Origin: a virus
Lineage: Duplodnaviria; Heunggongvirae; Uroviricota; Caudoviricetes
Strand: one strand, 5' to 3'
Length of the DNA stretch: 64,000 nt
IMG/VR virus record: IMGVR_UViG_3300023181_000027
Coordinates: 35,473-99,472 of that record
Shown here: positions 1-64,000 of the stretch, in pieces
How the letters are laid out: each line of letters starts with the position of its first letter
Position numbering within the stretch: the stretch's first letter is position 1
Program-made: the position numbers and the translations under genes
Notes under the pieces: generated by a model
Databases searched by the model: none
Told to the model about the DNA's origin: nothing
The model's input: only the letters and a program-made list of their open reading frames with translations

Positions 1-576
1 ACCACCATCCATGTACTTATCAATATCTTCAATGATGGTAATAATAGGACGGTGAGGTTCTACCACTCTTAAGTGAGAGTTCGCAAACTCTACAAACCAG
101 AAGAACTCCGTTTGATTAGCTATAGTAAATACTAAACCGCCATTCTTGATAAGCGCCAAGCAAAGTAGATTCTTAATACTGGTTTTACCTGTACCAGGGT
201 GGCCATATAACATCAATCCACGTTTGTGTTTCAGTTTATACTTTTCAAATTTGTCTGCCTTCTCCCAGAAACTAGCCACCTCTTTGATAATCTCATTAAT
301 GTGGTTATTAGGTAAATAATACAGTTCATCCGTTTCTGGATCAACCTTTTGCGCATGAGTTGCACCACGGGAATCTTGGAAAACGGCATACATGCCAGCC
401 TCCATTTTGTCTACAATGTTACTATCGGAACAGCTACTATAAACATCATCAGAGCTTTTAAGCCACTTCATGTTCTCCTCATCTTCATCTTCATCTCTAC
501 GTTCACCCAATCTATGAGGGTTACTTAAATCCAGCAGAAAGCTGAATATACTGTCATTTTGTGCTTCTTCACTCAT
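1..576 (-). CDS. AAA+ family ATPase, N-terminal part (gene runs off the window start)
   Basis: Minus-strand ATG at 574-576 (MSEEAQNDSIF...). The frame is open to position 1. Walker A GLMLYGHPGTGKTS is typical of classic AAA ATPases. Confidence 0.55.
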   Translation of the reverse strand, partial: MSEEAQNDSIFSFLLDLSNPHRLGERRDEDEDEENMKWLKSSDDVYSSCSDSNIVDKMEAGMYAVFQDSRGATHAQKVDPETDELYYLPNNHINEIIKEVASFWEKADKFEKYKLKHKRGLMLYGHPGTGKTSIKNLLCLALIKNGGLVFTIANQTEFFWFVEFANSHLRVVEPHRPIITIIEDIDKYMDGG

Positions 577-586
577 CGTTTGTTTA

Positions 587-1006
587 TTAAAACGGGATCC
601 AACTGTCAAATATTCGTTTCACTTCTGCAATAACTGACTCCTTAGAGTCTAAGCCAAACGTACGGAACTTACTACCATATGTGAGAAACATCTCACACAT
701 TAAGCACACACGCTCTCTCACAAAAGTATCATTCTTACCAGTTGGTTCACCTAGTATAGCTTTCACTATCTCACGGGGACCTGCTAATGGATTCTTCTTC
801 CTTGCGGAAAGTACAAACGCATTGATTAAACTAACCACTGTTAAGAGATCTTCTCCCACAATAGTTGTTCCATCCAAACCAACATTAGAAGTGAGATAAT
901 CTCTCTTCTGTTCATACGTTGGTTGAACGTACCTGGTCTTGTCCCCTTCTAACCCTAACCAATCATGTATTAGGTCGATTTCACCTCTCTCTTCTAATTC
1001 TTCCAT
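587..1006 (-). CDS. hypothetical protein (139 aa)
   Basis: Track ORF, tightly packed with its neighbours. No recognisable motif. Confidence 0.5.
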   Translation of the reverse strand: MEELEERGEIDLIHDWLGLEGDKTRYVQPTYEQKRDYLTSNVGLDGTTIVGEDLLTVVSLINAFVLSARKKNPLAGPREIVKAILGEPTGKNDTFVRERVCLMCEMFLTYGSKFRTFGLDSKESVIAEVKRIFDSWIPF

Positions 1007-1007
1007 A

Positions 1008-2123
1008 TTATATCGATGTAATAGTTTTTAAGTTAATGTCAGTGAAAGTATCAAAGCCATGAACCTTATGGAAGGCTAACCTCTTCAATAGAGTGGTAAA
1101 CTCGAAGTCACCTTTACTCAACCATTGTGGTCCGACAGCAAACACATGTGATAGATAAGGAGCGTTAGTCTCCACGACTAGCATGTTAACATTAAACGTC
1201 CAACTATCATCAAAGCCATACTCGTGTTCAGCATAACTTTTTAAAATGAAGGCGTACATAGCCATTTGTCGATAGTAGTGAAACTTTTGAAAGCTACCTT
1301 CAGCTCTCTTAGTGTACACATTACCATCAAGACCTCCCACTTCAAATGTCGTACCAGCAAAGGTGGCAATTGAAGCACCAGTTGTTTTCAAGTCATTTAG
1401 GGTGAGTATTTTATTCTCTACATCAACAGACCAGTTGTCTATTTTAGCTTTTAGAGAGAACACTATAACTTCATCGTCAAACTTATCAGGATTCGGTGAA
1501 TCCATACTCGCTTGCACTTGCATTGTCATTACATCCTCGTTATAACTTGGGCATCCTGGTTCAAGTAGTTTCATGATCAGTTGATTCTCAGTCACACTTT
1601 TCAAGCAAGCATTAAGTTTTACGTTCTGCTCACTAGTCAATGTAATACAACCGATACACTCACTCACTGCTTTTAAGTGTTCAAGATATACTTTGCCAGC
1701 TTCCAACACATTATCAATACGTTTCTGTGTCAGATTACTGGTATAATAATCACACTCTTTACAAGCTAAGAGTATAGCTTTGTCTGGGCTATATTCTTCA
1801 CTTAGAAGTCTATGGTAACTTTCCATGACTTGTGCAACCTTCCCGGCTGGTTTCTCTACGTCATTAACGTAGTACTTCCCCTTCTCAAGGATCATTTGAT
1901 GTACTGCAGAGCCAAGCTCTAGAGCAGCACCGTTCATACCTCCAGTGTATCCTGTTAGGAACTTGGTTGGCGAACCTCCCTCTTCAGGGTTTATAAGCTT
2001 CAGTAAAGAATTTGACACATAGTCTTTATACTTTGGGCCAAAGTAATCAGCATCGCTTACATTGTCTAATCTAGTTGTTGTTTCTGTCCTGTATTTTAAT
2101 TTGATTTGATTCAGGTTGTACAT
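1008..2123 (-). CDS. putative PD-(D/E)xK family nuclease (RecB/YqaJ/Cas4-like)
   Basis: 371-aa ORF. A D...E-x-K-like segment (WSVDVENKILTLNDLKTTG) is followed by a QxxxY motif (FHYYRQMAMY), as in RecB-fold exonucleases. No significant similarity was computed. Confidence 0.35.
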   Translation of the reverse strand: MYNLNQIKLKYRTETTTRLDNVSDADYFGPKYKDYVSNSLLKLINPEEGGSPTKFLTGYTGGMNGAALELGSAVHQMILEKGKYYVNDVEKPAGKVAQVMESYHRLLSEEYSPDKAILLACKECDYYTSNLTQKRIDNVLEAGKVYLEHLKAVSECIGCITLTSEQNVKLNACLKSVTENQLIMKLLEPGCPSYNEDVMTMQVQASMDSPNPDKFDDEVIVFSLKAKIDNWSVDVENKILTLNDLKTTGASIATFAGTTFEVGGLDGNVYTKRAEGSFQKFHYYRQMAMYAFILKSYAEHEYGFDDSWTFNVNMLVVETNAPYLSHVFAVGPQWLSKGDFEFTTLLKRLAFHKVHGFDTFTDINLKTITSI

Positions 2124-2155
2124 TCATGTTACATAAACATGTTTAAGTGTACAGA

Positions 2156-2311
2156 TTAATCATCATCTTCATCGTAATTGTACGGCATCCAATTAGACTC
2201 GCGATCTATTAGATGTGTTTCTACAAATGAAAGATGATCGTCTTTGCGGTCATTTTTATAGGCATGGTAAGCCTCGGTGGATTGAAGTTCATTGCTAAGA
2301 ACTTGTGTCAT
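2156..2311 (-). CDS. small acidic protein (51 aa), unannotated in the ORF track
   Basis: Hand translation of the minus strand gives MTQVLSNELQSTEAYHAYKNDRKDDHLSFVETHLIDRESNWMPYNYDEDDD*. It fills the 250-nt gap between two genes. Confidence 0.3.
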   Translation of the reverse strand: MTQVLSNELQSTEAYHAYKNDRKDDHLSFVETHLIDRESNWMPYNYDEDDD

Positions 2312-2333
2312 TCTGTAATTAAACATAGTGGTA

Positions 2334-2366
2334 AATTAAAAAAGGGTGACCGTTTCCAGCCACCCT
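2334..2366 (-). terminator. rho-independent terminator-like hairpin
   Basis: In the minus sense, GGGTG...CACCC forms a GC-rich stem followed by TTTTTT. It lies 10 nt downstream of the stop of gene 2376..3515. Confidence 0.5.
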
Positions 2367-2375
2367 AAGTGTGTA

Positions 2376-3515
2376 TTACAATGCTGATAATTCAGCTGTC
2401 TTTGTTTTGATTTTTGCAATCTTCTCTTCGCCAGCAGCAACTGCTTCAGCCAACATTTCTTTCCATTGCTCATTAGATCTCTCTAAATAAGTGGACTCGT
2501 TGTACCTACTTCTGTTTGCAGCAAACAGTGCAGAGTGTGCAAAGTATTCAAGAACACGGATGGCTCCGTCACCGTTGTCTGTAAACGCTCCAATGTGCAT
2601 TGGGTTTACGAAACAGTTTAACAGCAACCTATCGTTACCACCATATCCTTCGATGTATTTCTGACCACCCAAGTGTAAACCTGGAAGACCAGCAGATCCA
2701 TCACTGCAATTAACATTATCCCAAGATGGTAATCTCATTACTTGACCAACTTTAACTCTGTGACCAAGCTCAGAACCAGCGTAGAAGGCATCACCTCTAT
2801 CACCCATGATAGGTGGAATCAGAGAGTAATCTTCTGCTTTCTCAGGCAGGTTAACTGTTGCTTCACCTGTCTCAGCGTCATAAGTTACTTCATAACGGTT
2901 GATTTTCTCACCAGTGGCGGTGTCGAACTTTTTGTAAACGATGTTTACATATTTATAAGTCTGGATTAAACCATTCTTAGTGATACTCACGTCATTGAAA
3001 GTTGACAACTCAGTCGCTTTCGCAGAGGTGTAACCTTCTTTAACAAGCTCAGAGTATTTCTTTTTATCTACGTAAGTAGTTGTGATATACTTAGCGAACA
3101 TTTCGGCTTTCCTTGCGGTCAGCTTAGGGTTCTTAAGCAACCATCCCCACGCTTTGATATACGGTGCAGTAGGCATATTCTTTTCAGTTGCCTCTACAAT
3201 GTAATCAGCAAGTGCTTTTGGTAGCGGTACAGTACTGGTGAAACCATTAGAGTGCAGGAAGAACTTTTGTGACTTGTCGTCAAACTTCAAGTGCTCGCCA
3301 TACGCTTTAAAAGTATCCTCTTCAACTCTAGTTGAGATCACTTCTTTCGCTTGGTCTAAGATAGATTGCGCTTCCTCAACGGTTTCCGCGACATCAAATT
3401 TAGTTTCCAATTCAGTTAATCTCTTTTGAATCTCCTCGTTATAAACGATAGAATACTTTTCATTTCCGATAACACCAGATAATACTGTGTTTAATTTGTT
3501 TACTGTAAGTTGCAT
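2376..3515 (-). CDS. hypothetical protein (379 aa)
   Basis: Track ORF. Gly-rich segments, but no confidently recognisable motif. Confidence 0.5.
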   Translation of the reverse strand: MQLTVNKLNTVLSGVIGNEKYSIVYNEEIQKRLTELETKFDVAETVEEAQSILDQAKEVISTRVEEDTFKAYGEHLKFDDKSQKFFLHSNGFTSTVPLPKALADYIVEATEKNMPTAPYIKAWGWLLKNPKLTARKAEMFAKYITTTYVDKKKYSELVKEGYTSAKATELSTFNDVSITKNGLIQTYKYVNIVYKKFDTATGEKINRYEVTYDAETGEATVNLPEKAEDYSLIPPIMGDRGDAFYAGSELGHRVKVGQVMRLPSWDNVNCSDGSAGLPGLHLGGQKYIEGYGGNDRLLLNCFVNPMHIGAFTDNGDGAIRVLEYFAHSALFAANRSRYNESTYLERSNEQWKEMLAEAVAAGEEKIAKIKTKTAELSAL

Positions 3516-3528
3516 TTATTTATTTATT

Positions 3529-6357
3529 TTATTTCTTATTCAATCCCTCGTACTCATACTCTAGTTGATCTTTCTTGCTTTCTAGTATAACTTTAATTTC
3601 ACTGCTCAGATCGCTATCTAGCACCCTACTATAAGGGTCTTGTAACGGTCCAATATGGTTGAAGATACAACCATATACATCAGCAAATGCGGCCAACTTC
3701 TTCGCTTCTTCAAACATTTCAATATCGATTAATTCGATACCAGTGATGTCCTTGTCAATAGTCTTATCAAACGCTTCATCGATTAAATCCTGAATTGCTT
3801 CGGGGTCTAAAGAAGGGTTTTCAAGAATAATGAGTTGTATCTCATAATGCTTGTTCAAGAAGTCTACATACTTGTTTCCACCTGGCACGGTTTCCTTCGT
3901 AAAGGCTCTACCGTTACCGTGTTGAGTGACAAATTTAGTCAGCTTCTCGAAGCTCTCTCCTATACTAGGATTAAGTTGGTTAAAGTTACGCATAAAATTG
4001 CACTTTCTAGCAATCAATTTTGTAATAATTCTAGAAGTAAATACCTTCCTTATAGCATCATTACCTTTAAGTATACCGTTTTCAACCCCTAATAAATAGT
4101 CTGCAAGCGGTGTTGCCTCTTTAACATACCTTAAGTTAGTTTTAGCTACCTTAAGTATTTTTACTGAGTCATTCCAATAATAGTACTCACCTTTTGTAGC
4201 TGTTCGATCACCATATTGTGTAAGGTTATACAAACAGTTAACAGCGGCCAGATCATCATCACTAGCCAAGACGATTTTACAATTGTCAAAGTCTAACTCA
4301 CCGCCTTTCACCTCGCATCGATCCCAAGCGATCGTATTTTGATAGCTACTAGCATACTTGTTTTTGAGTTTACTTGCTATAAAAGCTTTCTCCTCTCTTC
4401 TCCTTTTAAGTAAGGCCTTGTACTCACGTTTACGTTGTTCCTCGTAATCCTCTTCACTTGTATCTTGCACTTCAGTGTCTTCATCCTCCTCATCGGTATC
4501 AGAAATCTTAAAGCTGTCAGGCACAATAGCTTCAGTGTACAGGCCAACTTGTGCGCTACCCACTCCTTGCATTAAGTAGTTTACAAGTTCAGTCGCTTTC
4601 TCTAACTGTTTCTTAATGTTCTCAATTTTCTTCTCGTCAGTTTCAACAGAGTCCACCTCTGCATTCAGTTTAGTTTTGAACTCCTCTAAGCTCAATTTCT
4701 TCTGTACGAACTCATGAAATATGGGTTCTAGATAACTTAATGACGAAGAAGTACGGAAAACACAGAAACCACCCTCTCTTTCGTGCTGTCCAGCAAGATA
4801 GTGGGTTACACGGTTATTACCCGCTCCAAACTGAAAATACAAAGGTTTGTCAAATCCCAGAACGTTAGTGTTATCAGTTCTGTTTATTTTCTTACTCTGT
4901 TTCCTTGACCAACTGTTACCACGCTCTATTTGAACGTGTTGCATCGCTAACACTGGAGTGAGGAATCCCTTCACATCACTGGTGTATTTGATCTCAGTGT
5001 CTTTAAAGTTTGGTTGTAGTGAAGTTGAGTCTGTAAGTTGAGACATCCTAGCTACCACGTCATTCGAATTTGAATTTGTGGTGTAAAGAATCTTATTACA
5101 GGCTCTCACCCAGTCTACAAGAACAGTTTGCTTCAACTCTTTCTGAATCTTAGCTTCTACTGTACGAGCAACACTCGCATATTTAGCTATGATAGCTTGA
5201 GTGGTTTTCGGAGTGTATCGAACACTCTCCCTTGATGGAACCACATCCAAGTCTTCCATATTGAATTTAATTCCAATATTACCATGCTTAACTTGTAAGT
5301 CAGCCTCATTAAAGTCGATCAATCCATAACTGACATTCTTGATCACAAAGTGTGGTCTTGAATAATAACCGTAATCAGAGAGAACAAGATCATTGTCTTC
5401 ATAAATAGGTGCAGCTTTGAACGGCACGTCTTGTTTGCGGCCATTTACATCAATATCTGTAAAAGTAATATCCGACTTCAGATACATTAGTTGGCTACGT
5501 ACAGCCTCAAAGTATTGATGACGATTATGTTTCTTTACTTCCATGGTGAGCTCAGTACCGTTCTTTTCAGTGGTATCTTTGTAGTACGCTTTATAAGGTA
5601 CCATTCTTGTCCCACTAACCTGAACTTCTATAGTCTCTCCATCAGGTTGAACTTGTGTTTGCATCTCAGTGAACTTCTCTGAAACCAATACACTACTAAA
5701 CTCAACCCACTTGTTAGCCTTGCCATCATCACCCCATTTACCGTATACACAGTCAACTTTATGCGAATAGATATCAAAACAAAACTCTTTCCCATTGTAA
5801 CGAGTTAGTATTCTGTAACTCTCAACACCTGTCGCTAATGGTGATTTAGCACCTAAACCAAATCCTCCAAGCTCATTGGTATTCAACCTCTTAGAACTGT
5901 AACCAAGAGAGAAGAATCCCTCTAATCTTTTACCACCTAACCCTACACCAGGGTCAATGATTTTAAAGATATCACGTTTAGTTTGCTCACTAGTATAATA
6001 CTCCAATTTAACAGTATCTGTATCACTTAACCACTGTAGATCGTAATAATCTGGGTTAAACTCACTGTCCTGGTAAATATCGTCTTCATCTTTTGAGATC
6101 TTATCCTTCACGTCTTCACGTGTCAGATAGAAATCACTTACTTTAGCTTCACCGCTCTTTATCTTTTTCGCCGTTATCTTCTCTTTTACAGCATCAACTG
6201 CGTTACTAACACATTCTCGAACAGCACTTTGTATCGGTTTCTGATACATCAACGCTTGTAAATTGTCTAACATCATTGTACGCGCACTAGCGTGTATACC
6301 TTTGTCGAAACCACTCGTATTGTTCGAGACTGTCTGGTTACTATCTAAAACTGCCAT
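3529..6357 (-). CDS. GHKL (Bergerat-fold) ATPase, Hsp90/MORC-like, 942 aa
   Basis: N-box-like RECVSNAVDAV (compare Hsp90 ELISNASDA), G1-box DPGVGLG and G2-box GGFGLGAKS lie in the N-terminal 250 aa. There is a long acidic linker (DTDEEDEDTEVQDTSEEDYEE). Confidence 0.55.
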   Translation of the reverse strand: MAVLDSNQTVSNNTSGFDKGIHASARTMMLDNLQALMYQKPIQSAVRECVSNAVDAVKEKITAKKIKSGEAKVSDFYLTREDVKDKISKDEDDIYQDSEFNPDYYDLQWLSDTDTVKLEYYTSEQTKRDIFKIIDPGVGLGGKRLEGFFSLGYSSKRLNTNELGGFGLGAKSPLATGVESYRILTRYNGKEFCFDIYSHKVDCVYGKWGDDGKANKWVEFSSVLVSEKFTEMQTQVQPDGETIEVQVSGTRMVPYKAYYKDTTEKNGTELTMEVKKHNRHQYFEAVRSQLMYLKSDITFTDIDVNGRKQDVPFKAAPIYEDNDLVLSDYGYYSRPHFVIKNVSYGLIDFNEADLQVKHGNIGIKFNMEDLDVVPSRESVRYTPKTTQAIIAKYASVARTVEAKIQKELKQTVLVDWVRACNKILYTTNSNSNDVVARMSQLTDSTSLQPNFKDTEIKYTSDVKGFLTPVLAMQHVQIERGNSWSRKQSKKINRTDNTNVLGFDKPLYFQFGAGNNRVTHYLAGQHEREGGFCVFRTSSSLSYLEPIFHEFVQKKLSLEEFKTKLNAEVDSVETDEKKIENIKKQLEKATELVNYLMQGVGSAQVGLYTEAIVPDSFKISDTDEEDEDTEVQDTSEEDYEEQRKREYKALLKRRREEKAFIASKLKNKYASSYQNTIAWDRCEVKGGELDFDNCKIVLASDDDLAAVNCLYNLTQYGDRTATKGEYYYWNDSVKILKVAKTNLRYVKEATPLADYLLGVENGILKGNDAIRKVFTSRIITKLIARKCNFMRNFNQLNPSIGESFEKLTKFVTQHGNGRAFTKETVPGGNKYVDFLNKHYEIQLIILENPSLDPEAIQDLIDEAFDKTIDKDITGIELIDIEMFEEAKKLAAFADVYGCIFNHIGPLQDPYSRVLDSDLSSEIKVILESKKDQLEYEYEGLNKK

Positions 6358-6366
6358 TTCTTATTC

Positions 6367-6696
6367 TTAACTATCACTTAATCCTCTCGCTTCATCTTCC
6401 AATCTGTTAAGTATAATCAGATCCTTCATTAATTCACTAATCGCCTCTGCTTCCATACGTGCAGCATGATCCTGTACCTCACTAAATAACAGCTTTCTTT
6501 CGTGTGATATGAAATTTAACACACGGTGGATTCTACCATCATAGAGTGGCGGTAACATAACCACTTCATTTTTCTTACCATAAGAAGGAAAACCATCTCT
6601 AGTATCAACTACGTCTTTCGGCACAGCTTTACCACGATAACGCTCTTCTTCTAAAGAAGAAAATACAGGCTTATCGCCATCGCTACTTCCACTCAT
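6367..6696 (-). CDS. hypothetical protein (109 aa)
   Basis: Track ORF with a 4-nt overlap with the downstream gene. Confidence 0.45.
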   Translation of the reverse strand: MSGSSDGDKPVFSSLEEERYRGKAVPKDVVDTRDGFPSYGKKNEVVMLPPLYDGRIHRVLNFISHERKLLFSEVQDHAARMEAEAISELMKDLIILNRLEDEARGLSDS

Positions 6697-7520
6697 CGTA
6701 CAATGTTTCTAAGTTTCAACTCCTTAATCCTTCTATAACCGACATCATAGAACTGATTGTGTGTTGCATCCATTAAGAATGTACAGATACCAGCCCTCAT
6801 CGCTTCAGAGAAATTCTCAAATCTGTCATCAATGAAGATGTCAGTTCCAAGTTTCTTAAGTTCTTCAACTTTACTTGCCCCAAAAGGCACGTGAATCACC
6901 GGCCGGCATGGAAGACCATTCTTCTCCAACCATTCTTCAGTCCATTCAACTGGAATACCTCTGCTACTCACATAAGCGTGAGGAATGAAATCAGGCTTTC
7001 TAAGCAGGGGTAACCCTGTCCAGAACTCTTTATCGGCTGATAACTTTTTAAGCTCCTCACCGGTCTTATATTCGCTATCCCAGTAGTTTGCTGCTAACTT
7101 GTGACCAGTGTAAGCTCGGTAACCCCCGGCCCAATCACAAACCACTTCATCAACATCTAAGACCACTTTACGTTGATTCAGATATGGTTTATACCTATCA
7201 TCAAATTGTGGGTTGGAACGATAGTAATCAATTAAGAACATGGCATTTACAGCCACATGGGCCATATGATAGATACCACTTTCTGGGTCGAAGTCTTCAC
7301 AATCCTTATAGGCCATTAAATGCCTTTGTAAACTTGCTTCAACTTCACTCCATGGCATACCTTTACGCCAGTTGTTTGGTGCGTACTTTAACGCGCCCTT
7401 TGTCATAACCTTACCTATTTGCTCAAGGGCATACTCGGGAATCAATTGTAATTGATTCTTACCAGTATTGAACCTATCGCCTCTAGCTAACTCCTGCTGT
7501 TTCTCTCTCTCTTCTGACAT
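6693..7520 (-). CDS. putative nucleotide-processing enzyme: N-terminal all-alpha NTP-pyrophosphohydrolase-like domain fused to a HAD 5'(3')-deoxyribonucleotidase-like domain
   Basis: The C-terminal half has a DxDxV HAD motif (VVLDVDEVVCDW), as in 5'(3')-deoxyribonucleotidases. The N-terminal half (KYAPNNWRKGMPWSEV) resembles phage dNTP pyrophosphohydrolase-like modules. Assignment is by motif only. Confidence 0.4.
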   Translation of the reverse strand: MSEEREKQQELARGDRFNTGKNQLQLIPEYALEQIGKVMTKGALKYAPNNWRKGMPWSEVEASLQRHLMAYKDCEDFDPESGIYHMAHVAVNAMFLIDYYRSNPQFDDRYKPYLNQRKVVLDVDEVVCDWAGGYRAYTGHKLAANYWDSEYKTGEELKKLSADKEFWTGLPLLRKPDFIPHAYVSSRGIPVEWTEEWLEKNGLPCRPVIHVPFGASKVEELKKLGTDIFIDDRFENFSEAMRAGICTFLMDATHNQFYDVGYRRIKELKLRNIVR

Positions 7521-7530
7521 CTTTTTTATT

Positions 7531-7983
7531 TTAACTGAATCCCTCAGTTAGCACTTCATGTACTTTTACAGCTGTTTCTATTGGTAATCTAGAATTACGG
7601 TTTCCCGCAATATTAAACACCTTATAACCTTCAGCAATAAGAGTTTTGATTTGCTCCACTGTAGGGTTTGTAACCAACCTTTTAAAGTGGCTACGGCAAT
7701 AATTCTTTGCTGCAATGCTTCCTGGGCTGCTAACATCCCCGAACAACAAAGTAATATCACTATTCATTATGTTCATCTCGGTACGTGGATTATATTCGCT
7801 ACTGTTGTGCTCCATTAATCCATATATTGTTTTTAATGCCATACAAGGGCCAGTTTCAGTACGATAACCTCTTGGCGCACAGCCTCCTGTTTCAATACCT
7901 AAATCCTTAGCCACTGCCAATCCTATTTGATCGACACCTGTTTGACCTCCGCTGATGATTTTCATCGTGTTCTCACCCAACAT
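7531..7983 (-). CDS. SLOG-family Rossmann protein (YpsA / MoCo-carrier-like)
   Basis: N-terminal motif KIISGGQTGVDQIGLAVAKDLGIETGG matches the GGQTGxD signature of the YpsA/SLOG clade. Confidence 0.5.
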   Translation of the reverse strand: MLGENTMKIISGGQTGVDQIGLAVAKDLGIETGGCAPRGYRTETGPCMALKTIYGLMEHNSSEYNPRTEMNIMNSDITLLFGDVSSPGSIAAKNYCRSHFKRLVTNPTVEQIKTLIAEGYKVFNIAGNRNSRLPIETAVKVHEVLTEGFS

Positions 7984-8055
7984 TCATAACATAAATCGCT
8001 ACCGTCTTTGCCACAGTAACGACAACTTCTACTATTTACAAGTTGATATTTCATT

Positions 8056-8427
8056 TTAATATAACCTTAATCGTTTAGTAATCTTATCGATCTCTTCTGC
8101 ATAACAAGGTCCTATAGCTCCACATGTAACAGTTGGTTCAGTAAATTCGGTACGGCCTTCATCAGTAATTCTACTCAGCGGTAAGCCTAACTCTTTTGCT
8201 TTGTCAATTACCTTGTCTAATTCAGCTAACGATTTACAAGCTAAGACTATTTTTGTAATCCCAGTTTGCTCCCACTCACTTTTTATGTCCATACAGGCGG
8301 ATAGACCATATTTGGCTTCCCAATATAAATCTTCCAAAGCCAACTGACTAGCATGAGCACCTTGAGCAATAGCTTTCCCCATTGACATTTCAATATCCTT
8401 TCGGACAATTATTACTTGTTTTACCAT
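8056..8427 (-). CDS. pth2: peptidyl-tRNA hydrolase, PTH2 family
   Basis: Collinear motifs GKAIAQGAHAS ... WE..GQ.K.V... GLP...ITDEGRTEF...TVTCGAIGP match the archaeal/eukaryotic PTH2 family (compare human PTRH2 ...[20 protein letters not shown]). Confidence 0.8.
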   Translation of the reverse strand: MVKQVIIVRKDIEMSMGKAIAQGAHASQLALEDLYWEAKYGLSACMDIKSEWEQTGITKIVLACKSLAELDKVIDKAKELGLPLSRITDEGRTEFTEPTVTCGAIGPCYAEEIDKITKRLRLY

Positions 8428-8464
8428 CTTGTTTTAAATAGAAAAAGCTAACATTTCTGCTAGC

Positions 8465-8854
8465 TTATAATACGCGTATATACACGCCTGGGTTTTCTTT
8501 ATCATATTGAAAGTCTCCGAATGAGGGTTTTAGGAAATTGGAATTATCATCCTCTATCCAACCAGCTTTTACCATTAGATCTTGTACAGTCTGACAAGGG
8601 TTGATGTAATCAAATCTTCTCCTACTGTCTCGAACAAAGGTGAATTCAACGTTATAAGGCGCTGTCTTACCTTTAATCATGGCTAAGAATTTCTTCTTAT
8701 TTTCTGGATCACTCCATTCATCTTTACTTGCTTTATAATATTTCTGACATGACTTACTAGCCACGCTTCTTCTGCCGGTCCACTGACGTCCATTCTTACT
8801 TGATGCGACGTTGCCTTTGATAAAAATTGCATTCTTCATATCACTAAGATACAA
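8465..8854 (-). CDS. hypothetical protein (129 aa)
   Basis: Track ORF. Confidence 0.45.
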   Translation of the reverse strand: MYLSDMKNAIFIKGNVASSKNGRQWTGRRSVASKSCQKYYKASKDEWSDPENKKKFLAMIKGKTAPYNVEFTFVRDSRRRFDYINPCQTVQDLMVKAGWIEDDNSNFLKPSFGDFQYDKENPGVYIRVL

Positions 8855-8858
8855 AGAA

Positions 8859-9893
8859 TTACCCAGCTTTACAATACTTCAGTTGTCTATCGAACTCACC
8901 AGCTAAGACGAGTTGTTCTAGCTTCTTAATATACTTCTGGGCTTTATCAAAACCATACTTCTTAACAAAGTCGCTTACATCTTTACCATACTTCTTCTTG
9001 TCTACAAAAGATAGACAAATACTAGGATACCTACGTCTAGACTGAAGCATGAACAACTGCCCTGCTCCATCCCAGTCACCGTTAAAGATCACCCTTTTAA
9101 AGCGTTTGGCTAAAGCAGCATATTGTCTGCTAGTAATAATCACACTTTCAGCTTGTGGGGCAATGGCAGCTACACCCATCTCATGTAAGACCATTACGTC
9201 CTTTAATGATTTGGTTACAACTACTATGTCACCACTTTTTGGAAGTTGTTTAACGCCTTGCAACTTGTTAGTGTTGAGTAAGAATCTATACTTCCTTTTA
9301 AGTGGAAAGTACATTTTCCAAAGCTCTCTACCTTCTTCTTTACCGTAGTAATAACCATAAATTGGATTGGCTGTAGTGGCGGTATAGGCAAAATTACCAT
9401 TCAAGAACACGTTCTTTACAGAATGTACATCATACTTCTTTAGTGTGGCTTCTGTGATACCAAAAGCATTCCACCATTTCAGTTGTTCTTCTGGCCAAGG
9501 ACGAATTTCAGCTTGAATCAATGTGCCAGTACGTTCAGTGATCTTCTCACCTTTGTATTCAACAGCGGCAGAGTTCTTACTGTAGTGTGGCTTATTAATG
9601 ATTCCAAAGTCATTAGCAATAATGTTTAGTGCTTTAACATAAGTGACATCAAATTTGGCAATAACGACATCCACGAAGTTAGCGTGAAAGTTAGTTTTCC
9701 AATCCTTAAATATCAACTCACCATTCTTCGCTCTATAGAACGAAGCTGTTGGCTGTTTATCATCTCTGAGTGGGTTGCAATGCATTTCTTTATCAGGAGT
9801 AACCCCAAGATAGAACGACATATACTCTTCCTCACTTTTATTGTTAAGTAATAACTCTTTGGTTATTTTCGTCGGTGTTAGTGAAAATTGCAT
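8859..9893 (-). CDS. DnaG-type DNA primase (zinc-binding plus TOPRIM)
   Basis: Zinc-ribbon-like HCNPLRDDKQPTASF (compare DnaG CPFHxEKTPSF). The TOPRIM-like region has VVVTKSLKDVMVL and the acidic motif FNGDWDGAG. Confidence 0.55.
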   Translation of the reverse strand: MQFSLTPTKITKELLLNNKSEEEYMSFYLGVTPDKEMHCNPLRDDKQPTASFYRAKNGELIFKDWKTNFHANFVDVVIAKFDVTYVKALNIIANDFGIINKPHYSKNSAAVEYKGEKITERTGTLIQAEIRPWPEEQLKWWNAFGITEATLKKYDVHSVKNVFLNGNFAYTATTANPIYGYYYGKEEGRELWKMYFPLKRKYRFLLNTNKLQGVKQLPKSGDIVVVTKSLKDVMVLHEMGVAAIAPQAESVIITSRQYAALAKRFKRVIFNGDWDGAGQLFMLQSRRRYPSICLSFVDKKKYGKDVSDFVKKYGFDKAQKYIKKLEQLVLAGEFDRQLKYCKAG

Positions 9894-9945
9894 GTTGTAT
9901 GTAAAGCAAATAGCATCGACATAATGTCGATGCTATTGTCAATGC

Positions 9946-10608
9946 TTATAGTAAGTCAATGTCCAGATCTAATGCGCCACCAGTGCTTGCAGCTGGAGCG
10001 AAGTTAGTCTGTGGCATAGTTGTTGGAGCAGCTTGTGCTGATGCATCAATCTTTTCCATTTCTTTCGGTGTAAATGCCAATTTAGCACCAATGAAGTTAG
10101 TCCTTGGATAAACTTCACCTTTTTTGCTGATAGACAGCACATATCCTGGGAAACGTGCATTTCCGTCTTTATCGGCGAGTAATTTAATCTGAGTTATTGT
10201 TCCAATAGCCTTTGTGGTATTTGTTACCACAAACTTACGCAGGTCATCCCAGCTTGCAAATGCAAGCTCACCTTTTTTGTTGATACTCTCATCAACAGCA
10301 GGTGCAACTGCAGCAATCAAGTGACGGATTTTGAACATCAAATCCTCAAGAGGAGATGGATTCACGCCACCGAAGTTGTTTGCAGGTCTCACTTCGTCAC
10401 CATTACGTGGTTCGAAGACGGTATCTTCAAATGTACCTTCATCGTTTTTGAATTTCAAACGTAACACAGAAAATGTGTCACCAGAACCATCTTTCTTAAC
10501 GATGGTTTCTGCTACTGCACCATCCCATTGAACGGTGTAGATTTTGTTTCCTTTTAAACGAGTTGATTGTGTTGCGTTGGTTGGGGCTGCGCCTAAATTA
10601 AAGTTCAT
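9946..10608 (-). CDS. hypothetical protein, possible ssDNA-binding protein
   Basis: 220 aa sitting between the primase and helicase genes. It ends in an acidic tail (ALDLDIDLL) like many SSBs. Assigned by context only. Confidence 0.25.
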   Translation of the reverse strand: MNFNLGAAPTNATQSTRLKGNKIYTVQWDGAVAETIVKKDGSGDTFSVLRLKFKNDEGTFEDTVFEPRNGDEVRPANNFGGVNPSPLEDLMFKIRHLIAAVAPAVDESINKKGELAFASWDDLRKFVVTNTTKAIGTITQIKLLADKDGNARFPGYVLSISKKGEVYPRTNFIGAKLAFTPKEMEKIDASAQAAPTTMPQTNFAPAASTGGALDLDIDLL

Positions 10609-10613
10609 AATGC

Positions 10614-11123
10614 TTATTTTTTCTTATTTGTGATTTCAAAACTAAAATCGATCTCTTCACCGTTATCCACGGTAGACAGAAAATCGGAATCATCTAATAG
10701 TACTTGTTGCATCTCTTCTTTAGGTGTATCTATTGTATCATTTGTGAGAAGTAAAAAACCTTCTCCAGTTAAGCGGAAATCCCACTCATTGCCATAGGCT
10801 GCTAGCGTAGTAGCCGGCTGACCAGTACACCTTATAGTTAGGTGTTTGGTTATTTTATTGCCGGCCTTTAATGTTCCAGCACGCTTAGGAGTGACTAACG
10901 CGGGTTCATCGTTTGTAAAGCTTAAGATTAGTTTATCACCAACCTGAACATTTAGCAAGTCCATTGCTTTTTGTGTAAGCTTTAACGAGTTGCCCGCCAT
11001 ATAGATTTTACCCGACTCTTTAGAAGTTGAAGAAGCCCTAACAGTCTTCACTGCAGGGCTTTTATGTACTTCCAAATTAGTTACTTTCTCACTTATCGGA
11101 TCAAAATCGAAACTTATTCTCAT
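10614..11123 (-). CDS. hypothetical protein (169 aa)
   Basis: Track ORF. Confidence 0.45.
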   Translation of the reverse strand: MRISFDFDPISEKVTNLEVHKSPAVKTVRASSTSKESGKIYMAGNSLKLTQKAMDLLNVQVGDKLILSFTNDEPALVTPKRAGTLKAGNKITKHLTIRCTGQPATTLAAYGNEWDFRLTGEGFLLLTNDTIDTPKEEMQQVLLDDSDFLSTVDNGEEIDFSFEITNKKK

Positions 11124-11806
11124 TATCCTTCGTTGTACTCGTTGATTTTCTCAATAACGACTTTAAGGTCATTATCAATACGTTCCTCATCGAAACAACC
11201 CATTGGGGTTTTTGCAGTAGTTGTACCATCGGTTTGGGTGACGAACTTATATTCAATCTTTCCGTCCTCTCCAGAAGCTGCTTCTGCAAAGAACACGTAA
11301 GTACACAGACCTTCAACACCAATAGCGCTGTCAATCAGTTTACCTGACGTTTTGAATTTACGTTTAGGATTTAGAGGATCACCATTGTTTTCCTCGTGAC
11401 CAAAGATAAACACCTTCAAATCGTCTCTCAACGTAGAAGCTGTTTTGAGCATCTGATAGAAGCTTTGAGCAAGTTCTGTAAACTTCTCATAACCTTTCTC
11501 TTTCACTCTATCCATCGCGTCAAATGACATCGTGTAACCGGCATCATCAATAACGATTTGTTTAATCTCTGGGCGTTTCTTATCGATGTAATTCAACACC
11601 TTTATGATATTGGCGAAACTGGAAGTTGAAAGCATATTACCCTCGCCAGTAGCTGAGTTTAATTGCGTGTACTTCCTTTTACTTCCTTTAAATGGAAGTG
11701 GTTTACCAGCTACATTGATGATAAACGTTTCGTTTGGCTCTAAATTCCTAATTGATGTGCTCTTCCCTGAACCACTGTTACCTATTACTAATGCTAAATC
11801 AGACAT
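11123..11806 (-). CDS. P-loop NTPase (RecA/Sak4-like or PhoH-like)
   Basis: Walker A VIGNSGSGKST and Walker B-like QIVIDDAGY. Confidence 0.5.
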   Translation of the reverse strand: MSDLALVIGNSGSGKSTSIRNLEPNETFIINVAGKPLPFKGSKRKYTQLNSATGEGNMLSTSSFANIIKVLNYIDKKRPEIKQIVIDDAGYTMSFDAMDRVKEKGYEKFTELAQSFYQMLKTASTLRDDLKVFIFGHEENNGDPLNPKRKFKTSGKLIDSAIGVEGLCTYVFFAEAASGEDGKIEYKFVTQTDGTTTAKTPMGCFDEERIDNDLKVVIEKINEYNEG

Positions 11807-11906
11807 TTTTTACTTTATTTTCATTTTCAATTCTACTCATTGTCGATCTTAAGGGGTCACAAAGATACATTAAAATCTTTGCATTGTCAATCTAAAATTA
11901 GTAAAA

Positions 11907-13013
11907 CTAAAGTTTGAAAACAAACTTAGCTTTTGGTGGCTCTGCATTCTCTGCTTCCACTTGCTTAGTGCTTTCAGTCAGTTGAAGATACTGTTGCATC
12001 TCTACTTCACTTAAGGCATTAAACTCATCTCCTTTGATTGGAAACTCTCTCCAGTAACCAATACTACCAAAGAAGTTAACACTAACACTCTTATCAGCCT
12101 CACCCAATCTGTTCTTCAACACTTGGATGGCCCGATACTTGTCTTGGAGTATACGTATATTAAAGTTCTTACTCTTCCCGAGTTTTTCACGCCAAGGATG
12201 GAAGATGGCCATAATAACCTCTGCATCCTCACTTGGACCGCCTGAATCTTTAATATCGCTCAATTCAATCTCTTGCATTGCCGCATTCCGTCTATCCATG
12301 CTACTTGCACTTCTATTCAGCTGCAGTAACACTAATGGAGAATAACCACACTCATTTCTTCTACTCATGAGGTAATTACTCGCGAGGTCCATCTCCTCTT
12401 TCTTGTTTCTATTCTTCACTCTCTTCAACAAACCTAAGTGATCGACAACTATTTGTACAAGTTCATCGGTATGTGTAGGCTTATAAAGAGTATGGTTGGG
12501 ATCACTGTCGTCAAATACACCCCACTCATTCGCATATTGCATCATACTTGCATATAATGAATCTGCAGAGGTGGCTTTATCAATAATCTTTAATTGTAAT
12601 AGAATAGCTTCCATCCAAGGAATACAACTCTCAATTAAATCCCTTTCATCCTGTGTGAGTATTTCCTGTTTAGATATAATCCGCTTATATGACATCTCCA
12701 ATCCATACGTTTCGTACAGATGTAGTGACAGCAATTTAGCGAGTAGTATCTCTCCAGTCATCTCTAAAGAATAGTAAACAATCCTATACTTCATATCACC
12801 GAGGTGAGCTGTTAAAGGTTTATAAACATATGAATATAAGGCAAAAGTGGTTTTACCGCTTCCAGTACCACCGCAAATGATAGAATATGTTTGGCGTTGT
12901 ACACCATCCATAATACTTTCCAGCTTAGGTAAACCCATTGTCACACCTTTATTTAACCCTAACATACCACGATCAATGATGTGTAGTAGTCGGCCAATTA
13001 ATGGATTCATCAA
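11907..13013 (-). CDS. DnaB-like replicative DNA helicase (RecA-fold C-terminal domain)
   Basis: H1 motif GGTGSGKTTFAL, an H2-like IVVDHLGLL and an H3-like LLQLNRS match DnaB / T7 gp4-type helicases. Confidence 0.65.
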   Translation of the reverse strand: MMNPLIGRLLHIIDRGMLGLNKGVTMGLPKLESIMDGVQRQTYSIICGGTGSGKTTFALYSYVYKPLTAHLGDMKYRIVYYSLEMTGEILLAKLLSLHLYETYGLEMSYKRIISKQEILTQDERDLIESCIPWMEAILLQLKIIDKATSADSLYASMMQYANEWGVFDDSDPNHTLYKPTHTDELVQIVVDHLGLLKRVKNRNKKEEMDLASNYLMSRRNECGYSPLVLLQLNRSASSMDRRNAAMQEIELSDIKDSGGPSEDAEVIMAIFHPWREKLGKSKNFNIRILQDKYRAIQVLKNRLGEADKSVSVNFFGSIGYWREFPIKGDEFNALSEVEMQQYLQLTESTKQVEAENAEPPKAKFVFKL

Positions 13014-13639
13014 TCAAGATCCTCCATCGTTTCCACTTTAAAGGCAAGTTTATTAATCTCACCAGTACGCTGCATGATTATATGATCCTCCCATTTTCTG
13101 GTTACCACATACTCAACGATACCATACTGAATGAGTTTATGTTCCTTGGCCCATTCTAAACTTTCCAACACCTTCAAGTGGTTTTCAAGTTTATGTTGAA
13201 TAGCTTTTTGATATTTAAGGAAGAAGTCATTCTCATCAACGAAGCCACCTTTACTGACAAAGTTATTAGCGCATAATTGCATTTCACTCCCTTGTATGAA
13301 CATAGGGTATGCACGATGCAACTCTCTACCAGCTTCAAAGCTATTTTTAAAGTAGTTATTAAGGAAGGTCTTACTGAACTCCACTTGATCGTACTCGAAG
13401 TTTTCCCCTGATTTGGGGACTTTATAAGAACTAGCGAACACCTTCTTATCTTTTAACGATTGCAATGTATCTAATGGCACGCAAACTTTGCAGCATTCAT
13501 TGAAGTACTTAGACAAATACTCTGGCTGTCCTTGATCGGCAAGCCAGAGCATCTCAATGAATAGCCACTCTTCTGCGTTCAATTCATGCTTCTGCATGAT
13601 TGTTAGTTTTCTATCAAGATCAAGAGATAGTTTATACAT
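13010..13639 (-). CDS. hypothetical protein (209 aa)
   Basis: Track ORF overlapping its neighbours by 4 nt. Confidence 0.45.
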   Translation of the reverse strand: MYKLSLDLDRKLTIMQKHELNAEEWLFIEMLWLADQGQPEYLSKYFNECCKVCVPLDTLQSLKDKKVFASSYKVPKSGENFEYDQVEFSKTFLNNYFKNSFEAGRELHRAYPMFIQGSEMQLCANNFVSKGGFVDENDFFLKYQKAIQHKLENHLKVLESLEWAKEHKLIQYGIVEYVVTRKWEDHIIMQRTGEINKLAFKVETMEDLD

Positions 13640-14866
13640 TTAAAACCTAAATAAAAAGTTTGTTTCTTTGTGTCTTCTCTCAGTAAACTCACCAGTAGTG
13701 AGAAAGTCGTCTAGTTGCTTTTCGTTAAGCGTAACTACCTTAAGGTCCTTACTACTCTTCTTAAACCACTCTTCTTCCACAGTACCTTTAATTACCAGAT
13801 GCCATACCTCAGCCACCTTATCTCCTTCTTTTCGGATTGAGCGACCAATTCTTTGACGTTTGGTAATTGATGAGCTATCGCCTGAGAGTATAATTATTGT
13901 GTCTACGCCTGTAACGTCAGCTCCCACATTTAAAGCTTGGCATGAATTAAGAGTTCCACTATCAGCATCGTTAAATGACTGTAACATCTTCTCTTTCTTC
14001 TTCTTACTCACTTTCCCATGATATATGTCTCCACAGCAGATTTGCTTAGCGTGATCAACTGATTTTGTAAATGTAATGATCTTTGCATTTTCACGTGCAT
14101 TGATGATCTTATCCGCTATCTCAATCTTCTTTAAGTGGTCATATATAAAGCTCTTTCGGGCTTTCATGGCTTTTATAAACCCCATGGCAGCTATTGTAAC
14201 CTCTCCTGGAGATTTATGTTTATGTTTGGCATAGTGATACCTGTAGCCATTAAGACCACTGACACACTTCATTGCCTCATTAAAATCAAACTCAAAGAAA
14301 GAGAAATAATGTAGGAACTTAGTGTTCCATTTGGCATATTCTGTCAGATCTACATCCAACATGACACGGTATTGCTTATAATCAGCGACCCACTCGTACT
14401 TGATAGCATCATCAAGTGTGATACGATCACATATAGGGGCGTACTGTTGTAACATTACCTCCTTACCATCTAGTCTATCGATAGTACCAGTAAGGCAAAG
14501 TATTAACTTGTATTTAACTTGATGAAAGATTGCTGAGAAGCTCTCAGCAACCATCATATGCACTTCATCGACAATCAACAAATCGCAACTTAACTCACGT
14601 TTGATAGCTGTGTTTACTACATACACGTCCACGTGTTGTATGAGTTCCCTCTCAATAAGCTCTTTTATCCATTGCTCTTTTAAATTGTCGGTTGGTACGA
14701 TGACTATCATCTTAGCATCCGCTTTCTTCGCTAACATTCGAGTGATGATTTTCATCGCCACTCTAGTCTTACCAAATCCAGTAGGATACAAACATGTAGC
14801 CCTTCCACCAGCTTTTTTCCAATGTTCTATCCCTTCATCTTGACGTGCATCACGTGTTAGAGTCAA
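13640..14866 (-). CDS. SF2 DEAD/DEAH-box helicase (UvsW/RAD25-like)
   Basis: Motif I PTGFGKTRVA, motif II LLIVDEVH, motif III LTGT and motif VI QRIGRSIR are all present. Confidence 0.75.
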   Translation of the reverse strand: MTLTRDARQDEGIEHWKKAGGRATCLYPTGFGKTRVAMKIITRMLAKKADAKMIVIVPTDNLKEQWIKELIERELIQHVDVYVVNTAIKRELSCDLLIVDEVHMMVAESFSAIFHQVKYKLILCLTGTIDRLDGKEVMLQQYAPICDRITLDDAIKYEWVADYKQYRVMLDVDLTEYAKWNTKFLHYFSFFEFDFNEAMKCVSGLNGYRYHYAKHKHKSPGEVTIAAMGFIKAMKARKSFIYDHLKKIEIADKIINARENAKIITFTKSVDHAKQICCGDIYHGKVSKKKKEKMLQSFNDADSGTLNSCQALNVGADVTGVDTIIILSGDSSSITKRQRIGRSIRKEGDKVAEVWHLVIKGTVEEEWFKKSSKDLKVVTLNEKQLDDFLTTGEFTERRHKETNFLFRF

Positions 14867-16869
14867 AATAGTGTTTCTTGTATTGGTTCCAACAAAGCTA
14901 TCACTTTATTACATGCGTGGATATAATAACGATAATCAATGTCGTATTGTTTTATTGGTCTCTCTTCATACTCATTAAACAGTTGTACGCCGAAACCTTT
15001 CAACACGTTAGACTTGATTAACACCTGTCCAACCTGTCCAGTCTTTCTATCGTACTTGTCAACTGTCTTACATTTATAAAGATAAGCACCTTTTCTACTC
15101 ACGTAGAATCGATTAATGTGTTGTTGTGGTTTAAGATACCACTCAACTTCATACTGCTTACCAATCTTTTGGAATGTAATGAAATCCCATATTGAACGTG
15201 CACCACGTATGGTGTCTTCAACTGGTATTCCCTTACCGAAGTAATTAATCAGTGCCTTTGCTACAATGAGACTGTCTAAACCTTTCCCTAATCTAGGATT
15301 AGATACAAACAAGCCTTTCTCTTTCACATAGGCGTTCTTCTTAATAGTATTGCTCTCTGGAGTTAGTAGAGGGTATGTGAAGTTAAACTCCACTGCTTTT
15401 TCCGGGGTATCGAAATCTATGGTATCTTTAACATCTGACCAACCTTTCTTAAACGCGACATAATCATTAACCGCCATAATGACAATCTTTTCATACTCCA
15501 CGTATTCTAACTCTAAACGAGTTTCAGTTTGCCATTTGTTGCAGATCTCATAGAACAATTCAACCTTTTCACGTGGGCATTTGACAGTTACACCATCTGT
15601 ATTAGACGATATCACCTCAATTCCAGCCAACTCACATCTTTCGATAAGCATTAACAACATAAGCTGTCCTGCCACACAAATACCAATGTTAGCTTCTGGA
15701 GCATAATAAGGTGAGAACATATTCCTCAAATTCCCTAAGATGCTATTCAACGCCAGTTTATAAGTTGTATCTTTCAATTTGTCTTTTGCGCGTTTGGCAA
15801 CAAGACGGTCTGTACGAAGATCTTCGAGTACTTGCAAGAAGGCCTCTTTAAATCCTGCAGGACCATACTTGTATAGAATTGCCAGTGATGGATACAGCGA
15901 TGCCACATCAGCATCAATAATGACGTACTTTTCATCCTCTGTATGCACTTTAGGAGTGTTTACAGAGTGTACGCCACCAACGCCAAATGAATGACGTAGA
16001 TTATTAATCCTTTGAATGATGCTGGTCTCACCCCAACCTTCAACCCGCTTTAATCCTTCAGAGTCGAGTACCATACCTTGATAAAAGTTTAATACTCTGT
16101 TTGCCTCTGGAGTTTCAAACTTAATGAACTCTGGAATGTAGTCTTTAACAACGATCTCATCTAAGTTAATCCTAGACGAATAAAGTTGCTTTTCATCGTA
16201 AATACCCAGGTTAGCACATATCCTTTTAGTAAATATGTCCACACCTATACCCACACCATCCTTCGATAGGCAGTCAATGCCAAACTCATTTTGAATCTGT
16301 ATTCTCAAAGAGATGTCATTTTTTAATAACGACATCAAATACGAGGTGGAATTCACATCGTTATGACAATAATAGATCAGATTATCATGTTGATCAATTG
16401 GAATGTATCTGTCCCAGTCAATCAACATCTCTTTGACATTATGATAGCACATTGTTATTTGCAGACTCTTTAATCCGACTCTTAGAGCTTTAGAAGCCAT
16501 CATAGTCATCAAGTCCATCTGCGCAAAACTGTTCTGCCATTTATACTTACTCCATGCTTGTGGTTCACCATTGATAATTGTACCTGCTAGTTTATAACAA
16601 GCATCAGCCACCAACAAGTAATTCCTGTCACGTTGAAACTCCCAAAACCTACTGATTAGCATATTCACAATAGGTGTATCAAAATGTATACAGTTGTATC
16701 CTACAAACACATACTGATCATCTTGAAAGAAGTCAACAAGCTCCTTTAACTGAAACTTCCTTGCACTTATCTCAAATGTACGTATTATCTCTTCACCCAC
16801 CACTTTAGCACAACATATGAAGGCATTTGGCGGGGTTTCAACGTCATATACACAGAGTTTCCGCTTCAT
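14863..16869 (-). CDS. family B DNA polymerase (compact, 668 aa) with 3'-5' exonuclease
   Basis: Exo I VYDVETP, Exo II YNCIHFDTPI and Exo III YYCHNDVNS are present. Pol motif A is DADVASLYPSL (DxxSLYPS), with a motif C-like SNTDGV. Confidence 0.7.
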   Translation of the reverse strand: MKRKLCVYDVETPPNAFICCAKVVGEEIIRTFEISARKFQLKELVDFFQDDQYVFVGYNCIHFDTPIVNMLISRFWEFQRDRNYLLVADACYKLAGTIINGEPQAWSKYKWQNSFAQMDLMTMMASKALRVGLKSLQITMCYHNVKEMLIDWDRYIPIDQHDNLIYYCHNDVNSTSYLMSLLKNDISLRIQIQNEFGIDCLSKDGVGIGVDIFTKRICANLGIYDEKQLYSSRINLDEIVVKDYIPEFIKFETPEANRVLNFYQGMVLDSEGLKRVEGWGETSIIQRINNLRHSFGVGGVHSVNTPKVHTEDEKYVIIDADVASLYPSLAILYKYGPAGFKEAFLQVLEDLRTDRLVAKRAKDKLKDTTYKLALNSILGNLRNMFSPYYAPEANIGICVAGQLMLLMLIERCELAGIEVISSNTDGVTVKCPREKVELFYEICNKWQTETRLELEYVEYEKIVIMAVNDYVAFKKGWSDVKDTIDFDTPEKAVEFNFTYPLLTPESNTIKKNAYVKEKGLFVSNPRLGKGLDSLIVAKALINYFGKGIPVEDTIRGARSIWDFITFQKIGKQYEVEWYLKPQQHINRFYVSRKGAYLYKCKTVDKYDRKTGQVGQVLIKSNVLKGFGVQLFNEYEERPIKQYDIDYRYYIHACNKVIALLEPIQETLF

Positions 16870-17721
16870 TTATAGGGTTATTCCTTTTAATTTTGCAACT
16901 TCTTGTAGTTGCCCGATACGTTGCTCCCATTGATCAATGTGGAACATAATATCGTCCTCTAACGATAACAGTATCCTGTAACGTAGAGTACGTAATTGTT
17001 CAACTGTCAATTCATTGTAGTATCTGCTCTTAAGGTTCAACATCGCACGTAGCTGTGTATAAGTTAAACCTTTCGAATCAGTTTTCAATTTCATATGATC
17101 ACCAATGTTCAAACGCTCGCGTATCACTTCGATATAATTACGTTTCTGACCATTCTCATACTCCGTAAGTAATCCCTCATCTTCTTCTGTCAACCTTAAT
17201 CCTTGTTTCAGGATAAATGTGAGCGTGATGTGCGACTTATCAAACTTACCAAGTTTGTGTATACAACCCTCTTGTACTAACTTAATAGGTAGGTTATTGT
17301 ATTGGCTACTAACCGCTACAAAATCACTAAGCGGTACATTACGTAACTGCTCCTGTGTTAACCCACTGTTTAGTATAGGTTGCTTAATTGCCTCAATAAT
17401 AGTGTACCTAGATGTCCCATCTGCCTCACTCTCACGGAGAAATAACTCAACACCACAACGATCCTTCTGAGATTGGATAATCTCAAGTAATGGTCTACGA
17501 CCTGGATTTTTATGATCTTTATTGTAAAGCATGGAGATACAGTGTGAATGAAATCTACGGAGTTGTTCTTCCGTGGCGTCAATTAGTGTTACCACCTCTT
17601 GACTGAAGTTGCCTTCACTGTCTCTTTCTTTCTTACCTTTCCATACATATGACTTAGCGTAAAAATTGCTATCATCAATTGCCTTACTTAACTTCTCTGC
17701 GAACTCTGTATTACCACTCAT
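16870..17721 (-). CDS. hypothetical protein (283 aa)
   Basis: Track ORF. Confidence 0.45.
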   Translation of the reverse strand: MSGNTEFAEKLSKAIDDSNFYAKSYVWKGKKERDSEGNFSQEVVTLIDATEEQLRRFHSHCISMLYNKDHKNPGRRPLLEIIQSQKDRCGVELFLRESEADGTSRYTIIEAIKQPILNSGLTQEQLRNVPLSDFVAVSSQYNNLPIKLVQEGCIHKLGKFDKSHITLTFILKQGLRLTEEDEGLLTEYENGQKRNYIEVIRERLNIGDHMKLKTDSKGLTYTQLRAMLNLKSRYYNELTVEQLRTLRYRILLSLEDDIMFHIDQWEQRIGQLQEVAKLKGITL

Positions 17722-17729
17722 CTGTAATA

Positions 17730-18059
17730 TTATATTTTAAATATGTTTTCTAATTTCTCTTGTACATCTCTCACACACTGTGAGCAAAACTTCAGTTTGC
17801 TCACTTCTATCTTTCTACTAACCCAAGAAATAGATTCAATATTACTAATCTTCGCGTACGACTTCAACGTCAGCTTTTTATGCACTACCTCAACGAGATT
17901 GTCCACTCCTACAGTGGCTGTGCTGGTGATTGGTACGATCAGCCAGTTATATGGTATACCAATAGCATTCGTGAATACATGCACACAAATGTATGGTCTT
18001 TTCTTGGCAGGGTCCGTGTTGTCTTGTTTAAATAACAAGCTTCCGACTTCTGCTTTCAT
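17730..18059 (-). CDS. hypothetical protein (109 aa)
   Basis: Track ORF. Confidence 0.4.
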   Translation of the reverse strand: MKAEVGSLLFKQDNTDPAKKRPYICVHVFTNAIGIPYNWLIVPITSTATVGVDNLVEVVHKKLTLKSYAKISNIESISWVSRKIEVSKLKFCSQCVRDVQEKLENIFKI

Positions 18060-18193
18060 TAATGTTGTTCCTATTACAAATAGGTCAACGGTATTGGTAT
18101 AGTGTTCTGTTGCCGTTTATGTATGGCCTGTATAACACATTTTTATCATGATTTGGTTATTGCTGTTAATTTTTAAACTCCTTATGGGAGTGG

Positions 18194-18529
18194 TTATGAA
18201 ACTTTTAGTTGGTTTGTGTTGGTAACGAAACCGTTCTTCAACACATGTGTAATAGGGACAAAATTTAGAAAGTACGTAGCCGTATATTGGTAGAATTTAT
18301 GCTGTCCTGAAGATGCTTCGAAGTAGGTGTCTACACCCCCCTTTACATCCTTAAACTCAACATATCCATCTTGCATAACTCTAGGTTCATCTCCACGCCA
18401 ATTTGGGCATCTACTACACATGACGAAATCGCCAGTGTTTAGATTCTCAAATACGTAGGTGGTATAACCCTCATCTGCTCCCTGGCCTACCAGTCTTGCT
18501 TTAATACATTTTTCTAATTTTTGCTCCAT
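18194..18529 (-). CDS. hypothetical protein (111 aa)
   Basis: Track ORF. Confidence 0.45.
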   Translation of the reverse strand: MEQKLEKCIKARLVGQGADEGYTTYVFENLNTGDFVMCSRCPNWRGDEPRVMQDGYVEFKDVKGGVDTYFEASSGQHKFYQYTATYFLNFVPITHVLKNGFVTNTNQLKVS

Positions 18530-18543
18530 TGGTTTTTAATAAT

Positions 18544-18816
18544 TTACTTCGCTGATCTACGTAATGTGCCAGCAGAAGTGTAAGATGCCGGCACTCTAGT
18601 AGGTATATCGGCAGTATTGGTAAAACTATGATTGGATATGCCAAGTGATACACTATCGTTATTCCAAGTCAAGTCAGTAGTACCACTACTACCATACAAA
18701 GCACCTTGTGGGCTCCTACTTTTTGTTACAGGTTGTTTCCAGCCCTCTAGTCCTGAGAAATGGTCAATTACAGAATTCTTATCCGTTAACCCAACTAGAG
18801 GGCTACTTAAAAAGGG
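18544..18816 (-). CDS. -1 frame extension ORF, about 90 codons with no start codon of its own; predicted transframe product with 18807..19004
   Basis: Hand translation of the -1 frame from the slippery site gives PFLSSPLVGLTDKNSVIDHFSGLEGWKQPVTKSRSPQGALYGSSGTTDLTWNNDSVSLGISNHSFTNTADIPTRVPASYTSAGTLRRSAK*. There is no in-frame ATG. Confidence 0.45.
   Translation of the reverse strand, partial: PFLSSPLVGLTDKNSVIDHFSGLEGWKQPVTKSRSPQGALYGSSGTTDLTWNNDSVSLGISNHSFTNTADIPTRVPASYTSAGTLRRSAK
18741..18816 (-). other. programmed -1 ribosomal frameshift signal: slippery CCCUUUU, a 5-nt spacer, then an 11-bp stem (AGCCCUCUAGU/ACUAGAGGGCU) with a 42-nt loop
   Basis: In the minus sense, heptamer C_CCU_UUU spans 18816-18810 in X_XXY_YYZ register relative to the upstream ORF. 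Spacer UAAGU follows. Then a perfect 11-bp inverted repeat spans 18804-18794 and 18751-18741. Confidence 0.5.
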
Positions 18817-19004
18817 CGGATAGAGATTACAACGTCATCAATAACATCATCCCATTTTGCATCAATCTTTCTGATGATATCGCGTTCTACGCTCTTCTGA
18901 TCTTTAGCTAACACTCTGTCTTGCAGAATGATTTCAGCCTTCGCGCCTTTCTCAGCGTCTTTTTCATTTGGTACATAAAATACCACATAATCAAATACTT
19001 TCAT
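18807..19004 (-). CDS. small protein (65 aa), 0-frame product of a predicted frameshift gene
   Basis: Track ORF ending ...ISIRPF*. A CCCUUUU slippery heptamer sits at its last two sense codons. Confidence 0.5.
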   Translation of the reverse strand: MKVFDYVVFYVPNEKDAEKGAKAEIILQDRVLAKDQKSVERDIIRKIDAKWDDVIDDVVISIRPF

Positions 19005-19179
19005 TTACTTTTTCTTTAGTTTGGTGTAAACCCAGTAGCCGATAGCTGCAGGGATTAGAAATAGTGCGACAGTTAAAAGGAAACTGACAACCTTGACCAA
19101 TACGATGATCACTTTAAAAATTACGAATAGAAGGATAGCGGCAATCACCGCTATCCCTATGATTTTAGTCCAGTGCATA

Positions 19180-28474: not shown

Positions 28475-29260
28475 TTATTCGATTATGCCTTTTGATTTGG
28501 CAAGTTTTAAGTAATCCGGGAACTCACCAAGTAGACGGCCATATAGCTCTTCGTCACTTAATGTTTCCAGCTCCTTTTGTGTAAGTTCGAAGAAGTTGGC
28601 ATTGTCAATGAACCTGCCACTCATAACATCCAAACGCTTTAAGAAAGCGAAGTTATCACCTGTCGACAAGCCGATAAACTGCCAGAAAATGCCATATTTA
28701 CTGGCTTCAATGATGGCACGCTCAGCTTCTCTTTCATCAAAGTTACTTCCATCAGTGAGGAACATAACGTACGCTGGATACTTCGCTTTAGTACCAGTGA
28801 TGTTAACTTGCGTGGTTTTCTTCTTAAACAAACCTAAGAAACCCGCTTCCTCTTTCGTCTCTGTTGTAGAGCCAAAGATAGATGGGTCATTCTTATACTC
28901 GTTTGTAATCAACGTGATTGCCGGAGCATAGTTAGTACCACCAAATGAATAACGTGGGATCACGTACTTGTTGATATAACCTTCAACGTTATTGATAGTT
29001 ACAGGTTCTGGAACTTTAATACATCCATCATGGAATACATACTGTTCCATCTCACTGTTGTCATCAAACGCCATTGCGATAGGCGTAAGCCTCTCTTGTA
29101 CACGCTGTACGAAACCTCTATTATAGAGATTCCTCATACTGCCAGAAATATCACAGCAGAATTTGACCAGGGCTTTCTGGTCAATGCTTACACCTTTTTT
29201 CTTTGTCAGGTCAAGAACAACCTGTTTGCTTAAATTAAGCTTTCTTTGTAACTCGCTCAT
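28475..29260 (-). CDS. vWA-domain protein, TerY-like
   Basis: MIDAS motif KFCCDISGSMRN and a second motif VMFLTDGSNFDE, about 260 aa as in TerY. Confidence 0.6.
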   Translation of the reverse strand: MSELQRKLNLSKQVVLDLTKKKGVSIDQKALVKFCCDISGSMRNLYNRGFVQRVQERLTPIAMAFDDNSEMEQYVFHDGCIKVPEPVTINNVEGYINKYVIPRYSFGGTNYAPAITLITNEYKNDPSIFGSTTETKEEAGFLGLFKKKTTQVNITGTKAKYPAYVMFLTDGSNFDEREAERAIIEASKYGIFWQFIGLSTGDNFAFLKRLDVMSGRFIDNANFFELTQKELETLSDEELYGRLLGEFPDYLKLAKSKGIIE

Positions 29261-30081
29261 TGCGTTTGATCTAATAGTAAAAAATTCGTCTTATAAAGCT
29301 CATGATGAGCGTAGTTGTTAGCAAGACCTGCTTTCCACAGGTCTGTACGAAAACGTGGAGACATTGCACCTAACACATATCCGAACATCCCCCTTGATAG
29401 AGATAACAGATACTTAGTCAATCTTGTATTCACAATGATATCGTGAGCCAATAACTCCCAAATGGCAGAACCAACTGGTGTAATCTTAGCATGATTCAAT
29501 TGAGATTCTATTCCAGGATCACATTCGCCAGTAAGTTGGGCGTAATAAGCAAAGACTAAGCTTTTAGATAGTATGTTCAAACTGTCAAACATCTTTTCCA
29601 CTCGTCTCTCGTGTGCTCCAGTAATGTAAATGTCATCGATACAAATGACGTGCTTACCCTCAAGTAAAGCTGGTTCGACATGAAATGTCTCTCCTGTTAT
29701 ACTCTTCTCTCTAAGTTCTGCTGACATATTACCATAATCATCATGGTAAGAATGTTGCCTGCTTATTTTAAAGGTCTTTATAGTTATCCACTCTCCTAAC
29801 CTAGTAGAAGAATGTGGAAGTAACAACCTTTGTAAGAAAGCTGCAGTATACTCAGCAAGAGCAGTCGAAGCAACAGGTACTTGATTGTAAGGAGCTCCAG
29901 TGATAAACACTTCCTCTCCCTCTTTCACTGTATCCATAATGTATAAGCCCAATCTCCAGGCAAGTTCTTGAGCGAACTTTACAGTTACTGACATTTTACC
30001 ATATTTAAACTCTGAATACTGCTCCTTATTAAAGTTTACATCGTCGCTACAACTGAATTTATGAATTGCTATCCTTTGCAT
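29257..30081 (-). CDS. phosphoribosyltransferase (PRTase-fold) protein, Ter-associated type
   Basis: PRPP-binding motif HVICIDDIYITGAHE (hydrophobic-DD-hydrophobic-xTG). Confidence 0.55.
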   Translation of the reverse strand: MQRIAIHKFSCSDDVNFNKEQYSEFKYGKMSVTVKFAQELAWRLGLYIMDTVKEGEEVFITGAPYNQVPVASTALAEYTAAFLQRLLLPHSSTRLGEWITIKTFKISRQHSYHDDYGNMSAELREKSITGETFHVEPALLEGKHVICIDDIYITGAHERRVEKMFDSLNILSKSLVFAYYAQLTGECDPGIESQLNHAKITPVGSAIWELLAHDIIVNTRLTKYLLSLSRGMFGYVLGAMSPRFRTDLWKAGLANNYAHHELYKTNFLLLDQTQ

Positions 30082-30751
30082 AATCTTCCAGTTTATCCCT
30101 CAATTCACACCATGATTGAGCGTTTGTTATTTGAAATGCCTCCATACCAGCTTTACGGGCAGGTACGAGATCTGTAATAGGATCATCGCCAATATGTAGT
30201 GTCTCCTTAGCTGCATGCTTATTAAGCATAACCACATTAAAGTATATTAGTGGATCAGGTTTACACATTCCAATCTCATCCGAGAAGAAGCAGTTAATCC
30301 TGCTAGTGTCCACACCATAATTCTTCAATACCTGCAATAACACTTTACCTTTAACAAATTGCGTGTTACTGACAATTGAAAGGGCATCACTTGCTCCAGC
30401 TCTAAAGTTGTTGATGAGATCAACACATTTAGGATAGATTAAGATTGGCGGATGCTCAAGGACCAACTTGTCAAACAGTGACAGATATGCATTATCGCAC
30501 GCATCTGGACCAATTTTTAACCGATCAAGTACCAGCATATGTTTGAACTCATACGGTACTTCCCTGGCATAACGTTTTTGGAATGTATTCACTTGCCAAC
30601 TCACCTGTTTAAAAGCTAAGTCGATTTGATTGATGTCCAAAACATGATCCTCATAAACTGTTTGAATAATCTCCGCACGTGCTGCACTGTACGAAGGGTT
30701 GCTTTTAAATATGGTTCCCCATAAGTCAAAGCTTAAATGTTTGATTGCCAT
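30059..30751 (-). CDS. HAD-superfamily hydrolase/phosphatase
   Basis: HAD motif I LSFDLWGTIF (DxWGT) near the N-terminus, and a C-terminal motif IV IGDDPITD. Confidence 0.55.
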   Translation of the reverse strand: MAIKHLSFDLWGTIFKSNPSYSAARAEIIQTVYEDHVLDINQIDLAFKQVSWQVNTFQKRYAREVPYEFKHMLVLDRLKIGPDACDNAYLSLFDKLVLEHPPILIYPKCVDLINNFRAGASDALSIVSNTQFVKGKVLLQVLKNYGVDTSRINCFFSDEIGMCKPDPLIYFNVVMLNKHAAKETLHIGDDPITDLVPARKAGMEAFQITNAQSWCELRDKLEDYAKDSNS

Positions 30752-30763
30752 AACGGCTACAGC

Positions 30764-31339
30764 TTATTTAAACGCGTCAACGATTTCACGTAAGGTTCCA
30801 TCAACTGGAGTACCCATCGCATTGAATTTCCACCCACCGTCATGACGATAGAGTTCACCGGCAAATACACCGCTCGCTGTTGAAGAGTCTTCACTCAAAT
30901 CGAAACGATACAGCTCATCACCGGTTTCAGCATTAAAAATACGGATATAGGCGCGATTCACTTGACCGAAGTTCTGTCCTTTAACTGCAGCGTCATAAAT
31001 GTTGACTAAGAACACTAAACGTGCGGCTTTAGCAGCAATATCAGCTAAAGTTACAGTCACCACTTCATCATCAGCGTCTGCGCTGTTACCACCTGTAAGG
31101 TCATCACCAGAGTGTTTAATACCAGCAATCTCAAGATTGGCGAAACACACAATGGATTCAGGTTCTTCGCTGATCAGTTTGTTCTTATCGTCAATGACAA
31201 TAACCGTAGCGTCCAGATCGAAAGTTTTGCCACCAGGTGCAGCTTCATCCCATCCTAAACCAAAACCTACCACTTTTAAAGTTGAATTCTCTTTTGTTAA
31301 AGCCAGCTTCTGGCCTTTTACTAAATTTAAACTTGACAT
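30764..31339 (-). CDS. terD: TerD-domain protein
   Basis: FGLGWDE, DLDATVIVID and the acidic Ca-binding-like stretch GDDLTGGNSADADDE match the TerD/TerE/TerZ family at about 190 aa. Confidence 0.75.
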   Translation of the reverse strand: MSSLNLVKGQKLALTKENSTLKVVGFGLGWDEAAPGGKTFDLDATVIVIDDKNKLISEEPESIVCFANLEIAGIKHSGDDLTGGNSADADDEVVTVTLADIAAKAARLVFLVNIYDAAVKGQNFGQVNRAYIRIFNAETGDELYRFDLSEDSSTASGVFAGELYRHDGGWKFNAMGTPVDGTLREIVDAFK

Positions 31340-31352
31340 CTGTTAATATTTA

Positions 31353-31547
31353 TTATTTATAATTAATTATTTCGTGTAATGTTATGATAATTACGATCAA
31401 CTGCAAGCTTCCACATAAGAAGTACACTTGTTCGCTTAAATTGTAATGTTCAATAATACTGTGTAATAAAAAGAGCATAGCCAATCCAGCTATGCTCTTT
31501 AAAAGGATTTTAATCACTCTTACTCTTTTAGATCGCCCATGTTCCAA
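31353..31547 (-). CDS. small membrane protein (64 aa)
   Basis: One hydrophobic helix. Confidence 0.3.
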   Translation of the reverse strand: MEHGRSKRVRVIKILLKSIAGLAMLFLLHSIIEHYNLSEQVYFLCGSLQLIVIIITLHEIINYK

Positions 31548-32467
31548 ATTTGACCTTGACCGCTGCCACCAACATAAACCGGCACCTTACTTCCACCTTT
31601 CTCCCAGGCTTCAATCCATTGTTGTCTCAATAACATCGGTGTCAATACTGCCTGCCTCAAGTTGTTAGCTTTAGCTTCTGCGGCAGCTCTGGTAACCAGT
31701 ACAATACTATCCGCTTTAGCAACCGCTCTTCGAGTATAACCTTCAGCATCGGCAACTTTCTTACGTTGCTCTGCCACCTGAATCTCCTGAACCGCTTTTG
31801 TCTTGTTACGAATGGTTTCTATCAAATCATCTGGTGGAACCATGTTAGTCCTTAATTGACTCAGTGTAAACCATTTACCAACTTTAGTATTGATCTCTTT
31901 AAAGATCTCTATTTCAAAGGCTTGCCTTTTAGTAAAGATAGAATCGATCTTCCAACGGTTGGATACATCATTAATTGCAGTCACAACAGCTGTGTTTAAC
32001 CACTTCTTTTCAATCTCACTTAATGGTTGTTTAAGTTCAGTGTACATCTCACCAACGCTTCCAGGTTTTGCTGAGTAGTTGAATGATGGTGCAATGTCAG
32101 CAGGATAACCTCCATAAGTGGTAACAATCTGTTTTTCATAATGCACTTGTTGCTGTGTAATCGGTACTTCAACAATCCTACTTGTCCAGGTGTTGTAAAT
32201 AACAATACCACTCTTATACTCATAATTACCAACTCCACGGTCATTACCGATTCTACTAACTTTCAAGCCAACGTTCCCATTGTCAATAATCTCTAGGGTG
32301 AATGGTTGTATACCAAAGAGAATAAGTGTAACGATAAAGGCCCCCGCTGGTTTTGCAATCACGCTAGGTGTGTCTCTAGGGTCAATGTTTGTCATACCGT
32401 TAGTCACGGATCTGAATGTTAGATAGGCTGCTACAGCCGCTACTAAGATGTAAAAAATTACGATCAT
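31520..32467 (-). CDS. SPFH/band-7 (stomatin/HflKC-like) membrane protein
   Basis: N-terminal TM helix plus an Ala/Glu-rich coiled-coil tail (QVAEQRKKVADAEGYTRRAVAKADSIVLVTRAAAEAKANN), typical of the SPFH family. Confidence 0.55.
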   Translation of the reverse strand: MIVIFYILVAAVAAYLTFRSVTNGMTNIDPRDTPSVIAKPAGAFIVTLILFGIQPFTLEIIDNGNVGLKVSRIGNDRGVGNYEYKSGIVIYNTWTSRIVEVPITQQQVHYEKQIVTTYGGYPADIAPSFNYSAKPGSVGEMYTELKQPLSEIEKKWLNTAVVTAINDVSNRWKIDSIFTKRQAFEIEIFKEINTKVGKWFTLSQLRTNMVPPDDLIETIRNKTKAVQEIQVAEQRKKVADAEGYTRRAVAKADSIVLVTRAAAEAKANNLRQAVLTPMLLRQQWIEAWEKGGSKVPVYVGGSGQGQIWNMGDLKE

Positions 32468-32475
32468 CTGTTTTG

Positions 32476-32670
32476 TTAATTAAATAAATTGTTTATTACA
32501 CGTATTGCTAGCTTAGTTCCATAATACAAGGTTGCGAGGATGAGTAATATTGCACCTAGTGCATAAAACGTACCGCCTGTAGATACAACTTCTGCCAGTA
32601 TTCCAATAATCCAGATAGCCACTACAAAGATGACTACCAGATATCCAATGTTTAAAAAGTATTTCTTCAT
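32476..32670 (-). CDS. small two-helix membrane protein, possibly an NfeD-like SPFH partner
   Basis: 64 aa with two hydrophobic helices, immediately upstream of the SPFH gene. Confidence 0.35.
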   Translation of the reverse strand: MKKYFLNIGYLVVIFVVAIWIIGILAEVVSTGGTFYALGAILLILATLYYGTKLAIRVINNLFN

Positions 32671-32688
32671 GAGTTTAAATTGATTTAG

Positions 32689-32763
32689 TGGGCCAGGGGA
32701 GATTCGAACTCGCCTACCTTCGGCTTATGAGGCCGCCGCTCTAACCGAGTGAGCTACCGGCCC
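32689..32763 (-). tRNA. tRNA-Met/Ile2 (anticodon CAU), uninterrupted
   Basis: Hand fold gives acceptor GGGCCGG/CUGGCCC, D-arm GCUCACUCGGUUAGAGC, anticodon loop CUCAUAA and T-loop UUCGAAU. Confidence 0.65.
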
Positions 32764-32770
32764 TCCGAGA

Positions 32771-33376
32771 TTAAGAATTAACCATCTTAATGATGATTGC
32801 TTCTCCTTTAACGTTTGCTTTTTTTCTTTTTTTAGGGTGCAGGTGTTTAGTGATACCTTCACTCATTTGCATGATTTGCTTAACAGTCATGTTTGTCTTC
32901 ATACTATTAAACTCTTTTGTGCACGCTACCACATTATCATCAACATACCCGCGATCATTATCAACTCTATCAACAGTCCTACTAAAAGGGCCGTTAGGTG
33001 CTACTGCTTGAGAGACAAACTTTTTACCAGTATAGTGGCAGGTTTTCTTCTTAAGTAGTTGACTGACTTTCTTTAATGATAAGTTAAATTCAATGCCTCT
33101 ACTGCTTGCGGAGCTCTTTAATTGGATAAGCTTTTTAGCAACAGTATAATCATCTATTATATCACTATCGATAGTAAATGAGTTGGTCACTATAGGAGCA
33201 GAGCTAGCTAATGGCGTGTTAATACGGTTCTGTATGTGAGCTGTCATTTGGTTAGCAGTTGGTATAACACCTGTTGCAGCTAAATGATTTCTCATACACT
33301 CATTGAATAATTTATGTGATGCACTCAACTCCGAAGGAGTTAATGCCTGTATTGTAGTCTTTCCCATCTGTTTCAA
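32771..33376 (-). CDS. HNH homing endonuclease (HNH_3 type)
   Basis: C-terminal motif TVDRVDNDRGYVDDNVVACTKEFNSMK matches the HNH_3 family. Confidence 0.55.
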   Translation of the reverse strand: MKQMGKTTIQALTPSELSASHKLFNECMRNHLAATGVIPTANQMTAHIQNRINTPLASSAPIVTNSFTIDSDIIDDYTVAKKLIQLKSSASSRGIEFNLSLKKVSQLLKKKTCHYTGKKFVSQAVAPNGPFSRTVDRVDNDRGYVDDNVVACTKEFNSMKTNMTVKQIMQMSEGITKHLHPKKRKKANVKGEAIIIKMVNS

Positions 33377-33410
33377 AGTTTAGGGAGTGTCTTGTACACT
33401 CCCTAGTTAA

Positions 33411-33704
33411 TTATTGTAACTTTTTCCTCAAGGTTGTGATTTCCTTGTTGATTCTTTTAACGTCTCCCTCAGTTAAAGGAATAGTAATAGCTTTTGCTTT
33501 ATCCCATTCCTCTTGAGTGTAACCCAATTCAAAAGCTTTCATTTTATTGATGATTTTGAATTTATCACTTAAAGTCCGCTCCAGACGTGCAATAGCACCA
33601 AGTCTACGTTCTCTTACTCCACCTTGTTTGTTCTTAGGCTTTCTCTTTGCCATGGCTTCTTTGTAATTTAAAATGTTAATATTTAGGTAAGTGCTTGAAT
33701 ACAA
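33411..33704 (-). CDS. hypothetical basic protein (97 aa)
   Basis: Track ORF. Confidence 0.4.
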   Translation of the reverse strand: MYSSTYLNINILNYKEAMAKRKPKNKQGGVRERRLGAIARLERTLSDKFKIINKMKAFELGYTQEEWDKAKAITIPLTEGDVKRINKEITTLRKKLQ

Positions 33705-33829
33705 TCAAATAATCGCAAAAAGCATCAATACCAGTGATTTCGTGAGTGAATATACCTACTGGGGCAAAATATGTCAATCTCATAAGCTTGCCACGTTCAT
33801 CTACGAAGACGTCCTCGTGATAGATTTGA

Positions 33830-34201
33830 CTATTCATCGTCGTGCATTTCTTTATAAGAGTTGTAGTATTTGATCTCAGTGATAGTGTTACGGTCGAAGT
33901 TAATTTGAAACTCTTGCTTAAAGTAAGAAGAGCACTTAAACTTTGCTAATTTAAAACCCCTTGCTAAGAGTTCTTCAGCATCAGCTTCAGTGAACCACAT
34001 CTTTAAGTGATCAAGTGACCAACCAGCACATTGCCACTGCACACCATTTACATGATAGCGTGAGTGATCAGGCTCCATAGGCATTTCACTTAATCTTTTA
34101 TCAGTTAAAGTATCGACAATTCTATTTGAGCTACCATCCTCATTGTACCAGGCACCTCCGAAATGATCAGGGTGCTGAATTCTATACAGCCACATAAGCA
34201 T
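33830..34201 (-). CDS. hypothetical protein (123 aa)
   Basis: Track ORF. Confidence 0.45.
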   Translation of the reverse strand: MLMWLYRIQHPDHFGGAWYNEDGSSNRIVDTLTDKRLSEMPMEPDHSRYHVNGVQWQCAGWSLDHLKMWFTEADAEELLARGFKLAKFKCSSYFKQEFQINFDRNTITEIKYYNSYKEMHDDE

Positions 34202-34653
34202 TACTTCTGTGGGCGAGCCGCGATTGCTTTCGCCGTGATACCATCGTACACTTTATCAAGCTTGCGTACTATCCATTTACCAAAGTCCCTCAACATATCG
34301 TATATGAAGTACGATAGCATAGAGAAAGGCCAATAGAAGATCCAGCCGGTAATGATTGTTTTACTATACCAGCCTGCCGCTTTACGATCCGCATCATTCT
34401 TAACATGTAAATACCATTTATAAAAGCTCCACAACACTCCAGCGATCAAATAAGCAATACCAATAATAATTGTTATGCCAAGATTGAAATGCAACCCCTG
34501 TACAAAAGCTAAGGCAACTTTAAAGCCTACCACTGAGGCGCCGACAAATGCACCTATTAATAGAAAGCACGTTGCCCACCACGGTGAATCTGTGCCCATT
34601 GCAGCTGTCATAATTATGACCAACGCAAGTAAAAATATGATTGTAAATACCAT
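34201..34653 (-). CDS. membrane protein (150 aa)
   Basis: Three or four TM helices. Confidence 0.45.
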   Translation of the reverse strand: MVFTIIFLLALVIIMTAAMGTDSPWWATCFLLIGAFVGASVVGFKVALAFVQGLHFNLGITIIIGIAYLIAGVLWSFYKWYLHVKNDADRKAAGWYSKTIITGWIFYWPFSMLSYFIYDMLRDFGKWIVRKLDKVYDGITAKAIAARPQK

Positions 34654-34681
34654 CTGTTTATAAGTTTAAACTTTTAAATAG

Positions 34682-35209
34682 TTATCTGCGTGAACGACTG
34701 GAAGACCTGCTACTGCTAAATGAAGAAGTGCTTTTCCTGTAACTTGGAGTTGAACTTCTATATGCTGAACCGCTTGAACTTCCACTTCTATAACTAGATA
34801 GAATACTGGCTTTCTTTGTAGATGAAGTTACAACTCTGGTAGGCGTTACCACTGTCCTCCTTATAACCGTACCATCTCTTCGAGGCCCTGCTGTGTAAGA
34901 GCTCTTTGCTGGTGAGACACTTGTCCTGCGTGGAGTTGCGTAGCGCGCATAATTTGCTTTACTGTATGGCCGATAATACTGACTATTGTTACGGTTAGTA
35001 TGATAGTGATTTCTCACCGCTGTAATACCGCCCTGATTCATCATTTGATTGTATAACAAGGCAGTCATTAAAAACTGTGTCCCGTTATCATCAGTTACTG
35101 TAACCATACGAGGTTCTTCAACGTACTGTACACGTTGGACTGGTTGTTGTGAGCAAGCTGTAATTACAGCGCCTAAGCCTATCATTAAGGCAATTTTCAA
35201 TCTGTTCAT
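34682..35209 (-). CDS. lipoprotein with a Ser/Arg-rich low-complexity C-terminal tail
   Basis: Signal peptide with lipobox ITAC. The tail reads SSSGSAYRSSTPSYRKSTSSFSSSRSSSRSRR. Confidence 0.45.
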   Translation of the reverse strand: MNRLKIALMIGLGAVITACSQQPVQRVQYVEEPRMVTVTDDNGTQFLMTALLYNQMMNQGGITAVRNHYHTNRNNSQYYRPYSKANYARYATPRRTSVSPAKSSYTAGPRRDGTVIRRTVVTPTRVVTSSTKKASILSSYRSGSSSGSAYRSSTPSYRKSTSSFSSSRSSSRSRR

Positions 35210-36669
35210 TATATTACTTTTAATAGTTTACCAATTAACAATTTGGATGGTTTCTTAAGGTCTTTAAGCTCCTGTATCCACTCTTCATACACTTTATGTA
35301 TAGCCTGGCCATACGTTATATCAGTATATTGTTTTGGTATAGGTTCTACAGCAACAGTTGCTTTACCTGGGTAGTCTGTCAAACCTTTAGCGCTTGACAA
35401 AAACGTATCTCTCAGTTGTAGCCAGTCTATACCTTCCTGAGACCTAAAATCATCTATTGTGATTGTTTTGTACGAACCTATACCAGGGACAGTATTCTCG
35501 AACTTACCTTTCATACGTTCGGCTAACATTTCATCAGCCAGTTTATTGAAATCTACACCTGTAGTTGATTCCAAGTCTTTAACTAAACCTGCGAGCATTG
35601 GTCTATCTTTAAATCTCTCATCTATTCGGGCTTGATATAAGCCCGATCTAGCCGCTAGAAACTCCGATTTACTGAGTTTCTGCGCGTCAGAGATATCCTT
35701 GATTAGATCACCATAAACTTTACCTGGAGTTCCCACCTTAACACTGCCATTACTAAAGATTGTAGTTCTTTCACTTGCTGGCGTACCATTACTACCATCT
35801 GTTGTAAATATAGTGATCATTGGCTCACCCTTGCCATTTGATGTCTCAACGTCGAATAGAACTTCCTTTTCACTAGGAAGTTCATTGGGTACGAAATGAA
35901 AAGTGACGCTCTGTTTTAAAATACTAACAACGGTGTTCCTAACTAATGTGCGGTCACCACCATAAATAACCCAACCAATATTCACTCCATTATAACTAAC
36001 TCTACCTGTACAGTAGTTACTATTGGCACCTCTTGCACCACTCCATCTAATATCACCATTGGTCTGTAATCGATCAATATGTCGATCCATTAAACCAATC
36101 TCAAACCAATCGCCAGTAGTGCCAATTTCAGGGTACTTCTCAATTAGTAAATCAAGGTAATACTCACGCGGATCAAAGAATACCATTGACCAATACAATT
36201 GACCAGCCTCTTTTAACTTAATCTTTTTCAGATCGTAAGTGTTGTCCTTATGATACACTTGAGAAGAACTGTTCCAATTAGGATTTGCTCGTTCAAGTCG
36301 ACCACATATTGAATTGTTATGCCGAATAGTACCTTCTATAGTAGGACCCTGAACAATCCACTTTAAGGCACCGCTACGTTCAAGTGCTGTAATTTCATCT
36401 TTGAAATCTATACTGGGTTTATACTGTGCACCCACCATACTTATACCGCGCTCTTGACACACGCGAGCAATCATACTGCGTTTTTCCCGATCTTCCTTCA
36501 CCAGTAAGAAATAATACCAGATATTAAATAAGTGCTGAGGATCCATATCTTCAAGATATTGGACTTTACCATCGTAGCTCTTCCAAGCTGTTTTCTTTTG
36601 TGGCATCTCTAATATTTTAAAATAAATGTAATTGTCTGCTTTCATACTCTCCGAACCAAGTGTAGACAA
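35209..36669 (-). CDS. hypothetical protein (486 aa). The true start may be an internal ATG at 36645 or 36606
   Basis: Long track ORF with a Gly/Thr/Ser-rich middle region. No motif recognised. Confidence 0.5.
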   Translation of the reverse strand: MSTLGSESMKADNYIYFKILEMPQKKTAWKSYDGKVQYLEDMDPQHLFNIWYYFLLVKEDREKRSMIARVCQERGISMVGAQYKPSIDFKDEITALERSGALKWIVQGPTIEGTIRHNNSICGRLERANPNWNSSSQVYHKDNTYDLKKIKLKEAGQLYWSMVFFDPREYYLDLLIEKYPEIGTTGDWFEIGLMDRHIDRLQTNGDIRWSGARGANSNYCTGRVSYNGVNIGWVIYGGDRTLVRNTVVSILKQSVTFHFVPNELPSEKEVLFDVETSNGKGEPMITIFTTDGSNGTPASERTTIFSNGSVKVGTPGKVYGDLIKDISDAQKLSKSEFLAARSGLYQARIDERFKDRPMLAGLVKDLESTTGVDFNKLADEMLAERMKGKFENTVPGIGSYKTITIDDFRSQEGIDWLQLRDTFLSSAKGLTDYPGKATVAVEPIPKQYTDITYGQAIHKVYEEWIQELKDLKKPSKLLIGKLLKVI

Positions 36670-37020
36670 TGGCTAAAGCAAAGACAAAGACTACACTACC
36701 GACCAAGACAAAGCCTAAGGCAAAGTCATTTTTACACGCTTAGTTCTCCTTCAAAGGGAGATACGTGAGTGGTGTAGCGCATAACTGGCTTCTCTACGGG
36801 CTCTGCCGTATAGAAATATCCACAGTCTGGAAGCTACTAGGTTTTTGTTTGTTTGGTAGTGTACGGAGTTTTTTCTTATCAGATTAAGATTCTGTTGCTA
36901 TATAAAGCTATAATTCGTCCTTACGAAGTTGTATAATATAACCGCACGCTCACACTCTTTCAAGTGTGAAACGGTTGGTCATATATAAGATTGGACGAAG
37001 AGTACAGATAAAGATAGAGT

Positions 37021-37040
37021 TACCCACTCATCGGTGGGTA
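37021..37040 (-). terminator. hairpin (7-bp stem UACCCAC/GUGGGUA) downstream of gene 37069..38055, with no U-tract
   Basis: Perfect inverted repeat about 30 nt past the stop codon, inside a 400-nt ORF-free spacer. Confidence 0.25.
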
Positions 37041-37068
37041 AGCATCTATCAAGCAGACATTACATTCA

Positions 37069-38055
37069 TTATTTTTTTACCTGTCTTAATTCGTTGATTT
37101 CCTTCAACCAAGGCTCAACTGCTGCTGGAATAGCAATACGGAGCTGAGAGACATACTTTGTTAAAGCCAATCTCCTTTTCTCGTACTCTTGATTCCATTG
37201 ATCGCGAGACTGGGCAATCACTTTAAGAGCGTTATCGTAAATCACTTTAGCGCTCATATAAGTGGCGTGATTGTCTTGACTCTCTTTTTGCATCAAACCT
37301 CTGATCTCAGTATTTTTAGTATTGAGATCGTTCTTGATTTGAGCTTTTAAATAGTTCAAGCGTTGCTCATACCCGCGGTGTTTCTCTTGCAGTTCAAAAT
37401 AAGCGTTGTCCACTTCTTCATTAGTGTACACAGCACTGTTTGTAATTACAAAAGTTTTGACACCTTTACCATCAGGTAGCTCTTTCAGCTCATTAGGAGA
37501 CATACGAGCGAGTTTCTCCCTTAAGATGGACAATGGTCTACCTTTGTGGATTTTCTGTCCTACACCGGCTGCTAATGACTGTAGCGTGTAATACTCGCAA
37601 CGATCTTGAATTGACCATTCTGCAATAATATCATCTTCAGTGAGTAACTTATGCTTATTACTCGCCAGACTTGGCATTTGCGGTTGCTCAAAGTGAGTAA
37701 CATTATCATCGTCTAAAGCAAATACGTTACTATCAACTCTACCGATGATCTTTAACGCTTCATCCTTGGCTTTAATGCCCTCACGGAGCCAGGCTGTTAT
37801 CGCATTATACTGGCCTTCATAGAGAGAACTTGCAACTAAATCAATCTTCTCATAGTTGGTCATTTGAACACTCTCACCATCAATCTTCAAAGATTGATTG
37901 TAAGGTCCTGTAGTGTTCCATATACCATCCTTACCCTTAAGAAGTTCAGTTACAAGGTTTGTTACGTGATTAGCCTCTGATTGTGTTAGGCCCTTCTCCG
38001 AAAGAAATACATGGTGCTTCTTAGGGATGATTTTGTCGAATAAGTGTTGATTCAT
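37069..38055 (-). CDS. hypothetical protein (328 aa)
   Basis: Track ORF with a coiled-coil-like C-terminal third. Confidence 0.5.
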   Translation of the reverse strand: MNQHLFDKIIPKKHHVFLSEKGLTQSEANHVTNLVTELLKGKDGIWNTTGPYNQSLKIDGESVQMTNYEKIDLVASSLYEGQYNAITAWLREGIKAKDEALKIIGRVDSNVFALDDDNVTHFEQPQMPSLASNKHKLLTEDDIIAEWSIQDRCEYYTLQSLAAGVGQKIHKGRPLSILREKLARMSPNELKELPDGKGVKTFVITNSAVYTNEEVDNAYFELQEKHRGYEQRLNYLKAQIKNDLNTKNTEIRGLMQKESQDNHATYMSAKVIYDNALKVIAQSRDQWNQEYEKRRLALTKYVSQLRIAIPAAVEPWLKEINELRQVKK

Positions 38056-38101
38056 GTTTTTGTTTTTTAAATAGTTTAAGAATGCATCAATGTTTTAATT
38101 G

Positions 38102-38229
38102 TGGCGGAAGCAGGGTACGATCCTGCAATCCCTTCGTCAGCGCTAACTCCGGGATGCTCAGTTTAGATTCTGAGTGTGTACACCTCCTAGCTTATAACTA
38201 GGCGCCTTTAGAGCTACCACCTTTCCGCC
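38102..38229 (-). ncRNA. tRNA-like RNA, about 128 nt (acceptor stem and T-arm recognisable, extra internal hairpins)
   Basis: 5' GGCGGAA pairs with 3' UUCCGCC-A. T-arm is GCAGG-AUCGUAC-CCUGC. The internal hairpins are CCUAG-UUAUAAG-CUAGG and CUCAG...CUGAG. No ORF in this region. Confidence 0.4.
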
Positions 38230-38353
38230 ATGTTTGTGCTATTTATAAGTTTAAACTCAATAAGAATACGAGTAAAAAGGCAAATAATGTAAGTCCGCCG
38301 ATGATCATACCGGCCAATGCGATAGCTTTCATAATTGTTTAAGATTTGGTTTG

Positions 38354-38465
38354 CGGACGAGAGGAGATTCGAACTCCTGACACGGGCATTAAAAGTGCAA
38401 ATTAATGACTTCTAAGTGATAGGATCACTATTTGTTTCCTGCTCTACCAGCTGAGCTACTCGTCC
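38354..38465 (-). tRNA. tRNA gene with an internal insert of about 40 nt (112 nt total) carrying a conserved AGUGAU-CCU-AUCACU triloop hairpin
   Basis: Acceptor GGACGAG/CUCGUCC, a canonical D-arm UAGCUCAGCUGGUAGAGC and T-arm AGGAG-UUCGAAU-CUCCU, but 57 nt lie between the D- and T-arms. The motif is at about 38411-38430. Confidence 0.55.
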
Positions 38466-38471
38466 GTTTTG

Positions 38472-38801
38472 TTATTCTACTCTATTGTTTACTGTTATGA
38501 TCAATCTACGTAATAGACTATCAGACTTCTTCTGTTCTCTTGCGATGTCTACACCAACTTTTTCTATTCTCTTCATAAGTGCTAGCTTTCCAGCGATGTC
38601 TACAACAGGTAGACTATCAAGAGAGTCAGTCTTATTCACTCTAGATTGTATAAGAGAATCTAACCTGACGTTATTGCTATCAATGTTCATAGCGATAGCT
38701 TCAAGGCGGTGATCATCTGTTACTTTGGGCGCATAACAGATAACAAAAGTGAGAAAGATTACGATTATTGATACCAATACTGTACCGATTTTATCTGTCA
38801 T
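38472..38801 (-). CDS. small membrane-anchored protein (109 aa)
   Basis: N-terminal TM helix. Confidence 0.45.
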   Translation of the reverse strand: MTDKIGTVLVSIIVIFLTFVICYAPKVTDDHRLEAIAMNIDSNNVRLDSLIQSRVNKTDSLDSLPVVDIAGKLALMKRIEKVGVDIAREQKKSDSLLRRLIITVNNRVE

Positions 38802-38805
38802 GTGG

Positions 38806-39150
38806 TTAATTGGTTTTAGGTAAATACTCCTTACGGATATGGAAGTAGCTTTTTTTTAATTTGTGCTCGAAGTGGATAGTATCTCCAACCTTATGGTTGT
38901 AGTACCACTCCTCATTTATCATTCTACCATATCCACAACTGCTGATTACTGTAAACATAGTTGGATCTTCAATATCCCTTATTAGAGCGAACATACACAA
39001 CTGTGGCGTACTAAATTTACTCTGCTCCAAAGAACTTTCATTGTTCATACTTACTATCACACCTTTACGATCATGATAAGATTTGTCTTCTTTCTCTGTA
39101 GGTATACAGGATGTCAGAAATAATAATGCTAATAAAATTAAAGTTTTCAT
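38806..39150 (-). CDS. lipoprotein (114 aa)
   Basis: Signal peptide with lipobox LTSC. Confidence 0.45.
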   Translation of the reverse strand: MKTLILLALLFLTSCIPTEKEDKSYHDRKGVIVSMNNESSLEQSKFSTPQLCMFALIRDIEDPTMFTVISSCGYGRMINEEWYYNHKVGDTIHFEHKLKKSYFHIRKEYLPKTN

Positions 39151-39167
39151 ATTTTACGTTTTAAATG

Positions 39168-39278
39168 TGGTAGGGGCGTGCGGAGTTGAACCGCTATTTC
39201 AATTTATCAGATTTGTTTTTAACCAAGTAATTGATTCTAAGTGAGATGCTCACTACTAATTTATATTTAACGCCCCTA
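39168..39278 (-). ncRNA. tRNA-like RNA with encoded CCA, no canonical D-arm, and an internal AGUGAG-CAU-CUCACU hairpin
   Basis: Acceptor AGGGGCG/CGCCCCU-A-CCA. T-arm GCGG-UUCAACU-CCGC. Motif at about 39236-39258. Confidence 0.4.
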
Positions 39279-39279
39279 G

Positions 39280-39393
39280 CGAGGAAGAGTGGACTCGAAC
39301 CACTGACCTTCAGGTTTACCTTGCTTTATGATTGCTAAGTGACATAGTCACTAAAATTGCACCTGACGCTCTGAACCACTGAGCTACTTCCCC
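39280..39393 (-). tRNA. tRNA gene with a 40-nt insert inside the anticodon loop (114 nt), carrying an AGUGAC-UAU-GUCACU hairpin
   Basis: Acceptor GGGGAAG/CUUCCUC, D-arm UAGCUCAGUGGUUCAGAGC, anticodon stem UCAGG/CCUGA enclosing 47 nt, T-arm AGUGG-UUCGAGU-CCACU. Confidence 0.6.
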
Positions 39394-39396
39394 TTC

Positions 39397-39518
39397 TATT
39401 GTTGCGGCGAAGGGAATCGAACCCATATCCACTGCAGGGTAGACGAATCCTTTACCAAGGTGGAATCGAACCACAATCATCCCATCGAGCAGGACTCTAG
39501 CCTTGTTGAGCTACATCC
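39397..39518 (-). ncRNA. tRNA-like region, one or two tRNA-like genes (two T-arm-like GGUUCGAUUCC elements), not resolved by hand
   Basis: D-arm-like UAGCUCAACAAGGCUAGAGU, and T-arms GUGG-UUCGAUU-CCAC and GGG-UUCGAUU-CCC. No ORFs in this region. Confidence 0.35.
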
Positions 39519-39525
39519 GCATTAT

Positions 39526-40071
39526 TTACAATATTAATCCTAACGCCTGCAGACCTTCAGCATGTTTCTCTGTAGTCATATCATAGTAAGTGTCTCCACT
39601 AATCTCCTTGAAGGCTTTAGCGTGAAACACTTCATCGTGATAGATCTCTTTGAAGATAGCCTGTATGTCTTTAGGCGCATTGTCATCCTCCATGATGATC
39701 TTAATTCTTTCCAACCTCATCTCTTCTGCGTGAGCAGCGATACCTGCCACATAAAGACCATCACCTTCTGGAGCAGCAGTTAACGCGGCCGGCCAATATC
39801 TCTCTTCTTTGTTGAGTATTTTGGGTGTCACCCCACGCATAATGAGAAGACTTCCAATCCAGGCTGCGTGACGATCTTCGTCATTTGCAATTCTACTTGC
39901 TAACTTATAAGCTGTTGACGTGGGCTCAAAGTGAACGACAATTAACTCTCTAATTCTGGTGGCAGCAGTAGCTTCCCCATGATATTGATTCTTTAACCAA
40001 CCAATAATCAGGTTGGGATCGTCTTTAATACCGTCCCACCATTGTTGCGGTGTTTTCATCTCTTTTTGCAT
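39526..40071 (-). CDS. ferritin-like di-iron carboxylate protein (MiaE/rubrerythrin-like superfamily)
   Basis: Paired ExxH motifs: DEDRHAAWI and DEVFHAKAF, plus additional Glu sites EATAATRIREL and AHAEEMRLE. Confidence 0.4.
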   Translation of the reverse strand: MQKEMKTPQQWWDGIKDDPNLIIGWLKNQYHGEATAATRIRELIVVHFEPTSTAYKLASRIANDEDRHAAWIGSLLIMRGVTPKILNKEERYWPAALTAAPEGDGLYVAGIAAHAEEMRLERIKIIMEDDNAPKDIQAIFKEIYHDEVFHAKAFKEISGDTYYDMTTEKHAEGLQALGLIL

Positions 40072-40100
40072 TGTTAGTTAGGTTTTAAAATGTTAATTTA

Positions 40101-40236
40101 TGGATGTAGGGAGACTCGAACTCCCGTCCCTGCAGCTACTCATACCTACCACTCAAGTACATCATCGTGTTTCTCCCACACGTGGGAGAGTATGGTCTCA
40201 AACACCGTCCGCTCTCATCCTCTGAGCTATACACCC
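40101..40236 (-). tRNA. tRNA gene with an insert of about 60 nt (136 nt) containing the palindromic hairpin UCUCCCACGUGUGGGAGA
   Basis: Acceptor GGGUGUA/UACAUCC, D-arm UAGCUCAGAGGAUGAGAGC, T-arm GGGAG-UUCGAGU-CUCCC. The intervening region is long. Confidence 0.45.
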
Positions 40237-40324
40237 GAAAGAAACCCTCTTCTCTTAAGTCAAAGTAAAAATTTGATGTGCTCTTAACACGTGTAAGTAT
40301 TCTAAGAGGGTTTATATTGTTATT

Positions 40325-41323
40325 TTAAGCGGCTATTCCTAGCCTACCTATTAATAGAAGCGAAGGTTTCTCCTCACTGCTCGGAATGCTTGGTTTAACC
40401 CCGAAAGCACTGTCCACAGCTTTTATCAAGTCCGCTAAGTTCATAGAACCAGCATTCTTTATGATATCCAACACTTCTTTGTGTGATTTTAAAACTGGCA
40501 TAAATAGTCCTTTTGCTTCATCAGCATAGACCACACTGTGCGGCCATTGTTTAGGTAGAGCTATCTCTTTGCAGAGATTCGGTCTCCCAGAAATGCGTTC
40601 ACTCCGCATATGCTGTCTGTTCTTCCACTCAGCTATTTCCTTATCTCGCCTTGCCAAATCAGCCTCCTTCTTCAACGCTACAAGATCTTCCAGTGGTGTA
40701 GAAAATGTACTACGGCTTTCAATCACGTTATTCCATTGTTTTCTAGCTTCACCCCACTTGATATCTGGTCTGGCGTTAGGATCAGTGATTAGATCTTCAG
40801 TGTTAACCTTTGCGCCAGTACCATTCCAACCTTTCGGAACTTCAATAGGAACTTCAATTTTCACGTCTTTCCAATCAGAAAAAGCTTTAATTGGTAAGAT
40901 GCTATTAAGCGAGTATCTGCTCCATCTAGTAGCGTAAGCTTCACCGTAGTAACGTACCCAATCATTCTTATCAGATAGTACCAGTGAATTTAGCATACTC
41001 CACTCTAACTTATTACTAACTGCAGAGGTTAATGCTATAAAGACACCTGCTTTGGGGTGAGCCTCGCGGAATGTTTTAATAGTATCATATTGCCCTCTTC
41101 CAATATTAAATACAAAATCAGCACCCATGATACTATTGCTCTGTTTAGGTGGAACAATAAATAGAGTATCTGCATCGGTTATAGGCGTGTTAGTAAACTT
41201 AGTACCTTTCGGATATTCAAATACATCAACATCATACTTAGCAAGTTCTTCACGGGCCACTCGAGAAAGTGTTTCATCTGCTATATTTGAGTGGCTCAGA
41301 TATACTTTCCTTTTCCCACTCAT
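40325..41323 (-). CDS. hypothetical protein (332 aa) with a possible TIR/SLOG-like Rossmann N-terminus
   Basis: The N-terminus KVYLSHSNIADE...DVDVFEY resembles TIR-like starts. The assignment is weak. Confidence 0.3.
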   Translation of the reverse strand: MSGKRKVYLSHSNIADETLSRVAREELAKYDVDVFEYPKGTKFTNTPITDADTLFIVPPKQSNSIMGADFVFNIGRGQYDTIKTFREAHPKAGVFIALTSAVSNKLEWSMLNSLVLSDKNDWVRYYGEAYATRWSRYSLNSILPIKAFSDWKDVKIEVPIEVPKGWNGTGAKVNTEDLITDPNARPDIKWGEARKQWNNVIESRSTFSTPLEDLVALKKEADLARRDKEIAEWKNRQHMRSERISGRPNLCKEIALPKQWPHSVVYADEAKGLFMPVLKSHKEVLDIIKNAGSMNLADLIKAVDSAFGVKPSIPSSEEKPSLLLIGRLGIAA

Positions 41324-41327
41324 AATA

Positions 41328-41666
41328 TTAAACGGTTTCTTCGGCTACTTCAGTGAACCAACGTTTGGTAACTCGATCTGCAGCGGCAATTAACACTTCA
41401 ACTTCAAGGATTTCAACCTCGATCTTGTTTAAGTCTGCCACCCATTTCTCAGGCAGGAAGCCGTCGTTTACCACCTTGGTACTCAACTCACTATCAACGT
41501 TGATATCTTCCAATCTCATACGTTTTTCTTCCAGGGCAAGTTTCTTATCTTCCAATGCCTGTACATACTTTGCTTGCGCATTTGAAGTCTGTTTGGAGAC
41601 AATAGTAGTTCTTTCTCCTCTGATACCAGTTCCTGAGGCGTTTAGCCTCGCTTCGAATTTATTCAT
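41328..41666 (-). CDS. coiled-coil protein (112 aa)
   Basis: Track ORF with heptad-rich sequence. Confidence 0.45.
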   Translation of the reverse strand: MNKFEARLNASGTGIRGERTTIVSKQTSNAQAKYVQALEDKKLALEEKRMRLEDINVDSELSTKVVNDGFLPEKWVADLNKIEVEILEVEVLIAAADRVTKRWFTEVAEETV

Positions 41667-41699
41667 TTTGTTTTGTTTTAAAAGGTGAGCTGAGTTTAA

Positions 41700-42422
41700 T
41701 TAGCTCACCTTAGTTAAGATAATTGTACGTATTACTACATCTGGCTTCTGTCCCTCTGCTATTTTAGCATCGTCTTCTGCCATCAGTGGTGAGTAGTGAT
41801 CATGCATATACTGAGCCAATGGTCTGAATTCTGTTTGTCTCATGTGATGTATTTCCTGATCGTATATACTCAGAGTTGTCAACCCTTCAAGAACTGTTTT
41901 ACACTTAAAGTATTCTCGAGCTGCTCTCGCCATAGGACAATCAGCGTGATCTTGCCAGTTTGAACCTTTAAAGTGTTTAGCTTGCAATTGTAATTTAACT
42001 TCCATAGGATGTTTAAGTGGTTCAAGTAAAATAAAAGACTCTTCAAACACAATATTGTCTGGTATCCACGTATGCCCAAACATCTCTGCCATTTGTAGAG
42101 GTGTAAAGTAGTTGAGTGATGGTTTAGAAGTGTAAGGTACATAAAAGTCAAAGGTGGGGTTATCAAAAGCTACATCATATAAGCCTTTCACACCTTTAGT
42201 GATCTGCTCTTTAGTTATAGCAGGATAACCACTCCTTAACTCCTTTGTTATAATACCATACGCTCTTCCCACCCAACCTTCAGCAACACCATAAGGATAA
42301 CCAAAGTTCTCTCTCATTAATAAGGCGATACCTTTACCATGTCTTCCTTGAGGATTGGTACCACCAACAAGAACACCATTAGCTGGGAGTTGCGTGAACT
42401 CCCCTTTAAATGTCTTCCTCAT
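41700..42422 (-). CDS. hypothetical protein, possible macro/Rossmann-like nucleotide-processing domain (start placed at the internal ATG)
   Basis: Gly-rich motif GVLVGGTNPQGRHGKGIALLM. Starting at MRKTF (ATG 42420-42422) limits the overlap with the upstream gene to 17 nt. Confidence 0.35.
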   Translation of the reverse strand: MRKTFKGEFTQLPANGVLVGGTNPQGRHGKGIALLMRENFGYPYGVAEGWVGRAYGIITKELRSGYPAITKEQITKGVKGLYDVAFDNPTFDFYVPYTSKPSLNYFTPLQMAEMFGHTWIPDNIVFEESFILLEPLKHPMEVKLQLQAKHFKGSNWQDHADCPMARAAREYFKCKTVLEGLTTLSIYDQEIHHMRQTEFRPLAQYMHDHYSPLMAEDDAKIAEGQKPDVVIRTIILTKVS

Positions 42423-42900
42423 TGAACTCAGGTGGCAGTTTAGGATTACGTAAATCATGTCCGTGACCTTTCCTTTTAATCCATTCACCTGGCGGATGTC
42501 CTGTACCGTCCCACTTAATGTGCGCTTCAAAAGCCTCTTTAAGTGATGGATAGCAATATCTCCACTCATAGAATTGACCGTTATTGCTGACACCAACCAT
42601 CAATCCCACCGTAAATGCCATGCGTTGAAGACAAACGTTGACCACTGTTCCTTCAACTTCGAGCTTCCGGACAAAGTAGTTGCCTTGTTCTTGCAAGACG
42701 ACATCGAGTGCATGTGGATGATGTTCACCACACTGTAAGTAAAACTTCTCAGAATATGGACGAAAGAACAGCTTGTTAACTTCTGTAGCATCTAAACCCT
42801 GTAGTTGAGCGTTAAAGGCCTCACGCGTTGTTATGTCTTGCATAAATCTTGTATTGATAGGTAAACAAATGGTGTGACTATCAGATCTAATATCACACAA
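42406..42900 (-). CDS. hypothetical protein (164 aa)
   Basis: Track ORF with an acidic C-terminus. Confidence 0.45.
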   Translation of the reverse strand: MCDIRSDSHTICLPINTRFMQDITTREAFNAQLQGLDATEVNKLFFRPYSEKFYLQCGEHHPHALDVVLQEQGNYFVRKLEVEGTVVNVCLQRMAFTVGLMVGVSNNGQFYEWRYCYPSLKEAFEAHIKWDGTGHPPGEWIKRKGHGHDLRNPKLPPEFNEEDI

Positions 42901-43003
42901 AAACTAATTCTTAAAGCTTTGTCAATGCCGGCAAATGGACTTTTAGTCTCATCCCATTCATCAGACTTTCTGAATATGAGATAACAAATCAATGTAAGCA
43001 TAT

Positions 43004-43384
43004 CTAATCGATATAGATTACATCCGGAAAGCCACGTATGAACATCACTTTAGTGACATCACATAACCACATTGTTTGCTCAATTGGTACACCTTTAAAG
43101 TGTTTCAAATGATAATAAGCTCCAGTATGTGGTGGTTGCATCAACTCAACTAAATGCATTGGTTCTGAACCTTCAAACTCTTCATCAGAGAAGGTTATCC
43201 AACAACGATCATGTTTAGTTACATGATTTAAGAAATCATCAGCACCACAAACCATTTCAAGTTCAGATTTCTCACCTTGCCATTCCGGGATTATGGCGTA
43301 CCATTTACCGTCAGGGTCTTTTTCGAATTCTAATTCACGCTTAACCATGTAAATCAATTGCTTTTTGAGGGGCAGTGTAAGCAC
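43004..43384 (-). CDS. hypothetical protein (126 aa)
   Basis: Track ORF. Confidence 0.45.
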   Translation of the reverse strand: MLTLPLKKQLIYMVKRELEFEKDPDGKWYAIIPEWQGEKSELEMVCGADDFLNHVTKHDRCWITFSDEEFEGSEPMHLVELMQPPHTGAYYHLKHFKGVPIEQTMWLCDVTKVMFIRGFPDVIYID

Positions 43385-43817
43385 TACTTGAGAAATACCT
43401 TTTCAATTGTACCGCTGTCATGCTCTCAGGTTTTAAATCTGGTAAGTTAGCATGATTGAACCATCCCCATTGAATGTGCTCTCTATTAGGGAATACTTTC
43501 GTTGGATCCTTAGCCACTGTAGCTTGAAATACCTTGACGATGAACTTATTATCAGATAGCCAATACTTGGTTTCTTCAAATGATGTGAGATGATAACCAA
43601 TCTCCTCATTAAATTCCCGTGCAGCTGATTCAGCATAATCCTCCCAACGAGAGAAGAATCTCTCACTAGAAGGAGTTTCTATGTTTTCACTCATAAAATC
43701 AAGCTTTCCACCAGGGAAACACCATTCTAACGGATACATTGGATGTCCGTCACTTCTTTGCAACAGGAGAACTTCTCCTTTAGGGTTTGTTGTCAATACC
43801 ACTTGTGATCTTTTCAT
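43341..43817 (-). CDS. Nudix hydrolase
   Basis: Nudix box GGKLDFMSENIETPSSERFFSRWEDYAESAAREFNEEIG (Gx5Ex7REUxEExGU). Confidence 0.7.
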   Translation of the reverse strand: MKRSQVVLTTNPKGEVLLLQRSDGHPMYPLEWCFPGGKLDFMSENIETPSSERFFSRWEDYAESAAREFNEEIGYHLTSFEETKYWLSDNKFIVKVFQATVAKDPTKVFPNREHIQWGWFNHANLPDLKPESMTAVQLKRYFSSSAYTAPQKAIDLHG

Positions 43818-43837
43818 AACTGTTTGAGGGTTTGAAA

Positions 43838-44080
43838 TTAATATTCTCCTTTGGTTTCATCGAGTTCTAGGCGGAGTTGCCTGTTTTCACTCTCAACGCG
43901 AGTTTGTCGCTCTTTAAGTTGATCAACCTCCCATTCTAGACGTTGTACTCTATTGACACAATTCGTATCCACAACATATCCCACACTTTTTGCATCAACT
44001 GGCTTAGTACAGCCAATCATGTACATTACACCTATAATGAGTAGGATCAACACCATTGTTTTTGTATGTTTTCCACTCAT
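43838..44080 (-). CDS. small lipoprotein or spanin-like coiled-coil protein
   Basis: N-terminal hydrophobic segment with lipobox MIGC, then the coiled coil QRLEWEVDQLKERQTRVESENRQLRLELDE. Confidence 0.35.
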   Translation of the reverse strand: MSGKHTKTMVLILLIIGVMYMIGCTKPVDAKSVGYVVDTNCVNRVQRLEWEVDQLKERQTRVESENRQLRLELDETKGEY

Positions 44081-44119
44081 CTGTTTATAAGTTAAAACTG
44101 TTAATTAATCTGTTAATTG

Positions 44120-44229
44120 CAGGGGCGGAGAGAATCGAACTCCCATTTACGGCTTGGAATGCTGAATAAATGTTTATAAGTGACAGAATCACTACTATTT
44201 ACGTTGTCCTACCATTAGACTACACCCCT
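44120..44229 (-). tRNA. tRNA gene with an insert of about 35 nt (110 nt) carrying an AGUGAU-UCU-GUCACU hairpin
   Basis: Acceptor AGGGGUG/CGCCCCU, D-arm AGUCUAAUGGUAGGAC, T-arm GGGAG-UUCGAUU-CUCUC. Motif at about 44173-44197. Confidence 0.5.
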
Positions 44230-44282
44230 GTTTATTTTAAGCAAGAACGAGTGATTGTTTAGGCCACCCGTTCAGGCTACCC

Positions 44283-44711
44283 TCAAACTACCTGCTGTCT
44301 TAATGCAGTTAACTTTTCTTGTATTTTTCCCTTCTTTTCTTCCGGCGTTTCAAACAATCCCAATTCTTTCTCAAGAAGTGCAATCTCTCTAGCCAGTTTC
44401 GCTTTCTCCGATTCTACCGCTTTTGTGAAACGGATAAGGTCGACAATATCAGCCAACTCTTCAGCAGTGATATCCGCTACATAGAATTTGGCTTCAGCGC
44501 TTTCTTTCTTAATCCTGGTTGACACTACATTAACAGGCATTTGCTTCAAGCTTGTGAATAGAGCTTTCAAAGTCTCATCTTTTGCTTCATGCAATAACTG
44601 CTGTATGGTTAAGTGATCTGTAAAAGCTTTCTTTATTACTGGAATCACTATATTATTGTTCACACACTTCAGTATGAACTCATTCAATTTAAGACGGTCT
44701 TGTTCGGTCAT
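44283..44711 (-). CDS. hypothetical protein (142 aa)
   Basis: Track ORF. Confidence 0.45.
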   Translation of the reverse strand: MTEQDRLKLNEFILKCVNNNIVIPVIKKAFTDHLTIQQLLHEAKDETLKALFTSLKQMPVNVVSTRIKKESAEAKFYVADITAEELADIVDLIRFTKAVESEKAKLAREIALLEKELGLFETPEEKKGKIQEKLTALRQQVV

Positions 44712-45109
44712 TGTCGTTCTATGTAAATTATTAATTTCTTATTTATATATGAGATGATGAGAGTTCCCGTGACTAATGGGATCAATATCATTGGTACTTG
44801 CACGTACACACTTAAACTTTTAAACCATAAGGTGGCACTTATAGCAAGTGCGCCTTTCATGGCAATTAAAGCAGCAATAGCTAACACACAATATGTTGTA
44901 AGTTGCACTAGAGTAAATGTTTTCACGTTGAGGGTGTGTCTTCTGTTTCTAGTACTATTCATAATGTGTTTGCTAAAGTGTATGTAGGTAATGATAATGT
45001 AAGCGAGTATACATATGATTAAGCTAGTCGTACTTATCAAAATGTCTCTGCCGATAGCTACGCCAACTCCTAGAGTCAGGTATAGAATCTTGTTGTTTAT
45101 ATCGTTCAT
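44708..45109 (-). CDS. membrane protein (133 aa)
   Basis: Three or four TM helices. Confidence 0.45.
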   Translation of the reverse strand: MNDINNKILYLTLGVGVAIGRDILISTTSLIICILAYIIITYIHFSKHIMNSTRNRRHTLNVKTFTLVQLTTYCVLAIAALIAMKGALAISATLWFKSLSVYVQVPMILIPLVTGTLIISYINKKLIIYIERQ

Positions 45110-45110
45110 C

Positions 45111-45255
45111 TTAGTAATCCTATTATAATTCTATAAGCGATGTATGCAAGCATAATTGCAACACCCCATAGCATTAATTCATAAAACCATGATACAAAAT
45201 AGTATAAGAACGCTACTCCCAACATAATTCCAGCTAGTTGTCCTAACTTAGTCAT
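45111..45255 (-). CDS. small membrane protein (47 aa), unannotated in the track
   Basis: Hand translation gives MTKLGQLAGIMLGVAFLYYFVSWFYELMLWGVAIMLAYIAYRIIIGLL*. Its start overlaps the upstream stop as TAATGA. Confidence 0.35.
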
Positions 45256-45578
45256 TACACTGAGATTAGCGCTCTATAATATTTCTTGCCTTGTGTGTTC
45301 ACTTCATCACCGGGGACAAGCAGATCAAATCTACTATCTCTTTGAGATTCAGCTACGTCTTTCGAAACGATATATAATACACTAAGGTCTTCAACCGGAC
45401 GAGGGAGCCCTTGCACCCTGCCCATACGCTTGGAGAGAATTGGAACTCCGTCCACTTCCCTATCTTTAACTGTAGTAACCACGCTAGTAGCCCTTCCTAT
45501 TACGGGAAAGGATTTAACTACTGTACCGCGATCGTTAACTACATTGATAGTTTCTCCTGTTAAGTTAACAATTTCCAT
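45255..45578 (-). CDS. hypothetical protein (107 aa)
   Basis: Track ORF. Confidence 0.45.
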   Translation of the reverse strand: MEIVNLTGETINVVNDRGTVVKSFPVIGRATSVVTTVKDREVDGVPILSKRMGRVQGLPRPVEDLSVLYIVSKDVAESQRDSRFDLLVPGDEVNTQGKKYYRALISV

Positions 45579-45613
45579 TTTATTAGTTTAAATGGTATCT
45601 AATAGATGATTAA

Positions 45614-45964
45614 TTAAATTAGATTAAATAAACTACTTGAAGAACGTTCCTCCTTACCTGTTGCACTGGTTACCACACTCCATTCGCCACGTAGACATTG
45701 AAAGTACACTGTGGAGTAACTCCCATCAATATCATCTTTAAGGTGTAACATCTTAAAGTATAATTGATTGTGAGCTCTTTCAAAAGTGTCTAGTAACTGT
45801 AATATAGGTTTGAGTTTAAAAGCTGATAATATCCGCACATCTTTAAATGTGAATTGGATGAACTTCATGTTCTTTCCAACTATTAGGAATGAAGAGCCAA
45901 AAGCATTGATTAGCTCCGCCTTTATTCCAGGTTCAATCGATATTGTTAGTTTTAATTCTCTCAT
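45614..45964 (-). CDS. hypothetical protein (116 aa)
   Basis: Track ORF. Confidence 0.45.
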   Translation of the reverse strand: MRELKLTISIEPGIKAELINAFGSSFLIVGKNMKFIQFTFKDVRILSAFKLKPILQLLDTFERAHNQLYFKMLHLKDDIDGSYSTVYFQCLRGEWSVVTSATGKEERSSSSLFNLI

Positions 45965-46158
45965 AGTATTTAATCGTTTTTCCCCACAAGCCTAGCCTGC
46001 AGTTTGTTGTACAATTGATTATTTTTCATTCGTTCTTATTTAAGTTTATAATAGTCACCCCACCCAGTGTACGATCTGAGATTTCCAGCTGGTTTTGGCC
46101 GGCGTCCTGACGTTTTAGACGATAAGGCGGTGGAACTCTTTAGAGTTCATTTAGGTTT

Positions 46159-46734
46159 TTAATTTGGTTCTTGTGCGTCTAGCACGATTCTAATGGCATC
46201 ACATTCAAGGGCAAGTTTGGCTTGTTCCTCAACCAGTTCGTTAATGTATAAAGCCACATCGTAATACTCTTTATACTCGCTATCATTTTGCATGATTTCG
46301 GTGTAGTGAGCAATGCTGTTAAGTAACTCTGATACTCTATTATCCTTGGTTGCGCTTCTCAAAAGGTCTATATCGAATAGACACTCAATTGTACCAATCT
46401 TATCATCTCTGATAAGTGAAAGCTTTAACCTCCTTAACAAACAGGCCTGTTTATATTCTTTCTTATGTACAAATTCTGCATAAGCGTTCTCATGCTCAAA
46501 CAGTAGGTTATCTAGTTTCTCTTGTATTCCATTCTTTTTCGTATCGGCATGTGGTCTGTTTCTCAGACTCTCTAACTTACTCTTAATCCACAGCATACGC
46601 GCTTCTTTGTCATTAAGGGCAGAACGGACTCTATCCTCTGATTTCTTGAAGAACGTAGTGATGTCTGAAGAAGTGATCGTATTATCCGCTGGTTGGAGCT
46701 TGTATTCTTCCAACGCTTCTTCAATTCTCCTCAT
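46159..46734 (-). CDS. hypothetical protein (191 aa)
   Basis: Track ORF. Confidence 0.45.
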   Translation of the reverse strand: MRRIEEALEEYKLQPADNTITSSDITTFFKKSEDRVRSALNDKEARMLWIKSKLESLRNRPHADTKKNGIQEKLDNLLFEHENAYAEFVHKKEYKQACLLRRLKLSLIRDDKIGTIECLFDIDLLRSATKDNRVSELLNSIAHYTEIMQNDSEYKEYYDVALYINELVEEQAKLALECDAIRIVLDAQEPN

Positions 46735-46763
46735 TGTAATAATTTTGATTACCCCTAATCTGT

Positions 46764-47240
46764 TTATTGGTATTTAGCAAGCATTAGACGTGCCTTATCC
46801 AGCACCTCTTCTGTTGGTGTCTTGCTCAACACCCGTTCGATCGCTTCATCTATTTGCACCAACTCAGACACCGAGAACTCTTCCTGGAAGATCTTCAGTG
46901 CATATGCCATAGCTTTCCACGCTCGTAATTTATCTTCCTCTTCACCATTAAAGCTTATTCTTACAGCTCTAAATGCCTCTTCAGTTTTAATAACTTCAAA
47001 TTGAAAATACTCTCTAAAGGTAAGGTTGTAAAACCAAACCAATTCCTCAGAACTTCTGAGGCCATCAATAACTATAGAGAAGTTATCAATGGTATATTGT
47101 AAGTGTTTCTGCATTTTCATCATTCCCTCGCGAACACACGCAATAAAGTATAATATGAGAGCATTGTTACGTACTATATCACGTGAGATGCCAGCATCAA
47201 GATCCTTCTTAACACTGGCAGTAAACTCACATAAGTTCAT
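46764..47240 (-). CDS. hypothetical protein (158 aa)
   Basis: Track ORF. Confidence 0.45.
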   Translation of the reverse strand: MNLCEFTASVKKDLDAGISRDIVRNNALILYFIACVREGMMKMQKHLQYTIDNFSIVIDGLRSSEELVWFYNLTFREYFQFEVIKTEEAFRAVRISFNGEEEDKLRAWKAMAYALKIFQEEFSVSELVQIDEAIERVLSKTPTEEVLDKARLMLAKYQ

Positions 47241-47242
47241 GG

Positions 47243-48127
47243 TTACAAGATCTTATAAGGATCCGCTACAGGAATTAATTGCATTTTCAAAATGCTACTT
47301 GTACTGTCTTCACCATGTTCTTTCAAACCGATGGCTACATTCGCGCATCTCACTTCAGTGATTAACGCACAAGCTTCAGTGCCCTCTTCTTTGTAAAACT
47401 CATTGTAGAAGCGGATGGAGATATTACTACCTTCTATCGCAAATCTAACTTGTTTAACATTGCTGATGGTCTGATTCTGATTTAATATAACATCAGTGAG
47501 CAATTTCCTTGACAGACCGCCCATATACATCAGCTGTTTATAAGTAAAGACTGTCCCCATAGCTTCCGTGATGACTAATTTATCAACTTTCGGCACCACT
47601 TGTTGCTTAGGCTTGCTCTGGGGAGTTTTAATCGCCTTTGGTTGCTCAACTGCAGCTTTTACTTGCTTTTGTGGCTCCTCTGATTGCGGCTCTTTTGGAG
47701 CTAACGCCATTGCACGGGTTTTATATTTACCGCGTTTCTTACCAGTTTTGTCATTCTTTTTAGGCTCTTCCACTACAGGAGCACCTTTTACTTCAATTGC
47801 CGGTTTAGGATTGATTGACGCGGTTTCCTTTTTACTGTGGTTTTTCTGGGTGATTGCTTTGATCTTCTCATAGACTTTCTCAGCGAGTTTGAGATCAATT
47901 GCACCGGCACCAAAGTTCCATTGCCACAATCCTTGTTTATTTTCTTCCTTTACAAACTTCAGGATTTCTAATTCCTTTAAAGCCGGTAGGGTTTCATTTT
48001 GTACCTTGTGCTGTTTTAGAAACTGCGTGAGAGATACTTTTACTGGGGTTGGCGAGTTAGTCGCCGTTTTGATGCTGTGTAAGCAAGCGGTTATAGCCGC
48101 CAATCTTTGTGCTGCATTTGCTGCCAT
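47243..48127 (-). CDS. hypothetical protein with a Lys/Pro-rich disordered central region
   Basis: Track ORF. Its middle is low-complexity (KPKQQVVPK, KKNDKTGKKRGKYK). Confidence 0.45.
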   Translation of the reverse strand: MAANAAQRLAAITACLHSIKTATNSPTPVKVSLTQFLKQHKVQNETLPALKELEILKFVKEENKQGLWQWNFGAGAIDLKLAEKVYEKIKAITQKNHSKKETASINPKPAIEVKGAPVVEEPKKNDKTGKKRGKYKTRAMALAPKEPQSEEPQKQVKAAVEQPKAIKTPQSKPKQQVVPKVDKLVITEAMGTVFTYKQLMYMGGLSRKLLTDVILNQNQTISNVKQVRFAIEGSNISIRFYNEFYKEEGTEACALITEVRCANVAIGLKEHGEDSTSSILKMQLIPVADPYKIL

Positions 48128-48455
48128 GATCTAGGTGTTTGAGGTTTAAACATTTAATATCATTATCTACGGCATTTCACCGTAACAGTTTTAACTTTTA
48201 AAGAGTTGGGAGAGAAGCTTCTACTTTGCAGCATTGGTCTGCATTGTTTCCACTCCTTTTTCTCCCAACAGTGCTGATGGAGTGAGGAACCATCTTCCTA
48301 AACAAAACCAACTTGCAGACTTAGGATCTTCTTCCATTTGCGGGCTACAAGCAGCTCCACTTGATAACTTGCCCGTTCCATAGGTCAAAGAACATTAAAA
48401 TCTTACAATCAGATATTCTTGGTCAATACTATCCAGCGTTAGACTGCACTCACTT

Positions 48456-49133
48456 TTAATACCCTTTTCTTTGAAGTAGTTCCATAATAGCTTTTAATTG
48501 TGGGTCATTATCAAAAAGACCACTCAATTCAGAGCTAACGGCAGTTTTCTCTGCCTTTTTCTTACCTAATTCTCCGTCACGCTCTTCGATGATGTGTGAT
48601 TTAATCACTTCCAATACAACTTTAACCATTACTGTCGGTGAAATTCCTTTATCCTGGCCACCTTTATGCATTACCTGCATAGCAATTTCTGCCACTTTGA
48701 TAATATCGAACACGTGATCAACCTGTATATAGGCCACTTTACCTTCCTTATCAGTGGATTTATCAGCTTTCTTCTGAGTGATCTTATCCTGATTTAACAG
48801 GGCCATACCACCTTCATAATTAGCTTCAATTTCGTAATTGTTAAGGTAACAGTACATAGCAACTTTGTATTGCTTTGGAAAGATCATCGCACTGTATTGA
48901 TCACTTGGGCAGAACATTGGAACATGGAGCTTATCAACTTTTATGGTTGCTCTGCCTCCACCTTTCGGTAAAGTTATGAGTGCTCTGCCATCGGTAACTT
49001 CCTCAACAATAACAACCTGACCATACAACTGCTCTGTCATACCAATCATCTTTTCTCTGTTTTTAGGTATTGCAACATATATGCCACCTTTAGCTACATT
49101 GAGAGCTTGTTTTAGAATTATTGTACCTTTCAT
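48456..49133 (-). CDS. hypothetical protein (225 aa)
   Basis: Track ORF preceded by the AAACCCCC upstream element. Confidence 0.45.
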   Translation of the reverse strand: MKGTIILKQALNVAKGGIYVAIPKNREKMIGMTEQLYGQVVIVEEVTDGRALITLPKGGGRATIKVDKLHVPMFCPSDQYSAMIFPKQYKVAMYCYLNNYEIEANYEGGMALLNQDKITQKKADKSTDKEGKVAYIQVDHVFDIIKVAEIAMQVMHKGGQDKGISPTVMVKVVLEVIKSHIIEERDGELGKKKAEKTAVSSELSGLFDNDPQLKAIMELLQRKGY

Positions 49134-49170
49134 TAGTTTGGGGGTTTATAATTAATGGTAATTCAATATT

Positions 49171-49395
49171 TTACTTGATAACAGTACCAACTTCATAGTC
49201 ACTATCTGGTTTCTGTAAGCTAACAAGAGCTCCTTGGAAACCGAAGTCATTTTGACTGACATACACTCTATCACCTACATTAAAGGCTTTATCTGTGTAG
49301 ACTACGGAATTGTTACGTAATTTAACTTTACTTTTGACATTACTAATACAACTAACCAGAAGCATCGGTAATAAGAATAATAACAGCTTTTTCAT
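49171..49395 (-). CDS. small lipoprotein (74 aa)
   Basis: MKKLLLFLLPMLLVSC signal peptide and lipobox. Confidence 0.5.
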   Translation of the reverse strand: MKKLLLFLLPMLLVSCISNVKSKVKLRNNSVVYTDKAFNVGDRVYVSQNDFGFQGALVSLQKPDSDYEVGTVIK

Positions 49396-49488
49396 TTTGT
49401 TACGGGGTTTTAATTAACAGTTTAAAAAAGAAGAGTGACCGGCATCCACCAGGTCACTCTACGGGCTAATAGTTGTTACATTATGAGG

Positions 49489-49573
49489 CGCGAGTGAATG
49501 GATTCGAACCACCGACCTGTGTCCATCTGCTAAGCATGGGGAACCACCGCTCTACCGACTGAGCTACACTCGC
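49489..49573 (-). tRNA. tRNA (85 nt, probably a long-variable-arm type), with a CUUAGCA loop
   Basis: Acceptor GCGAGUG/CACUCGC, D-arm UAGCUCAGUCGGUAGAGC, T-loop UUCGAAU. The anticodon assignment is uncertain (possibly UAG). Confidence 0.5.
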
Positions 49574-49579
49574 ATGAGA

Positions 49580-50080
49580 TTACCAACCTGGATCTCTATG
49601 CTTAACAAGGTAATTATATAACTCCTCGCCACTCATGAATTTACCAACTTGGTAATTTGGGTCTTTGAAACGTTCAGCGGATGGATTGGTCACTGTAAGT
49701 ATGTGGTTATTGTGACGTAGGGTCCACAAGCTATAACCAGCTTTATCACTGTAGGTTTCCATCATACGCCAAGAGAATGCTTTTACATAGTCTCCTGTTG
49801 TGTTACCACGTTTATCATAACCAGCATTTGGATCATACGTTTCATCGTCTCCATCAACTCTATTAATGTTTGTAGGTATCCCAACAGTGAGGAGTCCAAC
49901 CTTTAACATGGAATCCACTTTCAATTGGTATTTGTTTTTCACTTTAACAGGCACACTCACTGGAACCACTACAATAGGCTCTACAGTTTTAGCTGGCTCT
50001 GGGTAAAATACTGTTTTGTCACAACTCATTAAGAATAGTGGTGTTAGTAACAGCAAGACTAAGTTGGCTAACTTTTTCAT
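49580..50080 (-). CDS. lipoprotein (166 aa)
   Basis: MKKLANLVLLLLTPLFLMSC signal peptide and lipobox. Confidence 0.5.
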   Translation of the reverse strand: MKKLANLVLLLLTPLFLMSCDKTVFYPEPAKTVEPIVVVPVSVPVKVKNKYQLKVDSMLKVGLLTVGIPTNINRVDGDDETYDPNAGYDKRGNTTGDYVKAFSWRMMETYSDKAGYSLWTLRHNNHILTVTNPSAERFKDPNYQVGKFMSGEELYNYLVKHRDPGW

Positions 50081-50122
50081 TTTGATTTGGGGGTTTTAAT
50101 ATTATGATTGTTTGTCTTTTCA

Positions 50123-50518
50123 TTAACTGGCGTAGGCGTTTAGCATTTGTACAAGAATGTCGAGATCAGTGGAGATAGCAGCACCTGCAGCACCTCTCTG
50201 TGCAGCTAATTGACTAACTGCATAAAGTGACTTTTGCTGGTGTACATCAAAACCATCAAGTAACCCATAGAATATGGTACGCTTGTCTTTACGGTAACAA
50301 GAGTCTATAACTTCAGCAATACTAAAGAAACCGATTATCTCTTTGCTAATCACATATAAATGCACGTTACATAGGTCTTTCTGTCGCTCTTCTTCTGCTT
50401 GTGCTTCTGGTGTCCAGTCAGCTACTACAGGATTGAAATAGTCCACTTTTAATTGAGGGATAAGTTGGTCTCTCCAAGTACTGTTGTTGCAAGTACCACC
50501 TAAAAAGATTTTAGTCAT
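50123..50518 (-). CDS. nucleoside 2-deoxyribosyltransferase-like protein, paralog of 21256..21735
   Basis: N-terminal KIFLGGTCNNSTWRDQLIPQL matches the (I/V)(F/Y)LxG...(T/D)WR signature of NDT-like proteins. Confidence 0.45.
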   Translation of the reverse strand: MTKIFLGGTCNNSTWRDQLIPQLKVDYFNPVVADWTPEAQAEEERQKDLCNVHLYVISKEIIGFFSIAEVIDSCYRKDKRTIFYGLLDGFDVHQQKSLYAVSQLAAQRGAAGAAISTDLDILVQMLNAYAS

Positions 50519-50534
50519 GATTGTATATTTAAGA

Positions 50535-50969
50535 TTAAGATTTCCACTTCATAAGTAATGCGTGCATTAGAAACTCATTAGGATCTTGCATTACCACTTT
50601 AAATGACATATCAACATAGATCAACTCAGTTTCTTGTTTATCCAGATCGGTCATTTGATCAAAGATTTCACCAATATCAGGGCATACGAGATGTGAGGTG
50701 GATTTAACGTAGAATGGTATCTCTCTAATCACTTCTGGGCACCCACCTATCCACTCACCTAATTTGCCACCAGCATATAAGTAAGAAAACTCACGTGGTG
50801 TGTCTTTCACTTTACTCATCACTCGATTACCAAATGTGTAGAAACCGTACTTTGTGCCACCACCTTTCCAACCTAGTTGAACTGGTGTAATCCTCTTTAA
50901 TAGCTCGCGGCATTCCTCATCAGAGGTACGGCCATAATTCTTTAATAAACGTTCGATGTTTGTCATCAT
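50535..50969 (-). CDS. hypothetical protein (144 aa)
   Basis: Track ORF. Confidence 0.45.
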   Translation of the reverse strand: MMTNIERLLKNYGRTSDEECRELLKRITPVQLGWKGGGTKYGFYTFGNRVMSKVKDTPREFSYLYAGGKLGEWIGGCPEVIREIPFYVKSTSHLVCPDIGEIFDQMTDLDKQETELIYVDMSFKVVMQDPNEFLMHALLMKWKS

Positions 50970-51363
50970 TGTGGTTTAGCGGTAAGTAAAAAAAGAGTAA
51001 TACACCTCTAATGCATCACTCTTCGATCAATAAAACAATAACAAATTTAGCACCCTCTACATTTCATCGCCGGGTAAGCAGCAATATAGCAGTTAGGGTC
51101 AAGCCTGACACTCTTACGCCCGAAGGCTATTCGCATAACTCTAAAGGGATTATAAAAACCCTCACGCTTGTCAAAGGCGTATATACGGTTAGGATTACTC
51201 CATTACTCGGTGTCAATTCACCGATAACATCTTTAACTGCTCTCCACCGTTTTACTGGTGGGTCATGACAGTTCAGGATCAATGTTTAGCCTGGTTTTCC
51301 TAGGACACTCTTGTGTACACGTTCTTCACGAACTCTAGAATAGCACTCACACCGGTGTGAGTT

Positions 51364-51473
51364 GGGAGAAGGACGGGATTCGAACTCGCGACCACGGCAA
51401 CCAAAAGCTTATTAAAGGCTTCTAAGTGATAAAATCACTGTGTTACGTGCTCTGAACCAGCTGAGCTACCTTC
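51364..51473 (-). tRNA. tRNA gene with an insert of about 35 nt (110 nt) carrying an AGUGAU-UUU-AUCACU hairpin
   Basis: Acceptor GGAGAAG/CUUCUCC, D-arm UAGCUCAGCUGGUUCAGAGC, T-loop UUCGAAU. Motif at about 51419-51441, identical in context (AGUGAU...AUCACUUAGAAG) to the 38354..38465 gene. Confidence 0.5.
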
Positions 51474-51488
51474 TCCGTGTGTTGTAAT

Positions 51489-51523
51489 GTAAAAAAGGTG
51501 ACGTTCCTCCGAACAATCACCTT
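51489..51523 (-). terminator. rho-independent terminator
   Basis: In the minus sense, AGGUGA-(15-nt loop)-UCACCU is followed by UUUUUU. It sits downstream of queD and upstream of the tRNA. Confidence 0.5.
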
Positions 51524-51712
51524 CTAAATTAAAAAAATTGTCTAACAATGAAAATCCTTATTTAAAAACAAGAGCGTGGCAGGATTTTAGGCATGAACAG
51601 GTAAATGGTGATTGTAGCACCCCCCTTGTATTTAGCGCCTCTAGGAAGCCCCCGCGACCGTACGCTTAGCCGGTCCTTTGCCGCATGCCACCCTGCACAC
51701 GCTCTAACTCGT

Positions 51713-52099
51713 TTATGCGACCATACTCATATAAATGTGGTCTTTAACGAATATGTTTGTGAGTTTCGCCATAGCGGACTCTCTACCCATTTCGTCTATA
51801 GGTGTAATCACTACTTTGACAGCCATTGGATCTACTCTTTTCCTCTCCAATGTTGTTAATATTGTCTTCATGATAACCTGATGCATTTCCTCGCAACTAC
51901 CTGCATGTTTTATGTTACGAATGGCATCATCAACATCTTGATGATCGATCAGAAAGCCTCTGCTATCTAAACGAATTGTTGGGTCAAATACAATCTTGCA
52001 GGTGTAGTTGTAGCCATGATGGCCAACCCCTTTACATTGATTGCTTGTTGCTTTGTGTGGTTTAAAGTGGCCCACTCTTTCCATGACGAAGAACTCCAT
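51713..52099 (-). CDS. queD: 6-pyruvoyl-tetrahydropterin synthase family protein (QueD/PTPS-like)
   Basis: Zn-binding signature CKGVGHHGYNY (CxxxHGH.Y), and the size (128 aa) fits PTPS/QueD. Confidence 0.6.
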   Translation of the reverse strand: MEFFVMERVGHFKPHKATSNQCKGVGHHGYNYTCKIVFDPTIRLDSRGFLIDHQDVDDAIRNIKHAGSCEEMHQVIMKTILTTLERKRVDPMAVKVVITPIDEMGRESAMAKLTNIFVKDHIYMSMVA

Positions 52100-52121
52100 A
52101 ATATAGATCTTTTAAAAACAG

Positions 52122-52376
52122 TTACAAAGAGATACTTTTCTTTCCCCATTGAATGTTGTTCCATAATCTTTCATATACGAGATAAACTATGGTAAGAATG
52201 AGGTGAATTAAGATGGCACTGCCTATGCCAGTAAAGCAGGCAGTAATTGATGTGGTGATCAACTTGAAGAAGATGGTTTTAACTACACTACGTTTTACAG
52301 TGTCTAATTGTTGTGTGTTGTTCATTGTTTCGCGGGGTTTAAATGTTTTTACTTCGCTCTTGCGTAGAGAATCCAA
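52122..52376 (-). CDS. small membrane protein (84 aa)
   Basis: Two hydrophobic helices. Confidence 0.4.
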   Translation of the reverse strand: MDSLRKSEVKTFKPRETMNNTQQLDTVKRSVVKTIFFKLITTSITACFTGIGSAILIHLILTIVYLVYERLWNNIQWGKKSISL

Positions 52377-52680
52377 TTCAAGTCATCAGCATCTTCAATT
52401 GTCGCTATATAAGTTGACTCGGTATTCTTATCATACACTGTATTACCAATCTTTGTTTCGGTGTAGTATATAATATAATCCACACCATCAATAGTTACTA
52501 TTTCCATTTTTGTAAGTTTACAGATTAAAGAGACGAGAGGCTAATAGATTGTTATTCTTGTCTGTCTAGCTTATTAGCTGTTCATGTGCCGAAACATGGA
52601 GATTCACCATGCACTCTCGTACGCACCTTAGTGCTCTCTTTTAATGAAGCTATGTGTAACTACACCACTTAGCTTATTTG

Positions 52681-52750
52681 TGGACCCGAAGGGTTTCGAA
52701 CCCTTGTCCGGTTGTGCTGCAAAGCAGCTTTCTACACGCTTATCCTTTTT
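52681..52750 (-). ncRNA. tRNA-like fragment or minihelix (T-arm AAGGG-UUCGAAA-CCCUU plus a GCUGC-UUU-GCAGC triloop hairpin)
   Basis: Canonical T-arm and an acceptor-like 3' end, but no matching 5' acceptor strand nearby. It abuts the 1.2-kb ORF-free structured region. Confidence 0.3.
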
Positions 52751-53605
52751 TATGTCACTGTTAGGATCAGTCTTACCCTATTTCACGTTCGGATTTGTTA
52801 CATCTTTAATGTGAGGTAACTCCCACGTTTTAAGTTTTAATTTAGGCAAGCTAAGCTGTTTCTCACTTCGCTTCATCACAGACTTTACTGTTCGTGGGTT
52901 CATTTAATCTGACTAGTTCATAGATTTTCACCTACGACCGCACCTCCCGCCCTTAACATGCTATTTTCCGTTCCCCGCATAGCTGCGCGTTGGTTAAACC
53001 AGCTCGTAAGCCAGGTTTGCTTCAATGTGTGCGAGCACATCATCGATACCAGTTGTAGAAAGCTCTACGTTGTTTGTGTTGCCACTTATTGTTTTTACAC
53101 CTTACTTTGTACGGGTTGGGTGCCATGCCGTGCGTGCTTACTACTCAACTATCACCCCGTCAAATCCATACGGGCCCATGTTGTTTGTTTAATTTAAAGC
53201 CACCACTTCACCAGTTCCGTAAGATGAAGTGGTAGCCTAAGGTTGGAATGAGTTTAATAAACCCACCTGTCCCACGCATCCTGGTTTAGTCTCCAGAGCC
53301 TTGGAATGTTGTTGGTTTAGAACACTAACATAGGTCCATTCTAGTACCTAGATTTATTGCTAACAGAGCGTACACACTGCGTGTGCTTCAGTGTATTTCT
53401 ACACTTCATTCGAAAGCACGGATTTCTGCCCGCACTTGCCACAGATTAATAGCAAAAGCATTCATAAGGATTGTGCACATCCTCCCAATATTGTTGAATG
53501 ACCAGTATACGAGTTTAAGGAGATACGTAATTAGCTCCGTTTCAATGTGTTTAAGGGTTAACTGGTTCCATTATAGCCCACACTTTTTAGTTGTTCATGT
53601 TTTGA

Positions 53606-53905
53606 TTATTGTAACTCCCAAAGCTCATCACTGATTTTATCTTGCTCGGCTTGAGTATGACGTATTTTAAACTTAACAGTGCACTTTCTACGTGCATTGA
53701 TTTGTTTCACCAACTTCTCTCTTGTTAGAGTGTAGGTGTTGAGTGCAACAGCATGTTCCTGACATGGAACAAAACCGTTAAATGTAGCCTCTTTCACTTC
53801 TGGGCTACGTAAGAGATGTGGAATTGCTTGATTACCAAATGCTTTAATACAGCATTCAGGGTAGCCAAGAAACTCTCCATATACACGATTGTACGTTGTT
53901 TCCAT
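53606..53905 (-). CDS. hypothetical protein (99 aa)
   Basis: Track ORF. Confidence 0.4.
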   Translation of the reverse strand: METTYNRVYGEFLGYPECCIKAFGNQAIPHLLRSPEVKEATFNGFVPCQEHAVALNTYTLTREKLVKQINARRKCTVKFKIRHTQAEQDKISDELWELQ

Positions 53906-53908
53906 AGT

Positions 53909-54157
53909 TTAATAGGTTGTGATTACTTTAACAGTTAATTTAGGATGCTTTGTGCGATGATATTTAACTGTACCAGCTCTACTCTTTAACACTTTAGTAA
54001 TGAATTCGTGCGCTTGCCACTGCGTGATAGACATTGGTGTATCCATCATTAACATAAATCTAATGTTATTATAGAGTTCATCATCTTTTATAGGTGAGGT
54101 GGAAACAAGATCTTTTGTGCCATCTTCATTGATGATTGCGTATTGGAACTTCTTCAT
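53909..54157 (-). CDS. hypothetical protein (82 aa)
   Basis: Track ORF. CTGTTTATAAGTAAAGTC lies just upstream. Confidence 0.4.
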   Translation of the reverse strand: MKKFQYAIINEDGTKDLVSTSPIKDDELYNNIRFMLMMDTPMSITQWQAHEFITKVLKSRAGTVKYHRTKHPKLTVKVITTY

Positions 54158-54348
54158 ACTGACTTTACTTATAAACAGTGGGCAAAGTTACACATTATTA
54201 CCCAGAATGTGTAGAGAATGATTACAATTACCACCCATCCAAATAAGCCAAATAGCCAATTCACTGGTGGTTCGTCTTCTTTACCTTTTTGAAAGAGTAA
54301 GGAGTTCTTGGCAAATGTGCGGAGTGAGGGTTTCTGTGTCATCGTTAT

Positions 54349-54564
54349 TTAGTTTATCTCGTGAAGGAATGCCAACTCCATCTTCTTACAAACTGCCTTC
54401 GCCACAACACCGTGGTATATGCATTTGCCATTGACGAAGTGAGCTAGCCCTGGACTGTTCTTTTTTATGTCGGCTAACATCTGCTCAGCTTCTTCTGGAT
54501 CCCAATAATTGGTCCAGCTTTCACCTTCCATGAATAAAGTTACGACCTTTAACTTGTGTGCCAT
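54349..54564 (-). CDS. hypothetical protein (71 aa)
   Basis: Track ORF. Confidence 0.35.
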   Translation of the reverse strand: MAHKLKVVTLFMEGESWTNYWDPEEAEQMLADIKKNSPGLAHFVNGKCIYHGVVAKAVCKKMELAFLHEIN

Positions 54565-54621
54565 TGATGGAATGATAAGAACGATTGGATGCTAGCACAT
54601 CCAATCGTTGATTTGTTTCGT

Positions 54622-54843
54622 TTAACTTTCGCTTTCAGCTTTGTTAGCTTTGGCACCTTTGGCATCGAAATCTGGATGATCAGAGTTCTTATGATAGACT
54701 GGTTTCCCGTCTTTCATTTCGGCTTTATCAACGTGCTCACTTCCTGTATTACTCGCGTGTGGTGCTGAAGAGTGATACTGTCTGTCGTTGTCTCTAGGTC
54801 CATTCACATTGGTGGTGTTGCCACTTTTCGCTTCGTTTTTCAT
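54622..54843 (-). CDS. small hydrophilic stress-protein-like protein (73 aa)
   Basis: Highly charged and Gly/Lys/Asp-rich. Confidence 0.35.
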   Translation of the reverse strand: MKNEAKSGNTTNVNGPRDNDRQYHSSAPHASNTGSEHVDKAEMKDGKPVYHKNSDHPDFDAKGAKANKAESES

Positions 54844-54887
54844 AGCTTTTGGTATTTAGTTAAACAATATGGCCTGCAAAATGCAGG

Positions 54888-54975
54888 TTGTGACGGGTAT
54901 GGGAATCGAACCCAAGTCAGTGAGTCTCTGCATCCCTGCATTAACCCCTAGTAATGGCACCCTTTCGTGCAACTA
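54888..54975 (-). ncRNA. tRNA-like element (T-arm UUGGG-UUCGAUU-CCCAU), with the 5' half not resolved
   Basis: A T-arm and a 3' acceptor-like strand are recognisable. This 160-nt stretch has no ORF. Confidence 0.3.
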
Positions 54976-55006
54976 TCCGCATTATACTGAACCCGCCATG
55001 TGTTGT

Positions 55007-55468
55007 TTAAAATGTAAAATTCTCCGGCAGCTGAGCTTCTGCACCTGCATGCTTCAGTCTGTTTTCAATCTCTGGTGTCCATTCAATGTAATTGAATATT
55101 GGTAGTTCTTTGATTGATTGCTCTTTACCATCTAATAAGACGACTACAGAGTTACCAATTGTACGATTACCAGTATCTTCTACAAGAATTTGTCTGTGTT
55201 TTGGTACACGTAAGGATTGAAACTCCTCTCTAAACTCTGCTGTTACATCATCCCACTTGTTGTTCAACCACAATACTCTTAGTTTGAGTAGGGCTTCAGC
55301 GGCGAAGTCAGCTTTGTAATCTAAGGGTATATCGTTTACACTCTTTTCAATGGTTTGCTTAACTAATTCATAGAAGTCAGCAGTAAGCACATAGATCAAA
55401 TACTTTTTCATGTTTATATTGAAGGTTTTGGTTACTGTTTTGATAAAACGGGTGAGTGTGCTTACCAC
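55007..55468 (-). CDS. hypothetical protein (153 aa)
   Basis: Track ORF. Confidence 0.45.
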   Translation of the reverse strand: MVSTLTRFIKTVTKTFNINMKKYLIYVLTADFYELVKQTIEKSVNDIPLDYKADFAAEALLKLRVLWLNNKWDDVTAEFREEFQSLRVPKHRQILVEDTGNRTIGNSVVVLLDGKEQSIKELPIFNYIEWTPEIENRLKHAGAEAQLPENFTF

Positions 55469-55632
55469 TCACCCGTTTTACTGTTTATGTATAATAGAAG
55501 ACAATTTGGTGATATTTGTTTATACGTGAGGATGCATGACAACATCTAGTGTTAGTTTACTGTCGTTCTGTTGAAACGTGTGTGGGTTTCACACACTCGA
55601 CATAACACCCGTACTATCCCTAGTCCGACTAT

Positions 55633-55890
55633 TCATTTTTTGACTACTGCTTTCAGTATGGCTAGCATTTGTGGTGCTATTGGTATCATTTTATCTGCGA
55701 ACTCTTTGTTCTCTCTATGCTCTGTTCGTAGGAAGTGATATTCCTCTTTAAGCTTGGAGAGTTGTTCATCAGTGAGATTGAAGCGGTAGATGGTGTGGAC
55801 TTTACCACGTTGATCGATACACTTTAGCCAACTATATGGGCCATTACCAATAGTGGCGAAGCATTTGAGTGCTCTAGTAGAAAATGCCAT
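55633..55890 (-). CDS. hypothetical protein (85 aa)
   Basis: Track ORF. Confidence 0.4.
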   Translation of the reverse strand: MAFSTRALKCFATIGNGPYSWLKCIDQRGKVHTIYRFNLTDEQLSKLKEEYHFLRTEHRENKEFADKMIPIAPQMLAILKAVVKK

Positions 55891-55947
55891 TTTTATTTGG
55901 TTTAGTGTGGAAAAAGTTGTATTTTTTACTATTAATAAAGACTTTAC

Positions 55948-56235
55948 TTATAAACAGTTGATATCTGTACTCTTCTTGTATTCTTCTAGTAATGCAAATA
56001 GTCTAGCGTGATCGCTGTTAGTGTGATCATAGATCACCTCCTTGCAGTAATTCTTCGCTATTGGTACTCTCTGTCCTTGTGGTGTTAATATCCACCAGAC
56101 ATTCTTGTTACCTTTAACATCTGTATTCTCCATCTCTAGGAATACTATGCCAACACAATCAAACAATCTTGATTCGTAAGCGTCTTTGTTCGAATGGAAC
56201 TTTACGATAGCTCCCACTGATGTTTGTTCGCTCAT
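55948..56235 (-). CDS. hypothetical protein (95 aa)
   Basis: Track ORF. Confidence 0.4.
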   Translation of the reverse strand: MSEQTSVGAIVKFHSNKDAYESRLFDCVGIVFLEMENTDVKGNKNVWWILTPQGQRVPIAKNYCKEVIYDHTNSDHARLFALLEEYKKSTDINCL

Positions 56236-56525
56236 CTGTTTACAAGTTAAGTTGGATAATTAGTAAGTACAATAGGTGAGCGCCCACGTTAGTTCTTCAG
56301 TCAACCAATCCAGGTATGTTTAAGCTCACCCATATGTACGTTTATTTAGTTAAGGGTAAAAAACTAAAGGGTAGACAGCAGCTATTACAAGGTCTCTCAG
56401 TTCTTGTTTTTCACTACTGTCTGGTTTTTGTTTTGAATGTGATGAATACAGCACGTATGCAAGTGCGATGTCAGAGCGACATCTTACTGTGTGAGTAACC
56501 AAACAAACTGTATGCACTAGATAGG

Positions 56526-56975
56526 CTACGTGCTGTATTCTTCATTGTCGGCTGCATGTAATAGCTTGTGAGCTTGATTACATGTGAGATAGCCAGTACG
56601 GTATTTGGTGTTGTAAAGGGCAATATATGCTTCCTCCCATTCTTTGATTGGCATCTTTACATTAAGCCATTCAATATAGAATACTCCACCATTGTGCACG
56701 TGATAGGTGCCTTTTTGTTCTTGTTTGCCGTTATTAATTGGCATATGATCATAACTTCCACCTGCTTCTTTATGTGTTAGAAATAGGTGAGTGTCCTTCC
56801 CTCTGGCTGCTTCAGCCCCCTCAAACATTACTGTGTAAGATTTAAAGAAGCTACTAAACCAGAAGACTGCTGACCACATTACGCCTGGTAATGGCACTGC
56901 CTTTGCTAACTCTCTAAGAATTGCAGGGTCTACTGGCTTGATTACCATTAGTTCAGAAGATCTGTAGTATACCAA
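56526..56975 (-). CDS. hypothetical protein (149 aa)
   Basis: Track ORF. Confidence 0.45.
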   Translation of the reverse strand: MVYYRSSELMVIKPVDPAILRELAKAVPLPGVMWSAVFWFSSFFKSYTVMFEGAEAARGKDTHLFLTHKEAGGSYDHMPINNGKQEQKGTYHVHNGGVFYIEWLNVKMPIKEWEEAYIALYNTKYRTGYLTCNQAHKLLHAADNEEYST

Positions 56976-57298
56976 CCATGTTTCACTATTCTGTTTAATA
57001 GAGTGGTGAATGAATTGGTGATTCTATTTATTAGTTCTTCTGTGTCACCAACCACACGGTGATCTTCACACTCTACACCTATCATCAACTTAATACCTTG
57101 GGCATTTAGTGAATCTAACATTGGAACTTGTGCGGTAGTGAGAGCTTCGATAAGTAGATGCTCTGTGCGTGGACCAATCCATCTCGCTGCGAGTAACATT
57201 GATTCAATCTCACGAGTGGTTAACTTGGTTCTTTGATAATGATGGATTGGCATACTCCTTACTTGTGGAATTAGTGCCACTTTTTTTGACTTTTTCAT
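56948..57298 (-). CDS. hypothetical protein (116 aa)
   Basis: Track ORF with AAAACCCCGCACAAG immediately upstream of the ATG. Confidence 0.45.
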   Translation of the reverse strand: MKKSKKVALIPQVRSMPIHHYQRTKLTTREIESMLLAARWIGPRTEHLLIEALTTAQVPMLDSLNAQGIKLMIGVECEDHRVVGDTEELINRITNSFTTLLNRIVKHGWYTTDLLN

Positions 57299-57405
57299 CT
57301 TGTGCGGGGTTTTTAGATGTTATGTTTGTACTAAGCAGAGCCATACTCTCTAGATGGACTCACTCGATGAGGAATCGCTTACACTAGCTAGAAGGCTCTG
57401 CTTTG

Positions 57406-57771
57406 TTAATTTGCTCGTATTGTTTTTGGATCTACTCTTAGTTCGAGTGGATATGGCATGTCACTGTGTTTGATGTAGTTCTCACCAAAGCCAATGTATG
57501 CTTCTATTCTCTGACTGATTGTAGGTTGTAATCTCTCTAAACACAATTGCTCTGCTTCGTCAACTAACAAGTCTGGTAACTCGTAAGATTTACTATACTT
57601 AGTTTTCAATGATTTCATCTCCCATCTTGTTCTGAGTATAAGGAGTTTCATCTCACTGTTTGCTAATATGTAGAATGCTCTTGTTTGTTTATTGACTCTT
57701 TTACAGCTTTCTGCAATAGTCATCCCTCTCTCAACGAAGAAAAGGATGACTTTTAGTTGTAGGCTGTTCAT
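57406..57771 (-). CDS. hypothetical protein (121 aa)
   Basis: Track ORF. Confidence 0.45.
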   Translation of the reverse strand: MNSLQLKVILFFVERGMTIAESCKRVNKQTRAFYILANSEMKLLILRTRWEMKSLKTKYSKSYELPDLLVDEAEQLCLERLQPTISQRIEAYIGFGENYIKHSDMPYPLELRVDPKTIRAN

Positions 57772-57774
57772 AGA

Positions 57775-58233
57775 TTAGTCTTTGGTGACAGAGATTGCTG
57801 GCTCTTCAGTTTGTAATTTAGCGTATTGCTCATTAAAAGTGATGAGTTGTAAAGAGGATGGTTTATCCAATTTGGTATGTTTCACCCATCTGGTGGTTGT
57901 ATTATTACCACTCACATGCTCAATCTCCACGTTATTCTCTGCGTATTGATTGATGCTTTTCACTTTGGCTGCACCTAATGCTCCATAACCTGGATTAACA
58001 TACACTTCTTCTGTACAGTATACAAGTTCATCAATTTCAAAGTCAATACCGACATTGAAACCGTTCATTGCATTATACACGTGTGAGATTGTATTTTTAT
58101 CCAGAGCTGAGGCAATGATGGCTTCAGTTAGAAGTTCGGCATGTGGGAATGTGTGGTCAAACTTGTTGCGTAGGTTGCTGGCTATAGCATCAACACTTAC
58201 TTCGATTTTGATTGTTTGATTGAACTTTTTCAT
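57775..58233 (-). CDS. hypothetical protein (152 aa)
   Basis: Track ORF with TTAAAAGCCCCCAAA upstream of the ATG. Confidence 0.45.
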   Translation of the reverse strand: MKKFNQTIKIEVSVDAIASNLRNKFDHTFPHAELLTEAIIASALDKNTISHVYNAMNGFNVGIDFEIDELVYCTEEVYVNPGYGALGAAKVKSINQYAENNVEIEHVSGNNTTTRWVKHTKLDKPSSLQLITFNEQYAKLQTEEPAISVTKD

Positions 58234-58266
58234 TTTGGGGGCTTTTAATATTGTTAAACAGTTGGT

Positions 58267-58485
58267 TTATTTTGCATTTAGTGCTTCCACTTCCTTGCAC
58301 ATGGATTGCCAGTTTTCTTCACTGTAGTCTGTGCCAATGATGGCTGCACCTGTCTTACCGAATCTAATTAGTTCGATATGGTGCTCGGTTTTGTTTTTAC
58401 CAATATAACCATTGGTGTAGTTTACCAGATTTTGCACGTGTGCCATGTCCTCGACAATTGGCCACATTAAGATGATCTTTCTCAT
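58267..58485 (-). CDS. hypothetical protein (72 aa)
   Basis: Track ORF with AAACCCCGCACA upstream. Confidence 0.4.
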   Translation of the reverse strand: MRKIILMWPIVEDMAHVQNLVNYTNGYIGKNKTEHHIELIRFGKTGAAIIGTDYSEENWQSMCKEVEALNAK

Positions 58486-58506
58486 TGTGCGGGGTTTACA
58501 ATGTTT

Positions 58507-58794
58507 TTATTCGTTATTTTCGAGTGTGTTTAAAGCCTGCTCGTTCGCTATGTCTTCATTGGTCCAGACATCCAAAATGCCATCTTCGTATGTGATATAA
58601 TCACCTGGATGCGCTATTTTCTCACCATTTGCTGTTCCAACGAGTATGACACTCTCTGTTGCACGATTTTCTCTCATGATCCATCCTGGTTCATTGTAAT
58701 TGAAGTTGTTCAATGCTACAACCACCCAATTCGGCACCTCTTCAAGTTGTGAGCCATTCCATAGAACAGCTTCTAATCCATTTGGTAAGTTCAT
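58507..58794 (-). CDS. hypothetical protein (95 aa)
   Basis: Track ORF. Confidence 0.4.
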   Translation of the reverse strand: MNLPNGLEAVLWNGSQLEEVPNWVVVALNNFNYNEPGWIMRENRATESVILVGTANGEKIAHPGDYITYEDGILDVWTNEDIANEQALNTLENNE

Positions 58795-59084
58795 GGCTGT
58801 TCACTTAATTGTTTCTTCAATAAGGCTATTTCCAATGAGTCTTTAGTGAGGTTGATCACTTGTATGTCTGCATCTTCAATTGAAATGATAGCATAATGCA
58901 TGTTGTCGAATGTGTGAACACTTTGACTAATTGTCACCTCTCCTGCAGTGTTAACAAATTCAGCTCTCGCTATCTTCTGTTGTACTGGCAGCTCACTCAC
59001 TTCTTTCTCAAAACGGGTGGATTCATCGTTGCTATAGCATGATGACAATAGTGCGATACACACTAGTAGTAATAGATTCTTCAT
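58791..59084 (-). CDS. small lipoprotein (97 aa)
   Basis: MKNLLLLVCIALLSSC signal peptide and lipobox, with AAAGCCCCCAAAAAG upstream. Confidence 0.45.
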   Translation of the reverse strand: MKNLLLLVCIALLSSCYSNDESTRFEKEVSELPVQQKIARAEFVNTAGEVTISQSVHTFDNMHYAIISIEDADIQVINLTKDSLEIALLKKQLSEQP

Positions 59085-59358
59085 CTTTTTGGGGGCTTTA
59101 TGAAATTGTCAATAATTGGTTAATTATGTTGTCATTCTCACAAGAGTGAAAGTGTGAGATTATGGAGTTGGCAAAATAGTGGGCATGAGTGTTGGCATGG
59201 TTGAACTTCGATTTTGCAAAATTGAAATAATGGAGAATAGTGTGGGTTGAAACCAGCGCTACGCGCTACAACACACGCTGTCATTTCATTTTGAAATACT
59301 TTGAAAGTAAAACAGTGGCACCAGCATTACCTGTATGCCAACTGTTTAAATCTTCACA

Positions 59359-59601
59359 CTATAGAGTGTTGTGTGTCTTGTACAACGCGCCATTAATCCT
59401 CCAACACATATAATACATGTTGTTTTCATCCATTCTTGTTTGACCTACAAACTCGGTTTCGAATGAATCGGCAAGCACATTATATTCTTCATTAGTAATT
59501 AATTTGCAATCTTCTAACTTTACCATGATAATATTGTTTAACAGTTGGAGCTTCGCTATGGATCTAAACCTCTTTCGAGACCAACACAATTGTGTTTGCA
59601 C
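59359..59601 (-). CDS. hypothetical protein (80 aa)
   Basis: Track ORF. Confidence 0.35.
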   Translation of the reverse strand: MQTQLCWSRKRFRSIAKLQLLNNIIMVKLEDCKLITNEEYNVLADSFETEFVGQTRMDENNMYYMCWRINGALYKTHNTL

Positions 59602-59640
59602 TGTTATACATTGATACTATGGGAGAAGTGTTATACATGG

Positions 59641-59678
59641 ATAAATAATAAAACTAATAGAGGGACAAAGTCCCTCTA
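59641..59678 (-). terminator. rho-independent terminator
   Basis: Perfect 9-bp stem UAGAGGGAC-UUU-GUCCCUCUA followed in the minus sense by a U-rich tract (UUAGUUUUAUUAUUUAU), 10 nt after the stop of 59688..60227. Confidence 0.55.
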
Positions 59679-59687
59679 TTAATAGCA

Positions 59688-60227
59688 TTACGGTTTAGCG
59701 TCAGCGATAACCGAGAATGTGTAAACGCGAGCAGCACGCATTTCAGTCTCACCTTGTACAGCATTAGCTTTACGAGATGGTCTTGGAAGCGGATTGCTTT
59801 CGTCTGCATAAGCAGCAGTACATTCGATGGTAGTACCAACCAGTGATTTCCACTGTTTACCGGTCATTTTCGAGCAGCTTACCTCAGTGCCATCACTGAA
59901 AGTGATCACTGATTTAGGCGACTGGAACAGAGCCGGAATAGCCAGCTTACGAGCACCGCCTTCGAAGATCAAGAACAGAGACGAAGGATATTCGCCTTTG
60001 GCAGCCAATTTAACTGGCTCTTTGATGCCAACAATGCGGATCTCTTGATCGTCAGTACGCTTTTGGATGCCTTGACCTGCAACCTCATCAAATGCAATCT
60101 TTTCAACAGTGCCGACGAAGCCCTGGATGATTGCTGCTGTACCAATGCCTAAAGCATTAAGTGTTTGATCGCTGTTCAACAGCGCATCTAATACCTCTTG
60201 GGTATTTGCATTTTCAAATGTTTTCAT
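59688..60227 (-). CDS. hypothetical protein (179 aa), first gene of the leftward transcription block
   Basis: Track ORF adjacent to the divergent control region. Confidence 0.5.
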   Translation of the reverse strand: MKTFENANTQEVLDALLNSDQTLNALGIGTAAIIQGFVGTVEKIAFDEVAGQGIQKRTDDQEIRIVGIKEPVKLAAKGEYPSSLFLIFEGGARKLAIPALFQSPKSVITFSDGTEVSCSKMTGKQWKSLVGTTIECTAAYADESNPLPRPSRKANAVQGETEMRAARVYTFSVIADAKP

Positions 60228-60239
60228 TTTACTTTGGAT

Positions 60240-60632
60240 TTAATATGGGTTTTATGTCGAGACCAAGAAGGGGGGTTAAGTCGGACCTGGTTTTCCCCCC
60301 GAACCACACAGACAATTTTCAATTAAGGAACTACTTCTATATCCATTTAACTTTTAAATAGCTGATGGGAGGGGTGGGTAGAAATAGCCGAGTTCAAAAT
60401 TTTATATTTTATAATTTTTGCTTTTCACTTACATACTTAATAAGATAAGAAGAGGGAGTACGTAAAGGGTTGATTCATAACGAGTTAACCCTTTCACTTT
60501 AGTACACCAGACGTGTAGTTAGTCTAATAGACGGGAATAAAGTCTATTGAACGTGAATGTTGTAATACAAATACTACATTTTGTACTTTCAATAATTATT
60601 GTTATATTTGTATTACAATAAAATTATAATCA
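60240..60632. promoter_or_regulatory. divergent AT-rich intergenic control region with a 14-bp inverted repeat (TTGTAATACAAATA / TATTTGTATTACAA)
   Basis: The strand switch occurs here, with minus genes to the left and plus genes to the right. The inverted repeat spans 60561-60574 and 60605-60618. GC content is very low and there are several TATAAT-like boxes. Confidence 0.5.
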
Positions 60633-61082
60633 ATGGCAAAACATTTAGTCCAGTCGACTGAGACACAACATGTAGATGAAGAAACCGGCCAGCTTATCGT
60701 GACGACAATAGAGAAAGTACATACTATTAAGGTGAATGAAGAAGGATTCTTCATGACGTATATTTCTATGCTACGTCCATTCTATCAGCTTGAGCATTTA
60801 GCAGATGTGAAGTTGATAGTAAAGCTTTGTGAACTTGCAGAGTTCAATACAGGTAAGGTGTCAATATCTACAGCAAAGAGAAAAGAGTTATGTGATGAAC
60901 TCAACATCTCTACATCCAACTTCTCAAAGTATATTAAGAGGTTGAAAGATAAGGAGTTAATAAGTGGAGGGCAGGGGGAGTGGACAGTCTCGCCAGCTTT
61001 GTTCTGGAAAGGCGATAGGAAAACACGAGCTGCTTTGTTAAAGAACAACACATTAACGTTAACAATTAAACTGGAGGAATGA
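60633..61082 (+). CDS. putative DNA-binding regulator or replication-initiator-like protein (winged-helix candidate)
   Basis: 149 aa, first gene after the divergent region. A basic helix-turn-like segment reads ISTSNFSKYIKRLKDKELIS. Assigned by context. Confidence 0.35.
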   Translation: MAKHLVQSTETQHVDEETGQLIVTTIEKVHTIKVNEEGFFMTYISMLRPFYQLEHLADVKLIVKLCELAEFNTGKVSISTAKRKELCDELNISTSNFSKYIKRLKDKELISGGQGEWTVSPALFWKGDRKTRAALLKNNTLTLTIKLEE

Positions 61083-61291
61083 TGGAAGTATTCTTTGATA
61101 TGCAAGTGCACTTTAATAAAAGGAAAGGCGCATACACGAGGACAGTGTATAAGGTGGACGGTAGGTATTATGTATTAGAGTTTACGAAAGGGGAAATTGC
61201 ATTCTTCTTACGTAGCGGTAATAAGAAGTATTCAGCTACCCACATCCTTCCTATGGAGCTCTTACGAGAACTTTCAAAAAGTCAAATTTAA
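61079..61291 (+). CDS. hypothetical protein (70 aa)
   Basis: Track ORF, translationally coupled (ATGA overlap). Confidence 0.4.
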   Translation: MMEVFFDMQVHFNKRKGAYTRTVYKVDGRYYVLEFTKGEIAFFLRSGNKKYSATHILPMELLRELSKSQI

Positions 61292-61352
61292 CCACACTCT
61301 TTACAAGTTAAAACTGTATCTTTGTCTTACTATTAAACCAACTAAGTAAAAC

Positions 61353-61994
61353 ATGTCTAAAATCATCGCAATTATTTTAATCACTGTATTTCTAGGTGTA
61401 CTGGGTGGAAGCGCTTACCTATTAAAACAAAACAAGATACTACAAACAAGAGTGAGTGATCTCACAATTAACATTAAATCTGCTGAGCATGGTGTGACAC
61501 AGTATCGAGATAAATACGATAACGTGTATTCACGTGTGATTGAGCAACGCAAAACTCTAGCGGAGTTAACGGCATCTAAAGATTCTACTATAACACAGCT
61601 GATGCAGAGATTGTTTGCGGCAGGTATTAAATTAAAAGATATCAAAGGTGTAAGTATAGAGACTACAAAGATTGAAAGAGATACTGTAATTAAATGGAAG
61701 CAAGGTGAGATTAATAAATATTACGACTTCTCCAAGTTACCACATATAGTTAATACTGTGGCACTTACAGACTCCACTGCAACCAACAAACTACAAGTGA
61801 ACGACACTGTATCTACAATTCCACAAGTGAAGAGGGAATTCATTGAACCAAGAAAGAGTTTCTTCCTGGCAAGATGGTTCCAGAAGAAACAAGATGTTGT
61901 CTATATTGATATCAATCACACCAATCCATTCCTGAACGTGACTGGCAACACACAAATTACTATATTGGATAGTGATGGTAAAGCCAAGAAGTAA
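61353..61994 (+). CDS. membrane-anchored protein (213 aa)
   Basis: N-terminal TM helix IIAIILITVFLGVLGGSAYLL, followed by a hydrophilic domain. Confidence 0.45.
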   Translation: MSKIIAIILITVFLGVLGGSAYLLKQNKILQTRVSDLTINIKSAEHGVTQYRDKYDNVYSRVIEQRKTLAELTASKDSTITQLMQRLFAAGIKLKDIKGVSIETTKIERDTVIKWKQGEINKYYDFSKLPHIVNTVALTDSTATNKLQVNDTVSTIPQVKREFIEPRKSFFLARWFQKKQDVVYIDINHTNPFLNVTGNTQITILDSDGKAKK

Positions 61995-62037
61995 GAAATA
62001 AGAAAGCCGCCCACAATTAAGTGAAGCGGCTTTTCTA

Positions 62038-63621
62038 TTATAATACTGGTTCTGGTCTCGTACGTGGAGGGGCTGGTATCATTCCCTCCCAACTTGAAGG
62101 GGTGGTATCATGTTCACCCCATTCTAAACCATCTTGTTGGTTTTCATAAAGATCATCCAACCTCATATTGTTAGTTGCTTGAGTTTCACGCAGATACTGT
62201 AAGCGATCTTCAATCATACCTGGTTTATTTGGTTGCCATCTACGTAGATCTTTACTAATTTTAAGTTGATCTACCATCCATTGATTGCCGGTAGATTTTG
62301 CATTCTTCAACTCTCGGTTCAATTGCATAATATCTTTAGTTCCTTGTGTAATATCCTTACCCACCATCTTATAGCGGGTGTTGATATCTCTAACCATAGC
62401 AAGGTTAGGTTGTTTATAACCGTCTACGATCACTTCATTCATAGGGAAGTTTAATCCACTCCGCTTATTCATGTTTATAATACCTGCATCCATTACTGGT
62501 TTATAGTTATGGAGGAATTCTTTCTGTAAAGACAAACCTTCTAAAGAGTTGGCATCCATCTTCTGGAGGAAGTGTGTGTTAAGTTGATTCTGCTGGAAGT
62601 CAATGTTATAACGAGATTGCATTTTTGTCTCTGGCCACATCTTACTCATTCTCTTTGATTCATTAATGTTGTTTAGTATAGCATCAACAGCAGGTTTCTC
62701 CTCTGCTATCATTGACTTTGGAATAGCTTCAAACACTCTCTTACCATTTACACCACTCATATTAGTGTCTTGTAATTTACCAGTACGAATAGGAGTCCAC
62801 TCTTTGCTAGCAGTACTGGCTTTCTGCCACATTAAAGGTGAAGAGTTAAAAGATAAACTAGTTTCAGTTTGATAAGCACCAGGTTTAATTTTAACTTCAC
62901 TATTCAACTTGGCTAAAGCTTTCTCCGGACTCATATTAAAGTAGTTGTGCGCTGTAACATCATTAGCAAAGTTCTTAGCAAGTGTACCAGAGTTTGCAGC
63001 GTTCTTCACACGTGAGACTAAACCAAGATCTTTAGTTGCTCTGAAGGTTTCCATAGCGGTACTACGATAAGGTTGTGTGGCCTCACTTAATGCAACACCA
63101 GTTTCACTAGCCAACTTAGCACCCCGTACAGCTGGAACTACGGCAGCAAGTCCATTGACAACATCACCACCCATATTCAATACAGCACTCTTAAGCTTTT
63201 CATCACTATTTACACCATCAAAGTATTTGTCAGGACGTAGGAGTTTAAGCACACTCTTTACAGGTGAAGTCAGTAAACCAACAAGTGGGCTGTCGTTTGT
63301 TTTATGCTCCAACTTAGTCAGGCTACTAAGCCACTCCTCTCTTCCACTTTTATTGTACGTAGAGATTGTGCCTTGATCTCTCACCATATTTTCATTTTGT
63401 ACTATACCCGCCATACCTAGCTTAGCAGCTATTTTGTTACGTGGTGCGAGAGTCACTCGTGTATTATCTATTTGTGCGGGTGCACTCTCTGGACGTTTAC
63501 CTTTCATTTTAATAAAGTCCTTCAAGGTTAATTTACCACCCTCCTGAAACTGTTCTCTCTGATTATCAACGGAGAGATCGAGTTCTTCTAGTGAGATGAC
63601 TTTCTTATTTGATACTTTCAT
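62038..63621 (-). CDS. hypothetical protein (527 aa)
   Basis: Long track ORF. No motif recognised. Confidence 0.5.
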   Translation of the reverse strand: MKVSNKKVISLEELDLSVDNQREQFQEGGKLTLKDFIKMKGKRPESAPAQIDNTRVTLAPRNKIAAKLGMAGIVQNENMVRDQGTISTYNKSGREEWLSSLTKLEHKTNDSPLVGLLTSPVKSVLKLLRPDKYFDGVNSDEKLKSAVLNMGGDVVNGLAAVVPAVRGAKLASETGVALSEATQPYRSTAMETFRATKDLGLVSRVKNAANSGTLAKNFANDVTAHNYFNMSPEKALAKLNSEVKIKPGAYQTETSLSFNSSPLMWQKASTASKEWTPIRTGKLQDTNMSGVNGKRVFEAIPKSMIAEEKPAVDAILNNINESKRMSKMWPETKMQSRYNIDFQQNQLNTHFLQKMDANSLEGLSLQKEFLHNYKPVMDAGIINMNKRSGLNFPMNEVIVDGYKQPNLAMVRDINTRYKMVGKDITQGTKDIMQLNRELKNAKSTGNQWMVDQLKISKDLRRWQPNKPGMIEDRLQYLRETQATNNMRLDDLYENQQDGLEWGEHDTTPSSWEGMIPAPPRTRPEPVL

Positions 63622-63762
63622 GTATTTTCTCTATATTTGTATGTTCATTATTGTATACAATTCTATGTGGTGCTATGTATTCTTTTGCCTACAGTATGAC
63701 CAAAGACAAAGATAATCAATTGTTAAGAGATATACAAAGGCAAAGTCAAAAACCAATAACAA

Positions 63763-64000
63763 ATGCTCGCACAAATAATAACTGCCATCAAAGACATTAC
63801 AGGAGCACGCTTCTATATCTTGGTGCTCACACTGTTTCTCGGGTTCTTAGTATACACGTTCAAAGACTCTCTCAAACAAAACGCTTTCTCCCCAAGAGAG
63901 CTACAAACAATAAGTAATGAAAAAGGTTTACAAGCTACGTTAGAAAACTTAAAGAAAGAAGATCCACTCATACGTGGTTATATCTTCTTTGTATATCAAC
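63763..64000 (+). CDS. membrane-anchored protein, 5' part (runs off the window end)
   Basis: Hand translation gives MLAQIITAIKDITGARFYILVLTLFLGFLVYTFKDSLKQNAFSPRELQTISNEKGLQATLENLKKEDPLIRGYIFFVYQ... This is more protein-like than the overlapping track ORF 63609..63917. Confidence 0.3.
   Translation, partial: MLAQIITAIKDITGARFYILVLTLFLGFLVYTFKDSLKQNAFSPRELQTISNEKGLQATLENLKKEDPLIRGYIFFVYQ

Follow-up and report, generated by a model that had tools for sequence, protein, structure and literature searches.

A C-tract leader at the starts of orphan genes in an uncultured phage without Shine-Dalgarno sequences

Results

A C-tract leader precedes eight genes of one block

Analysis of a 64-kb stretch of DNA (the window), part of a 134.8-kb uncultured phage genome with a GC content of 39%, revealed a C-tract leader upstream of eight genes that is a real, lineage-specific signal and most likely lies in the mRNA leader. 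The motif A[AG]CCCC[CG] occurs 10 times on the coding (−) strand of the window. Association with a start was defined as a motif located 3-8 nt upstream of the ATG of an ORF of at least 60 aa, and eight of the 10 matches showed it. With a positional null of 6.1% per position, this corresponds to a binomial P of 7.7e-9. The seven upstream sequences quoted in the original prediction were all found at their genes on the − strand, and an eighth copy, missed there, was added. All start-associated copies are in sense orientation and lie within 49.1-59.1 kb. Likewise, a CCCC run within positions −20..−1 is present in 8 of 24 genes at 48.4-59.6 kb vs none of the 67 other − strand genes (Fisher P = 8.7e-6). 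By number alone, AAACCCC is no more than slightly in excess in the window (10 vs 4.7 expected, with 2 of 100 shuffles reaching 10), and the signal is therefore one of position rather than abundance. No additional copies of the motif were found in the flanks of the same phage past the window ends (8 kb and 7 kb searched). The copies are as follows:

50089..50097, − strand: copy 1, AAAACCCCC, A-run at −17..−14 and C-run at −13..−9; ATG 50080 of a 166-aa lipoprotein ORF (49580-50080)
58237..58246, − strand: copy 2, AAAAGCCCCC, C-run at −8..−4; ATG 58233 of a 152-aa ORF (57775-58233)
59091..59099, − strand: copy 3, AAAGCCCCC, C-run at −11..−7; ATG 59084 of a 97-aa lipoprotein ORF (58791-59084)
49403..49411, − strand: copy 4, AAAACCCCG; ATG 49395 of a 74-aa lipoprotein ORF
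49140..49147, − strand: copy 5, AAACCCCC; ATG 49133 of a 225-aa ORF (48456-49133)
57305..57314, − strand: copy 6, AAAAACCCCG; ATG 57298 of a 116-aa ORF (56948-57298)
58490..58497, − strand: copy 7, AAACCCCG; ATG 58485 of a 72-aa ORF
52333..52340, − strand: copy 8, AAACCCCG; ATG 52325 of a 67-aa membrane-type ORF (52122-52325), the copy missed earlier
60271..60277, − strand: off-start copy, TAACCCCCC, within a non-coding element (60234-60292)
16831..16837, − strand: off-start copy, AACCCCG, within the DNA polymerase ORF, presumably by chance

The non-coding element that holds the first off-start copy is located upstream of a 179-aa gene and is conserved in the window and in loci L006, L008 and L010, and partly in L007. 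Copy 8 precedes its start as aaaaacatttAAACCCCGcgaaaca-ATG, and a 67-aa gene has been called at this ORF in the public ENA version of the contig, k141_348780 (locus L003).

Architecture of the element

In the eight copies the C-run is invariably joined to a preceding A-run, as TAAA[C/G]CCCC. The A-run ends at −10 to −14 in every copy, starting as far upstream as −17 in copy 1, and the run of four or five C spans −4 to −13. These distances bear out the claim that the element, with 3-8 nt from motif to ATG, sits at the Shine-Dalgarno (SD) position, and it is indeed C-rich rather than G-rich, with no G-run. An A is present at −3 in seven of the eight leaders and at −6 in four, the rest having C or G at the latter position. 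A purine always follows 4-5 nt past the end of the A/T box (A in seven copies, G in one).

Sub-types of the element are physically clustered (copies 2 and 3; 6 and 7; 1 and 5), and some linkers are near-identical as a whole. The entire 21-nt intergenic spacer of copy 7, AAACATTGTAAACCCCGCACA, is nearly the same as that of copy 8, and the linkers of copies 1 and 2 also correspond, including ATGAAAAAGTT. Copy 4 is located 3′ of a tRNA and a terminator hairpin and has a AAACTGTTAA box at 49414-49423, and the TTACCATTAATTA upstream of copy 5 resembles a box repeated in the related phage L007.

Leader composition and predicted structure

The phage genome as a whole is devoid of SD sequences, and its leaders are A/T-rich with G reduced two- to threefold; G accounts for 6% of positions −20..−1 vs 21.6% strand-wide. 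The profile upstream of 91 phage starts displays A peaks at −13..−11 and −6..−3 together with depletion of G. A non-SD signal acting at the mRNA level is therefore plausible. In Bacteroidia, ribosomes sequester the anti-SD (PMC7797042), and starts carry A at −3 and −6, with A enriched from −14 to −11, significantly so at −12 and −13 (PMC6847099). The host of this phage most likely belongs to the Bacteroidota, with ribosomes that do not use SD pairing.

Complementarity to the 16S 3′ end, raised in the original prediction, was not found: duplex energies of the eight leaders with GAUCACCUCCUUUCU ranged from −1.7 to +0.9 kcal/mol, that is, essentially no anti-SD pairing. The element has no complementarity to the anti-SD (CCUCC) and no G-run, and it cannot pair as an SD does. 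The motif leaders are the least structured, with a mean predicted pairing probability over −20..+3 of 0.24 vs 0.40 (Mann-Whitney P = 0.005). In the minimum-energy fold the C-run is unpaired in seven of the eight leaders, and one or two C are paired in copy 7.

Genes carrying the element

All eight genes are orphans: none matches a Pfam family or has a paralog, and PHROG yields one borderline match at most (E = 0.0075). The 225-aa product of 48456-49133 had no homolog among 5.8 billion proteins. The suggestion that most of these genes encode secreted proteins or lipoproteins holds for half of them only: a lipoprotein signal peptide is present in three (starts 50080, 49395 and 59084) and a fourth encodes a small membrane protein, whereas the other four have no signal. 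The motif genes occupy positions at which the window and L006 differ, between conserved flanks (54349-55890 and the 179-aa gene). The element is missing where a gene overlaps or abuts the ORF upstream of it (58794, 57771 and 56948) and present where a gene has to initiate independently.

The C-run lies downstream of a box conserved in related phages

Only one of the eight genes has any ortholog: ORF 57775-58233, behind copy 2, shows 59% identity to L008 2934-3338, from a phage of the same sample. Two features of the − strand are needed for this comparison:

58247..58263, − strand: 5′ part of the conserved box upstream of copy 2, AACTGTTTAACAATATT, orthologous to AAACTGTAAAACAATATT in L008
59527..59570, − strand: family-wide promoter-like element, GGTTTAGATCCATAGCGAAGCTCCAACTGTTAAACAATATTATC, before ATG 59526 (55-aa ORF), used as reference for a box without C-run

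In L008 the conserved AACTGT..AATATTAAA box abuts the ATG, whereas in the window the two are separated by an extra AGCCCCCAAA (58234-58243), a clean 10-nt insertion between box and ATG. This places the C-run 3′ of the conserved box, whose terminal TAAA merges into the A-run of copy 2, and the placement of the C-run re-creates an A-run at −10..−13. The promoter-like box conserved in relatives, GGTTTAG-N13-GCTCAAACTGTTAAAC, also lies upstream of the C-run where both are present.

Four related phages keep the box and have no CCCC run, and two of them, L006 and L010, have a weaker AAACCCA form. A/C-rich, G-free leaders exist as well in the relative L007 (CAAACAACCAAC) and in the unrelated SD-less viral contigs L017 and L049. 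Since relatives have no C-run even in the orthologous leader of L008, the C-run is not required by the host ribosome.

Discussion

A proposed leader module for translation initiation

We tentatively regard the element as a lineage-specific mRNA-leader module for translation initiation that was spread by local copying among orphan genes. The module would serve independently initiated orphan genes in a variable accessory region. Its A-run would be the common "upstream adenine" signal of Bacteroidia, found as a rule at −11 to −14, and the run of four or five C would occupy the spacer at the SD position with a sequence that contains no G and does not pair, keeping the start region single-stranded and setting the A-run at the right distance. 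The C-run might perhaps also be read directly, by S1, the 30S platform or a G-rich rRNA stretch. Copies probably spread by short-patch copying between neighbouring leaders. That the C-tract is transcribed and affects translation is what we infer from its sequence context.

The position of the element, its Bacteroidia-like A pattern, the low predicted structure and the insertion 3′ of a conserved box are consistent with such a module, as are its presence on genes that initiate independently, the A/C-rich, G-free leaders of other phages, and the C-rich non-SD sites that were selected in vitro and noted in some phage 5′ UTRs (PMC3310771). Several observations count against it. The C-run of copy 1 occupies −12/−13, which are A-favouring positions; a non-specific, unstructured A/C leader leaves the eightfold contiguous CCCC[CG] right after the A-run unexplained; the clustering of sub-types is compatible with copying without selection; and relatives have no C-run. 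In addition, C frequency near starts does not correlate with translation in F. johnsoniae (PMC6847099), and C-rich ribosome-binding sites (RBSs) were inefficient in E. coli in vivo (PMC3310771).

A stronger version, in which the C-run is a sequence-specific recruiting signal replacing the SD on SD-blind Bacteroidia ribosomes, appears to us improbable. The position of the C-run is that of an SD on the 30S platform, and its sequence is similar to the pyrimidine-rich tail with the anti-SD. It could be read by the bS6/bS18/bS21 groove in which that tail is usually held, by S1 or a G-rich rRNA segment, or by a phage-encoded small RNA rich in G, with a candidate at 51.56-51.70 kb. If this were true, the phage would gain a private channel for expressing its accessory gene set.

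Alternative explanations

Transcription offers an unlikely alternative, in which the T-rich/TAAA[C/G] box would be a single −10/−7-like element of a minimal phage-specific promoter and the C-run a purine-free discriminator, with initiation at the first purine and leaders of 3-8 nt. C-run and A/T box form a fixed unit at a variable distance from the ATG, and the purine 4-5 nt past the box matches the 4-5 nt spacing from −7 element to start site in F. johnsoniae (PMC6847099). Promoters are also needed near copies 3 and 4, since they follow terminators (copy 4 directly after its hairpin, copy 3 after a terminator plus 550 nt), and small phage accessory genes often have a promoter each. However, the recognisable host-type promoters of the window belong to the Bacteroidota type, TTG...TAnnTTTG (60603+, 61317+, 63632+ and 11867−), and a TAnnTTTG −7 element with a −33 TTG/TTTG about 19-21 nt upstream was found at none of the eight motif sites. 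A scan for the sigma-70 consensus TTGACA-N16-18-TATAAT gave 34 sites, fewer than the 39.7 of shuffles; apart from a weak match some 40 nt upstream of copy 3, the motif sites have none. No partner element at a fixed distance upstream of the eight copies and no information content 5′ of the box were found, and TAATATTAAAA, previously likened to a −10 element, is a poor fit to a sigma-70 box. No sigma factor or RNA polymerase was detected among the roughly 90 window proteins scanned. Moreover, near-leaderless mRNAs would be needed, whereas in F. johnsoniae 87% of leaders are longer than 10 nt (PMC6847099), and the A/T box in question is also found 18-50 nt past tRNA genes (32670, 39150, 40071 and 44080), where a promoter would fall inside the tRNA. 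The earlier view of the element as the 3′ part of a compact promoter also conflicts with the cross-relative conservation of a box upstream of the C-run and with the one orthologous comparison, in which the C-run is an insertion of 10 nt separating that box from the ATG.

It is rather more doubtful that the C-run is an operator tag, bound by a phage factor (an RNA-binding protein, or a small RNA whose seed is rich in G) that would co-regulate the eight orphan genes, as in T4 RegA or sRNA regulons. The motif has sequence specificity and is restricted to a single phage lineage and a single block of genes, and its absence from the orthologous leader of the same-sample phage L008 favours a phage-encoded reader over a host one. 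The check for complementarity to a phage-encoded RNA yielded a marginal match only: the best predicted partner on the whole − strand, GUCGCGGGGGCUUC (51645-51668), lies within a structured, unannotated RNA some 135 nt long in the same block and matches copies 2, 3 and 8 perfectly over 8 bp, but it barely beats G-runs of coding genes (summed duplex energies −120.8 vs −118.1 and −114.9 kcal/mol), and its own G-run is partly paired in the predicted fold. Nor did the sequences reveal a co-varying partner for the differing L006 and L007 leaders, or a RegA, KH, S1, cold-shock or other RNA-binding domain in the roughly 90 window proteins. Similarly doubtful is a functionless passenger, the linker (stop codon, about 20-40 nt, ATG) being a cassette junction reused when orphan genes shuffle, as with the T4 PeSL (PMC2839356, PMC4122927). 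Orphan genes without paralogs and with a single ortholog, their placement at variable positions between conserved flanks, near-identical whole linkers and clustered sub-types would all be expected from it. Nevertheless, both flanks of the copy 2 C-run are orthologous to L008, which indicates a micro-insertion inside a leader and not a cassette junction; a stem-loop within about 60 nt upstream is present only in copies 3, 4 and 6; and a neutral run of 4-5 C would hardly be expected to stay in place in eight leaders whose flanks diverge, in a genome of 39% GC.

Comparison with known systems

Like an SD sequence, the element lies 4-13 nt upstream of the start with a spacing that varies by a few nucleotides; it differs in being made of pyrimidines and A, like the anti-SD itself, without complementarity to it. 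Short conserved A/T-rich sequences next to many phage gene starts that a phage factor could read are known from the T4 RegA operators and the T4 late promoter, TATAAATA. Here, however, the scan of the roughly 90 window proteins gave no such reader, RegA-like, gp55-like or other, and a −10-type reading would give leaders of 3-8 nt. The T4-type PeSL, a promoter-early plus stem-loop unit flanking orphan genes in hyperplastic regions (PMC2839356, PMC4122927), is likewise a repeated short regulatory sequence before small orphan genes of a variable region with evident local copying, but the present element is much shorter, lacks a recognisable host promoter as well as a consistent stem-loop, and one of its C-runs was demonstrably inserted within a leader.

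The C-rich non-SD RBSs of Barendt et al. (PMC3310771) likewise have a C-rich stretch immediately before the start, where an SD would otherwise be, and pairing to G-rich 16S segments was proposed for them. They differ in having been selected in vitro on E. coli ribosomes, with poor efficiency in vivo, and in being short motifs without striking position dependence. Finally, the SD-independent initiation region of Bacteroidia, as described in F. johnsoniae (PMC6847099), has in common with these leaders the absence of an SD, the scarcity of G, the A-run end at −10..−14, the A at −3 in seven of eight and the low predicted structure. A contiguous run of four or five C fused to the A-run is not part of that signal, in which C is neutral, and the tract described here belongs to one phage and eight of its genes.

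Reality and placement of the element

The element, an A-run joined to a C-run (A[AG]CCCC[CG]) just before an ATG, is real and highly non-random. All seven upstream sequences quoted in the original prediction were found exactly as described. The minus strand holds ten matches to A[AG]CCCC[CG], eight of which lie 3-8 nt before the ATG of an ORF of 67-225 aa (copies 1-8, at ATGs 50080, 58233, 59084, 49395, 49133, 57298, 58485, and 52325, respectively). The eighth copy, absent from the original prediction, is aaaaacatttAAACCCCGcgaaaca-ATG at 52325; the membrane-type ORF it opens, of 67 aa, is called as a gene in the public ENA contig copy of the phage as well (locus L003). The two remaining matches were located away from start codons:

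16837, minus strand: non-start copy inside the polymerase gene
60277, minus strand: non-start copy in a conserved non-coding element, upstream of the gene for a 179-aa protein

The chance of such placement for a random position is 6.1%, so that eight of ten corresponds to P = 7.7e-9. The presence of CCCC in the -20 to -1 interval was observed in 8 of the 24 genes at 48.4-59.6 kb vs none of the 67 other genes (P = 8.7e-6), and k-mer enrichment upstream of all starts recovered AAACCCC (six of eight strand-wide copies upstream) and CCCCCAA (four of four). AAACCCC as such is barely more abundant than in shuffled sequences, indicating that the signal resides in placement. No further copies were found in 15 kb of the same phage outside the window.

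In all eight copies, the C-run directly follows an A-run that has a T before it (T-w-AAA-[C/G]-CCC-[C/G]). Counted from the ATG, the end of the A-run falls at -10 to -14 and the C-run occupies positions -4 to -13, which bears out its proposed location at the Shine-Dalgarno (SD) position. Position -3 is A in seven of the eight leaders, and the last 20 nt hold 0-2 G. Two sub-types were distinguished, CCCCC-AAA (copies 1, 2, 3, and 5) and CCCCG-(C/T) (copies 4, 6, 7, and 8). Near-identical copies are physical neighbours: AAAGCCCCCAAAA is common to copies 2 and 3, AAACCCCGCACAA to copies 6 and 7, and copies 7 and 8 have nearly the entire 21-23-nt intergenic linker in common. Genes overlapping or directly adjoining the ORF before them (58794, 57771, and 56948) do not carry the element. 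Copies 6 and 7 also contain CCCGCACAAG (57299-57308 and 58486-58494, minus strand), which is probably identical, not complementary, to the universally conserved 16S rRNA segment at ~930-939.

The eight products had no Pfam match and at most one borderline PHROG match (E = 0.0075), and one of them had no homolog among 5.8 billion proteins. Common ancestry of the genes as the cause of the shared leader was rejected, since no paralogs were found among the block proteins. Neither could the suggested tie to secreted proteins be maintained as a specific one, with signals in four of eight products (three lipoprotein signal peptides and one small membrane protein).

Phage genome and probable host

A metagenomic contig of 134,778 bp (ENA ERZ27228488 k141_348780) contains the window base for base, and a second public copy of the phage, in Logan SRR7968062, is identical to it. 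The minus strand bears 91 of the 109 crude gene calls of the window. Gene content includes rIIA/rIIB-like proteins, helicases, NAMPT, a Ter-type cluster, a tmRNA, several tRNAs, and a family-A DNA polymerase whose top match (38%) is in crAss-like phages. Searches of INPHARED gave no DNA match, and no protein match for the block or two large proteins; no relatives were found in IMG/VR, JGI metagenomes, or GTDB genomes. The tmRNA was mapped as follows:

52678-53177, minus strand: tmRNA (Rfam 78.8 bits), within the small-gene block

It is kept in two remote relatives (L011 16450-16829 and L007 19045-19469). Over-long tRNA-like genes (85-114 nt) were also observed at 39280-39393, 44120-44229, 51365-51475, 49487-49573, and 54892-54980 on the minus strand, two of them with abnormal anticodon loops according to ARAGORN ('cc', 'aggg'); introns or unusual decoding are possible. 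The regions at ~19-32 kb and 50-52 kb encode the Ter-type cluster (TerD, TerC, vWA-TerF-like, ComF-like PRTase, and HAD proteins) along with PTH2, a dATP/dGTP diphosphohydrolase domain, a QueD/PTPS-like protein, two nucleoside deoxyribosyltransferase-like proteins, NAMPT, NUDIX, and cpYpsA, suggesting nucleotide or DNA-modification metabolism.

The profile of 91 starts showed no SD signal upstream, with G falling to 5-10% at -20 to -9 and A maxima at -13 to -11 and -6 to -3. The few recognisable host-type promoters in the window are of the Bacteroidota kind, TTG-N19-TAnnTTTG (60603+, 61317+, 63632+, and 11867-). These SD-less starts and promoters point to a member of the Bacteroidota as the most likely host. 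Two look-alikes of host-type promoters (1755-1782 and 61297-61324, plus strand) have cactctttacaag upstream in common, the one at 1775 being antisense to a minus-strand gene.

Comparison with related phages

Four remote relatives, all obtained via protein database, were compared: L006/L011, L007, L008/L009, and L010. Homologs of a 527-aa protein were 39% (L006/L011) and 34% (L007) identical, and those of the 179-aa protein 78% (L006), 68% (L008/L009), and 51% (L010). The relatives are syntenic, with a divergent control region followed by the 179-aa gene and a small-gene block with tmRNA. The 179-aa gene and 54349-55890 are conserved, and from one phage to another the places of the motif genes are taken by unrelated genes; the motif genes thus lie in a hyperplastic region.

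The small genes of the relatives have different repeated upstream elements. L006 has four copies of GGTTTAG-N13-GCTCAAACTGTTAAAC-N9-ATG, and L008, L010, and the window have one each:

59527-59570, minus strand: GGTTTAG-N13-GCTCAAACTGTTAAAC-N9-ATG before a 55-aa ORF at 59526

This ~44-nt element, kept in four phages whose proteins share only 50-80% identity, probably serves the family as a promoter of its own for small accessory genes. L007 has TAACCATTTAAnTA then CAAACAACCAAC before its small genes, and an L007-like TTACCATTAATTA lies upstream of copy 5. AACTGTT[TA]A is concentrated in the block, where five of nine minus-strand matches lie 20-69 nt before starts, and is present upstream of copies 2 and 4. 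The CCCC run is absent from all four relatives; a weaker AAACCCA(C) occupies the same place in L006 and L010.

The divergent control region (60228-60632) contains a host-type promoter driving plus-strand genes, two or three near-palindromic CGTCTATTAGACT repeats adjoining a winged-helix/RepL-like gene (60633-61082, plus strand), a conserved C-rich CACCCACCCCTCC, and a conserved AGGTCCGA..TAACCCCCCTTCT.GGTCTCGACATAAAACCCA upstream of the 179-aa gene. All these features are common to L006 and L008, and partly to L010 and L007. Non-coding sequence at 59135-59354 (minus strand) is ~72% identical to L006 15038-15258, with unrelated flanking small genes, and may be a conserved RNA or regulatory region.

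The sole motif gene with an ortholog is that of copy 2 (57775-58233), 59% identical to L008 2934-3338, from a phage of the same sample. In the alignment of both leaders (A2), L008 reads ...CTTAAACTGTAAAACAATATTAAA-ATGAAAAAGTTC and the window ...CCAACTGTTTAACAATATTAAA-AGCCCCCAAA-ATGAAAAAGTTC. Both flanks are orthologous, which makes the C-run a clean insertion of 10 nt (or an L008 deletion) between the conserved box and the start codon. This comparison indicates that the C-run stands outside the family-wide box, downstream of it and most simply in the leader, and that the host ribosome does not impose it.

An exact IMG/VR scan for AAAACCCCCAAA-N0-6-ATGAA yielded 62 single-hit contigs, about chance level and including a few with A/C-rich leaders, and no second phage with a repeated motif beyond contigs L013 and L017, with 2-3 loosely similar leaders. 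The unrelated SD-less contigs L017, L013, L049, and L069 have A/C-rich, G-free leaders, e.g. TTAACCCTAAAACCCCCAAAAACC-ATG; AAACCCC(C)AAA(A)CC-ATG is also among them (L017 2150-2500, L049 890-1625, L013, and L069). Altogether, the element is confined to a single phage lineage and, within it, to orphan genes of the accessory block that initiate independently.

Leader structure and initiation signals

Initiation in F. johnsoniae is tuned by A at -3 and -6 and by weak structure, with A enrichment at -14 to -11 (significant at -12 and -13), leaders longer than 10 nt in 87%, and transcript starts 4-5 nt past the -7 promoter element (PMC6847099). On the platform, the proteins bS21, bS18, and bS6 keep the anti-SD sequestered (PMC7797042). 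The A-run of the element falls in the upstream-adenine zone, and therefore the C-run fills the spacer, that is, the SD position. Pairing with the anti-SD, the complementarity originally proposed for checking, was rejected, as the C-run cannot pair and duplex energies are near zero (-1.7 to +0.9 kcal/mol). Seven of the eight minimum-energy folds leave the C-run unpaired (in copy 7, one or two C are paired) and no complementary G-run lies nearby, so a terminator or hairpin role was rejected as well. No other leaders in the window are as weakly structured as the motif leaders (pairing probability 0.24 vs 0.40, P = 0.005). Leaders are G-depleted in all phages compared, and C enrichment is restricted to motif leaders (31%) and L017 (24%). 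C-rich non-SD ribosome-binding sites have been obtained by in vitro selection and noted in some phage 5' UTRs, and are inefficient in E. coli cells (PMC3310771).

A broader T-T-T-A-A-A-(A)-C box was found at equal distance before around two dozen other window genes, including genes starting 18-50 nt past a tRNA. A second recurrent leader family on the minus strand, TTTAAAC-TTATAAACAG-ATG with ACAG at -4 to -1 (starts including 34653, 44080, 56235, 33367, 31339, and 32467), suggests that whole leader cassettes are reused genome-wide.

Interpretation of the element

We tentatively favour, at slightly less than an even chance, a leader (translation-initiation-region) module spread by short-patch copying. 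A standard Bacteroidia A-run would be joined to a C-run spacer at the SD position, transcript 5' ends would lie upstream of the A-run (e.g. 4-8 nt after AACTGTTAAAC), and the module would be copied between leaders by short patches. A minimal promoter, with the TAAA[C/G] box as a single -7/-10-like element and the C-run as discriminator, appears unlikely. The first purine 4-5 nt past the box would be the start in all eight copies, an attractive regularity, and terminators upstream of copies 3 and 4 imply that promoters are needed after them. However, the eight sites show no host-type or sigma-70 match, so promoters of either type were rejected there and the earlier likening to a -10 element does not fit; a two-box promoter with a fixed-distance upstream partner was looked for and not found; and no sigma factor or RNA polymerase was found among ~90 window proteins. 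Furthermore, the same box occurs directly after tRNA genes, and a promoter would require mRNA leaders of 3-8 nt.

That the element is an operator for a phage-specific reader seems to us rather improbable. In a scan of the whole minus strand, the top-ranked duplex partner for the eight leaders was GUCGCGGGGGCUUC at 51645-51668, with an 8-nt perfect complement to copies 2 and 3 (AAGCCCCC) and copy 8 (CCCCGCGA). It lies in a structured RNA located inside the block, between a QueD-like gene and a tRNA:

51565-51705, minus strand: unannotated, structured, stem-closed RNA of ~135 nt (z = -2.1 to -3.3), then a U-run

This RNA has a 12-13-bp closing stem and two G-runs, and a terminator hairpin lies at 51495-51530; no Rfam family was found for the RNA at 51.5-51.7 kb. 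An analogous stem-closed RNA occurs at a similar position in L007 (~19990-20150). The margin of the site over G-runs of coding genes is nevertheless small (-120.8 vs -118.1 and -114.9 kcal/mol), its G-run is partly paired in the predicted fold, and no RNA partner co-varying with the different leader motifs of L006 and L007 was found in the sequence available. The site is a lead only to a putative trans-acting RNA partner. We also give little credence to the element being a functionless recombination by-product.

The finding is ordinary if the element is only an unstructured spacer; if the C-run is read specifically by something, the element could be more than a variant of the initiation region. 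The element bears on how start codons are chosen and tuned without SD pairing in Bacteroidia and their very abundant phages. It is compact, occurs in natural repeats, occupies the SD position, and was acquired in one lineage as an insertion of 10 nt that a sister phage from the same sample lacks. It offers a test case for whether Bacteroidia ribosomes read non-adenine leader sequence, whether phages mark sets of mRNAs for regulators of their own, and how regulatory linkers spread among orphan genes. With regard to known systems, the element is neither an SD nor a host-type promoter nor, strictly speaking, a PeSL; its A-run occupies the same positions as the upstream-adenine zone of Bacteroidia, and it is best classed with the SD-independent initiation region, as a variant of that region.

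Follow-up and report, generated by a model that had tools for sequence, protein, structure and literature searches.

A divergent 500-nt tmRNA gene in the longest minus-strand non-coding block of a phage genome window

Introduction

Phage-encoded tmRNAs are known from the cluster C mycobacteriophages (Bxz1, Cali, Catera and others), from Bacillus phage G and from huge metagenomic phages (PMC4131195; PMC7162821; PMC11915505). The modal length of the tmRNA tag is 10 aa, and the group I introns of tmRNA genes are known only in the T-loop (PMC11915505).

Here we describe the main non-coding block of the window, the window being the whole stretch of 64,000 nucleotides of phage DNA that was analysed. 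It is very probable that the core of this block is a one-piece tmRNA gene which the phage encodes on the minus strand, with the upstream 428 nt being the 5' flank of this gene. A tmRNA gene is a known kind of phage gene; this one is unusually long (500 nt) and its tag is atypical.

Results

Limits and composition of the non-coding block

With an ORF cut-off of at least 50 aa, the longest ORF-free gap on the minus strand extends from 52508 to 53605 (1098 nt), the next-longest such gap in the 64-kb window being 430 nt. The neighbouring genes are all on the minus strand: the upstream neighbour is a 99-aa gene, and the next gene downstream is a 52-aa ORF at 52349-52507, which starts at 52507. The original prediction, made from the sequence and its open reading frames, had described an ORF-free region of more than 1 kb at this locus. 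The gap is indeed the longest one, and its limits are now set at 52508 and 53605, as the start proposed at 52380 falls within the 52-aa ORF. The region had also been described as GC-richer than its surroundings. This excess is real, the block being in the top 3% among windows of 1098 nt, but it is only modest (a GC fraction of 0.423, as compared with 0.392 for the window), and it is caused by the tmRNA, which has a GC fraction of 0.454, the value for the upstream 428 nt being 0.404.

A repeat search of the block finds nothing besides one 18-nt direct repeat, of which the two copies are identical at 16 of the 18 bases and which has no further close copies in the window. For the 3' trailer between the tmRNA and the 52-aa ORF, nhmmer detects no similar DNA among the fetched loci.

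53583 to 53600, minus strand: first copy of the direct repeat (18 nt), ACATGAACAACTAAAAAG, located at the block's upstream edge, where it overlaps the -35 element of the promoter-like site.
52570 to 52587, minus strand: second copy of the direct repeat (18 nt), ACATGAACAGCTAATAAG, close to the block's downstream edge.
52508 to 52677, minus strand: 3' trailer, with weak hairpins only (fold z = -1.3) and no frame.

Identification of the tmRNA and its tRNA-like domain, H2 and PK1

The Rfam search identifies a full-length tmRNA in the block. The match to RF00023 covers model positions 1-374 of 374 and is untruncated, with a score of 78.8 bits, as compared with a gathering score of 47 bits for this family, and an E-value of 6.6e-29. 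Such a search, with tmRNA among the families, had been suggested in the original prediction, and its proposal of a candidate large ncRNA is borne out by this match. ARAGORN with its default settings does not call a tmRNA at 53177->52678; with relaxed thresholds it returns only implausible permuted models, and it picks the same tag frame. Neither ARAGORN nor the Rfam tRNA model finds a tRNA at this locus.

53177 to 52678, minus strand: standard one-piece tmRNA (ssrA) of 500 nt, Rfam RF00023; RNA position i is window position 53178 - i.
53171 to 53177, minus strand: 5' strand of the acceptor stem, GGGCCCG, which pairs with CGGGUCC at 52682-52688 and carries G3 of the G3:U70 pair.
53132 to 53159, minus strand: 5' strand of helix H2 (RNA 19-46), from the Rfam alignment.
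53097 to 53131, minus strand: pseudoknot PK1, ACGG(47-50)/CCGU(64-67) interleaved with GCACC(55-59)/GGUGU(77-81).
52708 to 52739, minus strand: 3' strand of helix H2 (RNA 439-470), including the conserved UAAGCGUGUAGAAAGC.
52705 to 52689, minus strand: T-arm AAGGG-UUCGAAA-CCCUU, a 5-bp stem with a 7-nt T-loop, from the Rfam alignment.
52688 to 52682, minus strand: 3' acceptor strand, followed by the discriminator A at 52681 (both within 52681-52705).

As read from the sequence, the modules that define a tmRNA are present: an alanine-type acceptor with the G3:U70 pair, the T-arm, H2, PK1 and an open frame for the predicted tag, and there is no anticodon arm. G3:U70 is the alanine identity pair, and this G3:U pair is invariant across the alignment. 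CCA is not encoded in the gene, the discriminator A being followed by CAA. The tRNA-like minihelix noticed earlier, a T-arm and acceptor fragment at 52681-52750, is real and is on the minus strand, but its 5' half, which had been thought to be missing, is present, the 5' partner being 53171-53177. Similarly, the suggested arrangement of tRNA-like halves split by a long insert is the correct layout for a tmRNA, with the insert being the mRNA-like and pseudoknot domain and not an intron.

The fold has been compared with seven Bacteroidales tmRNAs. The 43 pairs of the acceptor stem, H2, PK1 and the T-stem are 88% paired in this alignment, and 11 of the 43 are changed on both sides with respect to the Bacteroidales tmRNAs, whereas none of 500 shuffles reaches 11 two-sided changes and the slid controls give 1-4. 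In the acceptor stem all seven pairs are standard, with two two-sided changes and one one-sided change, and the T-stem is 100% paired, with three two-sided changes. In H2, 21 of the 22 modelled pairs are formed in the phage tmRNA, and helices 2-4 are paired at 100%, 73% and 100% across the alignment. The nine pairs of PK1 are all standard in the phage sequence, with three two-sided changes; one of the two PK1 stems is in the Rfam alignment and both are read from the sequence, the assignment being based on the phage sequence plus the Bacteroidales alignment. As judged from this comparison, the helices of the tmRNA are maintained by compensatory substitutions. Far-diverged sequence combined with helices that are kept by 11 two-sided changes points to long-term selection on the full fold, and not to decay.

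The predicted tag frame and the PK2-PK4 region

PK1 ends 13 nt upstream of a GGC codon, and the context AAAACAAUAAnU followed by GGC is common to the phage and the Bacteroidales tmRNAs, with GGC aligned column for column. The Rfam alignment also puts the consensus resume codon at 53083-53081, and the Bacteroidales tag called by ARAGORN starts at the same aligned GGC. From this aligned position we infer that the tag frame starts at GGC, at a position homologous to the resume codon of the Bacteroidota tmRNAs.

52994 to 53083, minus strand: predicted tag frame, with the resume codon GGC at 53083-53081 and the stop codon UAA at 52996-52994.
52996 to 53018, minus strand: hairpin H5 (RNA 160-182), from the minimum-free-energy fold of the tmRNA and from reading the sequence.
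52746 to 52993, minus strand: region that in other tmRNAs contains PK2-PK4 (RNA 185-432), about 80-100 nt longer than in Bacteroidales.

The predicted frame, which encodes GNTNNVELSTTGIDDVLAHIEANLAYELV, has 29 sense codons, a length that an open frame would reach by chance in roughly one case out of four. It is closed by UAA, the first in-frame stop, whose first base overlaps the 3' end of the hairpin at the H5 position. Compared with usual tags, the predicted one is about three times as long, and it does not have an Ala-Ala end, its last residue being hydrophobic (Val).

The extra length of this tmRNA is in the tag frame and in the PK2-PK4 region. The Rfam model crosses RNA 185-432 by local gaps of 21, 93 and 101 nt. 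Candidate stems, including a GAAA-capped hairpin at RNA 241-260, can be read here from this single sequence; an assignment of PK2-PK4 on this basis was rejected. The region is unalignable to the model.

The upstream 428 nt

Between the 99-aa gene and the tmRNA there are a promoter-like site, a non-coding stretch and a strong hairpin.

53597 to 53570, minus strand: sigma-70-like promoter TGAACA-16-TATAAT, a 10/12 match, directly after the stop codon of the upstream gene.
53239 to 53605, minus strand: non-coding stretch from the 99-aa gene to the hairpin, with no open frame and no PHROG or Rfam match.
53197 to 53238, minus strand: strong hairpin with a 16-bp stem and a 10-nt loop (about -25 kcal/mol), followed by UUUAAAUU.

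Promoter-like sites of 10/12 quality are only mildly enriched in the non-coding DNA of the window. The Bacteroidetes-type promoter motif TTTG...TAnnTTTG is not enriched and does not occur upstream of the tmRNA. The hairpin, which is the second most stable 50-nt minus-strand fold in the whole window, ends 19 nt before the 5' end of the tmRNA; the terminator scan missed it because its loop is longer than 8 nt. It may be terminator-like, or it may be a processing or stability element. If it is a true terminator, only 19 nt are left for a promoter of the tmRNA. The tRNA genes at 51475 and 44229 are each closely preceded by a comparable hairpin.

The two helices named in the original prediction (at about 53196-53232 and at about 53385-53420) are both present, the first being the strong hairpin at 53197-53238. 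The description of the region as highly structured is borne out only in part: the upstream 428 nt have a fold z of -2.9 on the minus strand, as compared with +0.6 on the plus strand, but this is within the background of the genome, the 428-nt minus-strand windows having a mean z of -1.49 (sd 1.21), with 3 of 29 below -2.9. No Rfam family matches the upstream region at E <= 10, when searched as 2 kb and as 471 nt. When 53178-53605 is translated in all six frames with the stops masked, the PHROG search yields no match (best E 0.095), and nhmmer finds no DNA similar to this region in any fetched locus. The upstream 428 nt are most likely the 5' flank of the tmRNA gene, comprising the promoter-like site, a leader that is untranslated or a short transcript of its own, and a hairpin of the terminator or processing type; probably, they are not a second conserved structured RNA.

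Searches for relatives and for SmpB

No similarity is detected by blastn of 52300-53700 against 50,697 GenBank phage records, and tblastn of the 942-aa and 99-aa proteins gives only weak matches (27-40% identity) in Vibrio and Aeromonas phages. A search for related loci via the QueD-like neighbour finds no relative of the phage, and in a database of 5.8 billion proteins the 99-aa and QueD-like neighbours, used as queries, each match only themselves. None of ten neighbouring proteins has a PHROG match. Exact and degenerate tmRNA patterns, searched for in IMG/VR, metagenomes and genomes, find no relative of the phage tmRNA, and nhmmer searches with the tmRNA, upstream and downstream pieces against 178 fetched loci match only the 3' tRNA-like domain of about 70 nt. 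SmpB is not seen in the 64-kb window of this genome of at least 134,778 bp, in a weak tblastn search with E. coli SmpB as the query.

Discussion

It is possible that the tmRNA is real and that the upstream 370 nt (about 53563-53197) are a separate, new small RNA of the phage, with its own sigma-70-type promoter (53597-53570) and intrinsic terminator (53238-53197 and UUUAAAUU); we consider this unlikely. The promoter-like match right after the stop codon of the upstream gene, the very strong hairpin with its U-rich tail and the strand-asymmetric fold are in agreement with such an RNA. So is the position of the hairpin, since the other terminators of the window directly follow stop codons and an untranslated run of 365 nt before a terminator is unusual. 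However, promoter-like sites are only mildly enriched in non-coding DNA, the GC content of this part is hardly above the genome average and its fold z is within the range of the coding windows of the same genome; moreover, it has no Rfam match and no homologue is found, hence there is no covariation in its favour. Much less probable is a tmRNA-like RNA that would act as a decoy, titrating the SmpB of the host or blocking host trans-translation, or that would be a recently captured, decaying host ssrA. The atypical tag of 29 residues without an Ala-Ala end, the PK2-PK4 region that is unalignable to the model and the weak search in which SmpB is unseen could be read in this way, and an inhibitory TLD-only RNA has been proposed for mycobacteriophage DS6A (PMC4131195; PMC11915505). 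Against this, the mRNA-like part appears complete: it has PK1 and the conserved resume context, and its predicted frame is open up to a stop located at the H5 hairpin. The sequence is also far from any sampled bacterial tmRNA, yet its helices are kept via the 11 two-sided changes.

The original prediction had also considered a decayed protein gene and a tRNA gene interrupted by a large group I-like intron, or the remnant of such an intron. It is true that about 480 nt separate the acceptor and T-arm halves of the tRNA-like part, and that insertions occur in tRNA genes of this genome. However, Intron_gpI, group II and ribozyme families are unmatched at E <= 10 with permissive filters, the T-loop UUCGAAA is uninterrupted, the D-arm and the anticodon arm are absent, and the insertion hairpin that is common to the insert-bearing tRNA genes is missing here, whereas the intervening RNA fits the tmRNA model end to end. 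A decayed gene is contradicted by the several stops of all three kinds that are present in each of the six frames, by the lack of a PHROG match and by a fold that is kept by compensatory changes. Both ideas have therefore become hardly credible, and the preferred reading is that of a tmRNA gene with its 5' flank.

If this tmRNA functions in the way of other tmRNAs, its precursor would be cut by RNase P at the 5' end and trimmed at the 3' end, and CCA would be added, as proposed here because CCA is not encoded. The host AlaRS would then charge the RNA with alanine, and SmpB would bind it; this SmpB is presumably that of the host or is encoded elsewhere in the phage, as it is unseen in the window. 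The charged tmRNA would enter ribosomes that are stalled on broken or stop-less mRNAs, translation would resume at GGC and add (A)GNTNNVELSTTGIDDVLAHIEANLAYELV, and the ribosome would be released at UAA. A large lytic phage could benefit in that ribosomes are kept available while host and phage mRNAs are cut. Since the predicted tag has a hydrophobic end and no Ala-Ala, proteins that carry it may meet a fate other than the canonical degradation by ClpXP. A more far-reaching proposal is that trans-translation has been re-purposed, the long, acidic, amphipathic tail of 29 residues without an Ala-Ala degron leading to a fate other than ClpXP or out-competing tagging by the host, and/or that the tmRNA and a new 370-nt small RNA are produced jointly and form one mobile cassette flanked by the 18-nt repeats; as read from the sequence, this is a speculative and rather improbable possibility.

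With this identification, what had looked like a gap of 1.1 kb in an orphan phage genome of high coding density becomes an identified gene, and the few known phage tmRNAs are joined by a very divergent one. ARAGORN, the usual tmRNA counter in phage surveys, misses it, and such surveys may therefore undercount divergent phage tmRNAs. The only clue found to the host of the phage is the Bacteroidota-like character of its tmRNA. The predicted long tag, which has no Ala-Ala end, fits the pattern on other viral contigs and raises the question of whether, with phage tmRNAs, ribosomes are rescued while the products escape the usual degradation.

Comparison with known tmRNAs

Within the bacterial sample, which was drawn with patterns taken from the phage tmRNA and within which alone the term is valid, the closest tmRNAs are all of Bacteroidota. 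These are chromosomal tmRNAs of Bacteroidales MAGs (L176, L141, L160, L133, L136 and L150) and of Cytophagales (L157), with the tags GEENFALAA (Bacteroidales) and GEDYSYAMAA. The phage tmRNA shares with them the one-piece form, the UGGAUUUGACGGGG 5' domain, PK1, the G3:U70 pair, helix H2 with UAAGCxUGUAGAAAGC, and the identical AAAACAAUAAnU followed by the GGC (Gly) resume codon. It differs from them in its length (500 nt, as compared with 392-401 nt), in its predicted tag (29 residues without an ALAA end, as compared with 9-10 residues), in the acceptor stem, T-stem and PK1, which are rewritten by compensatory changes, in its unalignable PK2-PK4 region, and in being located within a phage genome.

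Phage-borne tmRNAs are common on IMG/VR contigs, and some of these have tags of 17-31 residues, as in L045 (ANAQIEANMNKVFSLLGEEVAVAA), L050 (VNSTESAMTEIMSIFGSDVVLESQMATLEAA) and L020 (AKLSTLGLIRTEEVTVA). These tags are similar to the predicted phage tag in being long, with a polar start and with acidic and hydrophobic residues towards the end, but they end in A or AA, whereas the phage tag ends in LV, and the viral-contig tmRNAs can be aligned with the phage tmRNA only over the 3' tRNA-like domain of roughly 70 nt. The length of at least 500 bp is also a property of the intron-form tmRNA genes, but unlike in these genes the T-loop is intact (UUCGAAA) and there is no group I signal. When compared with the known phage tmRNAs, the gene belongs to a different lineage and presumed host group, without blastn similarity among the 50,697 GenBank records, and unlike the tmRNAs of the huge-phage survey it is undetected by ARAGORN, the tool of that survey. 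By analogy, it is like the known phage tmRNAs in being a one-piece tmRNA in a large phage with its own tRNA genes, where it presumably serves ribosome rescue during infection.

Identification of a tmRNA gene in the noncoding block

The genes neighbouring the block are all on the minus strand, and on this strand the region 52508-53605 (1098 nt) exceeds every other gap in the window that lacks ORFs of 50 aa or more; the second-longest such gap is 430 nt. This confirms the original prediction of an ORF-free, GC-enriched region of more than 1 kb at 52380-53605, with adjusted limits, as position 52380 is inside a 52-aa ORF (52349-52507) that is also accepted in an independent gene call of an identical public contig. 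The GC content of the block is 0.423, as compared with 0.392 for the window (top 3% among windows of the same size), but this excess is due to the GC-rich central 500 nt (0.454), the upstream 428 nt having a value of only 0.404.

When the whole window is compared with all Rfam families, a check that had been proposed for this block, the sole strong non-tRNA match is the tmRNA model RF00023, on the minus strand from 53177 to 52678. This full-length match (78.8 bits, with a gathering score of 47; E 6.6e-29) runs from the first to the last model position, and repeat scans agree. The T-arm/acceptor-like fragment at 52681-52750, previously described as a minihelix lacking a 5' half, is present, on the minus strand, but its 5' half is not absent: it is GGGCCCG at 53177-53171, 480 nt away. 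This separation matches the build of a tmRNA, and the minihelix is thus the 3' half of the tRNA-like domain. The modules read from the sequence, all on the minus strand, are the following:

Acceptor stem: GGGCCCG paired with CGGGUCC, including G3:U70; the discriminator is A, and the gene does not encode CCA
T-arm: AAGGG-UUCGAAA-CCCUU
Helix H2: long helix connecting the two domains
Pseudoknot PK1: ACGG/CCGU interleaved with GCACC/GGUGU
Single-stranded resume context: AAAACAAUAAGU
Tag frame: open from GGC
Hairpin at the H5 position: the first base of the UAA stop codon lies within its 3' end

The feature is thus a tmRNA gene of a phage. Both the gene and its predicted tag are unusually long, and its 430-nt 5' flank has no Rfam or PHROG match. 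The gene is not reported by ARAGORN at default and moderately relaxed settings. It is 500 nt long, versus 392-401 nt in its Bacteroidota relatives, and the extra length is accounted for by the longer tag frame plus the expected PK2-PK4 region (RNA positions 185-432). The covariance model spans the latter region with local gaps, and candidate stems are found in it, to which, this being one sequence only, no pseudoknots are assigned.

The length of the gene raises the question of an intron, to which the answer is no. In tmRNA genes, group I introns are known within the T-loop only (PMC11915505), and here the T-loop is uninterrupted and no intron or ribozyme family of Rfam is matched at E <= 10, so that the group I-like intron of the original prediction is rejected. 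Its split tRNA is replaced by a one-piece tmRNA, as the match to the full model implies, and only the reading as a large ncRNA is retained. A decayed gene, or pseudogene, is also not in agreement with the data: in the upstream 428 nt (53178-53605), every one of the six frames contains several stops, with all three stop codons represented, a PHROG search of its translations (with the stops masked) gives no match, and the helices of the tmRNA are retained.

Retention of the fold, and a predicted tag frame

Degenerate patterns were used to collect the comparison tmRNAs from viral contigs, metagenomes, and genomes, and these tmRNAs were ranked by similarity over the 5' 97 nt and the 3' 70 nt. All of the first eleven belong to Bacteroidota (one Cytophagales, several Bacteroidales, and two contigs with Bacteroidota-type tags). 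In the alignment of the window tmRNA with seven Bacteroidales tmRNAs, 43 pairs were counted (acceptor stem, H2, PK1, and T-stem), of which 88% are paired and 11 are changed on both sides; these values are reached in none of 500 shuffles. When the partners are slid by 1-3 columns, 1-4 two-sided pairs and 40-57% pairing result, a control that is biased in favour of the structure, which was written from the window sequence itself. All 11 two-sided changes are between the window sequence and the Bacteroidales set. The phage tmRNA has thus diverged far while its helices are retained, which argues against a decaying captured fragment.

In the Bacteroidales tmRNAs, AAAACAAUAACU is followed by GGC GAA GAA AAC UUU GCU CUU GCU GCC UAA, which encodes GEENFALAA (ARAGORN). 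In the window tmRNA, the resume context is followed by GGC AAC ACA in the same alignment columns, and the Rfam alignment also places the consensus resume codon at this GGC. The frame from GGC (53083-53081) is open for 29 codons to UAA (52996-52994), giving the predicted tag GNTNNVELSTTGIDDVLAHIEANLAYELV; at a very low threshold, ARAGORN finds the same peptide, but within a wrong gene model. Because a 29-codon open run is by itself not improbable, we infer the tag frame from the homology of the resume site.

By analogy with the tmRNA family (PMC4131195; PMC7162821), the RNA would be processed and then alanylated via G3:U70, would bind SmpB and enter stalled ribosomes, and translation would resume at GGC, with release at UAA; the tmRNA modules themselves and their maintenance are established by the present analysis. 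SmpB was not seen in the 64-kb window in a weak test. As the genome is at least 134,778 bp, SmpB could be encoded elsewhere in it, or the host could provide it. The TLD-only RNA of phage DS6A has been suggested to be a decoy (PMC4131195); the window tmRNA, with its complete mRNA-like part, is less likely to have such a role.

The upstream segment and the flanks of the tmRNA gene

The upstream 428 nt has no Rfam match, and no similar DNA is found in any locus fetched. Both helices quoted in the original prediction are present in the sequence. For this segment, however, the description as highly structured is not established, because its minus-strand folding z of -2.9 (plus strand, +0.6) is to be compared with a mean of -1.49 (sd 1.21) for 29 minus-strand windows of the same length from the genome, three of which are below -2.9. 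Two elements are discerned in it:

53597-53570, minus strand: promoter-like (sigma-70-like) site TGAACA-16-TATAAT, beginning 9 nt past the stop of the upstream gene (99-aa ORF)
53197-53238, minus strand: hairpin with a 16-bp stem (about -25 kcal/mol), followed by UUUAAAUU and ending 19 nt before the tmRNA 5' end

This hairpin is second in stability among the 50-nt folds of the minus strand of the window. It is possible either that a transcript of about 370 nt terminates here or that the tmRNA has a longer precursor, in which the hairpin serves for processing or stability. Many genes of the genome have clear stem-plus-U-tract terminators immediately past the stop codon. Terminator-like hairpins at 51492-51541 and 44238-44287 (minus strand), each followed by a short A/U-rich spacer, are also found 15-21 nt upstream of the tRNA genes at 51475 and 44229. 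This is the same arrangement as before the tmRNA, suggesting that the stable-RNA genes of the phage share one layout for transcription or processing.

An 18-nt direct repeat, ACATGAACARCTAAWAAG (16/18 identical; 53600-53583 and 52587-52570, minus strand), brackets the upstream segment, the tmRNA, and the trailer, and further close copies are absent from the window; it may be due to chance, a shared regulatory site, or the scar or edges of an inserted cassette. In addition, 14 nt at 53253-53266 (GUGGGUUUAUUAAA, RNA strand) are 86% complementary to UUAAAUGAACCCAC (52894-52907, in the PK2-PK4 region), which may be chance or a contact inside a long precursor. The 170-nt trailer 3' of the tmRNA is unremarkable.

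Other RNA features of the window

At least six oversized tRNA-like genes (109-135 nt) have 40-80 nt inserted at the position of the anticodon loop, and in five of the inserts a hairpin, AGUGAY-NNN-RUCACUUA, is conserved:

38355-38465, 39281-39393, about 39170-39275, 40102-40236, 44121-44229, 51365-51475, minus strand: oversized tRNA-like genes
32847, 38413, 39238, 39336, 44177, 51423: copies of the insert motif

The motif occurs seven times in the window, versus 0.29 expected. Its fifth stem pair covaries, the central triplets are anticodon-like (UAU, UCU, UUU, CCU, and CAU), and a second, variable hairpin follows. Simple excision of the inserts does not restore a canonical 7-nt loop. The only canonical tRNA call is Met (32688-32763). 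For Lak megaphages, tRNA introns termed "enigmatic" have been described (bioRxiv 10.1101/356790).

The most stable local hairpin of the window (55440-55489, minus strand; 16-bp perfect stem, -26.4 kcal/mol, AAAACGGGUGAGUG...CACUCACCCGUUUU) is located at the start of a 153-aa ORF (55007-55468) and looks like a bidirectional terminator. A sigma-70-like promoter, TAAACA-17-TATAAT (10/12; 54981-55009, minus strand), ends precisely at the 5' boundary of an odd tRNA-like gene of 89 nt (54892-54980, minus strand), to which ARAGORN assigns a 4-base "anticodon", aggg; the boundary or nature of this RNA is doubtful.

An orphan genome and its relation to known tmRNAs

No relatives of this phage were found, and its genome is an orphan. 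An identical sequence is present in Logan SRR7968062. PHROG gives no match for ten proteins encoded near the locus, two neighbour proteins have no homologue except themselves among 5.8 billion proteins, and in a set of 50,697 phage records neither nucleotide similarity nor a tblastn hit of the 942-aa protein is found. Only a few functions can be recognised:

13640-14866: helicase
19180-21051: NAMPT/NAPRTase-like protein
50123-50518: nucleoside 2-deoxyribosyltransferase-like protein
51713-52099: QueD/PTPS-like protein (weak)

The sole hint of the host is the Bacteroidota-like tmRNA. This hint is a weak one, as the tmRNAs compared were retrieved with patterns taken from the window sequence itself and Bacteroidetes-type promoter motifs are not enriched.

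Phage tmRNAs are established in cluster C mycobacteriophages and Bacillus phage G (PMC4131195) and are also found in huge phages from metagenomes (PMC7162821). The window tmRNA is a new, very divergent member of a class that is itself already known. The modal length of tags is 10 residues, and their usual end is hydrophobic, typically Ala-Ala (PMC11915505; PMC4131195), whereas the predicted tag has 29 residues and a C-terminal Leu-Val. Long tags are not rare on viral contigs: at the IMG/VR loci fetched, ARAGORN reports tags that are 17-31 residues long, for example ANAQIEANMNKVFSLLGEEVAVAA and VNSTESAMTEIMSIFGSDVVLESQMATLEAA.
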